IMG/VR virus record: IMGVR_UViG_2737471841_000003
DNA length: 15,937 bases
From: a virus
Lineage: Duplodnaviria > Heunggongvirae > Uroviricota > Caudoviricetes
Reading direction: 5' to 3' (one strand)
Shown: positions 1 through 15,937 of the stretch, piece after piece
Numbering within the stretch: the first letter of the stretch is position 1
Layout: each line of letters begins with the position of its first letter
Notes under the pieces: generated by a model
What the model was told of the DNA's origin: nothing
Database searches by the model: none
Seen by the model: the letters and a program-made list of their open reading frames with translations, nothing else
Program-made: the position numbers and the translations under genes

Positions 1-1
1 C

Positions 2-106
2 GGTAGCGAGGGTGATAAGCCTAAACTGGTGCGGAAACAGATCACACTGGGGGCAAGGCCGATTAACGTTGACCTTTCTAAAGAAGTTAAACGTTTTAAT
101 GAATAA
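2..106 (+). CDS. 3' end of an upstream gene (partial, 34 codons, ...KEVKRFNE*); possibly a tail assembly gene given what follows
   Basis: Frame 2 is open from the window edge to TAA at 104-106, 11 nt before the RBS of the next gene. No start is visible, so this rests on the open frame only. Confidence 0.3.
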   Translation, partial: GSEGDKPKLVRKQITLGARPINVDLSKEVKRFNE

Positions 107-117
107 CAGAGGGAAAA

Positions 118-2256
118 ATGAGCAACAAAATCGTAGGTGAGATCACAAACGTCATTGGCTTTCAGACTGACAAACGAAGTTATGATCAAGTCAAAGCTGA
201 CATGCGCAAGCTAACCACTACGTGGAACCAGTGCGCTGACAAGATGAAAACGCCAGCACTGGAAAAGATGAAACAGGTAAACCAACAGTTGAGAAAACAG
301 CGTGATCTCCTGAGAGAGATTAAAGCGGCCCAAAGCGGTGTAACGGGTGTTCCCCGTGTCGGTGGAGGTCCGGCAGGCCTGGCAAGACCAAAAACAGGCA
401 ATACCCGCCAGATTTATAACAGGGTGAGGAAACAACAGGCAGCGGAGGCAAGGAGATTAGCCAACGAGGCAAGACGCCAGGGAATATTACAGGCACAAGC
501 TACCAGAGACTCCGCAAGAATTACCTCCACCTTCCAGCCTTCCACAGTCGATAAATACAGAAAACAAATCAGCGACCTGCAAGCCCAGCGGCCCAACATG
601 CCAGCCGCTGAATTTAATGCCCGTATGGGCAAACTTATGATTGACATGAAGAATCATGAAAAATCATTAATTCACTGGGACAAGGTGTTATCCAAAACAT
701 CAAGCACGCTTAAAAGGTTTAACTCTGGACTGAATACAGCGATTAAAGGCCTGGGATTCGCTGCCACGGCGCTGGGTGGGATGATTTATAAATCTTTCCA
801 GGTATCAGCACAGAATAACCGCGCTTATTACGGCTTACTTGCTCAAAATTCAGATGACAAAGCTCTTACCAAAGACCAGATGAATTTTGTGGATCAGATG
901 TCCGATAAATACGGCCTTTCGCTAATGGACGCACAAATGGATTATATGAAGTTCAGAGGGGCGACTAAGGCAACGATGGACGAATCCACAGCAAGGGGAT
1001 TGTTTGAAGCTACTACCATCAAAGGTACAACTGCAGGTACTAACGCACAAGGGATGAGCTTAGCGTTTAAAGCCCTTGAACAGATGAGTTCTAAAGCCTC
1101 GGTTTCCATGGAAGAATTGCGGCAACAGCTCGGCGATCACATTCCGGGTGCGGTTCAGGATTTCTATAAAGCGTGGAAGGAAACCGAAAACAAATCAGAA
1201 GCGACCTATAAGGATTTCGAGAAAGCGGTCAAGGCAGGCAATGTTCAGTTAGAAAAACTTGCTCCCTCCCTGATTAAAATCTGGTCAGTGGCTGAGGGTA
1301 CTGAGGCATTTGCTCAGGCAATGCAACAGCCAGAGAAGGAACTCCAGAGACTGAAAAACACTATGGATAAGGCCGCGATCAGCTTCATGGGTGTAATTGA
1401 CCCCACAGACGGCGTTATTTCAGTATCTGAATCTCTGAGCTACCTGTTCCGTGATATTAAGGCGGCTTTCGGTGAGGCAGATTTTAAAGCAATGGGTGAA
1501 CTGGTAGGTAAATTCCTGTATGAACTGCAATACAGGTTCTGGAGATTCTACTACGACACCGGGGAACCTTTCATGCAGAAGCTGAACGGTTTGTTGGGTG
1601 AGACTACCGATGAAAAGGTAAACACCATTTTTAAAGTGCTAAGTGAGTTGGTAAAACTCAAAGTTGCCATTATGGGGCTATCTGCAGCGACAAATGCAGC
1701 TAAAGCTATCTATACACTTAAATCTGCAATTGAGGCTTTATCGGGCGCATCTACCACGGCAGCGTCCACCGCAGGTAACAGAGGGAACGGCGTAACCGAT
1801 CTACCTTTACCAAAAGGCAACAACCTCAAAAACAGTGCTCTGGTTGAAAATGTCTTACAGAACTATGATGAGGCACAAGCCAAATGGAGGCGGGAACATC
1901 CCGAGGGTAGCGTAGATGTTACGTCTGTAAGAAGCTGGATACCTAAACCGCTTTTAGACTGGTATGACACAGCCGCAGCCACACCGGGCAAATTACCAGA
2001 ATGGATGGGTGGTATCCCGTGGAGGCCAACACCTACCATCAACACCTCACAGGCGCTGCCTATGCCGCAGATGAGTCCTGCATTCATTCAACAGGCTGGC
2101 GTAAACCCTGCTCTGAATATCCACACAGAGGGTGAATTACGAGGCGATATCAACGTTAAGGTCGATATGATGAATCAGGATGTTTATGTGGACCAAAGGA
2201 TTGATGCTAAAATCGATGATTATGAAACGCGCCAACTAAACCTGTTAGCTAGGTAA
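118..2256 (+). CDS. 712-aa virion-type protein, possibly tail tape measure protein
   Basis: ATG at 118 preceded by GAGGG (108-112). Long uninterrupted ORF with a coiled-coil-like, Q/K/R-rich N-terminal third, a hydrophobic segment (GLGFAATALGGMIY) and a segment (SVSMEELRQQLGDHIPGAVQDF) that resembles tape-measure core regions from memory. Followed directly by an intrinsic terminator. The function is inferred, not searched. Confidence 0.45.
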   Translation: MSNKIVGEITNVIGFQTDKRSYDQVKADMRKLTTTWNQCADKMKTPALEKMKQVNQQLRKQRDLLREIKAAQSGVTGVPRVGGGPAGLARPKTGNTRQIYNRVRKQQAAEARRLANEARRQGILQAQATRDSARITSTFQPSTVDKYRKQISDLQAQRPNMPAAEFNARMGKLMIDMKNHEKSLIHWDKVLSKTSSTLKRFNSGLNTAIKGLGFAATALGGMIYKSFQVSAQNNRAYYGLLAQNSDDKALTKDQMNFVDQMSDKYGLSLMDAQMDYMKFRGATKATMDESTARGLFEATTIKGTTAGTNAQGMSLAFKALEQMSSKASVSMEELRQQLGDHIPGAVQDFYKAWKETENKSEATYKDFEKAVKAGNVQLEKLAPSLIKIWSVAEGTEAFAQAMQQPEKELQRLKNTMDKAAISFMGVIDPTDGVISVSESLSYLFRDIKAAFGEADFKAMGELVGKFLYELQYRFWRFYYDTGEPFMQKLNGLLGETTDEKVNTIFKVLSELVKLKVAIMGLSAATNAAKAIYTLKSAIEALSGASTTAASTAGNRGNGVTDLPLPKGNNLKNSALVENVLQNYDEAQAKWRREHPEGSVDVTSVRSWIPKPLLDWYDTAAATPGKLPEWMGGIPWRPTPTINTSQALPMPQMSPAFIQQAGVNPALNIHTEGELRGDINVKVDMMNQDVYVDQRIDAKIDDYETRQLNLLAR

Positions 2257-2261
2257 AAAAT

Positions 2262-2297
2262 AAGGCCCCTGGGATCGCTCCTCGGGGCCTTTTCTTT
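2262..2297. terminator. Bidirectional rho-independent terminator between convergent transcription units
   Basis: Stem AAGGCCCC (2262-2269) pairs with GGGGCCTT (2284-2291), followed by TTTTCTTT on the + strand. On the - strand the same stem is followed by a T-rich run (complement of the A6 tract at 2255-2260). It sits between the stop at 2256 (+) and the stop at 2314 (-). Confidence 0.6.
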
Positions 2298-2313
2298 ATG
2301 CCTGTATGTTTGC

Positions 2314-2463
2314 TCAGATGAACTGAGAAAGCTCGCGTACAAGCTGGATTTCCTGCCTTTCTTTCTGTTTTTCCTCTAACCACTTCCTACCCTCAGGTGT
2401 GCTGAGAAACTTGCGTACATGAATACGCTTGTTGTTTCTCTTTATGGCTTTCTGGTTTTTCAT
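2314..2463 (-). CDS. 49-aa highly basic small protein (MKNQKAIKRNNKRIHVRKFLSTPEGRKWLEEKQKERQEIQLVRELSQFI)
   Basis: Internal ATG at 2463-2461 of the track ORF 2314..2568 has a strong SD (AGGAGGT, complement of 2467-2473) at 3-nt spacing. The longer N-terminal extension in the track would overlap the promoter at 2540-2568. About 14 of 49 residues are K/R. Confidence 0.45.
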   Translation of the reverse strand: MKNQKAIKRNNKRIHVRKFLSTPEGRKWLEEKQKERQEIQLVRELSQFI

Positions 2464-2539
2464 GGTGTACCTCCTATTGCACTGGCTACGCCAGGTAGCC
2501 ACAGCTACCCCGCAGGGTGTTACCGCCGTTAACGTCCAT

Positions 2540-2568
2540 ATTATAGCCAATATCTGGCGTTTAGACAA
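2540..2568 (-). promoter_or_regulatory. sigma70-like promoter for the 49-aa gene (-35 TTGTCT, 17-bp spacer, -10 TATAAT)
   Basis: Reverse complement of 2540-2568 reads TTGTCT-N17-TATAAT. The implied start site is about 70 nt upstream of the ATG at 2463. Confidence 0.35.
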
Positions 2569-2900
2569 TAGCAGTCTTTTTGATGCCGTGATGGTGGTAT
2601 ATAAGCCTGTGGCATCAATTAATAGGTTTTTCTGATTGTCTTGCAGATCAGCTTTATCAGGTATCTGTTTATGTTCCGGTACGATGAGACCGTGCGGGCA
2701 TCTCTTAGTTTTGGCTTATAACTTATGTGCCTGGTAAGAGAGCAGAACCACCATCAATCGCCTGTTTATCGCCTTGGTTAGGGCAGGGCCGCATCAAGCC
2801 CAGTGATCTGTAAGGTACTCCACACCATATACGCTTCTTTTCTCGTAGAGGTCGCGTTAACCTCTGGGGTGTGTTTCCATTCGACAGGATAGCATGATCA

Positions 2901-3728
2901 TTATGGGTATACTACTCCTGCACTTTCCATTGCACTATCTACATAGGCTTTAGTTCTGGGAGACATGGGGGCATTACCCTTAGCTGCGTCACCCACATTC
3001 GACTCTTTAGACTTATCGTTCACAATGCCCTTATTCTTGGGTGGAGATTTCTTCGGATCAGAGAAAATTGTGGCTTCCACCATTTTAGTTTTGAAGGTCC
3101 TGAACTCCTGGAGAGTGATATCAAAGAGAATGGCCTCACCTTCGGTGTTCTTTTTGCTGGCACGCATCGAGGTAATGATAAAATTCTCATAGACATCTTC
3201 TTCTGTGACCAACGAGATTAATTGGCGTCTATCTATACATTCATTAACCGCCGCCAATGCCGCCGCCATCCTTCCACTTTCGCGGGGGGCTTCTGGATCT
3301 GTGTTACGGTCAATGTAGTTTGCCTTCCGGTACATCTGGGGAGAGGTAGTCACCCTGGCGGTGAAAGATATTTTGGTATCTTTGATCACGGCATGATCTG
3401 AAATAGTCACACCATCTTCTACAGCAAAATCTGTTTTCTCTATATCTCTGGTGACTTCATAATCGGTAATGCAGTCGAAGATAAGGCAAATGTTATCGGT
3501 GTAGTTAAATTCCTGTAAGCGATAATCCTGACCATGACCATTCAGGCCGGAAATTATCATGGTGAATTGTGCATCAGCCTGAGCTTTTTCTGCATTTAAG
3601 AATTTACCTTCATGCTCAACGCCCAATTCATCCTGGCTATAAATCCTTTCCCCAGTCTTCCAGTCCCTGCGACCTTCTGAACCATAGGAAACATCTTCGT
3701 TAATAACTACTTTATTGCTATTCATCAT
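2901..3728 (-). CDS. 275-aa acidic hypothetical protein; no domain recognised (could be a minor virion protein or an accessory gene)
   Basis: ATGATG start at 3728-3723 preceded by AAGGGGA. It begins 15 nt after the stop of the 53-aa HTH ORF, so the two are probably co-transcribed. TAA stop at 2903-2901. I see no Walker, HNH or PD-(D/E)xK motif. Confidence 0.7.
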   Translation of the reverse strand: MMNSNKVVINEDVSYGSEGRRDWKTGERIYSQDELGVEHEGKFLNAEKAQADAQFTMIISGLNGHGQDYRLQEFNYTDNICLIFDCITDYEVTRDIEKTDFAVEDGVTISDHAVIKDTKISFTARVTTSPQMYRKANYIDRNTDPEAPRESGRMAAALAAVNECIDRRQLISLVTEEDVYENFIITSMRASKKNTEGEAILFDITLQEFRTFKTKMVEATIFSDPKKSPPKNKGIVNDKSKESNVGDAAKGNAPMSPRTKAYVDSAMESAGVVYP

Positions 3729-3743
3729 TTTCCCCTTGCCTTG

Positions 3744-3905
3744 TCAGATAATGCCATAGTGTTTCAATGTTTCAATCAACCCATTACGTTTCAGGAAAGT
3801 TCGCACAGCCTCACGCGTAACTCCGGCTTTTCTGGCTATTTCCGAAAGGTTGATAAAATCAGTGTCTGTGTTTTCAATAACAACACGTTTGTTAATCAAT
3901 TTCAT
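3744..3905 (-). CDS. 53-aa helix-turn-helix DNA-binding protein (MKLINKRVVIENTDTDFINLSEIARKAGVTREAVRTFLKRNGLIETLKHYGII); absent from the ORF track (below its length cutoff)
   Basis: Translated codon by codon from the reverse strand: ATG at 3905-3903, SD AAGGAG (complement of 3914-3919) at 8-nt spacing, TGA at 3746-3744. The segment LSEIARKAGVTREAVRTFL is a typical HTH (excisionase/MerR-like or Nu1-like). Confidence 0.5.
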   Translation of the reverse strand: MKLINKRVVIENTDTDFINLSEIARKAGVTREAVRTFLKRNGLIETLKHYGII

Positions 3906-3940
3906 AAAATAAGCTCCTTGAAGAATACAGGTAAAAGGAT

Positions 3941-3978
3941 AATAAAAAAGGGAGGGAGGTTGTTAGCCTCTCCTCCCT
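3941..3978 (-). terminator. Intrinsic terminator or stabilising hairpin just downstream of the major capsid gene
   Basis: On the - strand: GGGAGGAGAGG, loop CTAACAA, CCTCCCTCCC, then CTTTTTTATT. It begins about 20 nt after the capsid stop at 3996. Phages commonly place a strong hairpin after the capsid gene. Confidence 0.5.
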
Positions 3979-3995
3979 TGTATTTAGCTATCAGA

Positions 3996-5024
3996 TTATG
4001 CCGCTTCGGTTAATTTCAGTTTAAAAATGAAATCTGGCCTACTATTGAGGTACGCGGTATGGGATTCACAGAAGATTTTACGCTGGGTGTTAGTCTGTTC
4101 TAACCAGTAAATTTCCCGTGCAGGTGCACCGCTCATTGCATAGCGTAAATTACGGGTTGCAGGTCCCACAATTTCACTCATGCAAGGCAGGAAAGTATTC
4201 TTGCGAACTGCCGGAACAGCGTAAGCATGACCTTCTTTCATGAATGAATCGTCACAGCTGATAATAGTGATAGCAATGCCATCTACCTGGAATACAGAAT
4301 AACCCGGCAGATGTTCACCATCAAATACCATGCTGGATTTAACAGTACCATTACCGAACATAATAGCGCGGCGAATGTCTTTATCATCGTAACGCAGGCG
4401 ATCATAAGTTGAGCTATCTACGAAGAGATAAACCCCACCAAATGAGTGAACTAAACCGCCCATTTGTTTTTTGACCAGTTTTACAATTCGTTCAAGCTCA
4501 CGGATGAGATCGCCACCCAGGTTTAACTCATCTTCGGACTGTTTAAACTTGCCACCCAGTTCCTCGACAATATCGATATCCCCACCTTTGAAATGAATCA
4601 CGTTATCAAAGAGAGCGCGCTGCATAGCTTTTTCTCTTGCAATTTCAAGGCGTTGTTTCATGCTCAACAGGTGTTCACCCGTCACATCGTCCAAGGTTTT
4701 CTCACGATTGGTGCCTGGTTTGCGGTGACCCTGGAAAGCGCTGGCGCTGATCTGAGATTCCAGTGCATAAGCAGGAACACGCAGCATTAAAGTTTGTGCT
4801 GTACCTGTTACGATGCTGCCATAATCACCCAGATCATAATCGCTTACAACTGGGGCAGCTGATTGGGTTGCTGCAATAACGTTATCGAACACGAAGGAGG
4901 TTGTACTGGTGTAAATTTTTTCATTAAACAAGCCCAGAGAAGTGATCAGCTGGTTTTCTAATGTTGGTTCTAGCATCACACATTCTGTGACATCTTTATA
5001 ATCGAATAATTGAAAGTCTGCCAT
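3996..5024 (-). CDS. Major capsid protein, lambda gpE family (342 aa)
   Basis: Size matches lambda E (341 aa). Recalled local similarity to lambda gpE: KNTFLP vs KNFLP, SGAPAREIYW vs GDPAREFTM, and a similar central hydrophobic block. ATG at 5024. It sits directly downstream of a small decoration-like gene, as in lambda D-E. Confidence 0.7.
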   Translation of the reverse strand: MADFQLFDYKDVTECVMLEPTLENQLITSLGLFNEKIYTSTTSFVFDNVIAATQSAAPVVSDYDLGDYGSIVTGTAQTLMLRVPAYALESQISASAFQGHRKPGTNREKTLDDVTGEHLLSMKQRLEIAREKAMQRALFDNVIHFKGGDIDIVEELGGKFKQSEDELNLGGDLIRELERIVKLVKKQMGGLVHSFGGVYLFVDSSTYDRLRYDDKDIRRAIMFGNGTVKSSMVFDGEHLPGYSVFQVDGIAITIISCDDSFMKEGHAYAVPAVRKNTFLPCMSEIVGPATRNLRYAMSGAPAREIYWLEQTNTQRKIFCESHTAYLNSRPDFIFKLKLTEAA

Positions 5025-5036
5025 TCCATCCCCCTA

Positions 5037-5360
5037 TTAAAGTGCTAATTTGACATGTTCGTTTAACAGGTGGGGAATAGCTTCCGGAGGATTAATTCCG
5101 AAAGAATTTAATACCACACCGATCCCGTGAACAATAACTAATTTGTCGCCTTTTTTAGCTGGTTCCAATACCACAAATAAAGCAGGCATCTCTTCTTCGT
5201 CAGCGTCGAATTTTGCCCCTTCTGCGGTAATAACATCGCCAGGGAATAAATCCTCAGTTAATGCCGTTTTCAGTTCCAGAGCTTTTTGTTCAAACTCGGG
5301 GTCCATGGAATAGGCGACCACATCTGCACGTGTTTTACGCGGCTTATCAGAAAATAACAT
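5037..5360 (-). CDS. Putative head decoration protein (107 aa), lambda gpD-like by position and size
   Basis: ATG at 5360 with GAGGT SD. Its stop is 12 nt upstream of the capsid gene start. 107 aa vs 110 aa for lambda D. Sequence similarity to gpD was not confidently recognised; the call is positional. Confidence 0.45.
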   Translation of the reverse strand: MLFSDKPRKTRADVVAYSMDPEFEQKALELKTALTEDLFPGDVITAEGAKFDADEEEMPALFVVLEPAKKGDKLVIVHGIGVVLNSFGINPPEAIPHLLNEHVKLAL

Positions 5361-5429
5361 CGTGTTACCTCATCTCTATCGCATTTATCAGATTTAATGT
5401 ATTAGAATCTCACCTCTGATACATTAATA

Positions 5430-5460
5430 AAGGCCACCCCTTCAGGTTGGGTAGCCTTGA
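5430..5460 (-). terminator. Terminator-like hairpin upstream of the head genes (- strand)
   Basis: On the - strand: GGCTACCC, loop AACCTGAA, GGGTGGCC (8-bp stem with one G.U), then TTTATTAATG. It lies about 70 nt upstream of the start at 5360. Confidence 0.3.
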
Positions 5461-5913
5461 TAATGGACCAGGTGCATAATCCAGAGCACGAAGATTATTC
5501 TCTGGTCATTCGTCTGTCGAGGTGATTTAAATGTGAAGTGAATCAGGCATTACTGCCTCAATCCATATAATAAAACCTCCCCCTAGCCCAGAGAGAGGCC
5601 TTATTATTTACTAGGATATATGAATGACTGATTTCAGTCTGGCAGATTCGCTAATAGCTCACCGCCTGGCACTTATTATCGCCTTCATTAGATCACCACA
5701 AATAATGTCGGCTATGGGAGAATGTAACCCGCTCCCAGTTGTTCACAGTACAACCAGACTTTTTACTGGAGAAAGTAATATCCACTCGTATAAATATTAC
5801 CTTCTTTAAAGGCCCTCGCTACGGTGGAAAGAAGAGGTAGCACAGAACAACCAGCAAAGACCTTTAAAGAAGTACGCCCAGCATCAAGGGGAAAATGATG
5901 AAAAAGCTCTGAG

Positions 5914-5942
5914 CTTCCGGGCGTTGACAAGTACAGGAGAAC
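5914..5942 (+). promoter_or_regulatory. Near-consensus sigma70 promoter (TTGACA, 17-bp spacer, TATTAT; TG immediately upstream of the -10)
   Basis: TTGACA at 5914-5919, TATTAT at 5937-5942, TG at 5935-5936. Confidence 0.45.
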
Positions 5943-6018
5943 ACTGTATTATCCAATAATCGGTGAGATGTAGGTGAGATAACTCGAAAGGTGTAACCAT
6001 GAAAGTATCTACATCATA

Positions 6019-6038
6019 GTATTATGATAACATAATAC
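6019..6038. promoter_or_regulatory. Inverted repeat (GTATTATG ATAA CATAATAC), candidate operator or RNA hairpin in the leader
   Basis: 8-bp arms separated by 4 bp, downstream of the 5914 promoter and followed 16 nt later by a T7 run (6055-6061). Confidence 0.3.
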
Positions 6039-6095
6039 TTGCCGTTTGTCAATCCTTTTTTCAAAGAAATTTAAAAAATTTTTCTCTCCGCCTCT

Positions 6096-6142
6096 TTTCT
6101 CGATCAAACAATTGAAAAAACTATTGACTGAGGCGTTAGAAT
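6096..6142 (+). promoter_or_regulatory. Promoter for the homing-endonuclease-like gene: 13-bp upstream box TTTCTCGATCAAA, then -35 TTGAAA and -10 TAGAAT (19-bp spacer)
   Basis: The box at 6096-6108 is identical to 14751-14763, which sits in the same position relative to the consensus promoter at 14768. -35 at 6112-6117, -10 at 6137-6142. The spacer is longer than optimal. Confidence 0.35.
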
Positions 6143-6182
6143 GTGATACGGTTCACCACAAATGGTAAGTGGAGGGTGCGAT

Positions 6183-7013
6183 ATGAAAGAGAGAAAACAG
6201 GCTTTAGCTAAAACAACAGAGCAGTTCATCGCTGAGGCAAGGAAAGTGCATGGTGATAAGTACGATTATTCGAAAGTTGAATACGTGAATATGCGCACTG
6301 AGGTTTGTATCATTTGCCCAATACATGGGGAGTTCACACAAAGACCAGAGAACCATCTTCGCGGTAACAGAGGAAAGGGGTGTGGTTGCCCTATTTGTAA
6401 ACCTTGGAGAAAACGCCTGACACGAGAAGAGTTCGAAAGGAGGGTAAAAGAGGTACACGGTGATAACCTGGATGTTTCACAGTTCGATTATAAAAACGTT
6501 CACACAGAGGGTATTGTTAAGTGCAACAGGTGCGGCATGACGTTCTCGATACAGGCACAAGCGATTATCCTTAGAAATTCTGATGGTAGTCTTCTAGGCG
6601 GTTGCCCTGTGTGTGACCATCTACACAGAGACGCGGAATATGTTTATTTGGCGCTGGATGATCCACACTTTCCGACGAGATTTAAGATCGGGGTAACAAG
6701 CAACCCACAGGACAGATTGATAACTTTGAAGTGTAGAACACCTTTCAGGGTGTTTATGAAATGTTGTTTCAAAGTAGGAAAAGTGAAGGCGCGGAGGCTG
6801 GAGTACTTCCTGCACAACTTCTACAACTTCTGCAATTGTGGTTATGAATCAAGAAAGGACTTTCAGGGTGCAACAGAGTGGTTTTATTACCTGCAAAGTA
6901 AAGTAGGGGTGAAGAGGGTGCTCAAGATGTTAGTAAAACTGGTAAACGCCAGGAGCTACAACCGCCACTACATAAAGCATAAAAAGCCAACGTTTAAACG
7001 CACTTTGTTTTAA
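6183..7013 (+). CDS. Homing-endonuclease-like protein: two N-terminal Zn-ribbon repeats plus a C-terminal T5orf172 (GIY-YIG-like) domain
   Basis: Start moved to ATG 6183 (GGAGGG SD at 6171-6176); the track start at 6162 lacks an SD. Two tandem repeats of HGDKYDYSKVEY...C.ICP.HGEF.Q.P..HL.G.GC..C, then YVYLALDDPHFPTRFKIGVTSNPQDRL...EYFLH...ATEWFYY, which matches the T5orf172 pattern as I remember it. Confidence 0.65.
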   Translation: MKERKQALAKTTEQFIAEARKVHGDKYDYSKVEYVNMRTEVCIICPIHGEFTQRPENHLRGNRGKGCGCPICKPWRKRLTREEFERRVKEVHGDNLDVSQFDYKNVHTEGIVKCNRCGMTFSIQAQAIILRNSDGSLLGGCPVCDHLHRDAEYVYLALDDPHFPTRFKIGVTSNPQDRLITLKCRTPFRVFMKCCFKVGKVKARRLEYFLHNFYNFCNCGYESRKDFQGATEWFYYLQSKVGVKRVLKMLVKLVNARSYNRHYIKHKKPTFKRTLF

Positions 7014-7064
7014 TGGTGGGCCAGGGATGGTTATTGACTCTCAATCATTATTTTAAAAAAGATG

Positions 7065-7093
7065 TTGACTACCACACGGTAAAAGTGTATAAA
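7065..7093 (+). promoter_or_regulatory. Near-consensus sigma70 promoter (TTGACT, 17-bp spacer, TATAAA)
   Basis: TTGACT at 7065-7070, TATAAA at 7088-7093, about 40 nt upstream of the 7131 ORF. Confidence 0.5.
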
Positions 7094-7130
7094 GGGCCTA
7101 AAGAAAGAGAAGTGGCAAAGGAGGTAAAAA

Positions 7131-7250
7131 ATGTTCAGGCTGATGGTGAATGTCCTGGCGATAATCTTCGGGTTAGTGCTCTTTCTGATGGCCTGGAGCG
7201 TTATCTTTGAAGTAGTGGATATAGTGATGGCGATGTTAATGATTAAATAA
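7131..7250 (+). CDS. 39-aa hydrophobic single-TM peptide (MFRLMVNVLAIIFGLVLFLMAWSVIFEVVDIVMAMLMIK); not in the ORF track
   Basis: ATG at 7131 preceded by AGGAGG (7119-7124) at 6-nt spacing and by the 7065 promoter. TAA at 7248-7250. The overlapping track ORF 7013..7210 in another frame has no SD and covers the promoter. Confidence 0.4.
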   Translation: MFRLMVNVLAIIFGLVLFLMAWSVIFEVVDIVMAMLMIK

Positions 7251-7266
7251 CGCAGGAGGCAAGATC

Positions 7267-7329
7267 ATGAAACATTGGGAAGTGATTGCACTGTTCATCA
7301 TAATGTTTGTGATGTGCATCGAGTTTTAA
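7267..7329 (+). CDS. 20-aa hydrophobic peptide (MKHWEVIALFIIMFVMCIEF); not in the ORF track
   Basis: ATG at 7267 preceded by AGGAGG (7254-7259) at 7-nt spacing. TAA at 7327-7329. It is very short, so this is tentative. Confidence 0.3.
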   Translation: MKHWEVIALFIIMFVMCIEF

Positions 7330-7364
7330 CATTAGTCGATCAATATATTGAAGAGGTGACTACT

Positions 7365-7916
7365 ATGAAAACTATCAAAACTATCGCCGCTGTGGTCCTG
7401 GCAATGTTTGTGGGCAATGCTAATGCCGCCCTGGTGATCACAGACCAAGACATTGAAGACCACATGGAGACAATGGAGGTTTACTACCAGGCTGAGGATA
7501 TTGATTGTGAGATCTGGAGCAAGATGTTCACGAAAGGGGTAATTGAAGGTAACGACAAGTTCAGGCACGGTATCCGTGTTCACAAAGACCTCACAATTGT
7601 TGCCATGAAAGCTAAATCGGAGTTCTACAACAAATACGCAGGGGAGGTTGTCAAATCTGGCGCAAGTAAAGGATACAGCAAGGAGAGAGTAGATCAGATT
7701 AGAGATGTTTACATCGGTGCTTACATCGGTGCGGCCGAGATGAAATCTCGCGTAAACAGCAAGTTCGGCAAAGCCGCTGATCTTAACTCTGTAGCTAAAA
7801 AGAGAGCAGAAGCCGATCATTGGTTCAATTTCTGTGTGAAAGTGAAAGAAGAATATCCGGTCGTATTGTTCAACGAGTGGTTAGCTATAGCACAGCTGGC
7901 AGAAGATGATTTTTAA
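7365..7916 (+). CDS. Secreted (periplasmic) protein with Sec signal peptide, 183 aa
   Basis: Start moved to ATG 7365 (GAGGTG SD at 7353-7358). N-terminus MKTIKTIAAVVLAMFVGNANA/AL has n-, h- and c-regions with a predicted cleavage after ANA. There is no Cys at +1, so it is not a lipoprotein. The track start at 7275 lacks an SD. Confidence 0.6.
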   Translation: MKTIKTIAAVVLAMFVGNANAALVITDQDIEDHMETMEVYYQAEDIDCEIWSKMFTKGVIEGNDKFRHGIRVHKDLTIVAMKAKSEFYNKYAGEVVKSGASKGYSKERVDQIRDVYIGAYIGAAEMKSRVNSKFGKAADLNSVAKKRAEADHWFNFCVKVKEEYPVVLFNEWLAIAQLAEDDF

Positions 7917-7946
7917 CCGGGGACGATCATCGACTCAAAAAAGTGA

Positions 7947-7975
7947 TTGACAACGGAGGTGAGATCCGGTATAGT
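7947..7975 (+). promoter_or_regulatory. Near-consensus sigma70 promoter (TTGACA, 17-bp spacer, TATAGT)
   Basis: TTGACA at 7947-7952, TATAGT at 7970-7975, upstream of the 8011 gene. Confidence 0.5.
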
Positions 7976-8010
7976 TCACCACATAGAGAAGAGATACGGA
8001 GGGCAGCAAG

Positions 8011-8391
8011 ATGAAAACTTTCAATTGGGTTAAACCACAGATGTTACGTCGCGCCAATAACCACGGTGAGGGTGTACGCCACCACAACGACGCACCTGCA
8101 CCGGACATGAAGAAGGCACGCAAAGTGATCAATCTTCGTCAGGACGCGGCTATCGCTCGCAACCTGAAAGCAGAAGCGAAAAACCGTAACCCGTTGGAGG
8201 CAATTCTTGTTGCCCTGGTCAATGACCATGCAGCTCATTTCCGTCATTTCAATGGCATCAACCAGTACCAGATGGCAGAAGCCAACCGTAAAGAAGAAGA
8301 GCGGATCCTGGCTGGACTGGTACACGTTGAGATTGAACCTGAACCGGAACCGGAGGAAATTCATTGGGACCTCTGGAAAATGGCAGCTTAG
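8011..8391 (+). CDS. Hypothetical early protein (126 aa)
   Basis: ATG at 8011 with GGAGGG SD at 7998-8003. Contains a PEPEPE stretch. Function unknown. Confidence 0.6.
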   Translation: MKTFNWVKPQMLRRANNHGEGVRHHNDAPAPDMKKARKVINLRQDAAIARNLKAEAKNRNPLEAILVALVNDHAAHFRHFNGINQYQMAEANRKEEERILAGLVHVEIEPEPEPEEIHWDLWKMAA

Positions 8392-8452
8392 TCCACAGAG
8401 TGGATTTCACAGAGTGAAACCTGATAACAGGCAGCTTGAGGAGGCTTGAATC

Positions 8453-8917
8453 ATGAAAATTTTCAGTATTGAACATTACGAAGACAAAATTGAAGAGCTG
8501 GAAAGACTGGCTGAGATTGCAGATTATCGCGCGGGGTACGCCGCTGGACTTGCGGAAGTTCGGGAAAAAATACTTAAAAAATTCCACAGCTTGTACTATG
8601 TCCTGGCGGTTGCTGAGCAAGAACAAGATGAGGAGCTGTACGAGTACACGTCGTGCCGTATCCTGGAAATGGCGGGTGTGTACGGCATAATCAAGGCGGG
8701 AGAGGTGATCTCAGACGAAGAGATTGCGAAGAGACTTCGTAAACGCATCGAAAACGCATACTTTGAAGCGATCTACTATACGAAAAAAAGCACGGAGCTG
8801 TATAAACGCATAACTGCGGCGACGAAAGTTGTCACTCAGCTACAGAAAGTAAAAATCTTCAAACTGAAAGCGGCGTTGGCTATCGGTAAAATGTTTTTCC
8901 CACATCGTTTCAATTGA
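8453..8917 (+). CDS. Hypothetical early protein (154 aa)
   Basis: ATG at 8453 with GAGGAGG SD. Function unknown. Confidence 0.65.
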   Translation: MKIFSIEHYEDKIEELERLAEIADYRAGYAAGLAEVREKILKKFHSLYYVLAVAEQEQDEELYEYTSCRILEMAGVYGIIKAGEVISDEEIAKRLRKRIENAYFEAIYYTKKSTELYKRITAATKVVTQLQKVKIFKLKAALAIGKMFFPHRFN

Positions 8918-8945
8918 TTAAATAATAAACAGAGGAGACTGTAAA

Positions 8946-9314
8946 ATGAGTTACGAAAACTGCTGTTTCTGTGTGGAAGATGTGCCGCCAGTCATTCTGG
9001 AGCGTCACGGTGTGAAAACGTATCTGCCGATGATTCTGATGTTCGAGCATTTCCTCGATCATGGTGATGACGGTTTTTATGTCGGTTATAGTGAGGACGA
9101 TTTCCCTCCTGACTTGCTGAAAGAGTTGGAAGAAAAAGGCATCATTGAAGTATTTGATCAAACTGACGTGGATAATGGTGTGTGGGTAAGGGTTAAAAAA
9201 GAGATTCACATTGAACGTCTGCAACTTGCGGCAGAAGTCCAGGGCCTTGAGATTCTCGACATGAGCGACTACCTCAAACAACTGGACGAAGCATACAAGG
9301 CGCACGATTTATAG
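8946..9314 (+). CDS. Hypothetical acidic early protein (122 aa)
   Basis: ATG at 8946 with AGAGGAG SD. Tightly spaced after the preceding gene. D/E-rich. Confidence 0.65.
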   Translation: MSYENCCFCVEDVPPVILERHGVKTYLPMILMFEHFLDHGDDGFYVGYSEDDFPPDLLKELEEKGIIEVFDQTDVDNGVWVRVKKEIHIERLQLAAEVQGLEILDMSDYLKQLDEAYKAHDL

Positions 9315-9327
9315 GGGAGACACACAG

Positions 9328-9642
9328 ATGAATAAAGACGTGATTGAACTGCTGGAACAACTGAACAAGGCCGCTGAGTATATCCTGGCCGATGTGAAGG
9401 TCCTGGATGGTCACTTGTTGCTGGCGAGCAAGTCAGCCACACAGGAAGGAAGGGACAGGGCTGTCGAGCTATACGTTCAGGATGCTGCACATCTTATAAA
9501 CAAATGGTTGCCTGATGTGGGTGTCGAGGTGACAAACTACGCAGAAGCAACGGCGGCGCATATGGTGCTGATGCATCTGGCAATTGATAGTTACCGTAGT
9601 AACATGTTAGCAATGCTGGACTTCATGAAGGCTAAAAATTAA
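9328..9642 (+). CDS. Hypothetical early protein (104 aa)
   Basis: ATG at 9328 with GGGGAG SD, 14 nt after the preceding stop. Confidence 0.6.
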   Translation: MNKDVIELLEQLNKAAEYILADVKVLDGHLLLASKSATQEGRDRAVELYVQDAAHLINKWLPDVGVEVTNYAEATAAHMVLMHLAIDSYRSNMLAMLDFMKAKN

Positions 9643-9704
9643 TCGTACTCGATCAATAGTTCAATTTTACTTATGAATTGTGGAGAGCATAAGAGGTTCC
9701 AACA

Positions 9705-10226
9705 ATGAAAACTGAACTCAAACATGAAATTCTAAACGCTTTTAACAACCGTATCGAGGCCATAGTGGATGGTCAACCTGGCGGGATGTTCTTTGTGGAG
9801 GAAGCCATAGAGCTGGCTAAAGCGGAGGAAGCAGTAGAGAGAATACTCAACATCCCACACAGTGATCAATGTCTGGTAGATAGGTATCTATACGGCTTCA
9901 TGCGACTGGTCCGGCATTATTGCGAGGTGCCTGTGGACCATCATTTTATCAGTATGATCTACGCCGATGCTTCTGACTTCTTCTACAGGCTAGATCACAG
10001 AATAGACGAAATGATTGTTGTGTTACTGGCGGGATCTGATGACGAAAGGTTGTTAGACGTAGAACCTGATGAACTGGTGAAAAAACTTATTGAGCGTGTT
10101 TATCGGGAAATGGAGGCAGACGTAGAGGCAGCGGGTGAAGATGGAAGAATGCGGCAGAAGCTGGAGGCCGCGTATAAGGCCAGGCCGAAGGATGATGATG
10201 ACGATACGGAAGGAATCCCATTCTGA
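9705..10226 (+). CDS. Acidic early protein (173 aa) with an SSB-like C-terminal tail (...KDDDDDTEGIPF)
   Basis: ATG at 9705 with AAGAGG SD. Strongly acidic overall. The C-terminal codons were checked directly: GAC GAT ACG GAA GGA ATC CCA TTC TGA. Confidence 0.65.
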   Translation: MKTELKHEILNAFNNRIEAIVDGQPGGMFFVEEAIELAKAEEAVERILNIPHSDQCLVDRYLYGFMRLVRHYCEVPVDHHFISMIYADASDFFYRLDHRIDEMIVVLLAGSDDERLLDVEPDELVKKLIERVYREMEADVEAAGEDGRMRQKLEAAYKARPKDDDDDTEGIPF

Positions 10227-10277
10227 GCTATTGGGGCCGTCACTGGCCCCGCTTACCAACTAATCGGAGAGCATAAG

Positions 10278-10553
10278 ATGAAACTCAAACTTATCGAAAG
10301 TCAGCTGAACATGTTCTTTAAGATGGCAAGTGTGATCATTGTGGACGGTGAACAATTCGCGGGTCCAGTGCCACACAGTAGCATCGTTTTAGATATCAAC
10401 AGAGAGGCCCTTAAATGCGTTGTGGAGGCCGTATTTAATCAGGATGTAAAAGTGTATAGGCTTATGGAGTTTGAGCTACAGGAGCGCGATTTACGCATCA
10501 TAGAGCGACATTTGAAGGCTGAGCAAGCCGCAGAAGAGTTGAACCTGGATTAA
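10278..10553 (+). CDS. Hypothetical early protein (91 aa)
   Basis: ATG at 10278 with GGAGAG SD. Confidence 0.6.
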   Translation: MKLKLIESQLNMFFKMASVIIVDGEQFAGPVPHSSIVLDINREALKCVVEAVFNQDVKVYRLMEFELQERDLRIIERHLKAEQAAEELNLD

Positions 10554-10662
10554 GGGGGTGTATACCCCGAACATTGTGAGAGGTGTGAGATGGCTAAACA
10601 AATACTTTCAATTGTTCCACTGTGGAAACTGAATCATAAATTCGTAAAAAAATGGTAAACCA

Positions 10663-11013
10663 GTGCTGTTTACATACCTTGATGCGCTGGTCTTCGGTTA
10701 CATAGCACGAGCTAACTATGGGGGCAAGTGGTTCAACTTCGTAATGAAGAATGCAATCTACGACCTCTATACAAGCGAGAAGGAGATAACGCACAGCGTT
10801 GAAAAACTGGTTATGTTAAGACTTATCAAAATAATGCCGGGTGAAAGTTTGCCTAACTGCCACATGGTGGCGCAAGTCACTCATAAGGAATTGGAAGACA
10901 CGATCAATAGGTATATCGAGCGTGAAAGAATGTCTTGCGCGATGATCGACCTTGATGAAGAGAGGAGGAAACAATTCCAGGGTAATGATGAATGGGAAGA
11001 TTGTCCTTTTTAA
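10663..11013 (+). CDS. Hypothetical protein (116 aa from a GTG start; start uncertain), C-terminus ...NDEWEDCPF
   Basis: The ORF is open from 10648. The first start codon is GTG at 10663 with no clear SD; an alternative ATG at 10744 has a weak SD. It is preceded by a 22-codon uORF (10590-10658, SD GAGAGGTG) that ends in an A7 run. Confidence 0.45.
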   Translation: MLFTYLDALVFGYIARANYGGKWFNFVMKNAIYDLYTSEKEITHSVEKLVMLRLIKIMPGESLPNCHMVAQVTHKELEDTINRYIERERMSCAMIDLDEERRKQFQGNDEWEDCPF

Positions 11014-11030
11014 TGTAGGGGGGTGGCAAA

Positions 11031-12008
11031 ATGACTACAGAAGTGATGATCCAGATTTTCGAATCTGATTTAAATAATGATGGTAACTTAGTCCCGGTTG
11101 TTAACGCCCGTGAGTTTTACGAAGCGCTTGGGATGCGAAAAGATTATGGAAATTGGATCAGGTGGCATCTTCGGAAATTTGAAAAAAATCGGGACTTTAT
11201 TACTTTTATCGATAAGTCGGGAGAACATCCGCGTCATAACTATTTTATCACTTTGGACACTGCAAAGCACATATGCAGGGTGAGCCAACGCCAGGAAGGT
11301 GAGCAGTTGCTACAGTATTTAATTAAAGTTGAAAAAAGATACCGTTTAGTACTGGACCCACAACCACAGATTCCTGTTTACACACAGTCACAGATTCCTG
11401 TTTACACACAGTCACAGATTCCTGTTTACACACAGACGGAACCTGAACCGTTGCCAGGAACACCGGAACATTTTGCCCGTGCATTTACGGAGGCTTACCA
11501 ACAGATATACGGGGCAACAGATCAGCAGCCAGTCATTGAGCACAATACGGAACCTGTGGTTCCTTGTTGGGGAGCTGGGTCTAATCAGAGCCTCGAGGTC
11601 CAGGATGTGCAGGAAGTACGACCGCCAGCACCTGTGCTGGGGTATTACAATCCTTGCCCGGACAACAAAATCAACATGAAAGGCTTAAAAGAATACCTGA
11701 GCAATGAACGCCTGATCAAGTACCTCATTAAAAAATTCAACATTGAAAATGAGATTTATGATTATGGTTACATAAATGTGAAAGGGAAAGCTGAGTCGGA
11801 GATTGTGTACGATAAACGTAAAACGCTGGCGATCTTACATGCCGCTTACGCTTTGAGTACTAGAGTAAACGCCACACAGAGAGAGTTTATGGGGATAGTA
11901 TTCACGATGTACAGGGTGTTAAGAGACACACATTATGATAAGGACATGTACGATACAGCTTACACTCTTCTTGAAGAGGATATAAACAAATTGTATAAAA
12001 TTGATTGA
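11031..12008 (+). CDS. Antirepressor-like protein with N-terminal AntA-type domain (325 aa)
   Basis: ATG at 11031 with a G-rich SD. The N-terminus (VVNAREFYEALGMRKDYGNWIRWHLRKFEKNRDFITF...YFITLDTAKHI) matches the AntA/AntB antirepressor N-terminal pattern as I remember it. Contains a triplicated QIPVYTQS repeat. Confidence 0.65.
   Translation: MTTEVMIQIFESDLNNDGNLVPVVNAREFYEALGMRKDYGNWIRWHLRKFEKNRDFITFIDKSGEHPRHNYFITLDTAKHICRVSQRQEGEQLLQYLIKVEKRYRLVLDPQPQIPVYTQSQIPVYTQSQIPVYTQTEPEPLPGTPEHFARAFTEAYQQIYGATDQQPVIEHNTEPVVPCWGAGSNQSLEVQDVQEVRPPAPVLGYYNPCPDNKINMKGLKEYLSNERLIKYLIKKFNIENEIYDYGYINVKGKAESEIVYDKRKTLAILHAAYALSTRVNATQREFMGIVFTMYRVLRDTHYDKDMYDTAYTLLEEDINKLYKID
11367..11438 (+). repeat. 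Three tandem 24-bp direct repeats (CAGATTCCTGTTTACACACAGTCA) inside the antirepressor-like gene
   Basis: Units at 11367-11390, 11391-11414 and 11415-11438; the third differs in its last bases. In frame, encoding QIPVYTQS x3. Confidence 0.9.
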
Positions 12009-12086
12009 GCATCTATACTCGATCACAACTCAACAATAAAGACGGAGAGTCGAGAGCATGACTCTCCTCAACCCCGGAGGCCCAAC

Positions 12087-12362
12087 ATGTATTACTACGA
12101 TTGCAAAGACCCGATTCTGGCTGAACGTAACCGCCTGGCTAATGAGATCGCCCAACAGGCAAAAGAGAAAAAAGCCCAACAGCGTATGGAGCTTGGAAAA
12201 GAGATTTACAGACTCCACACAGACGGCTACACAATGGAATGTATAGCCAAAAAGCTGGGAATGTCTGAACCAACAGCCTACAGACTGCAACGGGCATATC
12301 TGAAAGCTAACCCGCACCTCAAAGTGTTCTCGGGGCGTGTTGCGGCACGGGGTCGTAGTTAA
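12087..12362 (+). CDS. Small HTH DNA-binding protein (91 aa), resolvase/sigma-region-4-like HTH
   Basis: ATG at 12087 with GGAGG SD (12076-12080). The segment GYTMECIAKKLGMSEPTAYRLQRAY is HTH-like. Its stop lies 10 nt before the first operator-like palindrome. Confidence 0.6.
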   Translation: MYYYDCKDPILAERNRLANEIAQQAKEKKAQQRMELGKEIYRLHTDGYTMECIAKKLGMSEPTAYRLQRAYLKANPHLKVFSGRVAARGRS

Positions 12363-12371
12363 CACACACTA

Positions 12372-12408
12372 GGGACAAAATGTCCTACCTACCCGGGACA
12401 AAATGTCC
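12372..12408. promoter_or_regulatory. Two copies of a 14-bp palindromic operator-like site, GGGACAAAATGTCC, 23 bp centre to centre
   Basis: Exact copies at 12372-12385 and 12395-12408. Each is a dyad (GGACA-N3-TGTCC). Confidence 0.5.
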
Positions 12409-12409
12409 A

Positions 12410-12419
12410 CCCCCCCCCC
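12410..12419. repeat. Homopolymeric C10 tract
   Basis: Ten consecutive C at 12410-12419, directly after the second operator copy. Confidence 0.9.
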
Positions 12420-12449
12420 GGCAATATGTGATTCCCGGAAGACACATGT

Positions 12450-12486
12450 TTGTACAAATTGTAGTCACTGATTGTACAGATTGTAG
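12450..12486. repeat. Two direct repeats TTGTACA(A/G)ATTGTAG spaced 22 bp
   Basis: 12450-12464 and 12472-12486. Each has a TGTACA palindromic core. Confidence 0.6.
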
Positions 12487-12490
12487 CACT

Positions 12491-12573
12491 ATACCGGTTT
12501 TCCGATAGAGCTATACCGGATTTCCGGTAGAGGTATACCGCTTTTCCGGTATAGGTATACCGGATTTCCGGTA
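12491..12573. repeat. Iteron array: four 17-bp dyad-symmetric sites (ATACCGG-N-TTTCCGGTA) at exactly 22-bp spacing; putative replication origin or partition/regulator binding array
   Basis: Sites at 12491-12507, 12513-12529, 12535-12551 and 12557-12573. Arms TACCGGA and TCCGGTA are reverse complements. Followed by an AT-rich stretch (12574-12622), the same layout as the lambda origin (four dyad iterons plus an AT-rich region). Confidence 0.6.
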
Positions 12574-12622
12574 ACTATTAGATCAATCTATTACATCAAG
12601 AAAAAAGATCACTTATTATATT

Positions 12623-12645
12623 AAGGGCCTTGCCCTTTTTGTTGT
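12623..12645 (+). terminator. Terminator-like hairpin (AAGGGC, loop CTT, GCCCTT, then TTTGTTG)
   Basis: 6-bp GC-rich stem with a 3-nt loop, then a T-run, at the end of the AT-rich region. It would terminate read-through from the 12087 gene across the iterons. Confidence 0.35.
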
Positions 12646-13845
12646 GGGATTGATTGGTGGGATTGATCTTACTGATAGTATAATACTCCACCAATCAACC
12701 CTAAGTTGTGGGAGAGTACGGAGCAGACTGCGACTACAGAGCAGGCTGAGAAGTACTCAATGGGTGTAAGGGATTAAGGGACCCACACACATTTCCACAC
12801 ACAGAGTAAAGCCAGAGGCTTTATGAAGTGTAAGAGTAATGCCTAAAGAGTCGAAGCACACTTTAGGCTATATTGTGTGGGAGGTATCTGTACATAGTAC
12901 AGAGTACTCCCCATTATGTGGGGGCAATCCTGCCCGTAAGGGCAGCTCATGTGATTCGCAGCCGTAAGCTGAACTGCGACGAAGAAGGCTGCAAAGGTTC
13001 TCGGCCCGGTTACAATTACGCAACAATTTTATAATCTATCGTTAACCTATACCACTATCACAATTTCTATAGTTGAGTCCTACTATCCCCTACACCATAA
13101 AATCAATTTTAAGCCACACTCAGCCTACGGCTTCACGGTAAAACGTGTTTTAACCCACATAATGGCCCCTGTAGTGAGCTAAATGGTATACACCGCTATA
13201 ATTGGGTTACTTATGAGATAACCTCGTTAGAATCGATTCTAGAGCGTTTTAGAGCTTGAAATCCATCCTGCAAACTGCAAGATGATGATTCTATCGGGGA
13301 AGAATTTTTTTCCTTCCCGTAAGTCGTACCGTAGAGCAGATTTGCTTTACGAGCTTTCTCACACCTCAGGCCTCTGGCCTTCATGGAGTATCGGAGATAC
13401 GACTCACCGCATATACTCTGTTTTCAGTGCTACCCTGATCGCATCCGACCCTTTTCAGAGGCACTTTTAACCGCATTCTGGCACGCTACAACAGCAAGAA
13501 ATAGGCTGATTCTACTGATTTTACCTTACAATACAGGTACATAGCAGAAGGGCAGGAATATACTGTGAGAATGGTTGCTAGACCGGGCCTTCTTCTCTCT
13601 GTGTGTGCATTCTGAAACCGTTATGTAGTCGAGTATATAACGACTGGTCAGACCAGTGCAGGGCTGAAAATGATGATCGGTCACCACAATTATGGGCAAA
13701 TTACTGTACATTCATACAGTAGTTATACATAAAGAATATGCATCGATTGCTCTTTAGGCACAGATGTTATAATGTAACAATTAATTTAGTTTACCTCGGT
13801 AATCACTGTGTGGACATGTCACGCAACTAAACTAAATCCGAAGAG

Positions 13846-13854
13846 TTATCCACA
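13846..13854 (+). promoter_or_regulatory. Consensus DnaA box TTATCCACA
   Basis: Exact 9-mer match to the R-type DnaA box, single copy. Nearby are an 8-bp palindrome GACATGTC (13812-13819) and a 10-bp inverted repeat, ATTTAGTTTA (13783-13792) with TAAACTAAAT (13827-13836). Confidence 0.3.
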
Positions 13855-14687
13855 GATTGGGGGTAAATCATCAACATAGTCTGTAGCCTCTGACAGAGAG
13901 CAAAAAGAAAGGCCTTTTATGTGATCAATATCACGTTTCTGGGGTAGTTCTGGAGGCTTAGGTGCGGGGAAGTAGTGCGTACTGACACCAGAGGCCGCAT
14001 AAAACAAGGGGATTTAACATAATGGATCTTGTATACACCACACCTCACCACGTTGAAATCTGATCTTACTTTGAGGCTATCTGCCAACAGAATCCGCGTA
14101 CATGCACCATAACCTGTATGTGGGATGCAATAATAAAGGCCCTGGCGGCCCACAGGCCGCATGAATACTGGGCTTGTCATAGATATGGGCCTGTATCGCT
14201 ATGTAGATGCGGGATGACCTGTAAGGGTGTGGCAGGTGGCAGGGGCTGGAGGGCACGGTACAGCACAGCTAATGGGTGAGGCCCCAGATATTTGAGAATC
14301 ACTCTCACCTGAGAATAATTATCAGTAACTCCTGCCTAGTACCACCCCTGTAGGTAAGGTTGATCATTGCCCACATTGCTGGTATACTTTATCTGTGGGA
14401 AAGTAACGCCGTTACTTCCGCGAACGCTGTGCGTGATGTGTGGGAGAATGTGCCTGCGTAATAAAAAAATTGAAAATTACTCATCTGTCAACATTTCAAT
14501 GACGTATGTCAATCATTTATGCTATGTGTTTACTTTATAATCAATCACTTACGAATTTAATGAAATAAATGCATTTAAATAGGGTGAAACTCAAATCTAA
14601 CCCCTGAAACTGTGTTGATAAAGGGGCGTGAAGCCCGGCGTAGGTAACTCGTTACCCGCCAGTGTTATTGATAATTCTCATTTACGT

Positions 14688-14716
14688 TTGACAATGCAAT
14701 CCCAATGGTGTATAAT
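14688..14716 (+). promoter_or_regulatory. Perfect consensus sigma70 promoter (TTGACA, 17-bp spacer, TATAAT)
   Basis: TTGACA at 14688-14693 and TATAAT at 14711-14716, in an AT-rich upstream context. Confidence 0.6.
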
Positions 14717-14750
14717 AGACTATAAGGGGTAAGATAGAATCTTTACTCAA

Positions 14751-14796
14751 TTTCTCGATCAAAGGTATTGACAAATGAGAGTAAAGGTGTTATACT
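14751..14796 (+). promoter_or_regulatory. Second tandem near-consensus promoter (13-bp box TTTCTCGATCAAA, then TTGACA, 17-bp spacer, TATACT)
   Basis: Box at 14751-14763, -35 at 14768-14773, -10 at 14791-14796. It lies 80 bp downstream of the 14688 promoter. Confidence 0.6.
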
Positions 14797-14885
14797 TATC
14801 TATAACAGCAAAACTCTACTTTAGAGCCGCTCCATGAGGAGCAAAGCTCCGAAGTGTGATCATAGTCGGTAAATCCCTTACTTAC

Positions 14886-14918
14886 CGGGGGCACTTCTCC
14901 AGCCCCCTCTCTTTTTAA
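14886..14918 (+). terminator. Intrinsic terminator in the leader (GGGGGC, 9-nt loop, GCCCCC, then TCTCTTTTTAA)
   Basis: Stem 14887-14892 pairs with 14902-14907, followed by a T-run at 14908-14916. It is about 110 nt downstream of the predicted start site and about 50 nt upstream of the 14969 start. Confidence 0.5.
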
Positions 14919-14968
14919 CGGTATGGTAAGAAAACATTCTTTATAAGTGATAAAAGAGGTAGTTAATC

Positions 14969-15208
14969 ATGGCTAAACCTTATTCAAATAGCTTTAACAT
15001 TGAAACAATGAGAGCTGATCAGATTGTAGACATGGTGAGGAACCAGGAACTTTCAGAGGAGACGCTCTACATGTTCATCTATCGCACGAAGAACCGTTAC
15101 CCGGAGGTAGATAAGGCATGGAAGGAGATCAAGCGCCTCAAAAAAGAGTTCAAGAAAGAAGCTGAATTGTACTGGCGCAAACGGTTTTTCTATAACTACA
15201 AAGGCTAA
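14969..15208 (+). CDS. Hypothetical basic protein (79 aa)
   Basis: ATG at 14969 with AGAGGT SD. K/R-rich C-terminal half. Confidence 0.6.
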   Translation: MAKPYSNSFNIETMRADQIVDMVRNQELSEETLYMFIYRTKNRYPEVDKAWKEIKRLKKEFKKEAELYWRKRFFYNYKG

Positions 15209-15240
15209 TCGGTAGAGATAACAAAGATAAAGGTGGAAAC

Positions 15241-15756
15241 ATGAGAGCAGTTTTTGATCAGCTGCCGTGGTGGCTTGATTTTCTCGAAGAACTGGACGGA
15301 AAGAAATTTAAACTGACAAAAGGTGAAGCGAGAGCATTTGCTTGTATTCTTACGTATGCCGCGACATGTGGTAAGATTTTCCCGTCACTCCACACAATAG
15401 CCCTTCATATGGGTTTACGGAGTGAAAAACGAGCGCCGACACAGGCGCATAAAGCGATCAAAGGCCTGGAGGAAAAAGGCCTTATACGTGTTAGCCGTCG
15501 CGCTGGGTGTGGAAACCATTATGAACTAGTTTACACAGCAGATCAACTCTTTGAGATGACAAAGCAACAGAATCCAGACTTGTTCAAAGGCTATGAAGAC
15601 ACGTTCGGAGAAGAGGATAGGGAGAGAGAACAGGCAGGGGATAAACCGAAGAAACATGATACAAAACAGGGGGTTACGTGTCAACATGACAACGGTCAAC
15701 CGGATGATATTCACATAGAAGCGTGTGATCTGGATGCTACTGACATACCATTTTAA
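15241..15756 (+). CDS. HTH_36-type winged-helix DNA-binding protein (phage replication/regulatory type), 171 aa, with SSB-like C-terminus (...DLDATDIPF)
   Basis: ATG at 15241 with AAGGTGG SD. The segment LTKGEARAFACILTYAATCGKIFPSLHTIALHMGLRSEKRAPTQAHKAIKGLEEKGLIRVSRR matches the HTH_36 pattern seen in the N-terminal domains of phage replication proteins. The terminal codons GAC ATA CCA TTT TAA were checked. Confidence 0.7.
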   Translation: MRAVFDQLPWWLDFLEELDGKKFKLTKGEARAFACILTYAATCGKIFPSLHTIALHMGLRSEKRAPTQAHKAIKGLEEKGLIRVSRRAGCGNHYELVYTADQLFEMTKQQNPDLFKGYEDTFGEEDREREQAGDKPKKHDTKQGVTCQHDNGQPDDIHIEACDLDATDIPF

Positions 15757-15824
15757 CATAAATCACAGCTCCGCATGAAGCTACGCTGAATAAATCACAC
15801 TGTATTAACAATGAGGTAACAAAA

Positions 15825-15937
15825 ATGAGTTTAGTTGAAAGATTGAAAAAAATCCTCGCCACAGAAGAGGTAGAGGAAGAGGAAGAAGTAGAGAAGGCGG
15901 CGGATCCTAAGCCTGAGAAGGCTGTGAATACCCAGAG
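15825..15937 (+). CDS. 5' end of a downstream gene (partial; MSLVERLKKILATEEVEEEEEVEKAADPKPEKAVNTQ...)
   Basis: ATG at 15825 with GAGGT SD (15813-15817). The ORF is open to the window end. Confidence 0.5.
   Translation, partial: MSLVERLKKILATEEVEEEEEVEKAADPKPEKAVNTQ

Follow-up and report, generated by a model that had tools for sequence, protein, structure and literature searches.

The 275-aa protein encoded behind the capsid gene of this DNA is, as judged by homology, a myophage tail tube initiator belonging to the element itself, and we hold with moderate confidence that this element is an undescribed E. coli phage satellite, circular and plasmid-like, which would place its own tape measure protein and tube initiator in tails built by a helper phage. 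By itself the 275-aa gene is unremarkable within a structural family that is already known, and this answers the question posed by a preliminary description of positions 2314-3905; its context, rather than the gene alone, carries the interest. Within the satellite reading, this interval is best explained as the distal part of the element's virion-gene cluster. The window, meaning the whole stretch of DNA analysed (15,937 bp), is contig JUDJ01000049.1 in its entirety, and the features discussed below are as follows.

118..2256, plus strand: 712-aa tape measure protein (Pfam TMP_3, phrog_5255), convergent with the interval
2255..2297, both strands: bidirectional intrinsic terminator of the tape measure and 49-aa genes (hairpin, A-run and T-run)
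2314..2463, minus strand: 49-aa basic protein, specific to lineage A (AGGAGG Shine-Dalgarno sequence, SD; conservation)
2540..2568, minus strand: sigma-70-like promoter of the 49-aa gene, TTGTCT-17-TATAAT (10/12 match)
2600..2895, minus strand: conserved non-coding element of about 300 nt, directly after the 275-aa stop (nucleotide conservation)
2901..3728, minus strand: 275-aa protein, tail tube initiator (Dit_like) by homology (Pfam, PHROG, PDB, tblastn)
3721..3738, minus strand: translation initiation region of the 275-aa gene (SD and ATGATG), complementary to the leader
3744..3905, minus strand: 53-aa basic helix-turn-helix (HTH) protein, pI 10.0 (SD, selection, AF2)
3944..3977, minus strand: terminator or attenuator hairpin and U-run between the capsid and HTH genes (fold, conservation)
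3996..5024, minus strand: 342-aa major capsid protein, lambda gpE / rV5 type (Pfam, PHROG, BLASTP)
5037..5360, minus strand: 107-aa acidic protein, probable head decoration homologue (weak BLASTP, position)
5566..6052, minus strand: promoter-to-terminator leader of about 450 nt, non-coding, upstream of the head genes (promoter, hairpin)

The tube initiator and the other virion genes

The product of the 275-aa ORF (3728..2901) is acidic, as first described (pI 5.0), but the statement that it holds no recognisable domain does not stand: it matches Pfam Dit_like (PF21821) across profile positions 1-125 of 127 (E 2.9e-25; 89.3 bits, cut-off 24.2) and phrog_5197 at 2.5e-77. It is 47-49% identical to the protein that rV5-type phages encode directly after the tape measure gene, and tblastn returned Vequintavirus products annotated as 'tail tube initiator' or 'structural protein' at 48-49% identity. 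Matches in the PDB comprise the phiTE tube initiator (9cuy_K, 4.2e-35), Phi92_gp135 (6e-14) and Pam3 gp17 (2.4e-3), with homology to tube initiators spanning residues 45-252. Structure prediction followed by Foldseek, as had been proposed, yielded an AF2 model of low confidence (pLDDT 49.7) whose best matches were all baseplate tube-initiator chains, namely phiTE (1.9e-13), Pam3, Bas63, XM1, Pa193 and E217. In the phiTE baseplate (PDB 9CUY, chains K/L) six copies of the tube initiator form a ring that sits on the hub; the ring shares the fold of tube proteins, and polymerisation of the tube around the tape measure protein starts from it (PMC11972413). The earlier suggestion of a minor head or neck protein was therefore right in calling the protein structural, as it has clear homologues in virions, and wrong about its place, which by homology is the inner baseplate and tail tube. 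Compared with the known myophage tube initiators, its N-terminal 44 residues are distinct and its C-terminus is about 30 residues shorter; within the family of related elements the C-terminus exists in at least three alternative versions.

Gene order sets the element apart from phages. The tube-initiator gene of rV5-type phages and of ICP1 lies directly after the tape measure gene and ahead of the plug and hub genes. In the element it instead comes after the genes for capsid and HTH protein and is convergent with the tape measure gene, so that the two tail genes lie on opposite strands in a non-canonical order, and no plug, hub or other baseplate gene was found on the 15.9 kb. The tape measure protein (Pfam TMP_3 2e-12; phrog_5255 3.5e-44) shares 23-26% identity with its rV5-type counterparts and presumably works together with the tube initiator. 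A 72-aa acidic ORF upstream of its gene had no informative match, and no tail assembly chaperone was recognised in the element.

The head genes point in the same direction. The capsid protein matches Pfam Phage_cap_E (1.7e-7) and phrog_29 (3e-11) and aligns collinearly by BLASTP with the rV5 major head protein ORF60 (E 7e-5 and 3e-4); it is nearly an orphan, with 30 representatives at E<=1e-3 among 1.84 billion, and had no match by tblastn against phages. The 107-aa protein gave a weak BLASTP match (E 4e-4) to the rV5 'head stabilization/decoration protein' ORF61, and both precede the capsid gene. Capsid and decoration genes thus resemble the rV5 head region weakly but collinearly, within an equivalent terminator layout. 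By sequence comparison, the structural genes of the element all derive from rV5-type (Vequintavirinae) myophages.

The HTH gene, the 49-aa gene and their terminators

The 53-aa, 275-aa and 49-aa ORFs, their SDs, the promoter and the terminators were all found as described on the minus strand. The 53-aa ORF had been called unannotated, but gene calls for it and for the other two ORFs exist in public assemblies. It runs from 3905 to 3744 with AAGGAG 8 nt upstream, and is separated from the 275-aa ORF by the 15 nt previously given (3744 vs 3728). The AF2 model of its product (pLDDT 68) has three helices at residues 20-27, 31-40 and 43-49. Pfam and PHROG searches gave weak generic HTH matches and nothing better, a word-based homologue search returned two near-identical clusters and nothing further, profile searches of PDB sequences were uninformative, and Foldseek found generic HTH folds alone (E>0.5, none significant). 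The possibility raised at the outset that this ORF might not be conserved did not hold, as it is strongly conserved among relatives (pN/pS 0.01-0.11 at pS about 0.5). The 49-aa ORF is conserved in the relatives L007, L008, L013 and L015 (pN/pS 0.05-0.30), and because both are under purifying selection we regard them as more than chance ORFs.

The family comprises two lineages, A (which includes the window) and B, with a common gene order of decoration, capsid, HTH, tube initiator, a slot and the convergent tape measure gene. The HTH-tube initiator order is kept across the family; the slot that holds the 49-aa gene in the window is variable. Lineage B carries a 71-79 aa counterpart in the HTH slot (hhalign E 4.5e-5, probability 69%); rV5 has a 74-aa ORF59 there that is unrelated to the 53-aa HTH, which bears out the remark that an HTH gene at this post-capsid position is unusual. 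Between the lineages the HTH proteins are 23-28% identical, as are the head genes, compared with 80-87% for the 275-aa protein. At the nucleotide level similarity begins at the 275-aa coding region, just downstream of the HTH gene, and it persists in few segments, which include the tube-initiator gene and the 3' end of the tape measure gene. By this discordance the HTH gene travels with the head genes and not with the 275-aa gene, and the two are not co-inherited.

It also bears on the proposal that the 53-aa and 275-aa proteins form a regulator-plus-effector cassette, toxin/antitoxin-like or acting in defence or anti-defence, inserted after the capsid gene. Tight spacing and a small HTH would suit such a cassette, as would the HTH's weak match to mad1 in PADLOC (1e-5) and its sub-threshold matches to antitoxin-type HTH families in Pfam; these matches are however generic and below all curated cut-offs, and PADLOC gave no match for the 275-aa protein, which as a tube initiator has a solved virion homologue. 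Since the HTH travels with the head genes, and the two genes differ in evolutionary history, a regulator/effector, toxin-antitoxin or defence module is unsupported and we consider it very improbable.

We posit instead that the 53-aa protein is most likely a transcription regulator of the late genes of the element or its helper, by analogy with satellite P4. The P4 sid-delta-psu operon, which determines capsids and includes the small transcription factor delta acting on late promoters, offers the best analogy for the HTH. The analogy has bounds: delta is a zinc-finger activator rather than an HTH protein, it has no sequence relationship to the 53-aa protein, and among the products of P4 there is no capsid, tape measure or baseplate protein.

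The 49-aa protein is basic (pI 10.7), with lysine and arginine at 14 of 49 positions (28.6%, previously given as about 30%), and had no match in Pfam, PHROGs, PADLOC or NCBIfam. The sigma-70-like promoter reported for it is confirmed and kept in relatives, with an invariant -35, a -10 of TATAAT or TAAAAT and a replaced 5'UTR downstream. The gene is accessory, transcribed separately and confined to one lineage; in lineage B its slot holds a 152-aa homologue of the neck protein Ne1 (39-40% identical to rV5 Ne1). One possibility, by analogy with Rta of the PLE satellites discussed below, is that it is a candidate small inhibitor or adaptor of helper assembly.

Two terminators bracket these genes. 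The hairpin of the bidirectional terminator (AAGGCCCC...GGGGCCTT, 2262-2291) lies between an A-run and a T-run, has z-scores of -4.3 on the minus and -2.8 on the plus strand, and is conserved in relatives. The post-capsid hairpin (GGGAGGAGAGG-loop-CCUCCCUCCC plus a U-run; -24.5 kcal/mol, z -2.6) is kept with its T-run in lineages A and B, where the flanking genes stand at about 30% amino acid identity, and rV5 too has an annotated rho-independent terminator at the equivalent place after its major head gene. As in rV5, this terminator probably lowers expression of the downstream genes.

Conserved non-coding regions

The preliminary description gave a 330-bp gap after the 275-aa gene. This figure fits the distance to the -35 (about 332 nt), whereas 437 nt separate the 275-aa stop from the 49-aa ATG, and the gap is no bare spacing since it contains the conserved non-coding element of about 300 nt. 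The element is 93-98% identical among relatives, with neighbouring genes at pS 0.2-0.5; it is thus far more conserved than adjacent synonymous sites, and its longest ORF is <=16 aa. Three pairs show compensatory changes, one-sided changes are all G.U-compatible in the sense strand, and insertions in relative L015 are confined to predicted loops and linkers. Its minimum free energy is ordinary on both strands (z -0.17 and -0.46), so that thermodynamics alone gives no support for structure. The element had no match in Rfam or in phages, Rfam at an E-value threshold found nothing credible in either non-coding region, a distant blastn search of the 440-nt gap against phages found nothing, and neither did local blast of the leader, the element and a 2.6-kb non-coding region against the rV5-type loci compared. 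On its pattern of conservation, we consider it a candidate structured RNA or cis-acting site.

Such a site could also serve packaging, with the 53-aa HTH as a small-terminase-like factor steering the large terminase of the helper to element DNA and the ~300-nt element as its pac site. Co-variation of the HTH with the head module, the lack of a terminase in the satellite and the nucleotide-level constraint on the ~300-nt element fit this idea, and the lineage B counterpart has sub-threshold matches to P22 gp3 (2e-3) and a small-terminase PHROG (0.011). All of these matches are nevertheless below threshold, and known small terminases have an oligomerisation domain too large for a 53-aa protein. 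Lineage B, moreover, keeps the HTH counterpart without the ~300-nt element, and the G.U-compatible substitutions favour an RNA over a DNA site. A packaging-specificity factor is therefore less likely than a transcription regulator, and in this particular form we think it improbable.

The second region is the leader upstream of the head genes, which has a promoter with an 11/12 match and extended TG (TTGACA-17-TATCAT) and a terminator-like hairpin at 5596..5576. In lineage A it is about 95-99% conserved from promoter to terminator and variable beyond. An 18-nt site in the leader (5885-5902) is 100% complementary to the initiation region of the 275-aa gene, the two forming an inverted repeat. 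A further 4 distinct relatives keep the pairing in an equivalent position, and the changes observed there give G.U pairs. By our calculation the chance expectation for a distant 18-mer complementary pair is about 0.004, and the matches seen in shuffled sequence in the inverted-repeat search arise from local palindromes. The predicted duplex of the leader with the element's own tube-initiator start reaches -29.7 kcal/mol, compared with -5 to -16 for helper-type starts. The conserved leader RNA may regulate translation of the tube initiator by pairing with the start region of the tube-initiator gene. Two further candidates were set aside: we estimate that a 16-nt motif occurring in both the leader and the ~300-nt element is no better than chance, and a plus-strand mini-ORF at 5885 (MMKKL) was rejected as its peptide is not conserved in L015. 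The leader, like the ~300-nt element, is strongly conserved, and we regard the two as candidates for new regulatory RNAs.

A circular element with rV5-type parts

An independent Logan contig is a circular permutation of the window that differs by a 24-nt repeat-unit indel alone and bridges the window end to the window start, the two assemblies having different break points; the window accordingly circularises at 15.9 kb. The contig ends of relative L014 overlap by 30 nt. Relatives are 13-16 kb contigs from E. coli isolate drafts and gut metagenomes, several of those from isolates belonging to assemblies with chromosomal-scale locus tags. The ORFs scanned against Pfam and PHROGs included no integrase and no terminase, portal, sheath, tube, hub or fibre genes. 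The element's virion proteins are a decoration protein, a capsid protein, a tape measure protein and a tube initiator, all of them divergent and rV5-type, and nothing else, which is the pattern of a satellite that has few virion genes and structural proteins resembling those of its helper type. Purifying selection is strong on every gene tested, with pN/pS about 0.05-0.15 for capsid, decoration and tape measure. Also encoded are an anti-repressor and a T5orf172-type protein, and some relatives have resolvase/invertase-size serine recombinases and homing-endonuclease-like genes. The window has no tRNA genes, and Rfam at the gathering threshold gave nothing credible on it.

Maintenance without a helper may be reflected in the permuted E. 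coli contigs, in four iterons of 22 bp each at 12483-12573 and in a weakly matching lambda-O-like initiator; yet complete E. coli genomes and PLSDB hold no copy, and a 60-kb metagenome contig runs from one relative into phage DNA with homologues of rV5 ORF76/75/74 (64-66% amino acid identity) and with tRNA-Arg and tRNA-Tyr. This contig would fit the view that the element is no replicon of its own but an island, mobile or variable, within rV5-like genomes, or else a miniature phage that is defective; the 14-16 kb contigs would then be assembly fragments. The rV5 type of all structural genes and the recombinase and homing-endonuclease-like genes of relatives would fit this view too. The junction could, however, be an assembly chimera. 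Differing break points in two assemblies of one circularly permuted sequence argue against fragments, as do the 13-16 kb contigs in isolate assemblies, and capsid, tape measure and tube initiator would duplicate genes that an rV5-type phage already has. In addition, a JGI metagenome scan returned rV5-like phage contigs alone and zero satellites, and none of 8 long contigs (40-148 kb) among them has a high-identity tube-initiator copy (42-52% identity). We therefore consider the island or miniature phage unlikely.

Megablast of the interval and of the whole window found no match in INPHARED phages or complete E. coli genomes, and in PLSDB a 100-nt anti-repressor fragment alone; scans of IMG/VR with the capsid protein and of GTDB genomes with the tube-initiator alignment found no relatives. 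As complete E. coli genomes, PLSDB and INPHARED hold no similar sequence, the lifestyle rests on draft contigs, and the phage tube initiators found, at just 42-54% identity to that of the element, are too distant to mark out the actual helper.

The closest parallel to the satellite reading is the Vibrio PLE. PLE satellites encode TAC, TMP and BhuB proteins, about 20%, 20% and 41% identical to their ICP1 counterparts, that are incorporated into virions, and in PLE11 the Rta protein stops tail assembly by acting through the tape measure protein of the helper (bioRxiv 10.1101/2025.01.29.635557). Like a PLE, the element is small and has its own tape measure and Dit_like proteins, at similar identities to the helper type (tape measure about 20%; BhuB or tube initiator 41-47%), and a small accessory protein without homologues (Rta in PLE, the 49-aa protein here); a PLE parasitises the virulent myophage ICP1, as the element would an rV5-type one. 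PLEs also carry T5orf172-type and anti-repressor-type genes, as does the element. ICP1 Gp78 (BhuB) matches Pfam Dit_like (1.2e-17) and its gene directly follows the tape measure gene; alignment of the family profile with Gp78 by hhalign was not significant, so the link rests on common Pfam membership. PLEs integrate via a large serine recombinase and use the helper capsid protein with the scaffold TcaP. The element departs from this in being circular and integrase-less, with its own capsid and decoration genes and no recognised chaperone.

In having its own major capsid protein the element recalls two other kinds of satellite, cf-PICIs and the mycobacterial EPIPs, the latter also with a tape measure protein. 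The EPIPs have genes for a small terminase, for head-tail connectors, for a scaffold or protease and for an integrase as well (PMC12822802). The same set occurs in cf-PICIs, which add a portal. The element differs from both: among its scanned ORFs none of these genes was found, only those for the capsid and decoration-like proteins, and it does not belong with the cf-PICIs. No characterised satellite is known to combine a capsid gene with the lack of portal, protease, scaffold and terminase, as this one does, and for this reason a capsid-building role is uncertain.

We infer that the element depends on a helper and that its proteins enter tails, a proposal modelled on the experimentally shown 'chimeric tail' of the Vibrio PLE. 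When an rV5-like helper infects, the element would supply its own tape measure protein and tube initiator, which would nucleate tails whose sheath, tube, hub and fibres are the helper's; these chimeric tails would then be joined to capsids with the element's capsid and decoration proteins. Alternatively, the tube initiator, tape measure and capsid copies might be dominant-negative decoys against rV5-type assembly that protect the host population with little or no particle transfer. Satellites commonly inhibit their helpers, as PLE11 Rta illustrates, and decoys would suit copies only 23-47% identical to rV5 in an element that lacks portal and terminase and carries an anti-repressor and a T5orf172-type protein. 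A decoy, however, needs no full-length constrained capsid, decoration and tape measure proteins, lineage B gains a further virion part in Ne1, and PLE combines interference with incorporation. Pure interference thus seems to us to have a small chance of being the explanation.

A fuller version of the satellite reading, which we put forward tentatively and at somewhat less than even odds, is an undescribed, integrase-less and plasmid-like satellite family of virulent rV5-type myophages in E. coli that would carry only nucleating and size-setting parts and form chimeric virions, with two non-coding RNAs controlling the tube initiator and the head-linked HTH protein as a switch. The parts concerned are the capsid and decoration proteins, the tape measure protein and the tube initiator, to which one of the lineages adds a neck protein.

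Satellite-encoded tail parts have been reported recently, in PLE (bioRxiv 10.1101/2025.01.29.635557) and in the mycobacterial EPIPs (PMC12822802). No satellites of Vequintavirinae were found in the literature searched. Among E. coli phages those of rV5 type are common, and they find use in phage therapy and biocontrol. If our reading is true, the element would stand as a second example of chimeric-tail piracy, independent of the first, and would show that the virion parts a parasite must own are nucleators and rulers. It would also provide a tractable E. coli system for tail nucleation, and could alter phage efficacy in carrier strains.

Gene layout and the 275-aa protein

The arrangement reported in the preliminary description is confirmed, and its ORFs, spacings, promoter-like site and terminators were all found in the sequence, with the genes on the minus strand:

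5024..3996, minus strand: capsid-like ORF (Pfam Phage_cap_E, 1.7e-7)
3977..3944, minus strand: strong hairpin with U-run, beginning 18 nt past the end of the capsid-like ORF
3905..3744, minus strand: 53-aa helix-turn-helix (HTH) ORF with an AAGGAG ribosome-binding site
3728..2901, minus strand: 275-aa ORF, pI 5.0, 15 nt after the 53-aa ORF
2568..2540, minus strand: promoter-like TTGTCT-17-TATAAT ahead of the 49-aa ORF
2463..2314, minus strand: 49-aa ORF, 28.6% K+R, with an AGGAGG site
2262-2291: bidirectional terminator common to the 49-aa ORF side and the convergent 712-aa gene

The 330-bp gap given ahead of the 49-aa protein holds only as far as the promoter (~330 nt); between the 275-aa stop and the start codon of the 49-aa ORF there are 437 nt.

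The 275-aa protein, in which no domain had been recognised, matches Pfam PF21821 (Dit_like; 2.9e-25) and phrog_5197 (2.5e-77) in profile searches, and is almost certainly a tail tube initiator. A tblastn search returned 375 phage records, the best from Vequintavirus (rV5-type myophages) at 48–49% identity; in rV5-type phages the counterpart gene carries the annotation 'tail tube initiator protein' or 'structural protein', with the tape measure gene as its immediate predecessor and genes for a Pam3_gp18-type plug and the hub following it. Matches to PDB sequences include the phiTE tube initiator (9cuy_K, 4.2e-35), Phi92_gp135 (6e-14) and Pam3 gp17, the first of which has a tube-protein fold with long N- and C-terminal extensions through the baseplate (PMC11972413). 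The AF2 model is poor (pLDDT 49.7); nonetheless, every one of its top Foldseek hits is a tube-initiator chain. The fallback suggestion of a minor head or neck protein was thus close in that the protein is structural, but its homology places it in neither head nor neck.

Approximately 22 close relatives (73–96% identity), several of them on 13–16 kb contigs, were recovered from E. coli isolate assemblies and gut metagenomes, below which identity drops straight to the 45–52% of rV5-type phage proteins. The 275-aa protein is an additional member of an already known family. In the family alignment a conserved core (~residues 45–245) is flanked by an N-terminus peculiar to the satellites and by a C-terminus of reduced length. 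The final ~30 residues (window 2901-2990) occur in at least three unrelated versions across the family, as seen in the related loci L006–L008, L016 and L017. These versions do not strictly co-vary with tape measure type; the L008 tape measure protein is only 30% identical to that of the window.

A small circular element with rV5-type virion genes

The window appears to be a small circular element rather than a phage. It spans contig JUDJ01000049.1 (15,937 bp; NCBI assembly) from end to end, and an independent Logan assembly holds the same sequence circularly permuted, with the window end continuing into the window start. The two differ solely by a single 24-nt copy of a tandem repeat (three copies in the window, 11365-11435, encoding QIPVYTQS) within an AntA-type anti-repressor gene. 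A 72-aa ORF upstream of the tape measure gene spans the window ends. Nothing resembling the element was found in complete E. coli genomes, PLSDB or INPHARED.

Gene order was compared in twelve related loci and judged where sequence was sufficient; in all such loci the gene for a small acidic protein is followed by those for capsid, HTH and tube initiator, then by the variable slot and the convergent tape measure gene. No terminase, portal, sheath, tube, hub, fibre or integrase was detected among the ORFs scanned; the capsid gene of the element is thus accompanied there by neither portal nor terminase. Other genes encode the anti-repressor, an HTH_23 protein, a weak lambda-O-like initiator (four 22-bp iterons lie elsewhere, at 12483-12573) and several orphan proteins. 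The early operon is headed by a homing-endonuclease-like T5orf172/DUF723 gene (6162-7013), in place of which several relatives have a serine recombinase of resolvase/invertase size (188–193 aa; L008 4423-4989, L013 599-1165), while L017 (512-2344) has both. CapR of PLE, the Vibrio satellites of phage ICP1, is likewise a T5orf172 protein that has been domesticated. Just one protein of the element is predicted to be exported; it is 183 aa long (7365-7916), has a signal-peptide-like N-terminal segment (MKTIKTIAAVVLAMFVGNANA) and gives no database match.

All virion genes of the element appear by homology to be of rV5 type. The tube initiator and tape measure protein are 47% and 23% identical, respectively, to those of phage MaxTheCat, the capsid protein gives a weak collinear alignment to the rV5 major head protein ORF60 (E 7e-5 and 3e-4), and a 107-aa protein aligns to the rV5 decoration protein ORF61 (E 4e-4). 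The rV5 layout is the same, namely decoration gene, major head gene, terminator and small ORF. In lineage B (L011, L012, L014, L016 and L017; lineage A is that of the window) the slot after the tube initiator holds a 152-aa homologue of the rV5 neck protein Ne1 (E 1e-24; 39–40% identity, a value that stands for L014 and L017), which replaces a non-coding element and the 49-aa gene. This homologue (151–152 aa) directly follows the tube initiator at:

L014, 7692-8150
L016, 6173-6628
L017, 5518-5976

A 60-kb metagenome contig (ERZ27242512 k141_228590) contains an element of this family continuous with rV5-like phage DNA (L008 14090-18299), which encodes homologues of rV5 ORF76, ORF75 and ORF74 in the same order (64–66% amino acid identity) together with tRNA-Arg(tct) and tRNA-Tyr(gta), as in rV5. 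The homology break falls inside the large non-coding region, at approximately window 12803-12906. The join may represent integration, a co-integrate or a chimeric assembly; whichever its origin, the contig puts such an element and an rV5-like phage in one sample.

Inheritance of the unit and its non-coding elements

Comparison of the two lineages separates the genes of the unit.

Identity between lineages A and B
Decoration-like protein: 29%
Capsid: 31%
HTH: 23–28%
Tape measure: 46–53%
Tube initiator: 80–87%

Only a few stretches remain alike at the nucleotide level. The tube-initiator gene and the final 200 nt of the tape measure gene are each at 81%, a central part of the tape measure gene gives a weaker match at 64%, and one early gene and two short motifs complete the list. 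The similarity begins at the 275-aa coding region, directly downstream of the HTH gene, and this edge and the identities together therefore place the HTH with the head genes. The preliminary description had favoured a regulator-plus-effector or toxin/antitoxin module, a reading that the 15-nt spacing of the two genes might invite but that is not supported. The HTH and 275-aa genes are not co-inherited, which counts against such a cassette, and a PADLOC search gave no hit to the 275-aa product. Together with the C-terminal end of the tape measure protein, the tube initiator makes up the most constrained or most recently shared part of the element, a pairing that would fit parts obliged to dock into one kind of helper baseplate.

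Two short sequences are common to both lineages. A 27-nt motif with the hairpin GGAGC-AAA-GCTCC (14832-14858), upstream of the 79-aa/initiator/tape measure operon, is 100% identical in both and occurs twice in L014 (728-754, 948-974). A 46-nt block including the -35 of the 49-aa promoter (2560-2605) is 85% conserved in lineage B, where it lies inverted just past the neck-protein homologue (L014 8181-8223, L017 6047-6089).

Both small genes are real. Among lineage A relatives, pN/pS is 0.01–0.11 for the HTH at pS ~0.5, tighter than for the capsid gene, and 0.05–0.30 for the 49-aa ORF. The HTH gives only generic matches (sigma-70 region 4, Fis-like), and its lineage B counterpart (71–79 aa; hhalign E 4.5e-5) has sub-threshold matches to small-terminase families; of its possible functions, transcription regulation is the one we favour, with a role in packaging next. 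No search gave a match for the 49-aa protein; the promoter of its gene is conserved and the 5'UTR is not.

A ~300-nt element after the 275-aa stop (minus strand, 2895..2600), absent from lineage B, is 93–98% identical in relatives that differ at 20–50% of synonymous sites nearby, and contains no ORF longer than 16 aa. Across a small sample of six sequences, paired substitutions turn G-C into A-U in two small hairpins, every one-sided change is G.U-compatible on the sense strand, and the insertions of one relative sit in predicted loops; the folding energy of the element is unremarkable. Upstream of the head genes lies a ~450-nt leader (minus strand, 5566-6052) that is 95–99% conserved and is bracketed by:

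6052..6024, minus strand: strong promoter
5596..5576, minus strand: terminator-like hairpin

Within this leader, an 18-nt stretch (5902..5885) can pair without mismatch to the segment of the 275-aa gene that holds its start codon and ribosome-binding site (3721-3738). The complementarity is kept at the same place in relatives, where the observed changes give G.U pairs, and the stretch has no match to the start regions of rV5-type tube-initiator genes. This pairing suggests, as a hypothesis, RNA control of tube-initiator translation. Elsewhere, a 2.6-kb stretch (12363-14968) has no convincing ORF and no Rfam hit. It contains the four iterons, a pair of GGGACAAAATGTCC palindromes (12372-12417) and a number of strong promoter-like sites, such as those at 14690-14718 and 14769-14797; relatives have a comparable gene-free stretch.

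Comparison with known satellites

The closest precedent is PLE of Vibrio cholerae, which encodes a tail chaperone and a tape measure protein, each with ~20% identity to the ICP1 version, together with BhuB, described as a 'baseplate hub', at ~41%; PLE particles contain the PLE versions and exclude those of ICP1 (bioRxiv 10.1101/2025.01.29.635557). ICP1 Gp78, the BhuB of that preprint, matches Pfam Dit_like (1.2e-17) and is encoded directly after the tape measure gene, and is the apparent counterpart of the 275-aa protein. The present element differs from PLE in being circular and without integrase, in having its own capsid and decoration genes, and in having no recognised chaperone. A cf-PICI was rejected because no portal, protease, small terminase or integrase was found among the ORFs scanned, and a P4-like element was also rejected. 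Tape measure genes are otherwise unknown in satellites according to the EPIP preprint (PMC12822802), and a search for published work on satellites of rV5 or Vequintavirinae found nothing relevant. The most fitting interpretation of the element is a satellite that encodes part of a tail pathway, and we consider the overall reading, that of a satellite with a chimeric tail, to be somewhat probable.

What the first reader, a model, noticed from the sequence alone, without database searches (positions are those of the whole stretch)
3996..5460. Head decoration and major capsid genes stand alone behind an 800-bp leader with a terminator, with no portal/protease/terminase genes directly upstream
In lambda-like genomes D and E follow terminase, portal and protease genes on the same strand. 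Here the D-like gene is preceded by 800 bp without supported ORFs and by a terminator-like hairpin (5430-5460, - strand) about 70 nt before its start. That resembles an antitermination-controlled late leader. Alternatively the capsid genes were acquired as a module.
Basis: partly seen in the sequence, partly recalled or inferred. Interest (0 to 1): 0.35.

Follow-up and report, generated by a model that had tools for sequence, protein, structure and literature searches.

The report
Satellite capsid operon with antisense leader
The "lonely" capsid genes belong to a complete 15.9-kb circular, plasmid-like phage satellite of E. coli, and the 800-bp gap in front of them makes a conserved structured RNA that matches, in antisense, the ribosome-binding regions of the capsid genes of the large phage it probably parasitises.

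Summary
A Phage_cap_E capsid gene (3996-5024, -) and a 107-aa gene (5037-5360, -) follow an 801-bp ORF-free gap containing the reported terminator (5456..5426). The "decoration" label is not supported by any HMM.

There is no portal, protease or terminase upstream because the window is a whole circular ~15.9-kb element. It is one of a family of 13.8-15.9-kb elements found in E. coli/Shigella assemblies and metagenomes. Each carries only four virion-gene homologues of rV5-like (Vequintavirinae) myoviruses: the 107-aa gene, the capsid gene, a tape measure and a tail-tube initiator. This fits a phage satellite. One metagenomic contig shows the element inserted into such a phage.

The gap is a conserved, structured, non-coding leader. 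It starts at a near-consensus sigma-70 promoter (6052..6024) and contains two intrinsic terminators and a helix that sequesters the ribosome-binding site. Thirteen base pairs show compensatory changes.

The leader is perfectly complementary over 18 nt to the ribosome-binding/start region of the candidate helper's decoration gene. It matches the helper's capsid gene over about 21-45 bp, and the element's own tube-initiator gene over 16 nt. An unrelated leader in a second clade also matches a Vequintavirus capsid-gene start.

Best reading: an attenuated operon leader that doubles as an antisense RNA against the helper's capsid genes. This is computational only.

The parts
3996..5024 (-). Major capsid protein gene (342 aa, HK97-type, Phage_cap_E family).
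   Evidence: Pfam PF03864 E 1.7e-7 and PHROG 29. Only 30 relatives among 1.84 billion representative proteins, the next clade at ~30% identity. 27-35% local identity to Vequintavirus-type capsid proteins. Named 'major capsid protein [Escherichia coli]' WP_047671621.1 in NCBI.
5037..5360 (-). 107-aa gene directly upstream of the capsid gene. Possibly a decoration protein, on position only.
   Evidence: No Pfam or PHROG hit. Weak similarity to Vequintavirus decoration proteins. AlphaFold pLDDT 45.6. Occupies the same position as the decoration gene in Vequintavirus. 86-98% identical across the clade A elements compared.
5361..6017 (-). About 657-nt non-coding structured leader RNA of the capsid operon. 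The 5' end is inferred from the promoter, not mapped.
   Evidence: Minimum free energy -218.5 kcal/mol, z -7.3; the opposite strand gives z -3.9. Across 10 relatives: 138 consensus pairs, 98.6% of cells paired, 13 pairs with compensatory changes versus 7.3+/-1.6 in shuffles and 1-3 in slid controls. Leader identity exceeds codon-position-3 identity of the adjacent genes. No conserved ORF. No Rfam family.
6024..6052 (-). Sigma-70 promoter of the leader and capsid operon (TTGACA-17-TATCAT with an extended TG).
   Evidence: 11 of 12 consensus positions. A TTGACA lies 667-720 nt upstream of the 107-aa gene in all 8 full-length relatives.
5883..5902 (-). Hairpin CAUCA-UUUUCCCCU-UGAUG. It is antisense to the translation start region UCAAGGGGAAAAUGAUG.
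   Evidence: 18 consecutive base pairs (-30.2 kcal/mol) with the decoration-gene start region of the candidate helper phages L018/L019. It is the best of 28 helper genes tested (z -7.6, 0 of 200 shuffles). A 24-nt pattern spanning that start region is present in four 118-141-kb IMG/VR phage contigs. The leader also matches 16 nt of the element's own tube-initiator start at 3738..3723. The only changes in relatives keep both the hairpin and G-U pairing to the target.
5763..5787 (-). Leader segment antisense to the helper major-capsid-gene start region.
   Evidence: 21 bp with two mismatches covering the Shine-Dalgarno sequence and the AUG (-24.2 kcal/mol, z -4.7, 0 of 200 shuffles). The predicted duplex extends from leader nt 196 to 255/256 (about -39.5 to -40.4 kcal/mol, roughly 45 bp) in five helper-type contigs.
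5800..5872 (-). 20-bp hairpin. It is fully paired only as - strand RNA, because several pairs are G-U.
   Evidence: helix 5: 21 pairs, 100% paired, one compensatory pair. Its loop is weakly complementary to the helper scaffold-gene start (z -2.2).
5567..5607 (-). Terminator T1: an extended 19-pair hairpin followed by UUUUAUUAU.
   Evidence: helix 12: all changes are G-U to G-C or the reverse. Transcripts ending here would be about 450 nt.
5426..5456 (-).
   Evidence: The stem is replaced by an unrelated sequence in L007/L011/L016, but a hairpin plus U-tract is retained.
5367..5473 (-). Long-range helix pairing ACCUGGUC (5473..5466) with the Shine-Dalgarno region GAUGAGGU (5374..5367). It encloses T2 and a 13-bp hairpin (5427..5394).
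   Evidence: RNAalifold helices 15 and 17, each with one compensatory pair. The clade B leader is also predicted to sequester its Shine-Dalgarno sequence.
5924..5952 (+). Sigma-70 promoter for the rightward (early) operon. It faces the leader promoter, so the two transcripts would overlap by about 58 nt.
   Evidence: TTGACA-17-TATTAT, 11 of 12. Both hexamers are conserved in relatives.
6048..6128 (.). 17-nt inverted repeat (6048-6064 and 6112-6128). One arm covers the -35 element of the leader promoter. Candidate operator pair.
   Evidence: Conserved in L001. Function is inferred.
6162..7013 (+). T5orf172/DUF723 nuclease-like gene. It is an insertion relative to relatives.
   Evidence: Pfam and PHROG endonuclease hits. 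Absent in L001. Most relatives carry a 188-aa serine recombinase at this position.
2901..3738 (-). Tail-tube-initiator (Dit-like) gene with its start region CAAGGGGAAAAUGAUG.
   Evidence: Pfam Dit_like E 2.9e-25. 49% identity to the Vequintavirus 'tail tube initiator'. The start-region motif is kept even where the protein is only 42-48% identical between elements.
3744..3905 (-). 53-aa helix-turn-helix protein gene inside the capsid/tail operon.
   Evidence: Weak HTH hits. 83-100% identical across relatives.
118..2256 (+). Tape measure protein gene (712 aa).
   Evidence: Pfam TMP_3 and PHROG 5255. 26% identity to the Vequintavirus tape measure protein, with a similar N-terminus.
14768..14917 (+). 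Promoter (14768-14796) plus leader terminator (about 14888-14917) of the operon encoding the 79-aa protein, the Rep-like protein and the tape measure.
   Evidence: Promoter and terminator are conserved in relatives.
12372..12920 (.). Operator-like repeats (12372-12417), four 22-bp iterons (12483-12573), and the stretch corresponding to the recombination site seen in the phage-integrated copy (about 12803-12907).

Best explanation
The window is a complete ~15.9-kb circular, plasmid-like phage satellite of E. coli. Its probable helpers are rV5-like (Vequintavirinae) myoviruses. It carries its own shell genes (the 107-aa gene and the capsid gene) and two tail genes (tape measure and tube initiator), but no portal, protease, scaffold or terminase. 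That is why the capsid genes 'stand alone'.

The 800-bp gap is the control region of the capsid operon. A near-consensus sigma-70 promoter (6052..6024) drives a ~650-nt highly structured non-coding leader. Most transcripts should stop at two intrinsic terminators: T1 at 5607..5567, giving a ~450-nt RNA, and T2 at 5456..5426. In read-through transcripts the Shine-Dalgarno sequence of the 107-aa gene is masked by a long-range helix. The satellite's capsid genes are therefore held down at two levels until some signal, presumably helper infection, relieves them.

The terminated leader RNA is probably also a trans-acting antisense RNA. An exposed hairpin and a linker are complementary to the ribosome-binding/start regions of the helper's decoration and major capsid genes, and to the satellite's own tube-initiator gene. 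The satellite's own 107-aa and capsid genes show no above-background match. The proposed outcome is that helper shell-protein synthesis is blocked while the satellite supplies its own shell proteins.

Shown by computation: circularity, gene content, the promoter/terminator/structure anatomy with covariation, the complementarities and their specificity, and one phage-integrated copy. Inferred: that transcription starts and stops as predicted, that the RNA represses translation, that read-through is regulated, that the element is packaged with a helper's machinery, and which phage is the helper.
For: Complete circular element:
- The window is a circular permutation of an independent 15,926-bp contig.
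- Relatives of 13.8-15.9 kb begin at different points of the same circular gene order. A related clade B contig (L004) has a 55-nt terminal overlap.

Gene content and host:
- Virion-gene homologues are limited to the capsid gene, the 107-aa gene, the tape measure and the tube initiator. Replication-type genes and iterons are present.
- Relatives occur in E. coli and Shigella isolate assemblies as separate 14-15-kb contigs.

Link to Vequintavirinae:
- The tube initiator is 49% identical, and the tape measure and capsid proteins are weakly homologous.
- One 60-kb metagenomic contig carries the element inserted into a phage of this group. Both flanks are contiguous in two empty-site phage contigs of 134 and 119 kb.

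Leader:
- Promoter and terminators are predicted.
- Fold z-score -7.3.
- 13 compensatory pairs, 0 of 500 shuffles reaching the observed values, and slid controls giving 1-3.
- Conservation above codon-position-3 level.
- No conserved ORF.

Antisense matches:
- An 18-bp perfect match to the helper decoration-gene start region. It ranks first of 28 helper genes (z -7.6).
- The helper capsid-gene start region ranks second (z -4.7). The predicted duplex extends to roughly 45 bp at -39.5 to -40.4 kcal/mol.
- The satellite's own 107-aa and capsid gene starts fall outside the eight best-scoring of its 20 start regions (z above -0.84).
- A 24-nt pattern spanning the decoration-gene start region occurs in four further 118-141-kb viral contigs.

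Independent support:
- The clade B leader has no detectable sequence similarity to the clade A leader. Its best match among 60 start regions is the capsid-gene start of a cultured Vequintavirus (z -4.9, 0 of 100 shuffles).

Precedent:
- Satellites commonly down-regulate helper capsid expression.
- PLE, P4, P1, P7 and N15 have leader-derived RNAs complementary to gene leaders (PMC7567579, read).
Against: - No transcript data exist. The transcription start, termination efficiency and RNA abundance are all predictions.
- The shuffle statistics used a simple home-made, near-dinucleotide-preserving shuffle and duplex energies that ignore target and leader accessibility.
- Translation start regions are compositionally similar. 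The match to the helper decoration gene and the match to the satellite's own tube-initiator gene involve the same 16-17-mer, so they are not two independent observations.
- The antisense stretches could be relics of inverted recombination with helper DNA. About 27 of 32 nt are identical, in inverted orientation, to the helper capsid-gene start (reading of the sequences).
- The helper identity rests on homology, on one metagenomic insertion contig with only 422 nt of left flank, and on the complementarity itself.
- No matching cultured phage is known. The nearest cultured Vequintavirus is ~79% identical in the head genes.
- It is unexplained why the RNA would also target the satellite's own tube-initiator gene.
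- No antiterminator or other relief mechanism was identified.
Confidence: 0.5

Rival explanations
1. The leader is purely cis-acting. It is a transcription attenuator whose two terminators and Shine-Dalgarno-masking helix are overcome by an antitermination factor from the helper or the element. On this view the complementarity to helper genes has no function.
For: - Two covariation-supported terminators and a Shine-Dalgarno-masking helix.
- The same promoter-terminator layout precedes the tape measure operon.
- Clade B is also predicted to mask its Shine-Dalgarno sequence.
- This layer is compatible with, and already part of, the best explanation.
Against: - It does not explain why ~430 nt upstream of T1 are conserved above synonymous-site level.
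- It does not explain why the two best antisense matches among 28 helper genes are exactly the decoration and capsid genes.
- It does not explain why an unrelated clade B leader also matches a Vequintavirus capsid-gene start.
- No nut, put or boxA-like element or antiterminator gene was recognised.
Confidence: 0.25
2. The leader RNA is a P1 c4 / P4 CI-type immunity RNA acting only on the element's own operon. It masks the start region of the tube-initiator gene downstream in the same transcript. The helper match exists only because that start region was inherited from a helper-like phage.
For: - A 16-nt perfect match to the element's own tube-initiator start region. The motif is conserved in all clade A elements even where the protein is only 42-48% identical.
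- Precedent of leader-embedded antisense RNAs in P1, P7, N15, P4 and PLE (PMC7567579).
Against: - It does not account for the separate, longer match to the helper capsid-gene start. That match has no counterpart at the element's own capsid gene.
- It does not account for the clade B match to a Vequintavirus capsid start.
- There is no similarity to the Rfam families searched.
Confidence: 0.15
3. The element is not a satellite. It is a fragment or defective remnant of a larger phage or phage-plasmid, or an assembly artefact, and the missing head genes lie elsewhere.
For: - Most contigs come from short-read assemblies.
- One 1.2-kb low-coverage contig (L008) has an ORF end directly upstream of the 107-aa gene instead of the leader.
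Against: - Independent contigs from different samples give the same 13.8-15.9-kb circle with different break points.
- No portal or terminase is present in any of them.
- Iterons and a Rep-like gene are present.
- There is no match in 5,426 complete E. coli genomes, in PLSDB plasmids (apart from a 100-bp antA stretch), or in 185,579 species-representative genomes.
Confidence: 0.04
4. The gap encodes missed small proteins rather than RNA.
For: A 38-aa ORF (6000..5884) recurs in several relatives.
Against: - It is absent in L016 and frame-shifted in L001.
- It has no Shine-Dalgarno sequence.
- Indels in the gap are not multiples of three.
- Substitutions preserve base pairs, including G-U pairs valid only on the - strand RNA.
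Confidence: 0.03

Closest known systems
Capsid-forming satellites (cf-PICIs; Streptomyces MiniFlayer/MulchRoom; mycobacterial EPIPs)
   Same: All are small (~14-17 kb) elements that carry their own major capsid gene and depend on a helper for the rest of the virion. EPIPs also carry a tape measure gene (PMC12822802).
   Different: - This element has no portal, protease, scaffold, head-tail connector, small terminase or integrase of the kind cf-PICIs and EPIPs carry.
- Instead it has a tape measure and a tube initiator.
- It has a plasmid-type replicon with iterons, and it is not found integrated in bacterial genomes.
- Its virion-gene relatives are those of large virulent-type myoviruses.
Vibrio cholerae PLE and its helper ICP1
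   Same: - Both are satellites of a large lytic myovirus.
- PLE lowers helper capsid expression, through CapR, a domesticated T5orf172 nuclease.
- PLE's most abundant transcript is a non-coding RNA with antisense homology to gene leaders (PMC7567579; PMC8096241 listed).
- T5orf172/DUF723 genes also occur in this family.
   Different: - PLE is chromosomally integrated.
- PLE uses the helper's coat protein, reshaped by TcaP.
- PLE represses capsid genes transcriptionally through a protein.
- Here the proposed repression is antisense RNA acting on translation, combined with replacement of the shell genes. There is no sequence relationship.
Leader-derived antisense immunity RNAs: P1/P7 c4, P4 and phiR73 CI, N15 CA
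   Same: The RNA is made from the 5' leader of the operon it regulates, and it is complementary to a ribosome-binding region further down the same transcript (here the tube-initiator start). Premature termination occurs in the leader. These are all phage-plasmids or satellites.
   Different: - There is no sequence or Rfam similarity.
- This RNA is far longer (~450 nt versus ~70-80 nt).
- Processing is unknown.
- Its best matches are to genes of another genome, the helper's decoration and capsid genes.
Lambda D-E head gene pair
   Same: A small gene lies directly upstream of a Phage_cap_E-family capsid gene of ~340 aa.
   Different: - The 107-aa protein does not match the gpD family.
- The capsid protein is only distantly within PF03864.
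- The nearest virion-gene relatives are Vequintavirinae, not lambdoid phages.
- No Nu1-A-W-B-C genes exist in the element.
Provirophages integrated in giant-virus genomes (recalled from general knowledge)
   Same: A parasite of a virus is found both as a free small genome and inserted in its helper virus's genome.
   Different: This is a different domain and a different mechanism. Here the evidence is a single metagenomic contig.

Membership tests
Phage_cap_E major capsid proteins (PF03864) | Significant match to the family HMM above the gathering score | tested here: met
   31.1 bits against a cut-off of 22.9, E 1.7e-7. Precomputed PF03864 hits on relatives.
Head decoration proteins (lambda gpD PF02924; phiTE/Vequintavirus type PF26074 / PHROG 2680) | HMM match or recognisable fold | tested here: not met
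   No Pfam or PHROG hit, even at E up to 1 for PHROGs. The same libraries recognise the Vequintavirus protein. hhalign probability 3-8%. The AlphaFold model is too poor for a fold search.
Head decoration proteins | Gene immediately upstream of the capsid gene, about 100-130 aa | tested here: met
Intrinsic (Rho-independent) terminator | GC-rich hairpin followed by a U-tract on the transcribed strand, with the hairpin maintained in relatives | tested here: met
   T1 and T2.
Intrinsic (Rho-independent) terminator | Transcripts end there in vivo | not testable with these tools
   Needs Term-seq or a northern blot.
Phage satellite (general) | Small replicon lacking an essential part of the virion and packaging gene set | tested here: met
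   No portal, protease, scaffold, terminase, sheath, tube or baseplate in a 15.9-kb circle.
Phage satellite (general) | Mobilised in particles made with a helper phage's proteins | not testable with these tools
   Indirect only: homology to Vequintavirinae virion genes, one phage-integrated copy, and antisense matches.
cf-PICI | Own capsid gene plus portal, protease, connectors and small terminase, with an integrase and chromosomal integration | tested here: not met
   Only the capsid gene is present. There are no integrated copies in E. coli complete genomes or in GTDB species representatives.
P4-like satellites | Integrase, alpha primase-helicase, and Sid/Psu/Delta | tested here: not met
   No such Pfam or PHROG hits on any ORF scanned.
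c4 / CI-type antisense immunity RNA | RNA embedded in the leader of the operon it controls, complementary to a downstream ribosome-binding region | tested here: met
   16-nt match between leader 5900..5885 and the tube-initiator start 3738..3723.
c4 / CI-type antisense immunity RNA | Similarity to the curated RNA families, and processing to a ~70-80-nt RNA | tested here: not met
   No Rfam match above noise. Processing cannot be tested here.
Processive antitermination leaders (nut/boxA-boxB, put, Q-qut) | Recognisable recruitment element upstream of the terminators, and an antiterminator gene | tested here: inconclusive
   No Rfam hit and no antiterminator family among the ORFs. A conserved 49-aa very basic protein (2463..2314) is an untested candidate.

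The most novel reading that the evidence does not exclude
This is a previously undescribed class of plasmid-borne satellites of rV5-like coliphages. They replace the helper's capsid shell rather than remodel it. A ~450-nt leader-derived antisense RNA blocks translation of the helper's decoration and major capsid genes, while read-through of the same transcript supplies the satellite's own, non-targeted versions. The satellite can also insert site-specifically into the helper phage's genome.
Probability: 0.35. Interest if true: 0.85.

Novelty: new variant of a known kind. Interest (0 to 1): 0.7.

Why it matters
Satellites shape phage-bacterium dynamics, and they are known for only a handful of helper types. 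If this reading is right:

- It would be a satellite family for Vequintavirinae, a group widely isolated and considered for E. coli phage therapy. No paper in the searched library links the two.
- It would be carried as a small plasmid in E. coli and Shigella isolates.
- It would add an RNA-based, sequence-programmable way for a satellite to shut off helper capsid synthesis, alongside PLE's protein repressor CapR. The match defines helper specificity in a way that can be read from sequence.
- It gives directly testable predictions: a defined 18-nt target, and compensatory mutations.
- It gives a rationale for the otherwise odd gene set, in which the satellite encodes exactly the shell genes whose helper versions the RNA matches.
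- It flags a conserved structured RNA of ~450-650 nt that is absent from Rfam.

Tried and rejected
- Nucleotide and tblastn searches of the window, capsid gene, leader and 2240-2910 against 50,697 phage records found nothing. Only the tube initiator and tape measure gave protein hits.
- Complete E. coli genomes gave no match. PLSDB plasmids gave only a 100-bp antA stretch.
- IMG/VR scans for either clade's capsid protein, and for a T1 25-mer, found nothing. The GTDB species-representative scan found nothing.
- Rfam gave only sub-threshold generic hairpin hits. No tRNAs were found.
- Structure prediction of the 107-aa protein failed (pLDDT 45.6), so no fold search was run. The PDB profile search returned only noise.
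- An nhmmer profile of the clade A leader found no similarity in clade B leaders or helper-type phage loci. blastn between the clade A and B leaders also found none.
- Alternative genetic codes for the 2.3-kb ORF-free region 12.6-14.9 kb were rejected.
- Co-variation between the two T1-T2 spacer variants and the small HTH or basic proteins showed no signal.
- ColE1-type primer RNA was considered for the leader and set aside, because iterons and a Rep-like gene lie elsewhere.
- A lambda-like late leader with Q/N-type antitermination was considered. No recognisable element was found.
Full report
**1. The observation**

ORF 3996-5024 (-) is a major capsid protein (Pfam Phage_cap_E, E 1.7e-7; PHROG 29). 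A 107-aa ORF (5037-5360, -) sits 12 nt upstream of it. Between its ATG and the next gene (6162, + strand) lie 801 bp. This stretch has only short, unconserved ORFs.

The reported hairpin is real. It reads GGCUACCC-AACCUGAAG-GGGUGGCC followed by UUUAUU, at 5456..5426 on the - strand.
- a second - strand terminator at about 5596..5576;
- a near-consensus promoter on the - strand at 6052..6024 (TTGACA-17-TATCAT, with TG);
- a facing + strand promoter at 5924-5952.

The 'decoration' label is not supported. There is no Pfam or PHROG hit. Similarity to Vequintavirus decoration proteins is only weak. The AlphaFold model is unusable (pLDDT 45.6).

**2. Why no portal, protease or terminase**

An exact-protein look-up returned a 15,926-bp contig from another source. 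It is a circular permutation of the window at 100% identity: the window's two ends are contiguous in it, and it breaks instead inside a tandem repeat at about 11,400.

Further relatives of 13.8-15.9 kb start at different points of the same gene circle (L007, L014, L015, L016). A second clade (L004, L005) has the same layout, and L004 has a 55-nt terminal overlap.

The circle encodes the following:
- a tape measure protein (118-2256, +);
- a 49-aa basic protein, a Dit-like protein, a 53-aa HTH protein, the capsid protein and the 107-aa protein (all -);
- a run of small + strand genes, an AntA-domain protein and an HTH protein;
- operator-like repeats and four 22-bp iterons;
- about 2.3 kb that is non-coding in any genetic code;
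- a 79-aa protein and a Rep/O-like protein.

Nothing resembles a portal, protease, scaffold, terminase, sheath, tube or baseplate.

The capsid protein is WP_047671621.1 of E. coli. Cluster members come from E. coli and Shigella sonnei assemblies, on contigs of 14-15 kb. There is no copy in 5,426 complete E. coli genomes, in PLSDB, or in GTDB species representatives. The capsid family is rare: 30 hits among 1.84 billion representative proteins.

**3. Relation to rV5-like phages**

- The Dit-like protein is 49% identical to the 'tail tube initiator' of Vequintavirus.
- The tape measure protein is 26% identical to the Vequintavirus one, with a similar N-terminus.
- The capsid protein aligns collinearly at 27-35%.

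In those phages the gene order is terminase, portal, protease, scaffold, decoration, capsid ... tape measure, tube initiator. The element therefore holds homologues of just two adjacent pairs.

Among relatives the 107-aa and capsid proteins stay 86-98% identical. The tape measure falls into types only 25% identical, and the tube initiator into types 42-48% identical. That pattern suggests module swapping.

One 60,220-bp metagenomic contig (L011) carries the element between two stretches of phage DNA. Those two stretches are adjacent, about 85 bp apart, in two 'empty' phage contigs of 133,680 bp (L018) and 119,343 bp (L019). The insertion point is a ~1-kb non-coding, origin-like region about 4.5 kb upstream of the phage's terminase-portal-protease-scaffold-decoration-capsid genes.

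The head genes of these phages are ~79% identical in nucleotide sequence to cultured Vequintavirus.

Together this fits a satellite whose helpers are Vequintavirinae-like phages. It is not proven. The integration rests on one contig with only 422 nt of left flank.

**4. Anatomy of the gap**

All eight full-length clade A leaders have TTGACA 667-720 nt upstream of the 107-aa gene.

*Structure.* As - strand RNA the leader folds at -218.5 kcal/mol (z -7.3). The + strand gives z -3.9.
- RNAalifold on 10 sequences predicts 138 pairs.
- 98.6% of cells pair.
- 13 pairs carry compensatory changes, against 7.3+/-1.6 in column shuffles (0 of 500 shuffles reached the observed value) and 1-3 when partners are slid.
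- Many pairs are G-U, which is valid only on the - strand.

*Selection.* Leader identity between elements exceeds third-codon-position identity of the adjacent genes (for example 0.935 versus 0.798).

*Coding potential.* No ORF of 20 aa or more is shared by all leaders, and indels are not multiples of three.

*Supported elements.*
- A 20-bp hairpin (5872..5800).
- T1 (5607..5567), where changes only interconvert G-U and G-C.
- T2 (5456..5426), where the stem sequence is replaced wholesale in L007/L011/L016 but the hairpin plus U-tract is kept.
- A 13-bp hairpin (5427..5394).
- A long-range helix pairing ACCUGGUC (5473..5466) with the Shine-Dalgarno region GAUGAGGU (5374..5367).

*Neighbouring features.*
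- The + strand promoter is conserved and faces the leader promoter, so the two transcripts would overlap by about 58 nt.
- A 17-nt inverted repeat brackets the -35 element of the leader promoter.
- The adjacent T5orf172 gene (6162-7013) is an insertion. It is absent in L001, and most relatives carry a 188-aa serine recombinase there.
- The tape measure operon has the same design: a conserved sigma-70 promoter, then a conserved terminator (about 14888-14917) before the first gene.

*Clade B.* This leader (L004 8055-8525) shows no detectable sequence similarity to clade A. It begins at a perfect consensus promoter, folds with z -5.5, and is also predicted to mask its Shine-Dalgarno sequence.

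No Rfam family matches.

**5. Antisense matches**

A short-word search of the leader against the helper-type loci and the rest of the element gave an 18-nt perfect match at two sites:
- the start region of the helper decoration gene in L018 and L019 (UUCAAGGGGAAAAUGAUGAU);
- the element's own tube-initiator start (3738..3723; the perfect match here covers 16 nt).

The complementary leader sequence is the hairpin CAUCA-UUUUCCCCU-UGAUG (5902..5883), so the anti-Shine-Dalgarno bases lie in the loop. The only substitutions in relatives (A to G and U to C) preserve both the hairpin and pairing to the target through G-U.

I compared the T1-terminated RNA with the start regions of all 28 genes of L019, using 200 shuffled leaders as the control. 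Results were as follows.

| Helper start region | z-score | Shuffles at least as good |
|---|---|---|
| Decoration gene | -7.6 | 0/200 |
| Capsid gene | -4.7 | 0/200 |
| Scaffold gene | -2.2 | 4/200 |

The capsid match is leader 5787..5763, 21 bp with two mismatches covering the Shine-Dalgarno sequence and the AUG. The predicted duplex extends from leader nt 196 to 255/256, roughly 45 bp at -39.5 to -40.4 kcal/mol.

Among the element's own 20 genes only the tube initiator stands out (z -4.0). Its own 107-aa and capsid gene starts are not among the eight best-scoring regions, all the rest having z above -0.84.

A 24-nt pattern spanning the decoration-gene start region occurs in four further IMG/VR contigs of 118-141 kb.

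As an independent test I compared the clade B leader with 60 start regions. Its best match is the capsid-gene start of the cultured Vequintavirus MaxTheCat (z -4.9, 0 of 100 shuffles). The pairing is CCUCCAAAGUAAA with UUUACUUUGGAG(A), plus flanking pairs over the AUG.

Caveats:
- The shuffles are only approximately dinucleotide-preserving.
- The energies ignore accessibility.
- Start regions share composition.
- The antisense stretches may descend from inverted copies of helper sequence.

**6. Interpretation**

The most economical account has two parts.
- The gap is an attenuated leader. It keeps the satellite's shell genes off in the plasmid state, through two terminators and a masked Shine-Dalgarno sequence.
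- Its abundant terminated product is an antisense RNA aimed at the helper's decoration and capsid genes, and at the satellite's own tube-initiator gene.

This matches a known pressure on satellites to lower helper capsid expression. PLE does this with the protein CapR. It also matches the leader-derived antisense RNAs of P1, P7, N15, P4 and PLE (PMC7567579; PMC8096241 listed).

What relieves attenuation is unknown. One possibility is that helper late mRNAs titrate the RNA. Another is a helper or satellite antiterminator. Neither is tested.

A satellite carrying a capsid gene and a tape measure has only recently been reported, in mycobacterial EPIPs (PMC12822802). Plasmid satellites are considered rare (PMC12282955). 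No paper in the searched library links satellites with Vequintavirus or rV5.

**7. Verdict**

- The antitermination idea is plausible but incomplete.
- The lambda comparison is misleading.
- The leader RNA and its helper-directed complementarity are the interesting part, and they need experiments.

Noticed in passing
L011 1-17204 (ENA ERZ27242512 k141_228590), compared with L018 6438-6939 and L019 7609-8073; the corresponding window site is about 12803-12907: One metagenomic contig shows the whole element inserted into a Vequintavirinae-like phage genome. Both flanks are contiguous in two empty-site phage contigs. The junctions fall at CCCACACA(G) motifs in a non-coding, origin-like region of the phage. 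Most relatives carry a 188-aa serine recombinase that could do this. The window lacks it.
   Followed up: partly
window 12600-14960: About 2.3 kb has no ORF in any genetic code, which is unusual for a 15.9-kb element. It contains many short hairpins and is variable between relatives. Together with the leader, roughly 3 kb of the element is non-coding.
   Followed up: partly
window 14822-14860 and 13381-13410; L009 about 150-195; L011 12250-12400: Short hairpin 'cassettes' flanked by CCCACA(G)/GUGUGA-type motifs vary in copy number between relatives (0, 1 or 3 in the tape measure operon leader). One appears as a 42-nt insertion in L009's capsid leader at CUCCCACAG. Similar cassettes occur at the phage insertion site. 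They may be miniature mobile repeats or recombination sites.
   Followed up: partly
window 2464-2900: This ORF-poor stretch lies between the tube-initiator gene and the 49-aa gene. It is the only long non-coding region conserved at nucleotide level between clade A and clade B (83% identity to L005 over 349 nt), although the proteins of the two clades are only about 30-55% identical. It is a candidate packaging site or another RNA. No match in phage records.
   Followed up: partly
window 2314-2463 (-): A 49-aa very basic protein (MKNQKAIKRNNKRIHVRKF...). It is 92-100% identical across clade A and also conserved in clade B. It matches no family. It is arginine/lysine-rich like small RNA-binding antiterminators, which is speculative.
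   Followed up: no
window 6162-7013 (+); L014 2710-3642; L015 13628-14560: T5orf172/DUF723 nuclease-like genes sit at different places in different elements. Here one is inserted next to the leader promoter; in L014 and L015 one occupies the AntA position. The L014/L015 copies carry a weak precomputed hit to the PLE CapR family, the protein PLE uses to repress helper capsid genes.
   Followed up: no
window 118-2256 and 2901-3728 versus L011/L014/L001/L016: The tape measure and tube-initiator genes are exchanged as divergent alleles among otherwise ~90% identical elements (tape measure down to 25% identity, tube initiator 42-48%). The tube-initiator start region CAAGGGGAAAAUGAUG is nevertheless retained.
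   Followed up: partly
L008 1-102 (ENA ERZ2272784, 1,248 bp, coverage 1.6): In this short contig the 107-aa gene (about 90% nucleotide identity to the window) is preceded directly by the end of an ORF (...DEAVAGIDGDLDR*) instead of the leader. The ORF end does not match the helper scaffold C-terminus. Possibly a variant element or a recombinant.
   Followed up: partly
window 11340-11410: A tandem 24-nt repeat encoding QSQIPVYT x3 lies inside the AntA-domain gene. It is where the independent contig L002 breaks and differs in length by 11 nt.
   Followed up: no
window 12483-12573 versus L019 8560-8720: The element's 22-bp iterons (TATACCGGNTTTCCGGTA) and the phage's repeats (GGTTTCCATACCGATAA) look compositionally similar. 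The phage repeats lie in the region where the element inserts. The satellite origin may mimic the helper's. Not analysed.
   Followed up: no

What the first reader, a model, noticed from the sequence alone, without database searches (positions are those of the whole stretch)
6096..6117. Identical 13-bp box TTTCTCGATCAAA placed 3-4 bp upstream of the -35 in two separate promoters
The same 13-mer is at 6096-6108 (before TTGAAA at 6112) and at 14751-14763 (before TTGACA at 14768). An identical box at the same position relative to the -35 element suggests a shared activator or repressor site, or a specialised UP element, coordinating the homing-endonuclease/early operon with the replication operon. 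A related core (TACTCGATCA) also occurs just after stop codons at 9649-9658 and 12016-12025.
Basis: seen in the sequence. Interest (0 to 1): 0.4.

Follow-up and report, generated by a model that had tools for sequence, protein, structure and literature searches.

The report
Conserved CGATCA box upstream of promoters

Summary
The 13-mer TTTCTCGATCAAA is exact at 6096-6108 and 14751-14763. On its own this is not significant: a 16-kb window yields about three exact 13-mer repeats by chance.

The signal is the core CGATCA.
- It is the most over-represented 8-mer context in the window.
- All six intergenic copies point in the direction of transcription.
- It is kept in 12 related ~15-kb elements from E. 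coli, Shigella and metagenomes, apart from one G-to-A change at one site in one relative.

Comparison corrects the anatomy at site 1. The conserved -35 is TTGACT (6124-6129). The TTGAAA at 6112 is part of an A-tract that resembles a proximal UP subsite.

The recurring module is CGATCA-N7-RAAAAA-N4-TTGACW-N17/18-(-10). CGATCA starts exactly 23 bp before the -35 in 32 promoter instances at four non-orthologous positions. At the replication promoter it starts 12 bp before the -35, one helical turn closer. Promoter-less copies sit 7 nt after stop codons.

Best reading: an operator for an unidentified sequence-specific regulator that acts beside RNA polymerase. Activation versus repression is unresolved. 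Rivals are a stoperator-like roadblock, a hitch-hiking cassette junction, IHF, Dam/SeqA, and an RNA signal. Interest is moderate.

The parts
6096..6108 (+). Box 1, the 13-mer TTTCTCGATCAAA, with core CGATCA at 6101-6106. This is about -63..-51 (core -58..-53) relative to the conserved promoter P6124.
   Evidence: Exact match. The core is kept in 11 of 12 relatives; L067 has CAATCA. Flanks vary.
6114..6119 (+). A-tract GAAAAA at -45..-40, resembling a proximal UP subsite.
   Evidence: RAAAAA is conserved in all class-A promoters at a fixed distance from both CGATCA and the -35. Proximal UP consensus AAAAAARNR is taken from PMC4132738.
6124..6152 (+). Promoter P6124: -35 TTGACT (6124-6129), 17-bp spacer, TG (6144-6145), -10 TACGGT (6147-6152). 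It drives the T5orf172 gene starting at 6183.
   Evidence: TTGAC is invariant in all relatives, with TATGGT, TATATA or TATAAA at 17-18 bp. The consensus scan missed it because TACGGT matches only 3 of 6.
7924..7975 (+). Second full module: CGATCA (7924-7929), N7, AAAAAA (7937-7942), GTGA, TTGACA (7947-7952), 17-bp spacer, TATAGT (7970-7975). It begins 7 nt after the stop codon at 7914-7916.
   Evidence: Orthologues in L019, L023-L026 and L066-L068 keep CGATCA while N7 varies.
14751..14763 (+). Box 2, the 13-mer TTTCTCGATCAAA, with core CGATCA at 14756-14761. This is -52..-40 (core -47..-42) relative to P14768.
   Evidence: Exact match. Conserved in L020, L024, L026, L067 and L068. In L067 homology to the left ends next to the box.
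14768..14796 (+). Promoter P14768: TTGACA, 17-bp spacer, TG-extended TATACT. It drives a roughly 120-nt structured leader, then the 79-aa and Rep-like genes.
7337..7342 (+). Promoter-less CGATCA copy, 7 nt after the stop codon of a 20-codon ORF and 22 nt before the ATG at 7365. Only the upstream half of the module is present, fused to the ribosome-binding site.
   Evidence: The orthologous site in L067 carries the full module: CGATCA-N17-TTGACA-17-TATAGT.
9646..9655 (+). Promoter-less copy TACTCGATCA, with CGATCA at 9650-9655, 7 nt after the stop codon at 9640-9642. It starts a conserved linker, CGATCAATAGTTYAA..., that lies between variable gene cassettes.
12014..12025 (+). Promoter-less copy TATACTCGATCA, 5 nt after the AntA-like stop codon (11 nt to CGATCA itself). 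It is followed by a hairpin and the HTH_23 gene.
   Evidence: Upstream flanks are unrelated among relatives, and homology begins at TAYACTCGATCA.

Best explanation
The site is asymmetric, so the regulator probably binds as a monomer. It has not been identified.

The operator forms the 5' end of a promoter module reused along the rightward operon of a ~15.9-kb phage-like element.
[quoted passage not shown] That A-tract abuts a consensus -35.
- At the replication-operon promoter it sits at -47..-42, directly upstream of the -35, which is 11 bp (one helical turn) closer.

In both layouts a bound protein would lie on the same DNA face and next to an RNA polymerase contact surface: alpha-CTD in the first, sigma region 4 in the second. 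I infer that it sets the activity of these promoters jointly and so couples the accessory operon to the replication operon. I lean towards recruitment or activation at promoters whose -10 elements are imperfect.

Shown: sequence, enrichment, strand bias, conservation, spacing.
Inferred: protein binding, contact with RNA polymerase, the sign of regulation, and the identity of the factor.
For: - Enrichment and strand bias. CTCGATCA occurs 5 times on + against 0.16-0.36 expected. Five CGATCA copies lie in 733 intergenic bases against 0.18 expected. All six intergenic copies are co-oriented with transcription.
- Footprint. In 17 distinct promoter sequences from 10 genomes, all six CGATCA columns carry 2 bits, the same as the -35. 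The N7 and N4 spacers vary in sequence; with all 13 genomes there are 20 different N7 strings.
- Spacing. Among 64 sigma-70-like promoter matches on the sense strand of 13 family genomes, CGATCA starts exactly 23 bp before the -35 in 32 and exactly 12 bp before it in 6. The other 26 have no copy within 60 bp, and no other distance occurs. The 23-bp class covers four non-orthologous positions.
- The exact composite pattern occurs twice in the window and never in 200 shuffles.
- Box-less consensus promoters in the same element (5924 +, 6052 -, 14688 +, 15684 -) show that the box marks a subset of promoters.
- The A-tract matches the proximal UP subsite AAAAAARNR, and class I geometry places alpha-CTD between an activator and the -35 (PMC4132738).
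- Several -10 elements are sub-optimal: TACGGT, TATGGT, TATATA.
Against: - No binding protein is identified. No repressor- or activator-type family was found among the element's proteins. There are only weak HTH hits: a 91-aa HTH_23 protein, a 53-aa ORF, and a Rep-like winged HTH.
- The -35 elements are consensus, so activation may be unnecessary.
- Three conserved copies have no recognisable sigma-70 promoter downstream. A pure activator model does not explain them.
- The fixed spacing may partly reflect shared ancestry of duplicated modules, because few indels are expected over 11 variable positions.
- The 11-bp offset at P14768 rests on a single paralogue.
- Significance of the core was assessed after the motif had been seen.
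Confidence: 0.5

Rival explanations
1. Stoperator-like or P1 C1-like global repressor site. A monomeric repressor binds the asymmetric sites. It silences the strong promoters by blocking alpha-CTD docking or sigma region 4, and it blocks read-through elongation at the copies placed just after stop codons. This keeps the element quiet while it is carried as a plasmid-like replicon.
For: - The site is asymmetric, always in one orientation relative to transcription, and short-intergenic. Copies lie 7 nt after stop codons at three non-orthologous junction types.
- Promoter-less copies are conserved.
- The promoters are near consensus and would need silencing.
- Both boxes lie inside the transcribed region of an upstream box-less consensus promoter, P5924 and P14688.
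- These features parallel L5 stoperators (PMC9283540).
Against: - At class-A promoters the site lies upstream of the core promoter (-58..-53) and does not overlap the -35 or -10.
- There are only six intergenic copies per genome.
- No repressor homologue was found.
- Exact 1-bp positioning relative to the -35 is not a property of stoperators.
Confidence: 0.2
2. No factor of its own. CGATCA is the hitch-hiking 5' edge of a duplicated promoter or cassette-junction module. It is kept uniform by recombination and gene conversion between modules, which also shuffle gene cassettes, as T4 promoter/stem-loop cassettes do.
For: - Homology between relatives starts or ends at the modules, while the genes on either side differ. 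Depending on the relative, a T5orf172 gene, a resolvase gene or another gene follows P6124, and different genes lie on each side of the 9650 and 12020 linkers.
- L068 has two modules 26 bp apart where the window has a 183-aa gene.
- L023 lacks the 173-aa gene between two GGAGAGCATAAG repeats.
Against: - Inside the modules, N7 and N4 have diverged almost completely between paralogues while CGATCA has not. Gene conversion would homogenise the spacers as well.
- The core survives where the promoter half has been lost.
Confidence: 0.1
3. Host IHF site. GATCA(A/G)-N4-TT(A/G) approximates the IHF core WATCARNNNNTTR, so the box would bend DNA between the divergent promoters P6052 and P6124.
For: - Site 1 reads GATCAAACAATTG and fits every position except the first W.
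- The L067 variant CAATCAGATGGTTG fits at every position.
- 12 of 35 distinct non-coding instances fit ATCAR-N4-TTR.
Against: - Box 2, the 7924-type sites and the 12020-type sites do not fit.
- IHF prefers A or T where the invariant G stands, and it has no need for the invariant C. This point rests on general knowledge of IHF.
- The TT preceding the A-tract is equally explained by UP-like composition.
Confidence: 0.08
4. Dam-methylation or SeqA sensor. The GATC inside every box would couple promoter activity to the methylation state of the DNA, and so to replication or infection.
For: Every copy contains GATC. The element replicates autonomously in a Dam-positive host.
Against: - The flanking C and A are as invariant as GATC itself, which Dam and SeqA do not require.
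- GATC is neither depleted nor enriched overall, with 74 copies against 79 expected.
- There is no conserved second GATC in phase nearby.
- One orthologue has lost the GATC (CAATCA in L067) while its promoter remains intact.
Confidence: 0.07
5. RNA-level signal. CGAUCA in read-through transcripts, placed 7 nt after stop codons, would serve as a processing site, a coupling signal or an sRNA-pairing site.
For: - Strict strand bias.
- The recurring layout of stop codon, 7 nt, then CGATCA.
- UGAUCG occurs twice on the + strand of the ORF-poor region.
Against: - Exact spacing to the -35 is a DNA-level property.
- Boxes 1 and 2 have no upstream ORF.
- No Rfam family matches, and no conserved structure surrounds the motif.
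Confidence: 0.05

Closest known systems
UP element of sigma-70 promoters (rrnB P1 type; proximal AAAAAARNR and distal NNAWWWWWTTTTN subsites; PMC4132738)
   Same: It lies at -60..-40 at a fixed distance from the -35. The conserved RAAAAA tract at -45..-40 matches the proximal subsite.
   Different: The box itself sits where the distal subsite would be, but it is CG-containing and not A/T-rich. At P14768 it replaces the A-tract. Copies also exist without any promoter.
Class I activator sites, such as CRP at -61.5 or the P2 Ogr / P4 delta sites centred near -55 on helper and satellite late promoters (the Ogr/delta details are from memory)
   Same: It lies upstream of the -35 at a fixed, helically phased position centred at -55.5, with room for alpha-CTD between the site and the -35. 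The setting is also a satellite-like element.
   Different: There is no dyad symmetry (neither TGT-N12-ACA nor TGTGA-N6-TCACA). The -35 elements are consensus rather than absent. The factor is unknown.
Operators and stoperators of cluster A mycobacteriophages (L5 gp71; PMC9283540)
   Same: An asymmetric short site, in one orientation relative to transcription, found at promoters and in short intergenic gaps after stop codons.
   Different: The sequence and host differ. There are six copies rather than more than twenty. The promoter copies lie upstream of the core promoter and do not overlap it. No homologous repressor was found.
21-22-nt asymmetric intergenic repeats of T1-like coliphages (aaATAGCACnnnTTGnTAAAA; PMC11447400, PMC4319613)
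   Same: A phage-specific, intergenic, transcription-oriented repeat in an E. coli phage. It combines an upstream conserved block with a TTG-containing part, and its function is unresolved; stoperator, enhancer and UP-like roles have been discussed.
   Different: The consensus is unrelated. Here a clear -35/-10 follows at fixed spacing in the class-A copies.
T4 promoter/stem-loop (PeSL) regulatory cassettes that mediate modular shuffling (from memory)
   Same: Repeated regulatory modules flank variable small genes and coincide with the end points of cassette gain and loss.
   Different: There is no stem-loop component. The conserved hexamer lies outside the core promoter.

Membership tests
UP element | Proximal subsite AAAAAARNR just upstream of the -35 | tested here: met
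GAAAAAACT at 6114-6122 and AAAAAAGTG at 7937-7945. The tract is conserved in 28 distinct promoter sequences.
UP element | The element itself is A/T-rich (distal subsite NNAWWWWWTTTTN at about -57..-47) | tested here: not met
   CGATCA occupies -58..-53 with an invariant C and G. At P14768 the box replaces the A-tract.
UP element | Bound by alpha-CTD and stimulates transcription without any added factor | not testable with these tools
   Needs in vitro transcription with wild-type RNA polymerase and with polymerase lacking alpha-CTD.
Stoperator / operator system (cluster A mycobacteriophages) | Asymmetric site with one orientation relative to transcription | tested here: met
   All six intergenic copies in the window are on the sense strand, and the relatives show the same.
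Stoperator / operator system (cluster A mycobacteriophages) | Many copies in short intergenic spaces across the genome | tested here: inconclusive
   Six intergenic copies in 15.9 kb occupy 5 of the 7 rightward-operon gaps of at least 60 nt. None occurs in the leftward structural operon.
Stoperator / operator system (cluster A mycobacteriophages) | The operator copy overlaps the core of the early promoter | tested here: not met
   The core lies at -58..-53 or -47..-42, upstream of the -35.
Stoperator / operator system (cluster A mycobacteriophages) | A cognate monomeric immunity repressor is encoded by the element | tested here: inconclusive
   No repressor family was found. Only weak HTH hits appeared: the HTH_23 91-aa protein, a 53-aa ORF and a Rep-like protein.
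IHF binding site | Core WATCARNNNNTTR | tested here: not met
   Site 1 fits except at W, and 12 of 35 distinct instances fit ATCAR-N4-TTR. Box 2, the 7924-type and the 12020-type sites do not fit, and the W position is an invariant G.
Dam / SeqA-controlled site | GATC is the only sequence requirement, and SeqA needs phased GATC pairs | tested here: inconclusive
   GATC is present in every copy, but the flanking C and A are equally invariant. There is no conserved paired GATC, and one orthologue lost its GATC.
Class I activator-dependent promoter | Site upstream of the -35 at a fixed, helically phased distance | tested here: met
   The distance is 23 bp in 32 instances and 12 bp in 6, with no other distance observed.
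Class I activator-dependent promoter | The core promoter is too weak to work without the activator | tested here: inconclusive
   The -35 is consensus (TTGACA or TTGACT). The -10 ranges from TACGGT to TATAGT.
T1-like phage intergenic repeats | Consensus aaATAGCACnnnTTGnTAAAA | tested here: not met
   The sequence is different. Only the general behaviour is shared.

The most novel reading that the evidence does not exclude
The CGATCA sites form the dispersed, oriented operator set of a single unknown regulator. That regulator may be encoded by the element, or be a host factor the element has co-opted. It would act in two ways: at promoters by contact with alpha-CTD or sigma region 4, and at cassette junctions as an oriented roadblock. 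Together these would form the master switch of a previously undescribed satellite-like parasite of rV5-like (Vequintavirinae) coliphages, analogous to stoperators but built around an upstream promoter position.
Probability: 0.15. Interest if true: 0.65.

Novelty: new member of a known kind. Interest (0 to 1): 0.35.

Why it matters
If the box is an operator, it defines the regulon joining the accessory (early) genes to replication in a ~15-kb E. coli/Shigella element. This element has no match in INPHARED, PLSDB, IMG/VR or the complete E. coli genomes. Its tail genes resemble those of rV5-like phages.

The motif gives a ready handle for finding the regulator: a 30-bp probe, or a single-site promoter mutant. 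It also adds an enterobacterial case to the small set of asymmetric, transcription-oriented phage repeats whose function remains open in T1-like phages. As a motif alone it is an ordinary kind of phage cis-element. The element that carries it is the more unusual object.

Tried and rejected
- 13-mer significance. The exact 13-mer repeat is within chance expectation.
- Searches for relatives by DNA or by the capsid protein found nothing. Collections tried: INPHARED, PLSDB (which gave only a 100-bp antA match), complete E. coli genomes, IMG/VR (all pattern hits were single chance matches), JGI metagenomes (chance hits) and GTDB representative genomes. Relatives came only from exact-protein look-ups.
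- TTGAAA (6112) as the -35. Its only possible -10 partner is TAGAAT at a 19-bp spacer. That partner exists only in the window and is absent from all relatives.
- Class-B copies as sigma-70 promoters. With either the 23-bp or the 12-bp template, no -35/-10 pair is conserved, and the implied start sites would fall inside or after the ribosome-binding sites.
- Other promoter or site types, checked by eye against consensus sequences recalled from memory. None fits: sigma-28 (-10 GCCGATAA), T7-like RNA polymerase promoters, rrn/lambda boxA, Hin/Gin crossover sites, the DnaA-ATP box AGATCT, and an antisense promoter using TTGATC.
- Same module in a candidate helper phage. In 89 kb of rV5-like phage V18, CGATCA is not enriched and no promoter carries it.
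- Rfam and tRNA scans found nothing relevant.
- HTH_23 as the factor. Its model is a long helix plus an HTH, with only weak fold matches to DeoR/NarL/RcsB-type domains. The two GGGACAAAATGTCC palindromes directly downstream of its gene are a likelier target, so it stays an untested candidate.

Full report
**Observation**

TTTCTCGATCAAA occurs exactly twice, at 6096-6108 and 14751-14763 on the + strand. TTGAAA follows 3 bp after the first copy, and TTGACA follows 4 bp after the second.

The identity alone is weak evidence. 22 of 200 shuffles gave two or more matches at up to 2 mismatches. Random Markov-1 windows of this size contain about three exact 13-mer direct repeats, and this window has six dispersed ones.

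The core is what stands out.
- CTCGATCA occurs five times, all on the + strand, against 0.16-0.36 expected. It is the top-ranked 8-mer in the window.
- CGATCA occurs 13 times on + and 3 times on -, against about 3.9 expected per strand.
- Five copies lie in the 733 intergenic bases of the rightward gene block, against 0.18 expected.
- They occupy five of the seven gaps of 60 nt or more in that block.
- GATC as such is neither enriched nor depleted, at 74 copies against 79 expected.

**What the window is**

The window is a whole contig, JUDJ01000049.1 of an E. coli assembly. An independent assembly of another run gives a circular permutation of it. It is therefore a ~15.9-kb circular or terminally redundant element.

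Its genes are:
- a tape-measure protein, a Dit-like tail-tube initiator and a major capsid protein;
- a rightward block of small ORFs, starting with a T5orf172/endonuclease-like gene and ending with an AntA-like gene and a 91-aa HTH_23 gene;
- a 2.6-kb ORF-poor region with iterons;
- a 79-aa gene and a Rep-like gene.

It has no match in INPHARED, PLSDB, IMG/VR, JGI metagenomes, GTDB representatives or complete E. coli genomes. Twelve relatives of 14-16 kb, or fragments of them, were recovered through exact-protein look-ups. They come from E. coli, Shigella sonnei and metagenomes.

**Comparative anatomy of site 1**

All relatives align across 5900-6130 (the three added later are). Conservation forms islands:
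- TC(T/A)CGATCA;
- a variable stretch;
- TTGAAAAA;
- three to four variable bases;
- TTGAC(A/T).

After that, homology ends, because different genes follow: T5orf172 in the window, a resolvase in most relatives, and others elsewhere.

A TG-extended -10 lies 17-18 bp after TTGAC. It is TACGGT in the window and TATGGT, TATATA or TATAAA in relatives. The TTGAAA beside the box has no conserved -10 partner.

So the promoter is TTGACT (6124-6129), a 17-bp spacer, then TACGGT (6147-6152).

**A repeated module**

The same layout recurs at other, non-orthologous positions: CGATCA-N7-RAAAAA-N4-TTGACW-N17/18-(-10). It appears at 7924-7975 in the window, downstream of the resolvase gene in relatives, and in L067 at the orthologue of window site 7337.

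In 17 distinct sequences from 10 genomes, every CGATCA column is invariant, like TTGAC and the A-tract. N7 and N4 vary freely in sequence but never in length. With 13 genomes there are 28 distinct sequences and 20 different N7 strings. The only core variant is CAATCA, at site 1 of L067.

Among 64 promoter-like matches on the sense strand of the 13 genomes:
- CGATCA starts exactly 23 bp before the -35 in 32;
- it starts exactly 12 bp before the -35 in 6, all of them the replication promoter;
- it is absent within 60 bp in 26;
- no other distance occurs.

The composite pattern occurs twice in the window and never in 200 shuffles.

**Site 2**

Box 2 and its promoter, TTGACA-17-TATACT, are conserved in L020, L024, L026, L067 and L068. 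In L067 the similarity to the left ends right beside the box.

The core lies at -47..-42 here, 11 bp closer to the -35 than in the other promoters. [quoted passage not shown] It abuts the -35 directly, with no A-tract in between.

The two 13-mers share the extension YTCTCGATCA. The final AA of box 1 is peculiar to the window, because relatives read GA, TA or GG there. The full 13-mer identity is therefore partly accidental.

**Promoter-less copies**

Copies at 7337, 9650 and 12020 are conserved in relatives but have no conserved -35/-10 downstream.
- Site 7337 is the upstream half of the module fused to a ribosome-binding site. Its orthologue in L067 carries the full promoter.
- Sites 9650 and 12020 begin conserved linkers between cassettes whose flanking genes differ among relatives.

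CGATCA lies exactly 7 nt after the upstream stop codon at the 7337, 7924 and 9650 junction types, including one relative that uses TGA.

**Interpretation**

The features are:
- an invariant asymmetric hexamer;
- co-orientation with transcription;
- position fixed to the base pair relative to the -35 in several paralogous promoters;
- a location next to an A-tract matching the proximal UP subsite AAAAAARNR, or next to the -35 itself. The consensus and class I geometry are from PMC4132738.

These are best explained by a binding site for a sequence-specific protein that works beside RNA polymerase. It would co-regulate the rightward accessory operon and the replication operon. Other consensus promoters in the element lack the box, so it marks a subset.

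I lean towards recruitment or activation, because of the geometry and the imperfect -10 elements. The sign is open, however. The consensus -35 elements, the plasmid-like carriage and the promoter-less copies after stop codons fit a stoperator-like repressor or roadblock (PMC9283540).

Other readings:
- IHF fits site 1 and some other copies, but not box 2 or the 7924 and 12020 types. It would not hold the C and G invariant.
- Dam or SeqA would not need the invariant flanks.
- Pure hitch-hiking through recombination is contradicted by spacers that have diverged around an invariant core, although the modules clearly coincide with cassette gain and loss.
- An RNA signal does not explain the exact spacing to the -35.

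**The factor**

No candidate is convincing. The 91-aa HTH_23 protein models as a long helix plus an HTH (pLDDT 83), with only weak fold matches to DeoR/NarL/RcsB-type domains. Two palindromes directly downstream of its gene look like better targets for it.

The tail-tube initiator is 49% identical to proteins of rV5-like phages. One 60-kb metagenome contig joins the element to rV5-like DNA. In 89 kb of rV5-like phage V18, however, CGATCA is not enriched and no promoter carries it. A helper-encoded factor with its own sites in the helper genome is therefore not supported.

**Comparison with known systems**

The closest analogues are:
- UP elements, which match the A-tract only;
- class I activator sites;
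- L5 stoperators;
- the unexplained 21-nt oriented intergenic repeats of T1-like coliphages (PMC11447400 and PMC4319613).

The box meets the defining sequence features of none of them. It is a new family-specific motif of a familiar general kind.

**Verdict**

The feature is real and conserved. Interest is moderate. The element carrying the motif deserves attention in its own right.

Noticed in passing
window 1-15937 (whole contig); L017, L019-L027, L066-L068: The window is a complete ~15.9-kb circularly permuted element from E. coli. It carries its own capsid, tape-measure, tail-tube-initiator and Rep-like genes, but no recognisable terminase or portal gene. It has no match in the phage, plasmid, IMG/VR or complete E. 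coli collections. Its Dit-like protein is 49% identical to proteins of rV5-like (Vequintavirinae) phages, and the 60-kb metagenome contig L020 joins it to rV5-like DNA. It looks like an undescribed satellite-like element.
   Followed up: partly
window 5924-6052: Two face-to-face consensus promoters: TTGACA-17-TATTAT on + at 5924-5952 and TTGACA-17-TATCAT on - at 6052-6024. Their predicted start sites are about 58 bp apart, and both are conserved in all relatives. This is a convergent-promoter switch layout between the structural operon and the rightward operon.
   Followed up: partly
window 12363-14968: A 2.6-kb ORF-poor region. It contains two GGGACAAAATGTCC palindromes (12372, 12395), a run of ten C (12410-12419), four 22-bp palindromic iterons (12489-12573) and tandem consensus promoters at 14688 and 14768. 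Blocks of it are conserved in relatives. In L020 the element is interrupted between about 12804 and 12907.
   Followed up: partly
window 14803-14935: The transcript predicted from P14768 begins with a structured leader of about 120 nt (z-score -3.1). The leader ends in GGGGGC-9 nt-GCCCCC followed by a T-run, just before the 79-aa gene. This suggests an attenuator or a small RNA in front of the replication genes. Relatives carry insertions in this leader.
   Followed up: partly
window 9682-9694 and 10266-10278; L023, L068: The ribosome-binding-site region GGAGAGCATAAGA is repeated. L023 lacks the 173-aa gene exactly between such repeats. L068 has two CGATCA modules 26 bp apart where the window has the 183-aa gene. 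Short regulatory repeats therefore coincide with the end points of cassette deletion and shuffling.
   Followed up: partly
window 11365-11435: A perfect 24-bp x 3 in-frame tandem repeat (QIPVYTQS x 3) inside the AntA-like gene.
   Followed up: no
window 12046-12069; orthologous sites in L023-L026, L067, L068: A hairpin, GGAGAGTC-8 nt-GACTCTCC, lies between the 12020 box and the HTH_23 ribosome-binding site. Some relatives have hairpins of different sequence at the same place. There is no T-run on the sense strand.
   Followed up: no
window 7267-7329: A conserved 20-codon hydrophobic mini-ORF (MKHWEVIALFIIMFVMCIEF) ends 7 nt before the 7337 box. It is present in all relatives examined.
   Followed up: no
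P6124 downstream gene: window 6183-7013 versus L019-L027, L066-L068: The gene directly downstream of the box-1 promoter is exchangeable. It is T5orf172/endonuclease-like in the window, a 188-214-aa serine recombinase (Resolvase family) in most relatives, and something else in L019 and L024. In some relatives T5orf172 genes sit instead just before the HTH_23 gene.
   Followed up: partly

What the first reader, a model, noticed from the sequence alone, without database searches (positions are those of the whole stretch)
6183..7013. Free-standing homing-endonuclease-like gene (tandem Zn-ribbon repeats plus T5orf172/GIY-YIG-like domain) at the head of the early region
The protein has two copies of an HG-KYDYS...CxxC module followed by a YVY...KIG.T...EWF nuclease-like domain. 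This architecture is typical of phage homing endonucleases, which are selfish mobile genes, so this locus may be an insertion hotspot. T5orf172 domains also occur in some anti-phage systems.
Basis: partly seen in the sequence, partly recalled or inferred. Interest (0 to 1): 0.4.

Follow-up and report, generated by a model that had tools for sequence, protein, structure and literature searches.

The report
Homing-endonuclease-type gene in satellite-like plasmid
The gene is a real but ordinary member of a known family of selfish phage nucleases (two zinc-finger DNA-binding modules plus a T5orf172/GIY-YIG nuclease), sitting as a swappable 941-bp cassette in a small circular phage-satellite-like element of E. 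coli rather than in a phage proper.

Summary
Window 6183-7013 (+) encodes a 276-aa protein with two homologous Zn-finger modules (residues about 11-73 and 80-146) and a C-terminal T5orf172 domain. The domain scores above Pfam's cut-off, has a GIY-YIG fold, and keeps all family-invariant residues.

This architecture was described as a phage homing-endonuclease (HEG) lineage by Barth, Dunham & Seed 2023 (PMC10448857). NCBI already names the protein a GIY-YIG nuclease.

- There is a nuclease HMM match.
- The gene is not universally present. Among 10 distinct relatives, the same slot holds this gene (window only), a 188-aa serine recombinase (7), or nothing (2).
- The boundaries are identical in all, at two copies of a promoter motif (CTCGATCA-N17-TTGACT). 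Paralogous T5orf172 genes and a 62-aa remnant occupy a second slot.

Two caveats apply:
- The host genome is not a phage. It is a complete ~15.9-kb circular satellite-like element with capsid, decoration, Dit, tape-measure, Rep and iterons, but no terminase or portal.
- Non-nuclease cassettes use the same slots, so mobility may come from promoter-repeat recombination rather than self-homing.

Cleavage and homing are untested. Verdict: new member of a known kind, modest interest.

The parts
5924..5952 (+). Strong sigma-70-like promoter (TTGACA-17-TATTAT) in the conserved region upstream. Likely the main rightward promoter reading into the gene.
   Evidence: 11 of 12 consensus matches; region conserved in all relatives
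6099..6129 (+). Left boundary repeat P1: CTCGATCA-N17-TTGACT. Homology to all relatives stops at 6128-6132, just after the -35 box.
   Evidence: (family D4)
6124..6152 (+). The cassette's own promoter: -35 TTGACT (shared), 17-nt spacer, extended -10 TGaTACGGT (cassette-specific).
   Evidence: read from the sequence. Below the threshold of the consensus scan, so inferred.
6130..7070 (+). 941-bp cassette absent from the empty-site relative L002. In 7 relatives it is replaced, with the same boundaries, by a ~630-bp resolvase cassette.
   Evidence: repeat copies 6112 and 7053, spacing 941
6171..6175 (+). Ribosome-binding site GGAGG, 7 nt before the ATG.
6183..7013 (+). CDS, 276 aa: T5orf172-type homing-endonuclease-family protein.
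6213..6401 (+). Zn-finger module 1 (residues 11-73; ligands C45, H48, C69, C72), CapR/DUF723/DUF4379 type. Presumed DNA-binding.
   Evidence: pLDDT >90. 73-79% DNA identity to the same module of phage genes, several of them annotated as HEGs.
6420..6620 (+). Zn-finger module 2 (residues 80-146; ligands C114, C117, C141, C144). 82% DNA identity to the matching module of the T5orf172 gene of the distant relative L013.
6630..6977 (+). T5orf172 / GIY-YIG-fold nuclease domain (residues 150-265), with invariant Y155, K168, G170, R178, E207, E232 and W233. It is followed by a disordered basic tail (266-276).
7040..7093 (+). Right boundary repeat P2: CTCAATCA-N17-TTGACT, then a 17-nt spacer and TATAAA. 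This is the promoter of the downstream genes. Homology to relatives resumes at 7041-7053.
7131..7250 (+). Downstream neighbour: 39-aa hydrophobic protein with a strong RBS, conserved in relatives (69% identical in L013). The overlapping 65-aa ORF 7013-7210 spans promoter P2 and is probably not a gene.

Best explanation
A free-standing homing-endonuclease-family gene of the T5orf172 (GIY-YIG superfamily) lineage, carried as a self-contained promoter-plus-gene cassette in an accessory-gene slot of a small circular phage-satellite-like element.

Proposed mechanism:
- Host RNA polymerase transcribes the gene from the upstream promoter at 5924 and/or its own TTGACT/TGaTACGGT promoter.
- The two tandem zinc-finger modules bind a specific DNA sequence and position the C-terminal GIY-YIG-type nuclease to cut nearby.
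- When a related element without the gene is in the same cell, the break is repaired from the gene-bearing copy.
- The ~30-bp promoter repeats and the conserved flanks supply the homology, so the 941-bp cassette is copied in. In most relatives this would displace a resolvase cassette.

Shown here: the domain architecture, the fold, the intact conserved residues, the precise presence/absence/replacement polymorphism, paralogues in a second slot, a decayed remnant, and DNA-level module shuffling.

Inferred: DNA binding, cleavage, the target, and nuclease dependence of the mobility.
For: Nuclease domain:
- T5orf172 scores above the Pfam cut-off and PHROG 681 'endonuclease' matches strongly.
- The model has a GIY-YIG fold.
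- All invariant residues are retained.
- T5orf172 nuclease activity, and its loss on mutating the conserved Glu, were shown for Odn (PMC8263062).

DNA-binding modules:
- The tandem Zn modules are homologous to each other.
- They are also homologous to CapR/DUF723/DUF4379 modules.
- CapR binds DNA through its Cys ligands (PMC8096241).
- The same architecture was described for phage T5orf172 HEGs (PMC10448857).

Mobility:
- 699 phage records carry homologues, often several per genome.
- Slot A is polymorphic with an exact empty site in L002 and L011.
- T5orf172 paralogues sit in slot B of L006, L009 and L011, and in L013. L003 has a 62-aa remnant and L009 a version lacking one Zn module.
- Module 2 shares 82% DNA identity with the L013 gene.
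- Similarity to the nearest relatives drops from 93% left of the gene to 85% or less right of it. This fits 'nucleases at boundaries of exchange' (PMC10448857).
Against: - The same two slots, with the same boundaries, also exchange non-nuclease genes (serine recombinase in slot A, AntA in slot B). Cassette turnover therefore does not need this nuclease.
- This allele is unique. It forms a one-member protein cluster seen only on this contig (read from two samples/sources), and the next relative is 52% identical or less, so there is no sign of a recent sweep.
- Only 1 of 10 distinct relatives has a nuclease gene in slot A.
- No target site can be named.
- No cleavage or conversion data exist for this protein or for any close homologue.
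- The window's own Zn modules fall below the DUF723 cut-off in the local Pfam scan.
Confidence: 0.55

Rival explanations
1. A domesticated HEG-derived protein that serves the satellite-like element in conflict or regulation. It could be a nuclease aimed at the helper phage or at competing satellites or plasmids, the mirror image of the phage anti-satellite nuclease Odn. Or it could be a CapR-like DNA-binding regulator of helper or own promoters that keeps a nuclease domain.
For: - The replicon looks like a satellite (capsid, decoration, Dit and tape-measure genes, but no terminase or portal), distantly like the putative E. coli satellites of PMC10448857.
- 4 of 9 relatives covering the slots, plus the distant L013, carry an intact T5orf172 gene. 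That is a high frequency for a pure parasite.
- HEG-derived domains are repeatedly co-opted in phage-satellite conflicts: CapR (PMC8096241) and Odn (PMC8263062).
- The gene sits between two promoters that share an upstream motif, a plausible operator.
- The nearest phage homologues of the Dit-like protein are in phages related to FV3/FFH2; some of the same phages (e.g. YP-6) also carry T5orf172 genes.
Against: - There is no RepA_N or other borrowed specificity domain as in Odn; the binding modules are the generic HEG type.
- The gene is dispensable in most relatives and alternates with unrelated genes.
- No helper phage is identified.
- Nothing distinguishes this allele from ordinary phage HEGs.
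Confidence: 0.22
2. A passive accessory cassette (moron-like). The gene moves only because it is bracketed by repeated promoter or linker sequences that recombine between co-resident elements. Its nuclease is irrelevant to that movement and may be inactive.
For: - Imperfect ~32-bp direct repeats (CTCGATCA-N17-TTGACT) flank the cassette, and the empty allele keeps one copy.
- Resolvase and AntA cassettes swap at the same boundaries. In slot B the exchange is exact, from start codon to the conserved TATACTCGATCA linker.
- The allele is rare and old-looking.
Against: - All family-invariant residues are intact and the reading frame is full length, which argues for purifying selection on the nuclease.
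- The family behaves as multi-copy mobile genes in phages (PMC10448857).
- A double-strand break would strongly stimulate exactly this kind of repeat-mediated exchange, so the two models are not exclusive.
Confidence: 0.18
3. An anti-phage defence effector of the bacterial host or of the element, of the T5orf172/GIY-YIG defence-nuclease type.
For: - Weak PADLOC match of the nuclease domain to candidate system PDC-S57 (E 5e-4).
Against: - The matches cover only the shared fold.
- There are no partner genes, no membrane or sensor domain, and no defence-island context.
- The N-terminal modules are those of phage HEGs.
Confidence: 0.05

Closest known systems
T5orf172 homing endonucleases of phages with repeated CapR/DUF723/DUF4379 zinc fingers (ICP1 gp165, gp174 and others; Vibrio, Klebsiella, Salmonella and Escherichia phages; PHROG 681). 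Described in Barth, Dunham & Seed 2023 (PMC10448857).
   Same: - Same order of domains: N-terminal tandem Zn-finger modules, C-terminal T5orf172.
- Free-standing intergenic position with variable presence.
- Repeat-module shuffling at the DNA level.
- 35-42% protein identity to phage members over about 80% of the length.
   Different: - It is carried by a ~15.9-kb circular satellite-like element, not by a phage.
- It occupies a slot that otherwise holds a serine recombinase.
- The nuclease domain is a rare sub-branch: only 33 cluster representatives at E <= 1e-3 among 1.8 billion.
T5orf172 genes in slot B of sister elements (L006/L011 310 aa, L009 248 aa) and of L013 (P0087, 378 aa)
   Same: - Same element family and same architecture.
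- 45-52% identity.
- Module 1 is closest to the slot-B genes; module 2 is nearly identical to that of P0087.
   Different: - Different genomic slot.
- Different number of Zn modules (2 versus 2-4).
- The sister genes pass the Pfam DUF4379, DUF723 and CapR cut-offs. The window's modules do not pass DUF723 (the only one of the three with any hit, 11.9 bits) in the local scan.
Odn (ICP1 Gp88), an origin-directed anti-satellite nuclease (PMC8263062)
   Same: - T5orf172 nuclease domain with conserved Arg and Glu.
- It is the experimental proof that this domain cleaves DNA.
- It acts in a phage-satellite conflict.
   Different: - Odn's specificity domain is RepA_N copied from the satellite; here it is generic Zn fingers.
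- Odn is phage-encoded; this gene is on the satellite-like side.
CapR of Vibrio PLE satellites (PMC8096241)
   Same: - Satellite-encoded.
- Zn-finger module homologous to the HEG DNA-binding modules.
- Shown to bind DNA.
   Different: - CapR is a 15.5-kDa DNA-binding protein without the nuclease domain; the window protein keeps an intact one.
- The 62-aa slot-B remnant in L003 is the closer formal parallel.
Classical GIY-YIG homing endonucleases (I-TevI, T4 Seg proteins)
   Same: - Modular nuclease plus tethered DNA-binding domain.
- Free-standing, like the Seg genes.
   Different: - Opposite domain order: in I-TevI the nuclease is N-terminal.
- KIG replaces YIG, and the helix carrying the His/Tyr of canonical GIY-YIG is missing, as noted for Odn in PMC8263062.
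- The DNA-binding modules are different.

Membership tests
T5orf172 domain (Pfam PF10544, GIY-YIG clan) | Profile match above the curated cut-off | tested here: met
   33.6 bits versus cut-off 20, residues 153-241. MUG113 scores 31.1 versus 22.3.
T5orf172 domain (Pfam PF10544, GIY-YIG clan) | GIY-YIG-type fold | tested here: met
   [not shown]
T5orf172 domain (Pfam PF10544, GIY-YIG clan) | Conserved catalytic-type residues: Tyr of the first strand, Arg at the first helix, and Glu | tested here: met
   Y155, K168/G170, R178, E207 and E232/W233 are invariant in 29 homologues and present in the window protein. Which Glu corresponds to I-TevI E75 / Odn E180 is inferred, not tested.
T5orf172 domain (Pfam PF10544, GIY-YIG clan) | DNA cleavage activity | not testable with these tools
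   Shown only for Odn (PMC8263062).
CapR/DUF723/DUF4379 zinc-finger DNA-binding modules | Profile match above the curated cut-off | tested here: inconclusive
   The local Pfam scan of module 1 gives DUF723 11.9 bits versus cut-off 20.9; module 2 gets only generic Zn-ribbon hits. A precomputed DUF723 hit is on record for the same protein. Sister-element paralogues pass DUF4379 (43), DUF723 (37) and CapR (33.8) and align with the window's module 1 through 25 invariant columns within residues 11-58.
CapR/DUF723/DUF4379 zinc-finger DNA-binding modules | Two pairs of metal ligands per module | tested here: met
   C45-x2-H48 ... C69-x2-C72 and C114-x2-C117 ... C141-x2-C144, read from the sequence.
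CapR/DUF723/DUF4379 zinc-finger DNA-binding modules | Sequence-specific DNA binding | not testable with these tools
   Shown for CapR by EMSA and Cys mutants (PMC8096241).
Free-standing homing endonuclease gene (functional class) | Own expression signals in an intergenic site, not inside an intron or intein | tested here: met
   Promoter-like elements and an RBS upstream. The cassette lies between two promoters, and the empty allele is an intact intergenic promoter.
Free-standing homing endonuclease gene (functional class) | Presence/absence polymorphism among close relatives, with conserved flanks and an empty site | tested here: met
   The gene is present in the window only. 2 relatives have an empty slot and 7 carry a resolvase. 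Flanks are 79-94% identical and the boundaries are 6128-6132 and 7041-7053.
Free-standing homing endonuclease gene (functional class) | Polymorphism attributable to the nuclease itself rather than to a general exchange hotspot | tested here: not met
   Resolvase (slot A) and AntA (slot B) cassettes swap at the same boundaries.
Free-standing homing endonuclease gene (functional class) | Cleavage of the gene-less allele and nuclease-dependent gene conversion | not testable with these tools
   Needs in vitro cleavage assays and crosses.
Odn-like origin-directed nuclease | RepA_N (or other replicon-derived) specificity domain fused to T5orf172 | tested here: not met
   No RepA_N match. The N-terminus consists of Zn-finger modules.
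Known anti-phage defence systems (PADLOC) | Significant match to a defence-protein model, with its partner genes | tested here: not met
   Only PDC-S57 at E 5e-4 and 3e-3, on the nuclease fold alone, and no partner genes.

The most novel reading that the evidence does not exclude
The nuclease is not merely selfish. It is a weapon or regulator of a plasmid-like phage satellite: a satellite-encoded counterpart of the phage nuclease Odn that cuts or represses the helper phage or rival satellites.

On this reading, slot A is an allelic 'choice' between a recombinase and a nuclease. [quoted passage not shown]
Probability: 0.2. Interest if true: 0.6.

Novelty: new member of a known kind. Interest (0 to 1): 0.3.

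Why it matters
By itself the gene adds one more, rather divergent, member to the T5orf172 HEG lineage, and it is already annotated as a GIY-YIG nuclease.

Its value is as a clean natural example. There is an exact empty site, an alternative resolvase allele with identical boundaries, a second slot with paralogues, and a decayed remnant, all within a tiny replicon. That makes homing versus promoter-repeat cassette exchange easy to test experimentally.

It also shows that HEG-type nucleases circulate in satellite-like elements as well as in their presumed helper phages.

Tried and rejected
- Megablast of the whole window against phages and complete E. coli genomes found nothing. Against plasmids it found only a 100-bp AntA match, so synteny could not be studied in annotated collections.
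- Single-protein scans of viral contigs with the 183-aa neighbour and the capsid protein found no relatives. tblastn of the capsid against phages also found nothing.
- Relatives came only from the 90%-identity capsid cluster in the large protein collection.
- A word-indexed search with the nuclease domain alone found no candidates. The exhaustive search was needed.
- A sequence search of the PDB gave only chance hits.
- Rfam and tRNA scans of the window were negative.
- An Odn-like chimera was rejected because there is no RepA_N domain. Membership of a defence system was rejected on the weak PADLOC hit and the lack of partner genes.
- The upstream ATG at 6162 was rejected as the start: it has no RBS, and the database protein starts at 6183.
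- The 65-aa ORF 7013-7210 was rejected as a gene because it spans promoter P2.
- I tried to decide whether L003 (a 60-kb metagenome contig) shows an integrated copy. The adjoining DNA has no E. coli match and no informative PHROG hit, so this is unresolved.
- The accession for the published satellite CP057957 is not in the local collection. NC_018658.1 was used instead.

Full report
**What is there**

The window is the whole 15,937-bp contig JUDJ01000049.1 of E. coli assembly GCA_000798295.1. The ORF 6162-7013 is best read from the ATG at 6183: GGAGG lies 7 nt upstream, and the database protein and gene call are the same 276 aa, named 'GIY-YIG nuclease family protein' by NCBI.

Residues 11-72 and 80-144 are homologous to each other (37% identity, E 4e-9). 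Each has an HGD..D.S motif and two ligand pairs: C45/H48 + C69/C72, and C114/C117 + C141/C144.

Residues 153-241 match Pfam T5orf172 (33.6 bits, cut-off 20) and MUG113. PHROG 681 'endonuclease' matches at 1.6e-34.

**The domains**

An exhaustive search with the C-terminal 133 residues found only 33 cluster representatives at E <= 1e-3, so this is a rare sub-branch. In a 29-sequence alignment Y155, K168, G170, R178, P187, E207, E232 and W233 are invariant, and all are present here.

In my local Pfam scan the window's own Zn modules fall below the DUF723 cut-off (11.9 versus 20.9 bits), although a precomputed DUF723 hit is on record. Paralogues in sister elements pass the DUF4379 ('treble clef zinc finger'), DUF723 and CapR cut-offs and align with module 1 column for column. 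CapR is a DNA-binding Zn finger that depends on its cysteines (PMC8096241).

The combination of repeated CapR/DUF723/DUF4379 fingers with a C-terminal T5orf172 domain is the architecture described for a phage HEG lineage by Barth, Dunham & Seed 2023 (PMC10448857). tblastn finds homologues in 699 phage records, often several per genome, at 35-42% identity. DNA-level similarity to phages is limited to about 100 nt of module 1.

**The genome it sits in**

PHROG and Pfam annotation of the window gives the following:
- a tape-measure protein (118-2256, +);
- a Dit-like baseplate protein, a Phage_cap_E capsid protein and a 107-aa decoration-like protein (all on the minus strand);
- a rightward block of small genes headed by the T5orf172 gene, with AntA and an HTH protein;
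- a 2.6-kb ORF-poor region with 22-bp iterons;
- a short Rep-like protein.

There is no terminase, portal, protease or integrase.

The capsid protein belongs to a 29-member 90%-identity cluster. Nine of the 15 members listed sit on contigs of 13.8-15.9 kb. I fetched 13 loci from this cluster, which represent 9 distinct elements. These come from E. coli and Shigella assemblies, ENA metagenome assemblies and sequencing-run assemblies.

The contigs are circular permutations of one another. Two relatives run without a break across the window's two ends. The window is therefore a complete, or nearly complete, circle.

A finished 13.3-kb circular E. coli plasmid (NZ_CP178698.1) has the same layout, with 28-48% identical tape-measure, Dit, capsid and Rep proteins.

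A published putative E. coli satellite (NC_018658.1 4140183-4165443, from Table S6 of PMC10448857) shares a Dit-like protein (27%), a decoration-like protein (35%), a 49-aa protein (67%) and a small recombinase (31%).

That the operon is 'early' is not shown.

**The slot**

Homology between the window and every relative runs from 5000 to 6128-6132 and resumes at 7041-7053, or 7117 in some. The break points are two copies of one promoter architecture:
- left: CTCGATCA(6099)-N17-TTGACT(6124-6129);
- right: CTCAATCA(7040)-N17-TTGACT(7065-7070).

These were found.

L002 has a single copy that joins the two flanks exactly (...ATTGAAAAAGTTATTGACT|ACCACACAGTAAAAGTGTATAAAGG...). The window therefore carries a 941-bp insert relative to that allele.

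Among the 10 distinct elements (the window and its 9 distinct relatives), the slot holds:
- the T5orf172 gene: the window only;
- nothing: L002 and L011;
- a 188-aa serine recombinase (Resolvase + HTH_8): L003 group, L006, L007, L009 group, L014, L015 and L016.

A second slot, between a 91-aa gene and the HTH gene, holds:
- AntA: window, L007, L014 and L016;
- a T5orf172 gene of 310 aa (L006, L011) or 248 aa (L009);
- a 62-aa single-finger remnant (L003);
- other genes (L015).

The more distant L013 carries a 378-aa T5orf172 gene whose third finger module is 82% identical in DNA to the window's second.

The refutation criterion 'universally present and syntenic' is therefore not met. The prediction of an insertion hotspot is borne out.

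**How it most likely works, and the limits**

The best reading is an ordinary free-standing HEG-family gene. The Zn fingers bind DNA, the GIY-YIG-type domain cuts, and repair from the gene-bearing copy spreads the cassette using the promoter repeats and conserved flanks as homology.

Supporting signs:
- an intact catalytic-type residue set;
- paralogues at another site;
- a decayed remnant and a module deletion, the classic HEG life cycle;
- module shuffling;
- a drop in similarity from 93% to 85% or less across the gene.

Against a strong claim:
- The same slots, with the same boundaries, exchange non-nuclease genes. In slot B the swap is exact from the start codon to a conserved TATACTCGATCA linker. 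Recombination at repeated regulatory sequences can therefore explain the turnover without any nuclease.
- The allele is unique among about 15 billion proteins, and its nearest relative is 52% identical or less.
- Nothing about cleavage or target is known.

I put 0.55 on active or recently active homing, 0.22 on a domesticated role in satellite-helper or satellite-satellite conflict or regulation, 0.18 on a passive cassette, and 0.05 on host defence. The PADLOC hit is weak.

**Comparison and novelty**

It works like, and by the tested criteria belongs to, the T5orf172 HEG lineage of PMC10448857.
- It is not Odn-like, because it has no RepA_N domain.
- It is not CapR-like in the strict sense, because it keeps its nuclease.
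- It differs from I-TevI and the Seg proteins in domain order and in the KIG variant of the YIG motif.

Three things are new: the carrier (a satellite-like circle), the allelic relationship with a serine recombinase, and the clean empty site. I rate it a new member of a known kind, interest about 0.3.

**Side finding**

The 'non-coding' DNA just left of the slot holds a much more unusual feature, listed in full under Noticed in passing. Between a minus-strand promoter (6052-6024) and an intrinsic terminator (5596-5566) lies a ~450-nt stretch with these properties:
- invariant blocks of up to 35 nt;
- a consensus fold of 120 pairs, 9 of them with compensatory double changes;
- 99% of cells paired, and no shuffle or slid control reaching the observed covariation;
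- no Rfam match.

It precedes the decoration and capsid genes and deserves its own follow-up.

Noticed in passing
window 5566-6017, minus strand (promoter 6052-6024, terminator 5596-5566): Candidate novel structured leader RNA or ncRNA of about 450 nt, upstream of the decoration-like and capsid genes.
- It has invariant blocks of up to 35 nt (5813-5847) in DNA that is otherwise 79-94% identical.
- The RNAalifold consensus has 120 pairs, 9 with compensatory double changes. 99.1% of cells are paired, and there are 22 compensatory cells versus 0-5 in slid controls.
- Many G-U pairs fit only the minus strand.
- It ends in a 19-bp stem followed by a U-run.
- There is no Rfam family.
- It is possibly an antitermination or processing control of the structural genes.
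   Followed up: partly
whole window (1-15937); relatives L002-L016, L012: The window is a complete circular ~15.9-kb element. Its ends are contiguous in L007 and L011.
- It belongs to a family of 13.8-15.9-kb circularly permuted contigs from E. coli and Shigella assemblies, metagenome assemblies and sequencing-run assemblies.
- A finished 13.3-kb E. coli plasmid (NZ_CP178698.1) has the same layout.
- The genes are tape-measure, Dit-like, capsid, decoration-like and Rep with iterons. There is no terminase, portal or integrase.
- It is distantly like the putative E. coli satellites of PMC10448857, but apparently extrachromosomal.
   Followed up: partly
window 6099, 9054, 9648, 12018, 14754 (exact); 7040, 7335 (one mismatch), all on the + strand: The octamer CTCGATCA occurs 5 times exactly, always on the + strand; 0.49 copies are expected on both strands. 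Most copies are intergenic.
- It lies 17 nt upstream of the -35 box of both promoters flanking the cassette.
- It lies 6 nt upstream of a strong TTGACA-17-TATACT promoter at 14768.
- It is also part of the conserved right linker of slot B.
- It may be an operator or a recombination-prone linker.
   Followed up: partly
relatives, at the position of window 6130-7070 (e.g. L009 5359-5925, L006 6444-7010): In 7 of 10 distinct elements the slot holds a 188-aa small serine recombinase (Resolvase + Fis-type HTH) with its own TTGACA/TATGGT promoter. The window, L002 and L011 lack any recombinase. Its role (multimer resolution, inversion or integration) is unknown.
   Followed up: partly
window 12450-12600: Iteron-like array of about four 22-bp repeats (CTATACCGGATTTCCGGTAGAG), with further short repeats on either side. 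It lies at the start of a 2.6-kb ORF-poor region (12363-14968) and is probably the replication origin. The Rep-like gene (15241-15756) is short (171 aa) compared with 240-382 aa in relatives.
   Followed up: no
L003 (ENA k141_228590, 60 kb), locus 1-790 and 12369-17204: In this metagenome contig colinearity with the window breaks between window 12756 and 12907. The adjoining 3 kb has no match in complete E. coli genomes, and only one small phage-family protein is found there. It could be an integrated copy, a larger replicon or a chimeric assembly.
   Followed up: partly
window 11365-11435: A perfect 24-bp x 3 tandem repeat lies inside the AntA-like gene (11031-12008), giving a repeated 8-residue peptide.
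   Followed up: no
window 7032-7039 and 6122-6129: The octamer TATTGACT at the left junction recurs 18 nt after the stop codon, immediately before the right boundary repeat. The gene-specific DNA (6130-7031) is therefore bracketed by an 8-bp direct repeat. This could be chance or a trace of an earlier junction.
   Followed up: no
window 15825-15937 joined to 1-106: A small gene (about 70-80 aa in relatives) upstream of the tape-measure gene spans the contig ends. This is consistent with circularity. The contig break falls inside it.
   Followed up: no
window 2901-3728 (minus strand): The nearest phage homologues of the Dit-like protein (48-49% identity over 80%) are in ~135-140-kb Escherichia phages such as FFH2, FV3 and YP-6; YP-6 also carries a T5orf172 gene. 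These are possible helper phages. The capsid protein has no tblastn match in 50,697 phage records.
   Followed up: no

Follow-up and report, generated by a model that had tools for sequence, protein, structure and literature searches.

Two conserved micro-protein genes and a gene for a predicted exported protein form a putative envelope-directed module in a circular phage-like element of Escherichia coli

The whole stretch of DNA analysed here, referred to as the window, is 15,937 bp long and appears to be one complete circle, a phage-like element of E. coli. Between positions 7065 and 7916 it encodes two unannotated micro-proteins of 39 and 20 residues and a 183-aa protein predicted to be exported, and the products of these three genes are previously undescribed. 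Comparison with related genomes indicates that both micro-ORFs are real, conserved genes and that all three genes are under purifying selection or conserved as families. We propose that they form an envelope-directed accessory module of a ~16-kb circular phage satellite or mini-phage, and assign this reading, including every step of the mechanism given in the Discussion, a probability of about 0.4.

Results

The locus comprises the following features:
7040..7110, + strand: promoter cassette, made up of an upstream GATCA-like/A-tract part, -35, 17-nt spacer, -10 and initial transcribed motif
7054-7061, + strand: A-tract element AAAAAAG within the promoter cassette
7065-7070, + strand: -35 TTGACT, read from the sequence
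7088-7093, + strand: -10 TATAAA, 17 nt after the -35
7119-7124, + strand: Shine-Dalgarno (SD) sequence AGGAGG of the 39-aa gene, 6 nt before ATG 7131
7131..7250, + strand: micro-protein A, 39 aa, MFRLMVNVLAIIFGLVLFLMAWSVIFEVVDIVMAMLMIK (ORF list; homologues; pN/pS)
7254-7259, + strand: SD AGGAGG of the 20-aa gene, 7 nt before ATG 7267
7267..7329, + strand: micro-protein B, 20 aa, MKHWEVIALFIIMFVMCIEF, a short hydrophobic peptide (ORF list; relatives)
7353-7359, + strand: SD GAGGTGA of the 183-aa gene, before ATG 7365
7365-7916, + strand: 183-aa gene, complete ORF (ORF list)
7365..7427, + strand: predicted Sec signal peptide, 21 aa, MKTIKTIAAVVLAMFVGNANA, with predicted cleavage between ANA and A
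7428..7916, + strand: mature protein, 162 aa, and stop (family alignment; AF2 model)
7920..7990, + strand: next promoter cassette, CGATCA..AAAAAAG..TTGACA-17-TATAGT..CACATAGAGA, the right boundary of the module

A sequence-only reading had singled out the two small ORFs and their AGGAGG motifs, and these SDs and the coordinates of all three ORFs were borne out. Seven sites in the whole 16-kb window, counting both strands, combine a strong SD with an ATG, and five of these precede real ORFs, both micro-ORFs included. Neither was called in this record; micro-proteins of less than 50 aa are systematically missed by annotation, and the 20-aa ORF is shorter than the usual length cut-off of gene callers. 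Judged by their sequences, the products are each essentially one hydrophobic segment. Searches of Pfam and NCBIfam with five micro-peptides at E<10 returned nothing save a meaningless match to DUF2701 (E 0.99), and PHROGs and PADLOC held no match for the micro-peptides.

Homologues of micro-protein A, sought with a query lengthened by one natural upstream codon, fall into 21 clusters and measure 36-39 aa, except for one annotated with an upstream start and hence 64 aa long. The peptide has one hydrophobic span (approximately residues 4-26) followed by a conserved tail, VIFEVVD..MAMLMIK. Its pS of 0.46-0.58 compares with a pN of 0.05-0.16, corresponding to pN/pS of ~0.1-0.3. The gene is present in seven of the eight distinct relatives with the locus, missing only in L004, and with 69-72% cross-lineage identity, against 28% for the capsid, it encodes the most conserved protein across the lineages compared. 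A conserved AGGAGGTAA near its SD is a relic of the last codons (RR-stop) of an upstream HTH gene, which is retained in L013, L014 and L016. Micro-protein B has exactly 20 codons in L002, L004/L005, L010/L011, L014/L015 and L016, a length kept in two lineages with 28% capsid identity. Between L002 and L004 its gene differs at 4 nt with 0 amino-acid changes, and the variant of the divergent lineage reads MKRYE[MI]IMLIV[MV]M[IF]VMCVEL. Purifying selection, conserved length and conserved SDs thus speak for both micro-ORFs as genuine, translated-looking genes for membrane-type peptides.

The 183-aa protein begins with a stretch that has the features of a Sec signal peptide, for which we looked for a positive n-region, an h-region of 7-15 hydrophobic residues and small residues at -3 and -1. 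Its n-region (MKTIK), h-region (TIAAVVLAMFV) and c-region (GNANA before the A), the last with an A-x-A site, have equivalents at the N-termini of 13 of 14 family members, so that the earlier label 'classic Sec signal peptide' stands. The further description as a periplasmic protein agrees with the conserved signal peptide and two invariant cysteines; C48 and C157 are a candidate disulfide, which would fit the periplasm. The family is tiny (12 matches among 1.84 billion representatives). Its invariant residues are two Cys, two Lys, Tyr, two Gly, Ala and Phe, the Phe belonging to a C-terminal ...G[DE]F in a tail of low model confidence, and the family alignment contains no invariant Asp, Glu or His. 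We discarded an alternative 213-aa reading from TTG 7275, since its extra residues show little conservation and are interrupted in L002, and since it would place the signal peptide inside the protein.

The AF2 model of the 183-aa protein, built with 14 family sequences, is all-alpha (pLDDT 86.7, pTM 0.84), and no fold match was found in PDB or BFVD. A sequence-profile search of PDB yielded at best an uncharacterised protein (E 0.058), and Pfam, NCBIfam, PHROGs and PADLOC held no match for the family. The best Foldseek match in PDB, the secreted chorismate mutase (AroQ-gamma, M. tuberculosis 2f6l/2fp2), is likewise secreted, all-helical and of ~165 aa, but the match is not significant (E 0.56, TM 0.34). 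As no CM_2 or other Pfam chorismate-mutase match was obtained, and the family invariants include no arginine, whereas arginines are expected in an AroQ active site, we rejected this assignment.

The promoter at 7065 had been described as a consensus promoter. A sigma-70 promoter is indeed recognizable there, but it is only near-consensus: it matches at 10/12 positions, and its -10 hexamer ends in A where a T (-7) is highly conserved, for which reason a strict consensus scan did not list it. Orthologous promoter-like sites in the relatives L002, L003 and L004, together with a family of repeated cassettes, indicate that the match is more than chance. Transcription is predicted to start near 7099-7101, and the initial transcribed motif of this cassette, CTAAAGAAAGAG, is conserved. 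The cassette family follows the pattern GATCA, A5-6 tract, G, N3, TTGAC(A/T), N17, TATAGT-like, N5, CATAGAGA-like, with copies in the window at 6124, 7065 and 7947 (+) and at 6052 (-); the cassette at 7920..7990 drives a gene at 8011-8391. Since a terminator scan found no terminator-like site between the three ORFs or after 7916, the transcription unit probably continues downstream, and the operon is likely larger than 7065-7916. No such site was found near 7000-7110 or 7916-7990 either. The designation 'early operon' is unsupported, for the element is not a standard phage and its capsid operon likewise has a sigma-70-type promoter. A structured leader or riboswitch-like RNA is equally unsupported, as the window contains no Rfam family and the RNA fold of 7099-7385 shows no excess of structure over shuffled sequences (z -0.33). 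An antisense promoter-like site (7371->7342) is weak (9/12), and its sequence differs in L002, L004 and L010.

The modularity and shuffling of the locus, the swapped mature domain and the nature of the host element had all been missed by the sequence-only reading. The 183-aa proteins of the window and L003 are 38% identical, as opposed to ~97% for the flanking genes. In a sliding window, DNA identity between the two falls from ~90% to 35-50% exactly across the mature domain, with a hypervariable region at 7431-7870; the signal-peptide DNA is ~85-90% identical to the distant L003 allele, and identity is 95-100% from 7902 onward. By this pattern the mature domain is best described as a swapped allele between conserved ends. 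Gene content varies as well. L003 lacks B, L004 lacks A, and L013, L014 and L016 lack the 183-aa gene, A and B occurring independently of one another and of that gene. The presence of micro-ORFs A, B, C and further membrane micro-ORFs varies among relatives, close relatives gain, lose or reorder differing ones, and in L002 two additional micro-ORFs are inserted, with an additional cassette copy at that very site. These comparisons depict the locus, which adjoins a homing endonuclease gene, as an array in which membrane micro-ORFs are combined differently from genome to genome, with repeated promoter cassettes at its boundaries. Secreted-protein alleles gave no clear sign of co-varying with tape-measure (TMP) alleles among n=4 genomes; the window and L004 have a common TMP type (67%) but not a common secreted-protein type (34%), leaving a TMP-directed exclusion model unsupported.

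This arrangement recalls PeSLs, mobile regulatory cassettes that mediate shuffling in T4-type phages (PMC2839356, PMC4122927). There, too, repeated strong sigma-70-like promoters flank small non-essential ORFs in hyperplastic regions, and cassettes coincide with insertion, deletion or replacement differences among close relatives. The window and L002-L004 likewise have a strong sigma-70-like promoter in repeated copies beside variable small ORFs. However, PeSLs include a stem-loop terminator, whereas the window cassettes have none; among the relatives, only the L004 cassette at 8807 comes after a GC hairpin. The window motif (GATCA, A-tract, TTGACA-17-TATAGT, CATAGAGA) also differs, and a 16-kb circle stands against a 170-kb myovirus.

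The window element encodes capsid and tape-measure genes. No portal, terminase or lysis genes were recognized in it, from which helper dependence is probable. Plasmid-like traits are four 22-bp iterons and a winged-helix Rep-like gene, and a resolvase is present in its relatives. Across GenBank phages, 5,426 complete E. coli genomes and plasmids, near-identity and protein searches matched solely the homing-endonuclease and AntA genes. IMG/VR gave no match to the capsid or to two DNA patterns for the micro-ORFs, and JGI metagenomes and GTDB genomes gave none to degenerate patterns for both peptides or to a capsid profile. In our best explanation the carrier is a plasmid-like circle of ~16 kb in E. 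coli, either a phage satellite or a mini-phage.

Discussion

An envelope-directed accessory role is, in our view, the most economical reading of these data, and the module probably acts on the cell envelope. We envisage the micro-peptides inserted in the inner membrane and the 183-aa protein exported to the periplasm, where it would be disulfide-bonded. At the envelope the module may act against competing or helper phages, possibly by blocking DNA entry (superinfection exclusion) or by modifying an envelope target, while arms-race specificity would lie with the variable mature domain. Cassette shuffling may proceed by recombination for which the repeated promoter cassettes serve as linkers, possibly together with the neighbouring homing endonuclease. 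We favour such envelope-level interference with other phages over lysis-timing control or toxicity.

Phage superinfection-exclusion proteins that act at the inner membrane or in the periplasm include T4 Imm and Sp (spackle), P1 Sim and HK97 gp15, of which Sp and Sim are periplasmic proteins with a signal peptide. As in the module, small inner-membrane proteins and Sec-exported periplasmic proteins are involved, encoded on mobile elements as dispensable accessory genes with host-type promoters. Unlike them, the module has no PHROG match, where such proteins would be expected, and no fold match in PDB or BFVD, and its peptides are far smaller (20 and 39 aa). No homology to Imm, Sp, Sim, SieA, gp15, Cor, Llp or PADLOC systems was detected, and searches of PHROGs, PADLOC, Pfam, NCBIfam, PDB and BFVD linked the module by neither sequence nor fold to any known family of exclusion, defence, toxin or lysis proteins. 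Of the earlier proposal of envelope-directed host takeover or superinfection exclusion, the envelope-directed accessory part thus remains economical, but a sequence or fold link to a known exclusion family is lacking.

That the module instead controls lysis timing is unlikely. The peptides would then be holins, antiholins or disruptors of lysis inhibition, and the periplasmic protein a counterpart of the holin-T-binding regulator T4 RI, with the satellite-like element setting or accelerating its helper's lysis. The missing lysis, portal and terminase genes and the probable helper dependence suit this idea, as does the 39-aa peptide, whose conservation is that expected of a key life-cycle effector; being better conserved than the capsid, it could have a core life-cycle rather than an accessory role, which counts against the accessory module we prefer. 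There is also a precedent for such control of helper lysis, since LidI of the Vibrio cholerae satellite PLE is a formerly unannotated small transmembrane ORF without homologues that was found by synteny and acts on the helper's envelope and lysis process (PMC7182436). However, LidI is 66 or 121 aa long and bears no sequence relation to the module peptides, and PLE is chromosomally integrated, whereas the window element is apparently an autonomous circle. Moreover, the 183-aa family has none of the invariant acidic or His residues of a muralytic enzyme and no lysis-family match. Domain searches found no muralytic domain in the 183-aa protein that would mark a holin-endolysin(-spanin) cassette, and ORFs for a lipoprotein or a spanin-like protein are absent from 7000-8000. 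The peptides, of 20 and 39 aa, are shorter than any known holin (~57 aa or more). The module heads a sigma-70-driven cluster beside regulator-like genes, not structural genes, and close relatives have often lost A or B, which would hardly be expected of genes essential for lysis. Still less likely are modulators of host physiology, with micro-proteins modulating host inner-membrane proteins and the exported protein targeting a periplasmic host factor; as pure speculation, its invariant C-terminal Phe, in a tail of low model confidence, might dock into a PDZ-type protease domain. Single-span micro-proteins of this size are typical of such regulators, examples being division-inhibiting SidA-type peptides and MgrB, AcrZ and SgrT, and a lambda Kil homologue lies in the same small-gene cluster of the distant relative L008. 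Against this, the module has no homology to any such protein, and hypervariability of the mature domain is more readily expected in an arms race than with a conserved host target.

Membrane toxins, also raised by the sequence-only reading, are a yet less probable answer, and their type I form fits poorly. Here pore-forming or depolarising peptides would serve a plasmid-like replicon through post-segregational killing or abortive infection, a role to which the iterons, the Rep-like gene and the resolvase of relatives would be suited. Type I toxins (Ibs, Ldr, ShoB, TisB, Hok) are likewise peptides of 19-50 aa, Ibs having 19, and mostly consist of one hydrophobic helix; the antisense promoter-like site might be a further parallel. 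However, the module has no toxin-family match at E<10 and no conserved antisense RNA gene, the antisense site being weak and variable among relatives. Type I toxin mRNAs are translationally locked, whereas the SDs of the module are strong, exposed and optimally spaced in an unstructured leader, and the promoter looks constitutive and serves several such peptides together with ordinary genes. It is highly improbable that the small ORFs are non-functional, whether as chance ORFs, as leader ORFs that regulate only the 183-aa gene or as by-products of conserved DNA. Strong DNA conservation extends around the 20-aa ORF and through its 3' flank, and the ORF ends 35 nt upstream of the 183-aa start, as such explanations would have it. 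Yet substitutions are mostly synonymous: an overlapping alternative frame has 6 of 10 residues changed where the 20-aa frame has conservative changes. Lengths and SDs persist across the lineages with divergent capsids, A and B are independent of each other and of the 183-aa gene, and no attenuator or terminator structure was found.

A bolder version of the envelope-directed reading, which we consider doubtful, would make the module a shufflable 'envelope toolkit' of an undescribed class of autonomous E. coli elements. These would be circular, iteron/Rep plasmid-like phage satellites of ~14-16 kb that encode their own gpE/gpD-like capsid and tape-measure-like and Dit-like proteins, without portal and terminase. 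The 39-aa micro-protein would be the key effector, controlling entry or lysis of helper or competing phages, and the allele-swapped periplasmic protein would supply target specificity.

Comparative evidence thus backs two micro-proteins of less than 50 aa as real and conserved, and combines them with a structurally novel, predictedly exported protein in a rapidly shuffling locus, a pattern that typifies conflict between phages or between phage and host. Should the module prove to block the entry of phages or to shift the timing of lysis, the known envelope-level anti-phage mechanisms would gain new, very small effectors, and the locus would offer a compact system for studying promoter-cassette-driven gene shuffling. 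The carrier may itself be a new kind of satellite, in which case the value of the genes it encodes rises. Distant homologues of the 183-aa protein also occur on the unrelated phage contigs L007 and L008, amid genes for small membrane proteins.

Three genes behind a promoter cassette

Comparison with relatives shows three real genes behind a conserved promoter cassette: two encode hydrophobic micro-proteins, and the product of the third carries a signal peptide and a candidate disulfide. The three ORFs and strong Shine-Dalgarno (SD) sequences described in the sequence-only reading are indeed present on the plus strand.

Features of the module (genes by ORF reading)
7119-7124, plus strand: SD of A, AGGAGG, 6 nt 5' of the ATG of A
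7131-7250, plus strand: micro-protein A, 39 aa, MFRLMVNVLAIIFGLVLFLMAWSVIFEVVDIVMAMLMIK
7254-7259, plus strand: SD of B, AGGAGG, 7 nt 5' of the ATG of B
7267-7329, plus strand: micro-protein B, 20 aa, MKHWEVIALFIIMFVMCIEF
7353-7359, plus strand: SD of the 183-aa gene, GAGGTGA, 5' of its ATG
7365-7916, plus strand: predicted exported protein, 183 aa

Strong SD-ATG combinations occur only 7 times on both strands of the 15,937 nt, and five of the seven precede real ORFs, A and B among them. Upstream of A, TTGACT (7065-7070) and TATAAA (7088-7093) are separated by a 17-nt spacer. The term 'consensus' was too strong for this promoter: 10 of 12 positions match, and because the -10 hexamer does not end in the conserved T, the consensus scan omitted the site. 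Scanning the window revealed no terminator-like sites separating the three ORFs, and none beyond 7916; the transcript from 7065 probably continues into the genes 3' of 7916, for which a separate promoter exists at 7947 (TTGACA-17-TATAGT). The mRNA at 7099-7385 is not structured above shuffled controls (z -0.33) and has no match in Rfam.

Comparative sequence data show that both micro-ORFs are genes. Neither is called in the annotation of contig JUDJ01000049.1; the 20 codons of B are probably below the reach of gene callers. A protein database search with A, its query lengthened by one natural upstream codon to meet the length minimum, retrieved 21 clusters with the consensus MFRLMANVLAIIFGLVLFLLAWGVIFEVVDIVMAMLMIK, all 36-39 aa long except one called from an upstream start. 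Codon analysis of A yields pS values of 0.46-0.58 versus pN values of 0.05-0.16, and both its SD (AGGAGGTAA) and the spacing are conserved among relatives. By synteny, B comprises exactly 20 codons in the relatives' loci L002, L004/L005, L010/L011, L014/L015 and L016; between L002 and L004 it differs by 4 nt without any amino-acid change (for example, Arg CGC versus AGG). In a distant lineage, whose capsid is 28% identical to that of the window, B reads MKRYE[MI]IMLIV[MV]M[IF]VMCVEL, with 20 codons and the same pattern. A reading in which the 183-aa gene begins further 5', at TTG 7275, was rejected: 6 of 10 residues change where the frame of B changes conservatively, and the reading is broken in L002.

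At residues 21-24 of A (7191-7202), a conserved A-W-[GS] precedes VIFEVVD. Since this satisfies the -3/-1 rule of signal peptidase I, the product of A could be a pre-peptide yielding a 16-aa hydrophobic peptide instead of a membrane anchor.

The predicted exported protein

The N-terminus of the 183-aa protein, MKTIK-TIAAVVLAMFV-GNANA/A, is a textbook Sec signal peptide; 13 of 14 aligned family members have a signal peptide. The family is very small, with 5 clusters in a set of 5.8 billion proteins and 12 profile hits among 1.84 billion representatives, and there was no match in Pfam, NCBIfam, PHROGs or PADLOC, nor in PDB by sequence profile. Invariant in the 14-sequence alignment are C48, C157, K53, G58, Y116, G118, K161, A174 and the C-terminal F183 (...G[DE]F); the cysteine pair is a candidate disulfide. 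From this alignment AlphaFold2 produced a confident all-alpha model (pLDDT 86.7, pTM 0.84).

Compared with L003, a relative's contig, the secreted protein is 38% identical and its flanking proteins ~97%. DNA identity is 85-90% across the signal-peptide codons, 35-50% over 7431-7870 (mature domain) and 95-100% from 7902 on. Judged by these identities, the secreted protein is an exchanged allele. Distant family members in the unrelated phage contigs L007 and L008 again have genes for small membrane proteins around them; those of L008 are near a homologue of lambda Kil.

Phe is the last residue of every family member (...G[DE]F, DDF or GKF; 7908-7916 in the window), within a tail that is modelled with low confidence. 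PDZ domains of periplasmic proteases recognise a free aromatic residue at the C-terminus; that this Phe is such a target is pure speculation.

A shuffling locus

Relatives with 85-96% capsid identity vary in their content at the micro-ORF locus.

Micro-ORF locus in relatives
L003: A present, B absent; third micro-ORF C (MKHYDDDKAGTFTIWFIAALMATLFMLIAEA) and a 15-codon HTH-gene remnant
L004: B present, A absent
L002: A and B; an additional promoter cassette, followed by two more hydrophobic micro-ORFs (37, 34 aa)
L010: A and B; 29-aa membrane ORF downstream
L013, L014, L016 (distant lineage): A kept, plus B or other membrane micro-ORFs; adjoin an intact HTH gene

Where the window has the secreted protein, the distant lineage has either a homing endonuclease or a membrane protein with several passes. 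The 7065 promoter is one copy of a recurring cassette (GATCA, A-tract, G-N3-TTGAC(A/T), N17, TATAGT-like, N5, CATAGAGA-like) sharing the upstream GATCA/A-tract element and the initial transcribed motif, with orthologues in all relatives examined. Window copies lie at 6124, 7065 and 7947 (plus strand) and 6052 (minus strand), with equivalents in L002-L004; their GATC makes control by Dam methylation or a regulator possible. Taken together, the comparisons show a shuffling array with strong plasticity and allele replacement.

The HTH gene (84-239 aa) is located directly 5' of A in the distant lineage (L013 4497-4751, L014 2921-3616, L016 5546-6265), and its last codons (RR-stop) form the SD of A, the only relic kept in the window; the 15-codon ORF MKPVNAIKEIRLKRR of L003 (8439-8486) is a deletion remnant. 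Immediately 5' of the module lies a T5orf172/DUF723 homing endonuclease gene (6162-7013), in whose position L002, L003 and L004 carry a 188-aa serine recombinase (resolvase); related endonuclease genes occur elsewhere in L003 and L013. Nuclease genes that border variable segments may help to drive such exchange at this locus.

Possible functions of the module

We infer that the micro-proteins insert into the membrane, that the 183-aa protein is exported and that the module acts at the envelope; to this extent the sequence data support the earlier interpretation of envelope-directed micro-proteins plus an exported protein. We tentatively favour, at a probability of about 40%, that the module would interfere with other phages at the envelope, by superinfection exclusion or a related block, because dispensable, mobile and hypervariable genes near a homing endonuclease form a conflict-gene pattern. 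T4 Imm/Sp, P1 Sim and HK97 gp15 are the nearest functional analogues, but the module proteins belong to none of them by sequence or fold. That A is 69-72% identical across lineages with 28% capsid identity cuts against a purely accessory role; recent horizontal exchange via the cassettes would explain this conservation equally well, synonymous divergence of A (pS ~0.5) being below saturation. No co-variation of secreted-protein and tape-measure alleles is evident among only four genomes.

Control of helper lysis timing is a less probable alternative, of the kind exerted by LidI of the Vibrio cholerae satellite PLE, a small transmembrane ORF that, like A and B, was at first missed by annotation (PMC7182436). 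Modulation of host membrane proteins appears unlikely, and type-I-toxin-like killing, which the hydrophobic peptides might bring to mind, is more doubtful still: the SDs are strong and exposed, the RNA is unstructured and a conserved antisense gene is absent. Non-functional or leader ORFs are highly improbable. In kind, the module joins the accessory envelope proteins already described from phages or satellites, but all of its protein families are new; taken alone it is of moderate interest, which would rise if the carrier proved to be a new type of satellite.

The carrier element

The window is the entire contig JUDJ01000049.1 of E. coli assembly GCA_000798295.1. Neither IMG/VR nor complete E. 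coli genomes nor GenBank phages contain a near match; GenBank phages match only the homing-endonuclease gene, and plasmids only 100 bp in the AntA gene.

Further genes of the element (HMM searches unless indicated)
118-2256, plus strand: tape-measure-like protein
2901-3728, minus strand: Dit-like protein
3996-5024, minus strand: gpE-like major capsid protein
5037-5360, minus strand: 107-aa protein in the place of lambda gpD, by position only, without family match
6162-7013, plus strand: T5orf172/DUF723 homing endonuclease
11031-12008, plus strand: AntA-like protein
12087-12362, plus strand: HTH protein
15241-15756, plus strand: winged-helix Rep-like protein

HMM searches detected neither portal nor terminase in the window, and the remaining ORFs are all <=342 aa. 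In all likelihood the window is a whole genome of 15,937 bp, circular or permuted, because a 72-aa ORF (MSLVERLKKILATEEVEEEE...KRFNE) seamlessly crosses the end-to-start junction (15823-15937 joined to 1-106) and is homologous to a 74-aa gene between the Rep-like and tape-measure genes of L004. All 21 A clusters are on contigs <=15.3 kb, as would be expected if the element is autonomous and 14-16 kb in size. For this reason the description of the operon as 'early' was an overstated assumption; the capsid operon likewise has a sigma-70-type promoter (6052, minus strand). The carrier may represent an undescribed family of autonomous satellite-like or plasmid-like elements.

The ~2.6 kb at 12363-14968 are without a called gene or any ORF >62 aa, and without Rfam families or tRNAs. 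At 12483-12570 they contain four iteron-like repeats of 22 bp, at 12372-12417 GGGACAAAATGTCC twice, adjoining a run of ten C, and at 14688 and 14768 consensus promoters; the L003 and L004 contigs break within the equivalent region. This segment probably contains the origin and/or packaging site. The 91-aa HTH_23 protein just before it (12087-12362) displays weak Terminase_5 (gpP-like) similarity (E 0.053) and, by analogy with other satellites, could confer packaging specificity in the manner of a small terminase.

The tape-measure-like protein (118-2256) is only 25-26% identical to its counterparts in L003 (1575-3623) and L010 (3895-5949), compared with 92-96% for the capsids, and the Dit-like protein is variable in its C-terminal part. 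Tail-related genes are therefore swapped alleles too.

What the first reader, a model, noticed from the sequence alone, without database searches (positions are those of the whole stretch)
8011..10553. Run of six small, mostly acidic early genes with strong RBSs: candidate host-takeover or anti-defence cargo
Six consecutive ORFs of 91-173 aa with good SDs and short gaps lie downstream of a consensus promoter (7947). I recognise none of them and several are D/E-rich. Such early clusters in phages often contain anti-restriction or anti-CRISPR-type inhibitors and other host-shutoff factors.
Basis: inference. Interest (0 to 1): 0.45.

Follow-up and report, generated by a model that had tools for sequence, protein, structure and literature searches.

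The report
Phage-element operon with SSB-tail mimic

Summary
Six ORFs lie at the stated coordinates, each with a Shine-Dalgarno site and short gaps, behind a TTGACA-17-TATAGT promoter at 7947 that four relatives conserve. All six evolve under purifying selection (dN/dS 0.10-0.61). None matches Pfam, PHROGs, NCBIfam, PADLOC or PDB sequences.

They are not uniform "cargo". ORF2, ORF5 and ORF6 (mostly also ORF4) are a syntenic core of a rare lineage. ORF1 and ORF3 are inserted cassettes. ORF3 is a very acidic predicted winged-helix protein that also occurs at other positions in other phages.

The one mechanistic clue is ORF5 (9705-10226). It is an acidic, probably helical protein whose disordered C-terminus (…DDDDDTEGIPF; …DDDP[LM]DFDS[GS]IPF in relatives) reproduces the E. 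coli SSB tip (MDFDDDIPF). Two other proteins of the element carry similar tails. I infer docking onto SSB-interacting host proteins, as recruiter or decoy. This favours host takeover over classical anti-restriction. Nothing was tested experimentally.

Context: the window is a closed 15.9-kb circle with only some virion genes, possibly a satellite.

The parts
7947..7975 (+). Sigma-70-type promoter (TTGACA, 17 nt, TATAGT) of the operon
   Evidence: Scan result, 11 of 12. Both hexamers are identical in W, L004, L005 and L003 (the L003 spacer differs). In L005 and L003 it directly precedes the ORF2 homologue.
8011..8391 (+). ORF1, 126 aa, pI 8.1. Accessory cassette inserted between the promoter and ORF2. 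Has a His-rich basic N-terminal motif and a PEPEPE acidic linker.
   Evidence: Full-length copies only in W, L004 and one 98% identical cluster, P0030. Its first 5 codons (MKTFN) equal the start of ORF2 in L005. Only the N-terminal ~35 aa are shared with P0031 and P0032, which sit in other contexts. dN/dS 0.18. No family hit.
8453..8917 (+). ORF2, 154 aa, pI 8.5. Conserved core gene of unknown function.
   Evidence: 63-88% identical homologues at the same position in L002-L005, and also in L020. dN/dS 0.19-0.38. Only sub-threshold Pfam noise (MvaI_BcnI, 20.2 bits against a cut-off of 25). No PDB profile hit.
8946..9314 (+). ORF3, 122 aa, pI 4.3, net charge -18. Mobile accessory gene. Predicted winged-helix domain plus two C-terminal helices.
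9328..9642 (+). ORF4, 104 aa, pI 5.2. Mostly conserved gene of unknown function.
   Evidence: 58-98% identical in L002-L005, absent from L020. dN/dS 0.21-0.56. No family or PDB hit.
9705..10226 (+). ORF5, 173 aa, pI 4.6. Acidic, probably helical core plus a variable linker plus a C-terminal SSB-tip mimic.
   Evidence: 13 relatives among 5.8 billion proteins, and only its own family among 1.84 billion representatives. In alignment A1, I171 and F173 are invariant, P172 is kept in 12 of 13, and the linker is rich in indels. AF2 gives an all-helical model with residues 159-173 below pLDDT 50, but only one of five models reaches 70.6. No fold match. dN/dS 0.30-0.61.
10179..10223 (+). Codons for the ORF5 tail ARPKDDDDDTEGIPF (SSB C-terminal tip mimic), followed directly by TGA
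   Evidence: Relatives end in DDDP[LM]DFDS(G/S)IPF, against PPMDFDDDIPF in E. coli SSB.
10233..10250 (+). GC-rich hairpin GGGGCC-GTCACT-GGCCCC between ORF5 and ORF6, with no T run
   Evidence: Read directly from the sequence. Not reported as a terminator by the scan. Function not tested.
10278..10553 (+). ORF6, 91 aa, pI 5.0. The most conserved gene of the run; function unknown.
   Evidence: 86-94% identical in L002, L003 and L005, and also present in L020. dN/dS 0.10-0.22. No family or PDB hit.
10590..11013 (+). Next gene of the same strand run. It is split in this window by a 1-nt frameshift in an A7 run (10590-10658 and 10663-11013). The intact 147-aa homologue is in L020. The tail is ...NDEWEDCPF.
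   Evidence: The C-terminal [DE]DCPF is kept in L020 (EDEDCPF).
11031..12008 (+). AntA-type antirepressor-like gene in the same strand run
   Evidence: Pfam AntA, 57.6 bits against a cut-off of 27. PHROG anti-repressor Ant, E = 5e-20.
12087..12362 (+). Small HTH protein (91 aa), conserved at 91-93% in relatives. Last gene before the iterons.
   Evidence: Pfam HTH_23, 27.4 bits against a cut-off of 24.6. Conservation.
12489..12573 (+). Iteron-like array of 22-bp direct repeats (3.9 copies)
12623..12647 (+). First terminator-like hairpin with a T run downstream of the promoter on the + strand; probable operon end
   Evidence: AAGGGCCTTGCCCTT followed by TTTGTTGTGG. No other + strand terminator-like site lies between 7975 and 12623.
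15241..15756 (+). Replication-initiator-like winged-helix protein (171 aa) ending ...DLDATDIPF: a second SSB-tip-like tail on the element
   Evidence: PHROG replication initiation / O-like families, E = 3e-5 to 2e-3. Tail. The homologues in L014 and L020 end DIPFE and DIPFD.

Best explanation
The six ORFs form the promoter-proximal part of one operon, which probably runs from P7947 to the terminator-like site at about 12.63 kb and contains nine genes. The operon sits on a 15.9-kb circular, phage-derived element of E. coli and is a mosaic. ORF2, ORF5 and ORF6 (usually with ORF4) are a lineage-conserved core. ORF1 and ORF3 are cassettes dropped into it.

The core gene ORF5 is an acidic, probably helical protein with a flexible C-terminal tail that copies the C-terminal tip of host SSB: acidic residues followed by Ile-Pro-Phe-COOH. 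My inference is that this tail docks into the pocket that host genome-maintenance proteins use to bind SSB (for example ExoI, RecQ, RecO, PriA, the chi subunit of Pol III, DnaG, RecG and RadD). ORF5 would then either tether such a protein to whatever its N-terminal domain binds, or compete with SSB for it.

The element's replication-initiator-like protein and a third protein carry similar tails. The most likely common logic is therefore that the element wires its own proteins into the host SSB interaction hub in order to replicate and to redirect or blunt host recombination and repair.

ORF3, a mobile and highly acidic winged-helix protein, and ORF1 are the only genes that behave like exchangeable inhibitor cargo; their targets are unknown.

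Shown: gene reality, operon layout, the split into core and cassettes, the sequence and conservation of the tail, and the circularity of the element. Inferred: binding to SSB partners, recruitment versus inhibition, and every functional role.
For: Genes, ribosome-binding sites and promoter. The promoter hexamers are identical in four elements. Purifying selection acts on all six. Core versus cassette.

ORF5 tail. I171 and F173 are invariant and P172 is kept in 12 of 13 homologues, while the preceding linker varies in sequence and length. Divergent homologues (45-58% identical) read DDDP[LM]DFDS(G/S)IPF, against PPMDFDDDIPF in E. coli SSB. The tail is predicted to be disordered. The core is acidic without the tail (pI 4.7), so it is unlikely to bind nucleic acid.

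Three of the 19 genes on the element end in an acidic stretch followed by [IC]PF. Apart from the deliberately targeted ORFs, only 1 of 2,199 ORFs in 1.13 Mb of unrelated viral contigs ends in [ILVMC]PF, and none of those has an acidic run before it. The three tail-bearing proteins share no other similarity. Two mutually unalignable versions of the initiator-like protein, at the same position in different relatives, both carry a tail, DIPF or EWDDNVPF.

Literature. The IPF motif is required for SSB function, and DIPF or IPF is the part seen bound to ExoI and RecO (PMC10143822). Many SSB-interacting proteins dock on the SSB-Ct (PMC10164576, PMC10238739, PMC3632105, PMC3045619, PMC7913777). Small molecules that block SSB-partner contacts stop replication and recombination (PMC3594151).

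Precedent in the data. Exact DFDDDIPF tails occur on IMG/VR ORFs that lack detectable similarity to the SSB OB domain, including an SF2 helicase and a DUF6511 protein.
Against: There is no experiment and no docking model. The W copy of ORF5 has only the distal IPF plus a D5 run (TEGIPF), not the proximal DFD segment. One homologue has ISF. The initiator-like homologues in L014 and L020 carry one extra acidic residue after the Phe (DIPFE, DIPFD), which should disturb a canonical contact to the terminal carboxylate. That weakens the claim for this protein. The ORF5 structure model is weak: only one of five models reaches pLDDT 70. ORF2, ORF4 and ORF6 give no functional clue at all. Operon continuity beyond ORF6 rests only on the absence of a predicted terminator. 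Whether the element is a satellite, a plasmid-like phage remnant or a deletion derivative is open, because one relative lies inside a 60-kb contig.
Confidence: 0.5

Rival explanations
1. The whole run is anti-defence or host-shutoff cargo: each small protein directly inhibits a defence system such as R-M, CRISPR, CBASS or a retron.
For: The genes are small, promoter-proximal and of unknown family, and two are very acidic. ORF1 and ORF3 are inserted cassettes, and ORF3 moves between unrelated phage contexts. ORF5 evolves fastest of the six (dN/dS up to 0.61).
Against: ORF2, ORF5 and ORF6 are syntenic in every relative examined, and ORF6 has dN/dS of 0.10-0.22. That pattern fits core functions better than exchangeable counter-defence genes. 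There are no hits to any annotated anti-defence family in Pfam or PHROGs. ORF3 is predicted to be a winged helix, not an Ocr/ArdA-type DNA mimic.
Confidence: 0.15
2. The acidic Phe-terminated tails are not aimed at host SSB partners. They aim at a phage replisome, either the element's own or a helper's. This would resemble T7, where the C-terminal acidic tails of gp2.5 and of the gp4 helicase-primase both dock on the T7 DNA polymerase.
For: Several unrelated proteins of one element share the tail, as in T7. The role of the T7 SSB C-tail in binding T7 polymerase and helicase-primase is stated in PMC13402713; the gp4 tail is from my own knowledge. The tails EWEDCPF and EWDDNVPF are less SSB-like than that of ORF5. 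The element lacks most replication genes and may depend on a helper.
Against: The ORF5 tail in divergent relatives matches the host SSB tip nearly residue for residue (P[LM]DFD..IPF). Such precision is expected if host SSB-binding pockets are the target. No polymerase or helicase is encoded on the element.
Confidence: 0.15
3. The conserved genes (ORF2, ORF4, ORF5, ORF6) are element-specific regulators or helper-manipulation factors of a satellite-like element, for example controlling helper induction, late genes, capsid or tail size, or packaging. On this view the SSB-like tail is incidental to their main role.
For: The element is a 15.9-kb circle with only a major capsid protein, a 107-aa protein the size of lambda gpD, a Dit-like protein and a tape-measure protein, and with no terminase, portal or lysis hits. 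The same strand run contains an AntA antirepressor-like gene; P4 epsilon, which derepresses its helper, is a precedent from my own knowledge. The four genes are conserved together with the structural genes.
Against: No homology or structural clue links any of the four to known satellite functions. Strict conservation of the tail against a variable linker argues that the tail is selected. Helper dependence is untested.
Confidence: 0.15
4. Some or all of the six ORFs are not genes but chance reading frames in a gene-poor early region.
For: There is no database family and no annotation beyond 'hypothetical protein'.
Against: All six have homologues with dN/dS below 1, and the divergent pairs keep the reading frame at dS up to about 1.4. 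Ribosome-binding sites and spacing are regular. The structure models for ORF3 are consistent across all five models.
Confidence: 0.01

Closest known systems
C-terminal tip of bacterial SSB (SSB-Ct; E. coli ...PPMDFDDDIPF)
   Same: ORF5 and its relatives end in an acidic, disordered tail that finishes with Ile-Pro-Phe-COOH. Divergent members also keep the proximal P-[LM]-D-F-D segment. The IPF motif is the essential, structurally resolved part of SSB-Ct bound to ExoI and RecO (PMC10143822).
   Different: There is no OB fold and no Pfam SSB hit. The core is acidic (pI 4.7) and predicted helical, so ORF5 is not an SSB. The copy in this window lacks the DFD segment (DDDDDTEGIPF).
Acidic C-terminal tails of phage T7 gp2.5 (SSB) and gp4 (helicase-primase)
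   Same: Several different proteins of one genetic element carry an acidic tail ending in Phe, which acts as a shared docking module for a common partner. The gp2.5 tail role is stated in PMC13402713; the gp4 tail is from my own knowledge.
   Different: T7 tails target the phage's own polymerase, and their sequences differ (...DGDF). Here the tail copies the host SSB tip, and the element encodes no polymerase.
Phage ORFs in IMG/VR that end in an exact DFDDDIPF tail but lack detectable similarity to the SSB OB domain (for example an SF2 ResIII/Helicase_C helicase and a DUF6511 protein)
   Same: A host-type SSB tip is appended to a protein that is not a canonical SSB.
   Different: They are unrelated in sequence to ORF5; an hmmsearch with the ORF5 core found none of them. 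Some of the 60 'non-SSB' ORFs are probably atypical SSBs that phmmer missed. I found no paper in the held library that describes this class.
Small acidic anti-restriction DNA mimics (Ocr, ArdA) and other early anti-defence proteins
   Same: ORF3 and ORF5 are small, strongly acidic and promoter-proximal. ORF3 is exchanged between phages.
   Different: There is no sequence match in Pfam or PHROGs. ORF3 is predicted to be a winged helix plus two helices, and ORF5 a helical protein with a peptide-mimic tail. Neither resembles an elongated DNA-mimic fold.
Winged-helix DNA-binding domains (Fur, MarR, ArsR type)
   Different: With a net charge of -18, DNA binding is unlikely. Sequence identity is 8-17%, and no HTH family reaches even E = 1 in Pfam.

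Membership tests
SSB C-terminal tip motif (SSB-Ct) | Phe as the very last residue, with a free alpha-carboxylate | tested here: met
   ORF5 ends ...GIPF followed by TGA. F173 is invariant in all 13 homologues.
SSB C-terminal tip motif (SSB-Ct) | Ile-Pro immediately before the terminal Phe (the IPF motif required for SSB function; PMC10143822) | tested here: met
   I171 is invariant and P172 is kept in 12 of 13 homologues; one has ISF.
SSB C-terminal tip motif (SSB-Ct) | A run of acidic residues, and the proximal DFD(D) segment, upstream of IPF | tested here: met
   This window has DDDDDTEG before IPF, so the acidic run is present but the DFD segment is absent. Seven of 13 homologues have DDDP[LM]DFD (or VVPDDFD) before IPF.
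SSB C-terminal tip motif (SSB-Ct) | The tip sits on an intrinsically disordered, poorly conserved linker | tested here: met
   pLDDT is below 50 for residues 159-173, in a low-confidence model. The linker columns are rich in indels and not conserved.
SSB C-terminal tip motif (SSB-Ct) | Binds the SSB-Ct pocket of SSB-interacting proteins | not testable with these tools
   Needs peptide competition or ITC, pull-downs, or complex prediction.
SSB family (OB fold, Pfam PF00436) | N-terminal OB-fold ssDNA-binding domain | tested here: not met
   No Pfam, PHROG or NCBIfam hit. The predicted structure is all-helical. The core pI is 4.7.
Known anti-defence families (Ocr, ArdA/ArdB, Acr and similar, as represented in Pfam and PHROGs) | Sequence match to a described family | tested here: not met
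   None of the six ORFs has a hit at E <= 0.001 in Pfam or PHROGs, apart from a sub-threshold MvaI_BcnI match for ORF2. A dedicated anti-defence library was not available.
Known anti-defence families | Inhibition of a defence system in vivo | not testable with these tools
   Requires phage-rescue assays.
Winged-helix fold (ORF3) | H1-(strand)-H2-H3 followed by a beta-hairpin wing, superposable on wHTH domains | tested here: inconclusive
Phage satellite (context of the operon) | Small genome lacking essential virion or packaging genes, so that a helper is needed | tested here: inconclusive
   The 15.9-kb circle has hits only to a major capsid protein, a Dit-like protein and a tape-measure protein. 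No terminase, portal, sheath, tube or lysis family was found among the ORFs scanned, which covered everything of 65 aa or more. Helper dependence was not tested, and one relative lies inside a 60-kb contig.

The most novel reading that the evidence does not exclude
ORF5, together with the element's initiator-like protein and the 116/147-aa protein, represents a natural class of 'SSB-tail adaptors or decoys'. These would be non-SSB proteins of mobile elements that carry a copy of the host SSB C-terminal tip and use it to hijack or jam the host SSB interaction hub. They would be carried by a previously undescribed family of 14-16-kb circular, satellite-like elements that encode their own capsid, tape-measure and Dit proteins.
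Probability: 0.35. Interest if true: 0.75.

Novelty: new variant of a known kind. Interest (0 to 1): 0.55.

Why it matters
The SSB C-terminal tip is the single docking peptide through which more than a dozen bacterial replication, recombination and repair enzymes are recruited. Small molecules that block it are bactericidal (PMC3594151).

A mobile-element protein that presents the same peptide on a non-DNA-binding scaffold would be a compact, genetically encoded way to recruit or inhibit that whole hub. It would be a ready-made tool for probing the hub.

The IMG/VR survey suggests that such tails on proteins other than canonical SSBs are common in phages. I found no paper in the held library that describes them.

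Separately, the carrier element could extend the known range of phage satellites. It is a closed 15.9-kb circle with a partial set of virion genes and an antirepressor-like gene.

For the original question, the practical result is a ranking. ORF3 and ORF1 are the candidates worth testing as exchangeable inhibitors. ORF5 should be tested against SSB partners. ORF2, ORF4 and ORF6 are core genes of the element.

Tried and rejected
Nucleotide searches
- Megablast of 7900-10700 against phage, plasmid and complete E. coli collections found nothing.
- tblastn of ORF5, ORF3 and the major capsid protein against 50,697 phage records found nothing. Only the Dit-like protein finds relatives, at about 49% identity in rV5-like phages.

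Family and structure searches
- Pfam, PHROGs, NCBIfam and PADLOC gave nothing credible for any of the six ORFs.
- The ORF2 match to MvaI_BcnI (20.2 bits against a cut-off of 25) was rejected as noise from a helical region.
- PDB profile searches for ORF2, ORF4, ORF5 and ORF6 gave no hit below E = 0.19.
- Foldseek of the ORF5 model against PDB had a best E of 1.5. Foldseek of the ORF3 model against BFVD had a best E of 0.04.
- The profile search over 1.84 billion representatives returned only ORF5's own family, plus P0029, a 969-aa tandem-repeat artefact.

Collection scans
- IMG/VR with the capsid protein, ORF6 and ORF2, GTDB genomes with the capsid alignment, and JGI metagenomes with the capsid alignment found no relatives.

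Ideas dropped
- ORF5 as an unconventional SSB: rejected because the core is acidic and helical.
- A ribbon-helix-helix domain in ORF1: this was an impression from the sequence with no Pfam support, so it is dropped.
- I first read 10663-11013 as truncated by an in-frame stop. Re-reading shows a 1-nt frameshift in an A7 run.

RNA and other checks
- No tRNA and no Rfam family in the window or in 12300-15000.
- I saw no shared operator-like motif on reading the sequence around the six strongest promoter-like sites.

Literature
- Searches for natural SSB-Ct mimics on non-SSB proteins found none in the held library. This is not proof of absence.
- Retron-Eco8 activation by T7 SSB does not need the C-tail (PMC13402713), so there is no link to that defence system.

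Caveat
Its DFDD plus DIPF tip is confirmed by PMC10143822 and PMC5872125.


Full report
**1. Observation**

The six ORFs are present at exactly the coordinates given, all on the + strand: 8011-8391, 8453-8917, 8946-9314, 9328-9642, 9705-10226 and 10278-10553. The gene calls stored with the public record agree.

Each ATG has a purine-rich Shine-Dalgarno sequence about 7-9 nt upstream, and the gaps are 13-62 nt. The promoter-like site TTGACA-17 nt-TATAGT at 7947-7975 scores 11 of 12. A consensus scan alone proves little, because the region holds 26 sites against 19.6 +/- 5.1 in shuffles. The decisive point is that both hexamers are identical in four related elements (the spacer differs in L003), in front of the homologous operon.

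"Mostly acidic" is an overstatement. The pI values are 8.1, 8.5, 4.3, 5.2, 4.6 and 5.0, and only ORF3 (net charge -18) and ORF5 (-19) are strongly acidic.

The ORFs are genes. All six have homologues. Pairwise dN/dS against relatives is 0.10-0.22 for ORF6, 0.19-0.38 for ORF2, 0.21-0.56 for ORF4, 0.30-0.61 for ORF5, 0.18 for ORF1 and 0.31 for ORF3.

**2. What the window is**

The window is the entire contig JUDJ01000049.1 of an E. coli assembly, GCA_000798295.1.

Its two ends are adjacent. Joining end to start gives a sequence that aligns without a break to a relative, L004 (93.9% identity over 526 nt). An independently assembled contig from a public read set (L011, 15,926 bp) is a 100% identical circular permutation that runs straight across the junction. 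The sequence is therefore a closed 15.9-kb circle, or a tandem concatemer.

Its recognisable genes are:
- a tape-measure protein (118-2256);
- a Dit-like protein (2901-3728, about 49% identical to rV5-like phages);
- a lambda-E-type major capsid protein (3996-5024), preceded by a 107-aa gene;
- a T5orf172/DUF723 homing-endonuclease-like gene (6183-7013);
- an AntA antirepressor-like gene (11031-12008);
- a small HTH protein (12087-12362);
- a replication-initiator-like winged-helix protein (15241-15756).

No terminase, portal, sheath, tube or lysis family was found.

Relatives occur as contigs of 13.8-14.9 kb (L003, L004, L020). The ends of L020 are consistent with a circle.

One relative lies at the end of a 60-kb metagenomic contig. 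There, about 46 kb of other genes separate the HTH gene from the non-coding region that follows it directly in the window.

I cannot decide whether the small circles are satellites, plasmid-like remnants or deletion derivatives. The lineage is rare. It is absent from 50,697 phage records, IMG/VR, JGI metagenomes and the GTDB species genomes at the sensitivity used.

**3. Operon architecture and comparison**

On the + strand there is no terminator-like site between 7975 and 12623. The six ORFs are therefore probably the first two thirds of a nine-gene unit. That unit continues through a frameshifted gene (10590-11013), AntA and the HTH gene. It ends after a 22-bp iteron array (12489-12573).

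Across the relatives L002-L005 and L020, the genes divide as follows:
- ORF2, ORF5, ORF6 and the HTH gene are always present and in the same order.
- ORF4 is present in four of the five.
- Full-length ORF1 occurs only in W, L004 and one 98% identical cluster.
- ORF3 occurs only in W and L004, plus a truncated copy in L020.

In L005 and L003 the conserved promoter and ribosome-binding site lead straight into ORF2. In W and L004, ORF1 begins with the same five codons (MKTFN) and then diverges. This is the signature of a cassette inserted at the 5' end of ORF2.

**4. The individual genes**

None of the six has a credible match in Pfam, PHROGs, NCBIfam or PADLOC, nor in PDB sequences for the four searched there (ORF2, ORF4, ORF5, ORF6).

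- *ORF1.* It shares only an N-terminal motif of about 35 aa (W.KPQM.RR.NNHGEGVRHHxDxPAPDMKK) with two other proteins. One is in L020. The other is in a different phage-like context that includes a lambda-Kil-like gene and an integrase.
- *ORF2, ORF4 and ORF6.* These give no clue beyond their conservation. ORF6 is the most constrained.

**5. ORF5 and the SSB-tip tail**

The ORF5 family has 13 clusters among 5.8 billion proteins. A profile search of 1.84 billion representatives found nothing outside it except a tandem-repeat artefact.

The alignment shows three parts:
- a conserved N-terminal region of about 65 residues;
- a variable, indel-rich middle and linker;
- a C-terminus in which I171 and F173 are invariant and P172 is kept in 12 of 13 members.

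The window copy ends KDDDDDTEGIPF. Relatives that are only 45-58% identical end DDDP[LM]DFDS(G/S)IPF. E. coli SSB ends PPMDFDDDIPF. That tip consists of a proximal DFDD segment and a distal DIPF segment. The IPF motif is required for function and is the part seen bound to ExoI and RecO (PMC10143822, PMC5872125).

The tail is predicted to be disordered, though the model is weak: only one of five models reaches pLDDT 70.6. Without the tail the protein still has pI 4.7, and it has no OB fold. It is therefore not an SSB.

Two further proteins of the element end similarly: the initiator-like protein (…DLDATDIPF) and the 116-aa protein (…NDEWEDCPF; its intact 147-aa homologue in L020 ends EDEDCPF). 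In L002, L003 and L004 the initiator position is occupied by a protein that does not align with the W version. It again hits replication-initiator PHROGs weakly, and it ends EWDDNVPF. The tail-bearing proteins share nothing else.

As a background, I counted C-termini in 1.13 Mb of unrelated viral contigs. Apart from the ORFs deliberately targeted, only 1 of 2,199 ORFs of at least 80 aa ends in [ILVMC]PF, and none with an acidic run before it. Three of 19 genes on this element is far beyond that rate.

One caveat applies. The initiator-like homologues in L014 and L020 have one extra acidic residue after the Phe (DIPFE, DIPFD). This does not fit a canonical contact to the terminal carboxylate.

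**6. A wider pattern**

I scanned IMG/VR for DNA encoding the exact tail DFDDDIPF followed by a stop.

Of 118 ORFs ending in that tail, 60 show no phmmer similarity to the E. coli SSB OB domain. Some are probably atypical SSBs. Others clearly are not, for example a 577-aa SF2 helicase (ResIII plus Helicase_C) and a DUF6511 protein.

SSB tips on proteins other than canonical SSBs therefore seem common in phages. Five literature searches in the held library found no description of natural SSB-Ct mimics on non-SSB proteins.

**7. Mechanism and rivals**

*Best explanation (confidence 0.5).* The run is a mosaic operon of a small circular phage-derived element. Its conserved gene ORF5 presents a host SSB tip on an acidic, non-DNA-binding scaffold. 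It thereby docks onto SSB-interacting proteins, either to recruit them or to compete with SSB. The initiator-like protein and a third protein use the same device.

Supporting knowledge:
- Many genome-maintenance enzymes dock on the SSB-Ct (PMC10164576, PMC10238739, PMC3632105, PMC3045619, PMC7913777).
- Blocking these contacts stops replication and recombination (PMC3594151).
- Portability of phage RecT recombinases is tied to the host SSB C-terminal tail, as studied in 10.1101/2020.04.14.041095, which I saw only in the listing.

*Rivals.*
- The whole run is anti-defence cargo (0.15). Synteny and constraint of ORF2, ORF5 and ORF6 argue against this.
- The tails address a phage replisome, as in T7 (0.15). 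The near-identity to the host tip argues against this.
- The core genes are satellite-specific regulators or helper-manipulation factors and the tail is incidental (0.15).
- The ORFs are not genes (0.01).

ORF3 and ORF1 are the only members that behave as exchangeable cargo. They are the best candidates for inhibitors of a defence system or of a helper or host regulator, but nothing identifies a target.

**8. Verdict**

The families are new. The tail device is a new variant of a known principle, in which SSB or T7-type acidic tails act as docking peptides.

Interest is moderate to good (0.55). There is a specific, cheaply testable prediction for ORF5, a possibly general class of SSB-tip mimics, and an unusual carrier element. 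All functional statements are inferences from sequence.

Noticed in passing
window 1-15937 (whole contig); junction 15937/1; L011, L020, L010: The contig is a closed 15.9-kb circle, and an independent assembly spans the junction. It carries only a partial set of virion genes: tape-measure, Dit-like and major capsid proteins plus a 107-aa protein. It also has an initiator-like gene, an AntA-like gene and an HTH gene. Relatives are contigs of 13.8-14.9 kb, but one sits in a 60-kb contig with about 46 kb of extra genes. It may be a new kind of phage satellite or a deletion derivative.
   Followed up: partly
window 15849-15937 joined to 1-105: A gene of about 72 aa (an acidic N-terminal EEVEEEEE stretch, then a basic part) spans the contig junction just upstream of the tape-measure gene. 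It is called as 72 aa in the permuted contig L011.
   Followed up: partly
window 12372-12417 and 12489-12573: Iteron-like direct repeats lie immediately downstream of the small HTH gene: two 23-bp copies and about four 22-bp copies (CTATACCGGATTTCCGGTAGAG). This is a candidate origin, partition site or packaging-recognition site.
   Followed up: partly
window 12640-14968: A stretch of about 2.3 kb has no credible ORF. It is conserved in patches with relatives (73-96% in blocks). It contains two near-perfect sigma-70 promoters (14688, 12 of 12; 14768, 11 of 12) facing the 79-aa gene and the initiator-like gene. No Rfam family and no tRNA were found. Unknown non-coding RNAs or regulatory DNA are possible.
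   Followed up: partly
window 15241-15756: The replication-initiator-like winged-helix protein ends in DIPF, like SSB. Its homologues in L014 and L020 end DIPFE and DIPFD. In L002, L003 and L004 a protein that does not align with it occupies the same position and ends EWDDNVPF.
   Followed up: partly
window 10590-11013: One gene is split into 10590-10658 and 10663-11013 by a 1-nt frameshift inside an A7 run, relative to the intact 147-aa homologue in L020 (11083-11526). This could be a pseudogene, a sequencing error or a frameshift site. Its tail EDCPF is conserved.
   Followed up: partly
window 11365-11435: A perfect 24-nt tandem repeat (3 copies) inside the AntA-like gene encodes QIPVYTQS three times, between the AntA domain and the C-terminal part.
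   Followed up: no
window 6183-7013; L002 7693-8259; L002 10893-11081; L005 9611-9820: A T5orf172/DUF723 homing-endonuclease-like gene occupies the site where relatives carry a small serine recombinase (resolvase). Short DUF723 fragments replace AntA in L002 and L005. A DUF723 gene also lies next to the ORF3 homologue in L006 and L007. Together these suggest gene turnover linked to homing endonucleases.
   Followed up: no
window 7365-7916: A 183-aa protein has an N-terminal stretch that looks like a signal peptide (MKTIKTIAAVVLAMFVGNANA). It is only 33% identical to its counterpart in L002 and is replaced by small membrane-protein genes in L004. This is a variable, probably exported product just upstream of the promoter.
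   Followed up: no
IMG/VR loci L021-L140 (for example L055 match at 11283-11309, L092 match at 3782-3808): Of 118 viral ORFs that end in the exact SSB tip DFDDDIPF, 60 have no phmmer similarity to the E. coli SSB OB domain. They include an SF2 helicase and a DUF6511 protein. SSB tips on proteins other than canonical SSBs may be widespread.
   Followed up: partly
L008 14474-14749: In an unrelated phage-like contig that carries an ORF3 homologue, a 91-aa protein ends in NEDDDMDGSPF. This is another acidic tail ending in Pro-Phe.
   Followed up: no

What the first reader, a model, noticed from the sequence alone, without database searches (positions are those of the whole stretch)
9705..10226. 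Strongly acidic early protein with an SSB-like tail (...DDDDDTEGIPF); a third protein ends ...EWEDCPF
A second, unrelated early protein also terminates in an acidic run plus IPF, and the 10663-11013 protein ends in acidic residues plus CPF. The motif recurs on several early proteins and one is highly acidic overall, which points to a shared strategy of SSB-tail mimicry or DNA mimicry, for example to sequester host nucleases or helicases that dock on SSB, or to act as an anti-restriction decoy.
Basis: inference. Interest (0 to 1): 0.55.

Follow-up and report, generated by a model that had tools for sequence, protein, structure and literature searches.

The report
SSB-tail mimics on a phage-like plasmid
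A small circular phage-like plasmid of E. coli that has no replication enzymes of its own puts a copy of the docking tail of the host's single-stranded-DNA-binding protein on three unrelated proteins, probably to plug them into host replication and repair machinery.

Summary
ORF 9705-10226 encodes a 173-aa acidic protein (pI 4.6, net charge -19) ending DDDDDTEGIPF. Two further unrelated proteins in the window end EWEDCPF and DATDIPF. Chance is about 2e-5.

The tip is conserved. Among the 13 homologues that exist in about 5.8 billion protein clusters, I and F are invariant and P is kept in 12. Distant members end DDPMDFDSSIPF, close to the enterobacterial SSB end PMDFDDDIPF. The body is an orphan helical bundle with a disordered tail and no Pfam, PHROG, NCBIfam, PDB or BFVD match.

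The window is a complete 15,937-bp circle. It is a phage-like plasmid with tape-measure-like, Dit-like and capsid genes, 22-bp iterons, a replication-initiator-like winged-helix (wHTH) protein that also carries the tip, and no SSB, polymerase, helicase or primase.

Most likely the tips dock into the SSB-tail pockets of host SSB-partner proteins. The initiator-like protein would recruit them. The accessory 173-aa protein would act as adaptor or competitor. This is inferred, not shown.

DNA mimicry or anti-restriction is not supported. Sequestration versus recruitment cannot be decided here.

A survey of viral contigs shows that SSB-type tips on non-SSB replication proteins are common. This is a new variant of a known docking principle.

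The parts
9705..10226 (+). Gene for the 173-aa acidic helical protein with an SSB-like C-terminal tip (the finding)
   Evidence: There are 13 homologues. The AF2 model is all-helical with pLDDT 70.6. There are no family or fold matches.
9705..9899 (+). Conserved N-terminal domain (aa 1-65), the best-conserved part of the body and the presumed second binding surface
   Evidence: In alignment A1 the mean commonest-residue fraction is 0.84 here, against about 0.5 for the middle.
10179..10223 (+). Disordered acidic tail (aa 159-173), with the tip I-P-F at 10215-10223
   Evidence: pLDDT is below 50 for residues 159-173. I171 and F173 are invariant, and P172 is kept in 12 of 13.
10590..11013 (+). 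Second tip-bearing gene (ends DEWEDCPF), split in this copy by a one-base frame change in the A7 run 10646-10652
   Evidence: All four family members end DCPF, and the homologues are 141-147 aa. The AF2 model is too poor to use (pLDDT 48.5).
15241..15756 (+). Third tip-bearing gene: a 171-aa replication-initiator-like wHTH protein ending DATDIPF (tip codons 15745-15753)
   Evidence: Weak hits to PHROG replication-initiation families 270, 8102, 391 and 428, and to Pfam LexA_DNA_bind and HTH_36. Divergent 240-319-aa positional equivalents hit phrog_678, 1032 and HTH_24 and end EWDDNVPF or YDDNKPF.
12483..12573 (.). Four 22-bp iterons (CTATACCGGATTTCCGGTAGAG): a candidate origin or binding array for the wHTH proteins
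   Evidence: Function is inferred.
5924..5952 (+). Sigma-70-like promoter (11 of 12) at the head of the rightward operon that contains the target. A second one lies at 7947-7975.
   Evidence: These are consensus matches only.

Best explanation
The 173-aa protein is a folded helical domain carrying a flexible acidic linker. The linker ends in a copy of the SSB C-terminal tip (hydrophobic-Pro-Phe with a free carboxylate).

It most likely works by inserting this tip into the pocket that host SSB-interacting proteins use to bind the tail of SSB. In E. coli these include the chi subunit of Pol III, DnaG, PriA, PriC, ExoI, RecQ, RecG, RecO and others. The conserved N-terminal domain would hold a second partner. 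The protein would then act as an adaptor or competitor that diverts one or more SSB partners.

It belongs to an element-wide strategy. This 15.9-kb circular phage-like plasmid has no SSB, polymerase, helicase or primase, yet puts the same tip on its initiator-like wHTH protein and on a third protein. The initiator-like protein, bound at its iterons, would therefore act as a surrogate SSB hub that draws host priming, restart and polymerase factors to the element.

Shown: the motif, its conservation, the disorder of the tail, the unrelated bodies and the gene inventory.

Inferred: that the tip binds SSB-partner pockets, which partner, and whether the effect is recruitment or inhibition.
For: 1. 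The tip is present and conserved while the flanking sequence diverges. I and F are kept in 13 of 13 and P in 12 of 13, whereas the middle region scores about 0.5.
2. Distant homologues end DDPMDFDSSIPF or DDDPLDFDSGIPF. Enterobacterial-type SSBs in the survey end EPPMDFDDDIPF.
3. The tail is predicted to be disordered (pLDDT <50 for residues 159-173) behind a helical body. This is the architecture of the SSB linker plus tip.
4. Three families with no detectable homology carry the tip in one element. All CPF-family members keep DCPF. Thirteen of the 14 initiator-like proteins keep [IVK]PF, two of them with one extra acidic residue after it, and one ends IPL.
5. The window is a seamless circle. 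The 72-aa ORF 15825-15937 plus 1-106 is colinear with its homologues. The full inventory contains no replication enzyme or SSB, but it does contain iterons.
6. Distant E. coli plasmids of the same class have small acidic ORFs ending DSDIPY or DSCIPY. They share the tape-measure, Dit-like, capsid, HTH_23 and initiator-like genes at 29-45% identity.
7. In viral contigs, SSB-type tips sit on AEP primases, a T7 gp4-like primase-helicase (DDCPF, next to an SSB ending DDDDIPF), SF2 helicases and others. The tip is therefore a general handle of replication proteins.
8. Literature: the SSB tip DDDIPF binds many partners (PMC5872125). [quoted passage not shown] DnaG and chi compete for it (PMC3632105).
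Against: - No binding was or could be tested here.
- The residues just before IPF are T-E-G or D-S-G/S rather than D-D-D, so affinity for canonical pockets may be weak or selective.
- One target homologue has ISF, the substitution I recall (my own knowledge) as the ssb113 P176S defect.
- Some initiator-like homologues end IPFE, IPFD or IPL. An extra residue would bury the terminal carboxylate that canonical recognition uses.
- The distant plasmids use IPY.
- The identical tail DNA in window, L001 and L003, despite 65% protein identity for L003, points to recombination. Part of the apparent conservation is therefore not independent.
- The partner could be encoded by a helper phage rather than the host.
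Confidence: 0.45

Rival explanations
1. The tips do not address host SSB partners. They dock on a protein of a helper phage, or on another protein of the element itself, in the way the acidic Phe-terminated tails of T7 gp4 and gp2.5 both dock on T7 DNA polymerase.
For: The element carries capsid-E-like, Dit-like and tape-measure-like genes but no terminase or portal. This suggests dependence on a helper. T7 is a precedent: the peptide DTDF, which mimics the gp4 tail, occupies the site on gp5 that was used to model the gp2.5 tail (PMC12339929). In L064 a gp4-like primase-helicase ends DDCPF next to the phage's own SSB.
Against: The element encodes no polymerase or other obvious hub. The type-2 tails copy the enterobacterial SSB end closely (PMDFD..IPF). 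A helper whose SSB has the host-type tip would make the two readings indistinguishable.
Confidence: 0.15
2. The 173-aa protein is itself a non-canonical, non-OB single-stranded-DNA-binding protein of the element. The tip would then be in its normal context.
For: The element has no recognisable SSB. In the survey, only 32 of 112 viral ORFs ending DDDIPF match Pfam SSB, plus 2 that match SSB_1, and several of the rest may be unrecognised SSBs. Overall acidity is also seen in T7 gp2.5 (my own knowledge).
Against: The predicted fold is all-helical with no OB fold and no similarity to any solved or predicted ssDNA-binding protein. The gene is accessory, being absent from L005. The same tip sits on two other proteins, at least one of which is wHTH-like.
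Confidence: 0.1
3. The acidic tail is an intramolecular or electrostatic regulator. It would be a DNA-mimicking tail that folds back on a basic surface, as described for SSB, T4 gp32 and T7 gp2.5, with no external partner.
For: This is plausible for the two DNA-binding-like proteins (the initiator-like and CPF proteins). Acidic runs precede each tip.
Against: The 173-aa body is itself acidic (net -19 including the tail), so there is no obvious basic surface to mask. Electrostatics alone does not explain invariant Ile/Pro/Phe at the very end across unrelated families.
Confidence: 0.08
4. The whole protein is a DNA mimic that inhibits restriction enzymes or other DNA-binding defence proteins, in the manner of Ocr or ArdA.
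For: It has 23% acidic residues, a helical fold and an accessory position in a variable block of small genes behind host-type promoters.
Confidence: 0.07
5. The C-terminal similarity is coincidental and has no function.
For: Short motifs can recur by chance.
Against: P is about 2e-5 for three in one 19-gene element. The motif is conserved in all three families and in distant plasmids.
Confidence: 0.01

Closest known systems
C-terminal tip of bacterial SSB (SSB-Ct, E. coli ...PMDFDDDIPF)
   Same: An acid-rich disordered tail ending in hydrophobic-Pro-Phe at the very C-terminus. Distant homologues of the target match PMDFD..IPF at 8 of 10 positions. The architecture is a folded domain, a flexible linker and a tip.
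   Different: The body is not an OB fold and has no SSB family match. The three residues before IPF are TEG or DSG/S rather than DDD. The tip is carried by three unrelated non-SSB proteins in one element.
Acidic Phe-terminated tails of T7 gp4 primase-helicase and gp2.5 SSB
   Same: This is a precedent for the same tail type on an SSB and on a non-SSB replication protein, docking at one site (PMC12339929, and my own knowledge of the T7 literature). The survey found a gp4-like protein ending DDCPF, the same CPF variant as in the window.
   Different: In T7 the partner is the phage's own polymerase, and this element has none. The T7 tails end DF, not [I/C/V]PF.
Phage SSB-like proteins that keep the host-type tip (for example Bas52_0087, the trigger of DRT10)
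   Same: A mobile-element protein with an FDDDIPF tip, proposed to interfere with host ssDNA-processing factors such as ExoI/SbcB (bioRxiv 10.64898/2026.04.29.721553).
   Different: Bas52_0087 is predicted to have two OB folds, so it is an SSB-like protein. The target is helical with no OB fold.
DNA-mimic anti-restriction proteins (Ocr, ArdA)
   Same: Small, acidic, encoded among early or accessory genes of mobile elements.
   Different: There is no sequence or fold similarity. The charge is lower. The conserved feature here is a terminal peptide, not a surface charge pattern.
Small circular E. coli plasmids pE275a_13, pMB4926_4 and pZ1322MEC0003-2 (13.2-13.7 kb, annotated with a tape measure protein and a major capsid protein)
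   Same: They have the same gene set (tape measure, Dit-like, capsid, HTH_23-like, initiator-like wHTH) at 29-45% protein identity, with a long stretch lacking annotated genes. They also have small acidic ORFs ending DIPY or CIPY.
   Different: They are very divergent, with no DNA-level match. They have no homologue of the 173-aa protein. Their tip ends in Tyr.

Membership tests
Bacterial/phage SSB family (Pfam PF00436) | OB-fold ssDNA-binding domain detectable by the family profile | tested here: not met
   There is no Pfam, PHROG or NCBIfam hit. The AF2 model is all-helical. The profile search against PDB sequences gave nothing better than E = 0.5.
Bacterial/phage SSB family (Pfam PF00436) | Disordered linker followed by an acidic tip ending [IL]PF | tested here: met
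   The protein ends DDDDDTEGIPF and residues 159-173 have pLDDT below 50.
SSB-Ct-type docking peptide (functional class) | Phe as the very last residue, Pro at -2, a hydrophobic residue at -3 and acidic residues upstream | tested here: met
   The motif is kept in 12 of 13 homologues and one has ISF.
SSB-Ct-type docking peptide (functional class) | Three consecutive Asp immediately before IPF, as in E. coli SSB | tested here: not met
   The residues are TEG (type 1) or DSG/DSS (type 2), and the acidic run lies 3 residues further upstream.
SSB-Ct-type docking peptide (functional class) | Binds the SSB-Ct pocket of SSB-interacting proteins (chi, ExoI, PriA, RecQ and others) | not testable with these tools
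   Complex prediction with host proteins was not possible, and no binding assay is available.
DNA-mimic anti-restriction proteins (ArdA PF07275, Ocr) | Sequence or fold similarity to ArdA or Ocr | tested here: not met
DNA-mimic anti-restriction proteins (ArdA PF07275, Ocr) | Surface array of carboxylates that imitates the DNA backbone | tested here: inconclusive
   Net charge is -19 and D+E is 23%. The model's confidence (pLDDT 70.6) is too low for surface analysis.
T7-type acidic tails that dock on the phage polymerase | Cognate phage polymerase present as the docking partner | tested here: not met
   The complete circular element has no polymerase gene.
Iteron-type or lambda O-like replication initiator (for the tip-bearing 171-aa protein) | wHTH DNA-binding domain with similarity to initiator families | tested here: inconclusive
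   Only weak hits were found: phrog_270 at 3e-5, phrog_391 (O-like) at 4e-4, phrog_678 at 1.3e-5 for the L001 version, and HTH_24 at 8e-5 for L005. The Pfam hits are below their cut-offs for the window copy.
Iteron-type or lambda O-like replication initiator (for the tip-bearing 171-aa protein) | Array of directly repeated binding sites on the same replicon | tested here: met
   There are four 22-bp repeats at 12483-12573. Binding was not tested.

The most novel reading that the evidence does not exclude
This phage-like plasmid replaces helicase-loader and replisome-recruitment functions with peptide mimicry. A double-stranded-DNA-bound initiator would present SSB tips and so act as a surrogate SSB hub, calling in PriA or PriC, DnaG and Pol III. 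The orphan 173-aa protein would be the first non-OB, non-DNA-binding protein that competitively captures a specific SSB partner, for example ExoI, RecQ or a defence nuclease that rides on SSB. More broadly, the SSB tip would be a portable short linear motif used by many phage proteins. Only about 30% of viral ORFs ending DDDIPF are recognisable SSBs.
Probability: 0.2. Interest if true: 0.75.

Novelty: new variant of a known kind. Interest (0 to 1): 0.58.

Why it matters
The SSB tail is the central docking site for bacterial replication, recombination and repair proteins, and it is being pursued as an antibiotic target. A mobile element that copies this peptide onto unrelated proteins, one of which has no other recognisable function, would be a natural example of short-motif mimicry against that hub.

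It would give a compact system of three genes on a 16-kb plasmid. That system could be used to ask which SSB partners can be recruited or blocked by a tethered tip, and how an element with no replication enzymes assembles a replisome.

The survey also suggests that many phage replication proteins carry the tip. I found no discussion of this for non-SSB proteins in the papers searched.

Tried and rejected
**DNA searches.** The region and the whole window gave no relative in the phage, plasmid and complete E. coli genome collections. The only hit was a 100-bp antA match. tblastn of the target and of the capsid protein against phages found nothing.

**Family and profile searches for the target.** Pfam, PHROGs and NCBIfam found nothing. 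PADLOC was not searched. A profile search of 1.84 billion representatives added no real member; P0023 is a tandem-repeat artefact. Pattern scans of viral, genome and metagenome contig collections for relatives found none.

**Literature.** Seven searches for non-SSB proteins with SSB tips, or for phage mimics of the SSB tail, found only OB-fold SSB-like cases.

**RNA.** Rfam (gathering and E-value modes) and tRNA scans found nothing in the window or in the ORF-poor stretch.

**Unresolved.** I could not read the other 47 kb of the 60-kb contig that holds relative L001. I therefore could not settle whether that relative is integrated.

Full report
**Observation**

The ORF at 9705-10226 (+) starts at an ATG eight bases after AAGAGG. 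It encodes 173 residues ending KARPKDDDDDTEGIPF. The protein has 23% Asp+Glu, net charge -19 and pI 4.59.

Two more proteins in the window end in acidic residues followed by x-Pro-Phe. ORF 10663-11013 ends NDEWEDCPF. ORF 15241-15756 ends DLDATDIPF.

The background rate comes from 1871 ORFs of 120 viral loci, not counting the ORFs selected for DDDIPF. There, 0.27% end in an acid-rich [ILVMC]PF. Three such ends among the 19 genes of this element therefore have a probability of about 2e-5.

The three proteins have no detectable similarity to one another (hhalign probabilities below 1%).

One correction applies. The CPF gene is about 140 aa in its homologues (141-147 aa, beginning MAKHILSIVPLWKLN). 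In the window it is split by a one-base frame change in the A7 run 10646-10652. The N-terminal part is the short ORF 10590-10658.

**Conservation**

The target family is tiny. There are 13 members among about 5.8 billion protein clusters. A profile search of 1.84 billion representatives added nothing real.

In the alignment, the first 65 residues are well conserved (commonest-residue fraction 0.84). The middle is variable (about 0.5). The last three residues are nearly invariant (0.97): I and F in 13 of 13, and P in 12 of 13, with one ISF.

There are two tail types:
- KDDDDDTEGIPF in the close relatives.
- DDDP(L/M)DFDS(G/S)IPF in the distant ones.

The second type resembles the enterobacterial SSB end EPPMDFDDDIPF, which appears on SSB-type ORFs in my survey.

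Part of the conservation of type 1 is not independent. The tail DNA is identical in window, L001 and L003, although L003 is only 65% identical overall. This points to recombination.

All four CPF-family members end DCPF. The 171-aa protein and its divergent 240-319-aa positional equivalents end DIPF, GIPF, DIPFE, DIPFD, DIPL, NVPF or NKPF.

**The protein body**

AlphaFold2 with the 13-sequence alignment gives an all-helical bundle (pLDDT 70.6). The last 15 residues are disordered.

Nothing informative came from any comparison:
- Foldseek against BFVD.
- A profile search of PDB sequences.
- Pfam, PHROGs and NCBIfam.

The body is an orphan. It is not an OB fold and not an ArdA- or Ocr-like protein.

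**The replicon**

The two ends of the window are contiguous in relatives. A 72-aa ORF runs seamlessly across the junction (15825-15937 plus 1-106) and is colinear with its homologues. The window is therefore a complete 15,937-bp circle. NCBI labels its proteins as E. coli.

Its inventory is:
- a tape-measure-like protein, a Dit-like protein and a capsid-E-like protein with a 107-aa upstream gene;
- a T5orf172 endonuclease-like gene, where relatives have a serine recombinase;
- a block of small genes that contains the target;
- an AntA-like protein and an HTH_23 protein;
- a 79-aa protein followed by the initiator-like wHTH protein.

There is no SSB, polymerase, helicase, primase, terminase or portal.

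Four 22-bp iterons lie at 12483-12573. Strong sigma-70-like promoters head the operons.

Very distant relatives are complete circular E. coli plasmids of 13.2-13.7 kb (pE275a_13, pMB4926_4, pZ1322MEC0003-2 and NZ_CP020521.1), all of which match the capsid protein at 28-29% identity. For pE275a_13 the tape-measure, Dit-like, capsid, HTH_23 and initiator-like proteins are 29-45% identical, and the annotated gene order is similar in pMB4926_4 and pZ1322MEC0003-2. Two of these plasmids carry small acidic ORFs ending ENDSDIPY and ERDSCIPY.

The 173-aa gene always sits just upstream of a conserved 91-aa gene. It is absent from relative L005, which keeps the other two tip-bearing proteins. The target is thus accessory, whereas the tip on the initiator-like protein is a core feature.

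**Wider context**

I scanned IMG/VR contigs for DNA encoding DDDIPF followed by TAA.

Of 112 distinct ORFs of at least 60 aa with that end:
- 32 match Pfam SSB and 2 match SSB_1;
- the rest include SF2 helicases, a DnaB-like protein, an AEP primase, DUF669 and Pam3_Gp34;
- about 65 have no Pfam match.

Tips that were not selected for in the same loci sit on AEP primases (ending DDIPF, YDIPF and EDIPF). One sits on a T7 gp4-like primase-helicase ending TTDDCPF, next to an SSB ending DDDDIPF.

The SSB-type tip is therefore a widespread handle on phage replication proteins, and the CPF variant is used elsewhere.

ORF starts in this survey were set mechanically. Some unmatched ORFs may be divergent SSBs.

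**Mechanism**

Established knowledge: the SSB tip (DDDIPF) is the docking peptide for many partners (PMC5872125). [quoted passage not shown] DnaG and chi compete for it (PMC3632105). In T7, the tails of gp4 and gp2.5 address the same site on the polymerase (PMC12339929).

Given that, the most economical reading has three steps.
- The tips of this element dock into the SSB-tail pockets of host proteins.
- For the initiator-like protein on an element without replication enzymes, the likely use is recruitment of priming, restart or polymerase factors to the iteron region.
- For the accessory, variable 173-aa protein, the tip would link whatever its conserved N-terminal domain binds to an SSB partner, or compete with SSB for that partner.

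None of these steps is demonstrated. Which partner is involved, and whether the effect is recruitment or inhibition, are open.

**Points against**

- The three residues before IPF are not Asp.
- Some homologues have IPFE, IPFD, IPL or ISF.
- The distant plasmids end in Tyr.
- The true partner could belong to a helper phage.

**Rivals**

- A partner in a helper phage or in the element itself (0.15).
- A non-canonical SSB (0.10).
- A purely electrostatic fold-back tail (0.08).
- A whole-protein DNA mimic or anti-restriction protein (0.07).
- Chance (0.01).

It also does not explain the invariant terminal tripeptide.

**Novelty and verdict**

The docking principle is known, and T7 offers a precedent for a shared tail on an SSB and a non-SSB protein. 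In the literature available here, I found no description of SSB tips on non-OB proteins of mobile elements. The nearest case, Bas52_0087, is an OB-fold SSB-like protein.

I rate this a new variant of a known kind, of moderate to good interest. It is testable with simple peptide-competition, pull-down and plasmid-maintenance experiments.

Noticed in passing
window 1-15937 (junction ORF 15825-15937 + 1-106): The window is a seamless closed circle. A 72-aa ORF spans the contig ends and is colinear with homologues in L001 and L004. The element is a 15.9-kb phage-like plasmid with tape-measure-like, Dit-like and capsid-E-like genes but no terminase, portal or replication enzymes. It may be a satellite.
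   Followed up: partly
L130 (NZ_CP035869.1), L131 (CP134895.1), L132 (CP148565.1), NZ_CP020521.1: Complete circular E. coli plasmids of 13.2-13.7 kb, typed non-mobilizable. pE275a_13 shares the same odd gene set at 29-45% protein identity, and all four match the capsid protein at 28-29%. They seem to form an uncharacterised class of capsid-encoding mini-plasmids. Two carry small acidic ORFs ending DSDIPY or DSCIPY.
   Followed up: partly
window 12600-14950: About 2.3 kb has no convincing ORF, Rfam match or tRNA. All related metagenome contigs break inside the equivalent stretch. Conserved patches lie at 12637-12803, 12922-13047 and 13573-13736. The segment 12630-12810 folds unusually well on both strands (z about -3.6). 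The distant plasmids have a similar gap of about 2.2 kb without annotated genes.
   Followed up: partly
window 12483-12573 and 12372-12417: There are four 22-bp iterons (CTATACCGGATTTCCGGTAGAG, each with an internal palindrome) and two 23-bp repeats just after the HTH_23 gene, followed by a terminator-like hairpin at 12623-12637. This is a candidate origin or centromere.
   Followed up: no
window 10590-11013 (A7 run 10646-10652): The CPF gene is interrupted by a one-base frame change in a poly-A run, relative to intact homologues of 141-147 aa. This could be a sequencing error, a pseudogene or slippage.
   Followed up: partly
L010-L129 (IMG/VR loci): Of 112 viral ORFs ending DDDIPF, only 32 match Pfam SSB and 2 match SSB_1. 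Tips also occur on AEP primases, a gp4-like primase-helicase (DDCPF), SF2 helicases, Pam3_Gp34-like proteins, DUF669 and recurrent small families of about 75 aa and 80-85 aa with no Pfam match. Several loci hold two or more tip-bearing proteins.
   Followed up: partly
window 6162-7013: A 283-aa T5orf172/MUG113-type endonuclease-like gene occupies the position where relatives L001, L002, L003, L005 and L008 carry a 188-214-aa serine recombinase (Resolvase).
   Followed up: no
window 11365-11435: A perfect 24-bp tandem repeat (3 copies) inside the AntA-like gene encodes QSQIPVYT three times.
   Followed up: no
L001 (contig k141_228590, 60,220 bp): One relative lies at the end of a 60-kb metagenome contig rather than on a 14-16-kb contig. 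It may be integrated or joined to other DNA. The upstream 47 kb could not be read.
   Followed up: no
L002 20-964, L004 239-1156, L005 47-1003: The long initiator-like proteins have an acidic, Pro/Glu-rich linker. In L004 and L005 the linker also holds an internal GIPF(E/G)EP motif about 20-35 residues before the terminal DDN(V/K)PF. L002 has GLVFEEP at that position.
   Followed up: no
window 7275-7916: A 213-aa protein carries an internal signal-peptide-like segment (MKTIKTIAAVVLAMFVGNANA, from about residue 31, so the true start may be that later ATG) and ends in AEDDF. It has no family match.
   Followed up: no

What the first reader, a model, noticed from the sequence alone, without database searches (positions are those of the whole stretch)
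10590..10665. 22-codon uORF ending in an A7 run, then a GTG-initiated gene in the +1 frame
A small ORF with a good SD (MAKQILSIVPLWKLNHKFVKKW) ends 5 nt before the GTG start of the 116-aa gene, and the downstream frame is already open across an A7 tract (10646-10652). This could be translational coupling, or a slippage site that fuses the two frames.
Basis: seen in the sequence. Interest (0 to 1): 0.25.

Follow-up and report, generated by a model that had tools for sequence, protein, structure and literature searches.

The report
One gene split by a frameshift
The small "upstream ORF" and the GTG-initiated 116-codon gene are the two halves of one conserved ~141-codon gene of unknown function, broken in this isolate by a frameshift at a run of seven A's; this is an ordinary disrupted gene, and nothing supports programmed frameshifting.

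Summary
The 22-codon ORF (10590-10658) has a good Shine-Dalgarno. The A7 run is at 10646-10652. The GTG ORF (10663-11013) lies in the +1 frame.

The two ORFs are not a uORF plus a gene. Every intact homologue found (141, 145 and 147 aa, from related elements) is one continuous protein. Its first 21 residues match the "uORF" peptide (16/21, E 2e-9). The rest matches the +1 frame from 10648 onward.

At the A-run the window is 2 nt shorter than the homologues. They read ACAAAAGAAGG or ACGGAAAAAGG there, with no A7 and no frameshift.

No stimulatory RNA structure, SD-like stimulator or slow codon accompanies the run. A7 is also below the run length at which E. coli RNA polymerase slips appreciably.

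An independent re-assembly reproduces A7, and no other comparable gene in the window is frame-broken. The window's copy carries excess amino-acid changes. The closest relative lacks the gene entirely. A genuine inactivating frameshift in a dispensable accessory gene is therefore most likely, and a homopolymer read error is second.

Low interest. In passing, the window is a complete circular ~15.9 kb capsid-encoding element with no phage-database match.

The parts
10578..10585 (+). Shine-Dalgarno (GAGAGGTG) of the ancestral full-length gene
   Evidence: Read. Homologues have AAGGGGGTGTGAAATG at the same place. In relative L006 this same SD is fused directly to the AntA start codon.
10590..10658 (+). 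5' fragment of the split gene (the '22-codon uORF'). Codons 1-18 match the homologues' N-terminus closely (15/18 identical to P0002). Codons 19-21 span the variable stretch at the frameshift site, and the final TGG and the TAA stop are out-of-frame read-through.
   Evidence: 16/21 identity to residues 1-21 of P0002, E 2e-9. tblastn HSP 10590-10673 in frame 3. Alignment A1.
10646..10652 (+). A7 run, the frameshift site. The window is 2 nt shorter here than the intact homologues; A6 or A9 would restore the frame.
   Evidence: DNA alignment A2: window GTA--AAAAAATGG against ACAAAAGAAGG or ACGGAAAAAGG. Frame analysis.
10648..11013 (+). 3' fragment of the split gene in the +1 frame. Homology to intact proteins begins at 10648. 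The annotated 116-aa ORF (WP_047671630.1 / KHI93881.1) starts at the GTG 10663, which is an internal Val codon (GTA) in the homologues.
   Evidence: tblastn HSP 10648-11010, covering residues 21-141 of P0002 at 83% identity. Alignments. Accessions.
10586..11022 (+). The whole gene as a dispensable cassette. It is absent from the closest relative, with junctions at a shared GGTG in the two SD regions.
   Evidence: L006 (GCA_038016195.1) reads ...GAGAGGTGGCAGATATG(AntA). The window has GAGAGGTG|TGAGATG...gene...GGGGGGTG|GCAAAATG(AntA).

Best explanation
The region 10590-11013 is one ancestral gene of about 141 codons. It is an accessory gene of unknown function in the rightward operon of small genes of a phage-like element, lying between a 91-aa gene and the AntA antirepressor gene. 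In this isolate a frameshift at a mononucleotide run has broken it: the run is now A7, which is net -2 nt relative to the homologues and equivalent to a +1 nt change from A6.

Ribosomes starting at the conserved SD and ATG (10590) read 21 codons largely matching the native N-terminus, then TGG, and stop at TAA 10656. The remaining 121 homologous codons lie in the +1 frame. The 'GTG start' at 10663 is simply the first start-type codon after the +1-frame TAA at 10645, which is why annotation pipelines call a 116-aa protein.

Shown here: the homology of both halves to single intact proteins, the position of the indel, the absence of the run in homologues, and reproducibility of A7 in a second assembly. 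Inferred: the lesion is a real slipped-strand mutation rather than a read error, and it inactivates or strongly reduces the gene. At most, trace full-length protein would come from unprogrammed slippage, and some N-terminally truncated protein from termination-reinitiation at the GTG 4 nt after the stop.
For: Alignment A1 shows the N-terminus MAK(H/Q)(I/V)L(S/T)IV(P/S)LWKLN conserved in P0002 and P0003 and matching the small ORF. P0004 carries a 4-residue insertion (MTAKRCKHHFSIVPLWKLN) but keeps the SIVPLWKLN core.
2. DNA alignment A2 places a 2-nt gap in the window exactly at the A-run. The homologues carry ACAAAAGAAGG or ACGGAAAAAGG there, with no homopolymer.
3. tblastn of 26 relatives' proteins against the window found only this gene split between two frames, switching at 10648-10673. 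Other A7 runs inside ORFs (8783, 11182) are in frame.
4. An independent Logan assembly of SRR2239585 has the identical A7 and 116-aa ORF.
5. The family is under purifying selection, with omega 0.09-0.14 among intact copies. The window's terminal branch has dN about 0.09 and dS 0.21-0.43, giving omega 0.2-0.4. It carries 15-19 unique residue changes, against 0-4 in each flanking 91-aa gene.
6. The closest relative, 97.5% identical in the upstream gene, lacks the gene altogether, so it is dispensable.
7. There is no significant RNA structure 3' of the run (z 0.15) and no promoter or terminator between the halves.
Against: Raw reads could not be inspected, so a homopolymer miscall shared by both assemblies is not excluded. 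The 3' fragment has no further stops or indels, and its omega is still below 1, so the lesion is recent or some constraint persists. The Val codon is GTG only in the window (GTA in homologues), which would allow reinitiation. The relaxed-selection signal rests on four sequences in a mosaic element; another gene (154 aa) also shows uneven branch lengths.
Confidence: 0.65

Rival explanations
1. Sequencing error: the real DNA has A6 or A9, the gene is intact, and the split is a homopolymer miscall.
For: The lesion sits exactly in a homopolymer, the classic site of indel miscalls. Both halves are otherwise well preserved with no secondary stops. The two assemblies probably derive from the same read set, so they are not independent evidence on read-level errors.
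Against: No other gene in the 15.9 kb element is frame-broken. Two other A7 runs in ORFs, and several G6 or T7 runs, read through correctly. Two different assemblers agree. The window copy carries an excess of amino-acid replacements that an error would not explain.
Confidence: 0.2
2. Utilised recoding: a +1 or -2 ribosomal shift on GUA AAA AAA UGG, or transcriptional slippage (A7 to A6 or A9 in mRNA), produces a set fraction of full-length protein alongside the 22-aa peptide. A related version is a phase-variable switch through DNA slippage.
For: A-runs read by tRNA-Lys are intrinsically shift-prone. Re-pairing AAA 10647-49 to 10648-50 is perfect and leads straight into the homologous frame. 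Both halves and the SD are preserved.
Against: No homologue has the run or the frame change. The 15-billion-protein collection holds no other 116-aa-type split copy. There is no slow or stop codon after the re-pairable AAA, no SD-like stimulator upstream and no downstream structure. The in-phase heptamer A_AAA_AAA favours -1, which leads into a dead-end 38-aa product. E. coli RNA polymerase needs at least 7 T and 'even more' A to slip, and showed no deletion slippage on the poly(A) runs tested (PMC6260861). Selection against runs becomes evident at about 9 nt (PMC1088944).
Confidence: 0.05
3. A working two-cistron arrangement: the 22-aa peptide and a GTG-initiated 116-aa protein are made by termination-reinitiation coupling, and the truncated protein (with or without the peptide) still functions.
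For: The stop and the GTG are 4 nt apart. The window alone has GTG where homologues have GTA. The low-confidence model puts the H-H-H-beta-beta core at residues 30-95, downstream of the GTG. Omega on the window branch is still below 1.
Against: Homologues never show two ORFs. The lost N-terminal motif SIVPLWKLN is among the better conserved stretches. There is no real SD before the GTG. GTA to GTG is a single synonymous transition that needs no selective explanation. The gene is dispensable in L006.
Confidence: 0.08

Closest known systems
Frameshift-split genes or pseudogenes at mononucleotide runs (slipped-strand indels; 'fs-genes' as catalogued by GeneTack, PMC3711429)
   Same: Two adjacent ORFs in different frames each match consecutive parts of one intact orthologue. 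The switch maps to a homopolymer indel. Annotation reports only the longer 3' ORF, with a fortuitous alternative start codon.
   Different: Nothing essential differs. The family is an ORFan (one 50%-identity cluster in 1.84 billion representatives), so the functional consequence cannot be named.
Programmed +1 ribosomal frameshifting, prfB (RF2) type
   Same: The change needed is +1, and the zero-frame stop lies shortly after the shift region.
   Different: prfB has a conserved CUU UGA shift site with the stop codon in the A site, and an SD-like stimulator 3 nt upstream, conserved across bacteria (established knowledge; review PMC5009743). Here the stop is two codons past the only re-pairable codon, no stimulator is present, and the site is absent from homologues.
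Transcriptional slippage sites (Thermus thermophilus dnaX A9; IS-element A/T runs; Citrobacter tssM)
   Same: A run of A's in the sense strand at the junction of two frames. A6 or A9 transcripts would encode the full protein.
   Different: Known utilised sites are typically 8-9 nt or longer and are conserved among relatives (PMC1088944). This run is 7 nt, is unique to one isolate, and E. coli RNA polymerase slips poorly on A-runs of this length (PMC6260861).
Translationally coupled gene pairs (stop and start overlapping or a few nt apart)
   Same: A 4-nt gap between TAA and GTG within one operon.
   Different: In coupled pairs both ORFs are independently conserved genes. Here the two are one gene in every relative.

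Membership tests
Frameshift-split gene (pseudogene or sequencing artefact) | Both ORFs are homologous to consecutive, non-overlapping parts of a single intact orthologue | tested here: met
   The small ORF matches residues 1-21 and the +1 frame matches residues 21-141 of P0002.
Frameshift-split gene (pseudogene or sequencing artefact) | The frame change is explained by an indel (length not a multiple of 3) relative to orthologous DNA | tested here: met
   a 2-nt gap in the window at the A-run.
Frameshift-split gene (pseudogene or sequencing artefact) | The lesion is present in the DNA, not only in one assembly | tested here: inconclusive
   The Logan re-assembly of SRR2239585 is identical, but it probably uses the same read set. 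Reads could not be inspected.
Frameshift-split gene (pseudogene or sequencing artefact) | Relaxed purifying selection on the broken copy | tested here: inconclusive
   Omega on the window branch is 0.2-0.4, against 0.05-0.12 on other branches, with 15-19 unique residue changes against 0-4 in the flanking genes. Only four sequences are available and the element is mosaic.
Programmed +1 ribosomal frameshift (prfB-like) | Shift site and frame change conserved among orthologues | tested here: not met
   all homologues are single-frame and lack the run.
Programmed +1 ribosomal frameshift (prfB-like) | Re-pairable P-site codon followed by a slow or stop codon in the A site, with an upstream SD-like stimulator | tested here: not met
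   the sequence is GUA AAA AAA UGG UAA. The codon after the re-pairable AAA is AAA. UGG to GGU re-pairing at the stop is poor. No GGAGG-like sequence lies in CATAAATTCGTA.
Programmed +1 ribosomal frameshift (prfB-like) | Trans-frame protein actually produced | not testable with these tools
   Needs mass spectrometry, ribosome profiling or reporters.
Programmed transcriptional slippage | Homopolymer long enough for efficient slippage by the host RNA polymerase (about 8-9 nt or more) | tested here: not met
   The run is 7 A. Thresholds are from PMC1088944 and PMC6260861.
Programmed transcriptional slippage | Run preserved among homologues, with ORF organisation requiring it | tested here: not met
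Translationally coupled gene pair / regulatory uORF | Upstream ORF is a separate conserved cistron in relatives | tested here: not met
   relatives call one gene of 141-147 aa at this position.
Translationally coupled gene pair / regulatory uORF | Stop and restart codons within a few nucleotides | tested here: met
   TAA at 10656-58 and GTG at 10663, a 4-nt gap.

The most novel reading that the evidence does not exclude
The A7 run is a newly arisen, utilised switch. One version is a contingency (phase-variable) tract in which DNA slippage between A6, A7 and A9 turns this accessory gene on and off in the element's population. The other is a low-efficiency +1/-2 or transcriptional recoding site that sets a small dose of full-length protein, with the GTA-to-GTG change adding a reinitiation route to a truncated form.
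Probability: 0.06. Interest if true: 0.35.

Novelty: already known. Interest (0 to 1): 0.1.

Why it matters
The main value is correcting the annotation. WP_047671630.1 / KHI93881.1 (116 aa, GTG start) is the 3' fragment of a frameshifted ~141-aa gene, and the small ORF is its N-terminus, not a regulatory uORF. The case also shows how a uORF next to a gene with an alternative start codon at a homopolymer can mimic a recoding signal, and that a handful of orthologues settles the matter. The gene's function is unknown and it is dispensable in a close relative, so the biological consequence is probably small. The more interesting object is the host element itself (see Noticed in passing).

Tried and rejected
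- Megablast and blastn of the locus, and of 6.1 kb of the window, against 50,697 phage records and 5,426 complete E. coli genomes gave no match.
- tblastn of the repaired protein against phages and plasmids gave no match.
- The search for related loci with the family alignment in viral, metagenome and genome collections gave pattern hits only, none confirmed.
- The exhaustive profile search of 1.84 billion representatives returned only the family's own cluster, so no remote homologues and no function.
- Pfam, PADLOC and PDB profile searches found nothing credible. phrog_22534 (unknown function) hit only at E 0.03-0.05.
- The AlphaFold model from the 4-sequence alignment had pLDDT 42, so no fold search was attempted.
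The HTH neighbour is encoded identically only in the same isolate.
- A literature search for the assembly accession found nothing, so the sequencing platform is unknown.
- -1 frameshifting on the in-phase A_AAA_AAA heptamer was considered and rejected as a route to the fusion. It leads into the third frame and stops after 17 codons.

Full report
**Observation**

- An ATG ORF at 10590-10658 encodes MAKQILSIVPLWKLNHKFVKKW. It is preceded by GAGAGGTG (10578-10585), with GAGG ending 6 nt before the ATG.
- The A7 run is at 10646-10652.
- A GTG ORF of 116 codons runs 10663-11013 in the +1 frame relative to the small ORF.
- Correction 1: four nucleotides (ACCA), not five, separate the TAA from the GTG.
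- Correction 2: the downstream frame is not open across the whole run. It contains TAA at 10645-10647, which uses the first two A's, and opens at 10648.
- No usable SD precedes the GTG.

**What it is**

Deleting one A in silico joins the frames into a 140-aa protein. I searched with this against 5.8 billion protein clusters.
- The search returned the window's own 116-aa product, P0001. This is KHI93881.1 / WP_047671630.1, 'hypothetical protein, Escherichia coli', on a contig of 15,937 bp, which is the window itself.
- It also returned three clusters of full-length proteins: P0002 (141 aa), P0003 (147 aa) and P0004 (145 aa), covering 99-100% of the query at 71-82% identity.
- In the alignment, P0002 and P0003 start MAK(H/Q)(I/V)L(S/T)IV(P/S)LWKLNR... 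and continue ...TKEGTPV(L/M/V)FTYLDALVFGY... P0004 has a 4-residue N-terminal insertion but keeps the SIVPLWKLN core.
- The small ORF is therefore their N-terminus (16/21 identities to P0002, E 2e-9). The +1 frame is homologous from 10648 (KNGKPVLFTYLD...).
- tblastn of the relatives' proteins against the window shows the same split: residues 1-28 in one frame (10590-10673) and residues 21-141 in the other (10648-11010).

I fetched the relatives' loci, L001-L004, and aligned the DNA.
- The window is 2 nt shorter exactly at the run: window AAATTCGTA--AAAAAATGGTAAACCAGTG against L001 AAATTGGGGACAAAAGAAGGCACTCCGGTA.
- None of the homologues has a homopolymer there. They read ACAAAAGAAGG or ACGGAAAAAGG.
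- All of them read through in one frame.
- A9 would restore a protein of the homologues' length, and A6 one residue shorter.
- The GTG 'start' is an internal Val codon, GTA, in the homologues.

**Programmed or accidental?**

Several further points argue against programmed recoding.
- Ribosomal +1: the only perfectly re-pairable step (AAA 10647-49 to 10648-50) is followed by an ordinary AAA codon, not a stop or a hungry codon.
- At the stop (UGG UAA), re-pairing to GGU is poor.
- No SD-like stimulator lies upstream.
- The in-phase heptamer A_AAA_AAA favours -1, which leads into the third frame and stops after 17 codons.
- The 100 nt from the run onward fold no better than shuffles (z 0.15).
- Transcriptional slippage: Wons et al. 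report that E. coli RNA polymerase needs at least 7 T 'and even more adenine residues', and saw no deletion slippage on the poly(A) runs they tested (PMC6260861).
- Baranov et al. find that selection against runs becomes evident at about 9 nt, and that utilised sites are conserved among relatives (PMC1088944).
- The protein search found no second split copy, and the exhaustive profile search found nothing beyond the family's own cluster.

**Real mutation or read error?**

The evidence favours a real mutation.
- Of the 13 window genes that relatives' proteins matched, this is the only one split between frames.
- Two other A7 runs inside ORFs (8783-8789 and 11182-11188) are in frame.
- An independent Logan assembly of run SRR2239585 carries the identical A7 and the 116-aa ORF.
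- Nei-Gojobori estimates show strong purifying selection among intact copies (omega 0.09-0.14).
- The window's terminal branch has dN about 0.09 against dS 0.21-0.43 (omega 0.2-0.4). It carries 15-19 unique residue changes out of 140, against 0-4 out of 91 in each of the two flanking genes.
- The closest relative lacks the gene. L006 (E. coli GCA_038016195.1) is 97.5% identical across 10266-10591, yet the split gene's SD region is joined to the AntA start codon at a shared GGTG. The gene is therefore dispensable.

Three caveats apply. The two assemblies probably share one read set. Four sequences in a mosaic element give weak statistics, and the 154-aa gene also has uneven branches. The 3' fragment has no secondary lesions. 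I put a genuine frameshift at about 0.65, a homopolymer miscall at about 0.2, and the functional readings together at just over 0.1.

**Likely expression (inferred)**

Translation from the conserved SD and ATG ends after 22 codons. Some ribosomes may reinitiate at the GTG 4 nt downstream, giving a protein that lacks the conserved N-terminal ~27 residues. Unprogrammed slippage might restore the frame in a small fraction of products. No promoter-like or terminator-like site on the coding strand separates the halves.

**Function of the intact protein**

Unknown.
- No credible Pfam, PADLOC or PDB match. Only a marginal match to phrog_22534, itself of unknown function.
- The family forms a single 50%-identity cluster among 1.84 billion representatives.
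- A low-confidence AlphaFold model (pLDDT 42) shows a helix-helix-helix-strand-strand pattern at residues 30-95. This is reminiscent of a winged helix, but too uncertain to use.

**Context**

The gene lies in a tightly packed rightward operon of small genes.
- Upstream: ORFs of 154, 122, 104, 173 and 91 aa.
- Downstream: an AntA-family antirepressor (11031-12008) and an HTH_23 protein (12087-12362).

**Comparison with known kinds**

It works like, and is, an ordinary frameshift-split gene. It fails the tested defining features of four alternatives:
- prfB-type +1 frameshifting;
- utilised transcriptional slippage sites;
- coupled gene pairs;
- regulatory uORFs.

**Verdict**

The novelty class is 'already known'. 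Interest is 0.1.

Noticed in passing
window 1-15937 (whole): The window is a complete, circularly assembling ~15.9 kb element (JUDJ01000049.1, E. coli GCA_000798295.1). An independent Logan contig (SRR2239585_139, 15,926 bp) is a circular permutation that joins window 15937 directly to window 1. It encodes a tape-measure-like protein (118-2256), a Dit-like protein (2901-3728, minus strand), a major capsid protein (3996-5024, minus strand), a T5orf172 endonuclease, AntA, an HTH protein and a replication-initiator-like protein (15241-15756). No recognisable portal, terminase or other virion genes were found. It has no DNA or capsid-protein match in 50,697 phage records or 5,426 complete E. coli genomes. 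Relatives' contigs cluster at 13.8-15.3 kb in E. coli, Shigella and metagenomes. This could be an undescribed class of small capsid-encoding extrachromosomal elements, perhaps satellites.
   Followed up: partly
L012 = NZ_CP035869.1 (pE275a_13, 13,697 bp circular E. coli plasmid); also CP134895.1, NZ_CP020521.1, CP148565.1: Four 'non-mobilizable' E. coli plasmids of 13.2-13.7 kb are distant relatives of the window. L012 shares the tape-measure-like (30% identity over 710 aa), Dit-like (45%), major capsid (29%), HTH and rep-like genes; the other three were matched by the capsid protein only. L012 also has an ORF-poor stretch of ~2 kb.
   Followed up: partly
window 15825-15937 joined to 1-106: A 72-aa ORF (MSLVERLKKILATEEVEEEEEVEK...) spans the linearisation point just upstream of the tape-measure-like gene. 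It is invisible in the linear window and was called only in the permuted Logan contig.
   Followed up: yes
window 10586-11022 versus L006 2528-2566: The split gene behaves as a present-or-absent cassette bounded by GGTG in two SD regions. L006 also lacks the 173-aa gene (9705-10226). L002 has the gene but no AntA. L002 and L004 carry a resolvase where the window has a T5orf172 endonuclease. This is gene-by-gene mosaicism with junctions at ribosome-binding sites.
   Followed up: partly
window 11365-11435: A perfect 24-nt x 3 tandem repeat inside the AntA-family gene encodes QIPVYTQS three times. The Logan assembly breaks here (at window 11394) and is 11 nt shorter overall, so copy number may be uncertain or variable.
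   Followed up: partly
window 12400-14950: About 2.5 kb with almost no ORF of 60 aa or more. It starts with a C10 run (12410-12419) and two arrays of 22-nt tandem repeats (12450-12490, and 12489-12573 with ~3.9 copies of the near-palindromic CTATACCGGATTTCCGGTAGAG), just downstream of the HTH gene. These look like iterons or an origin or operator region. No Rfam family and no tRNA was found. Parts are conserved in relatives.
   Followed up: no
P0039 (88 aa, Logan contig of 1,525 bp, P0004 cluster): Another copy of this gene family is frame-broken at a different place (...EKEITQYCKAGYGGAYQNNAG instead of ...EKEITHSIVKLVMVGLIKIMPG) in a short, probably low-coverage contig. Frame breaks in this gene are therefore not tied to one site.
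   Followed up: no
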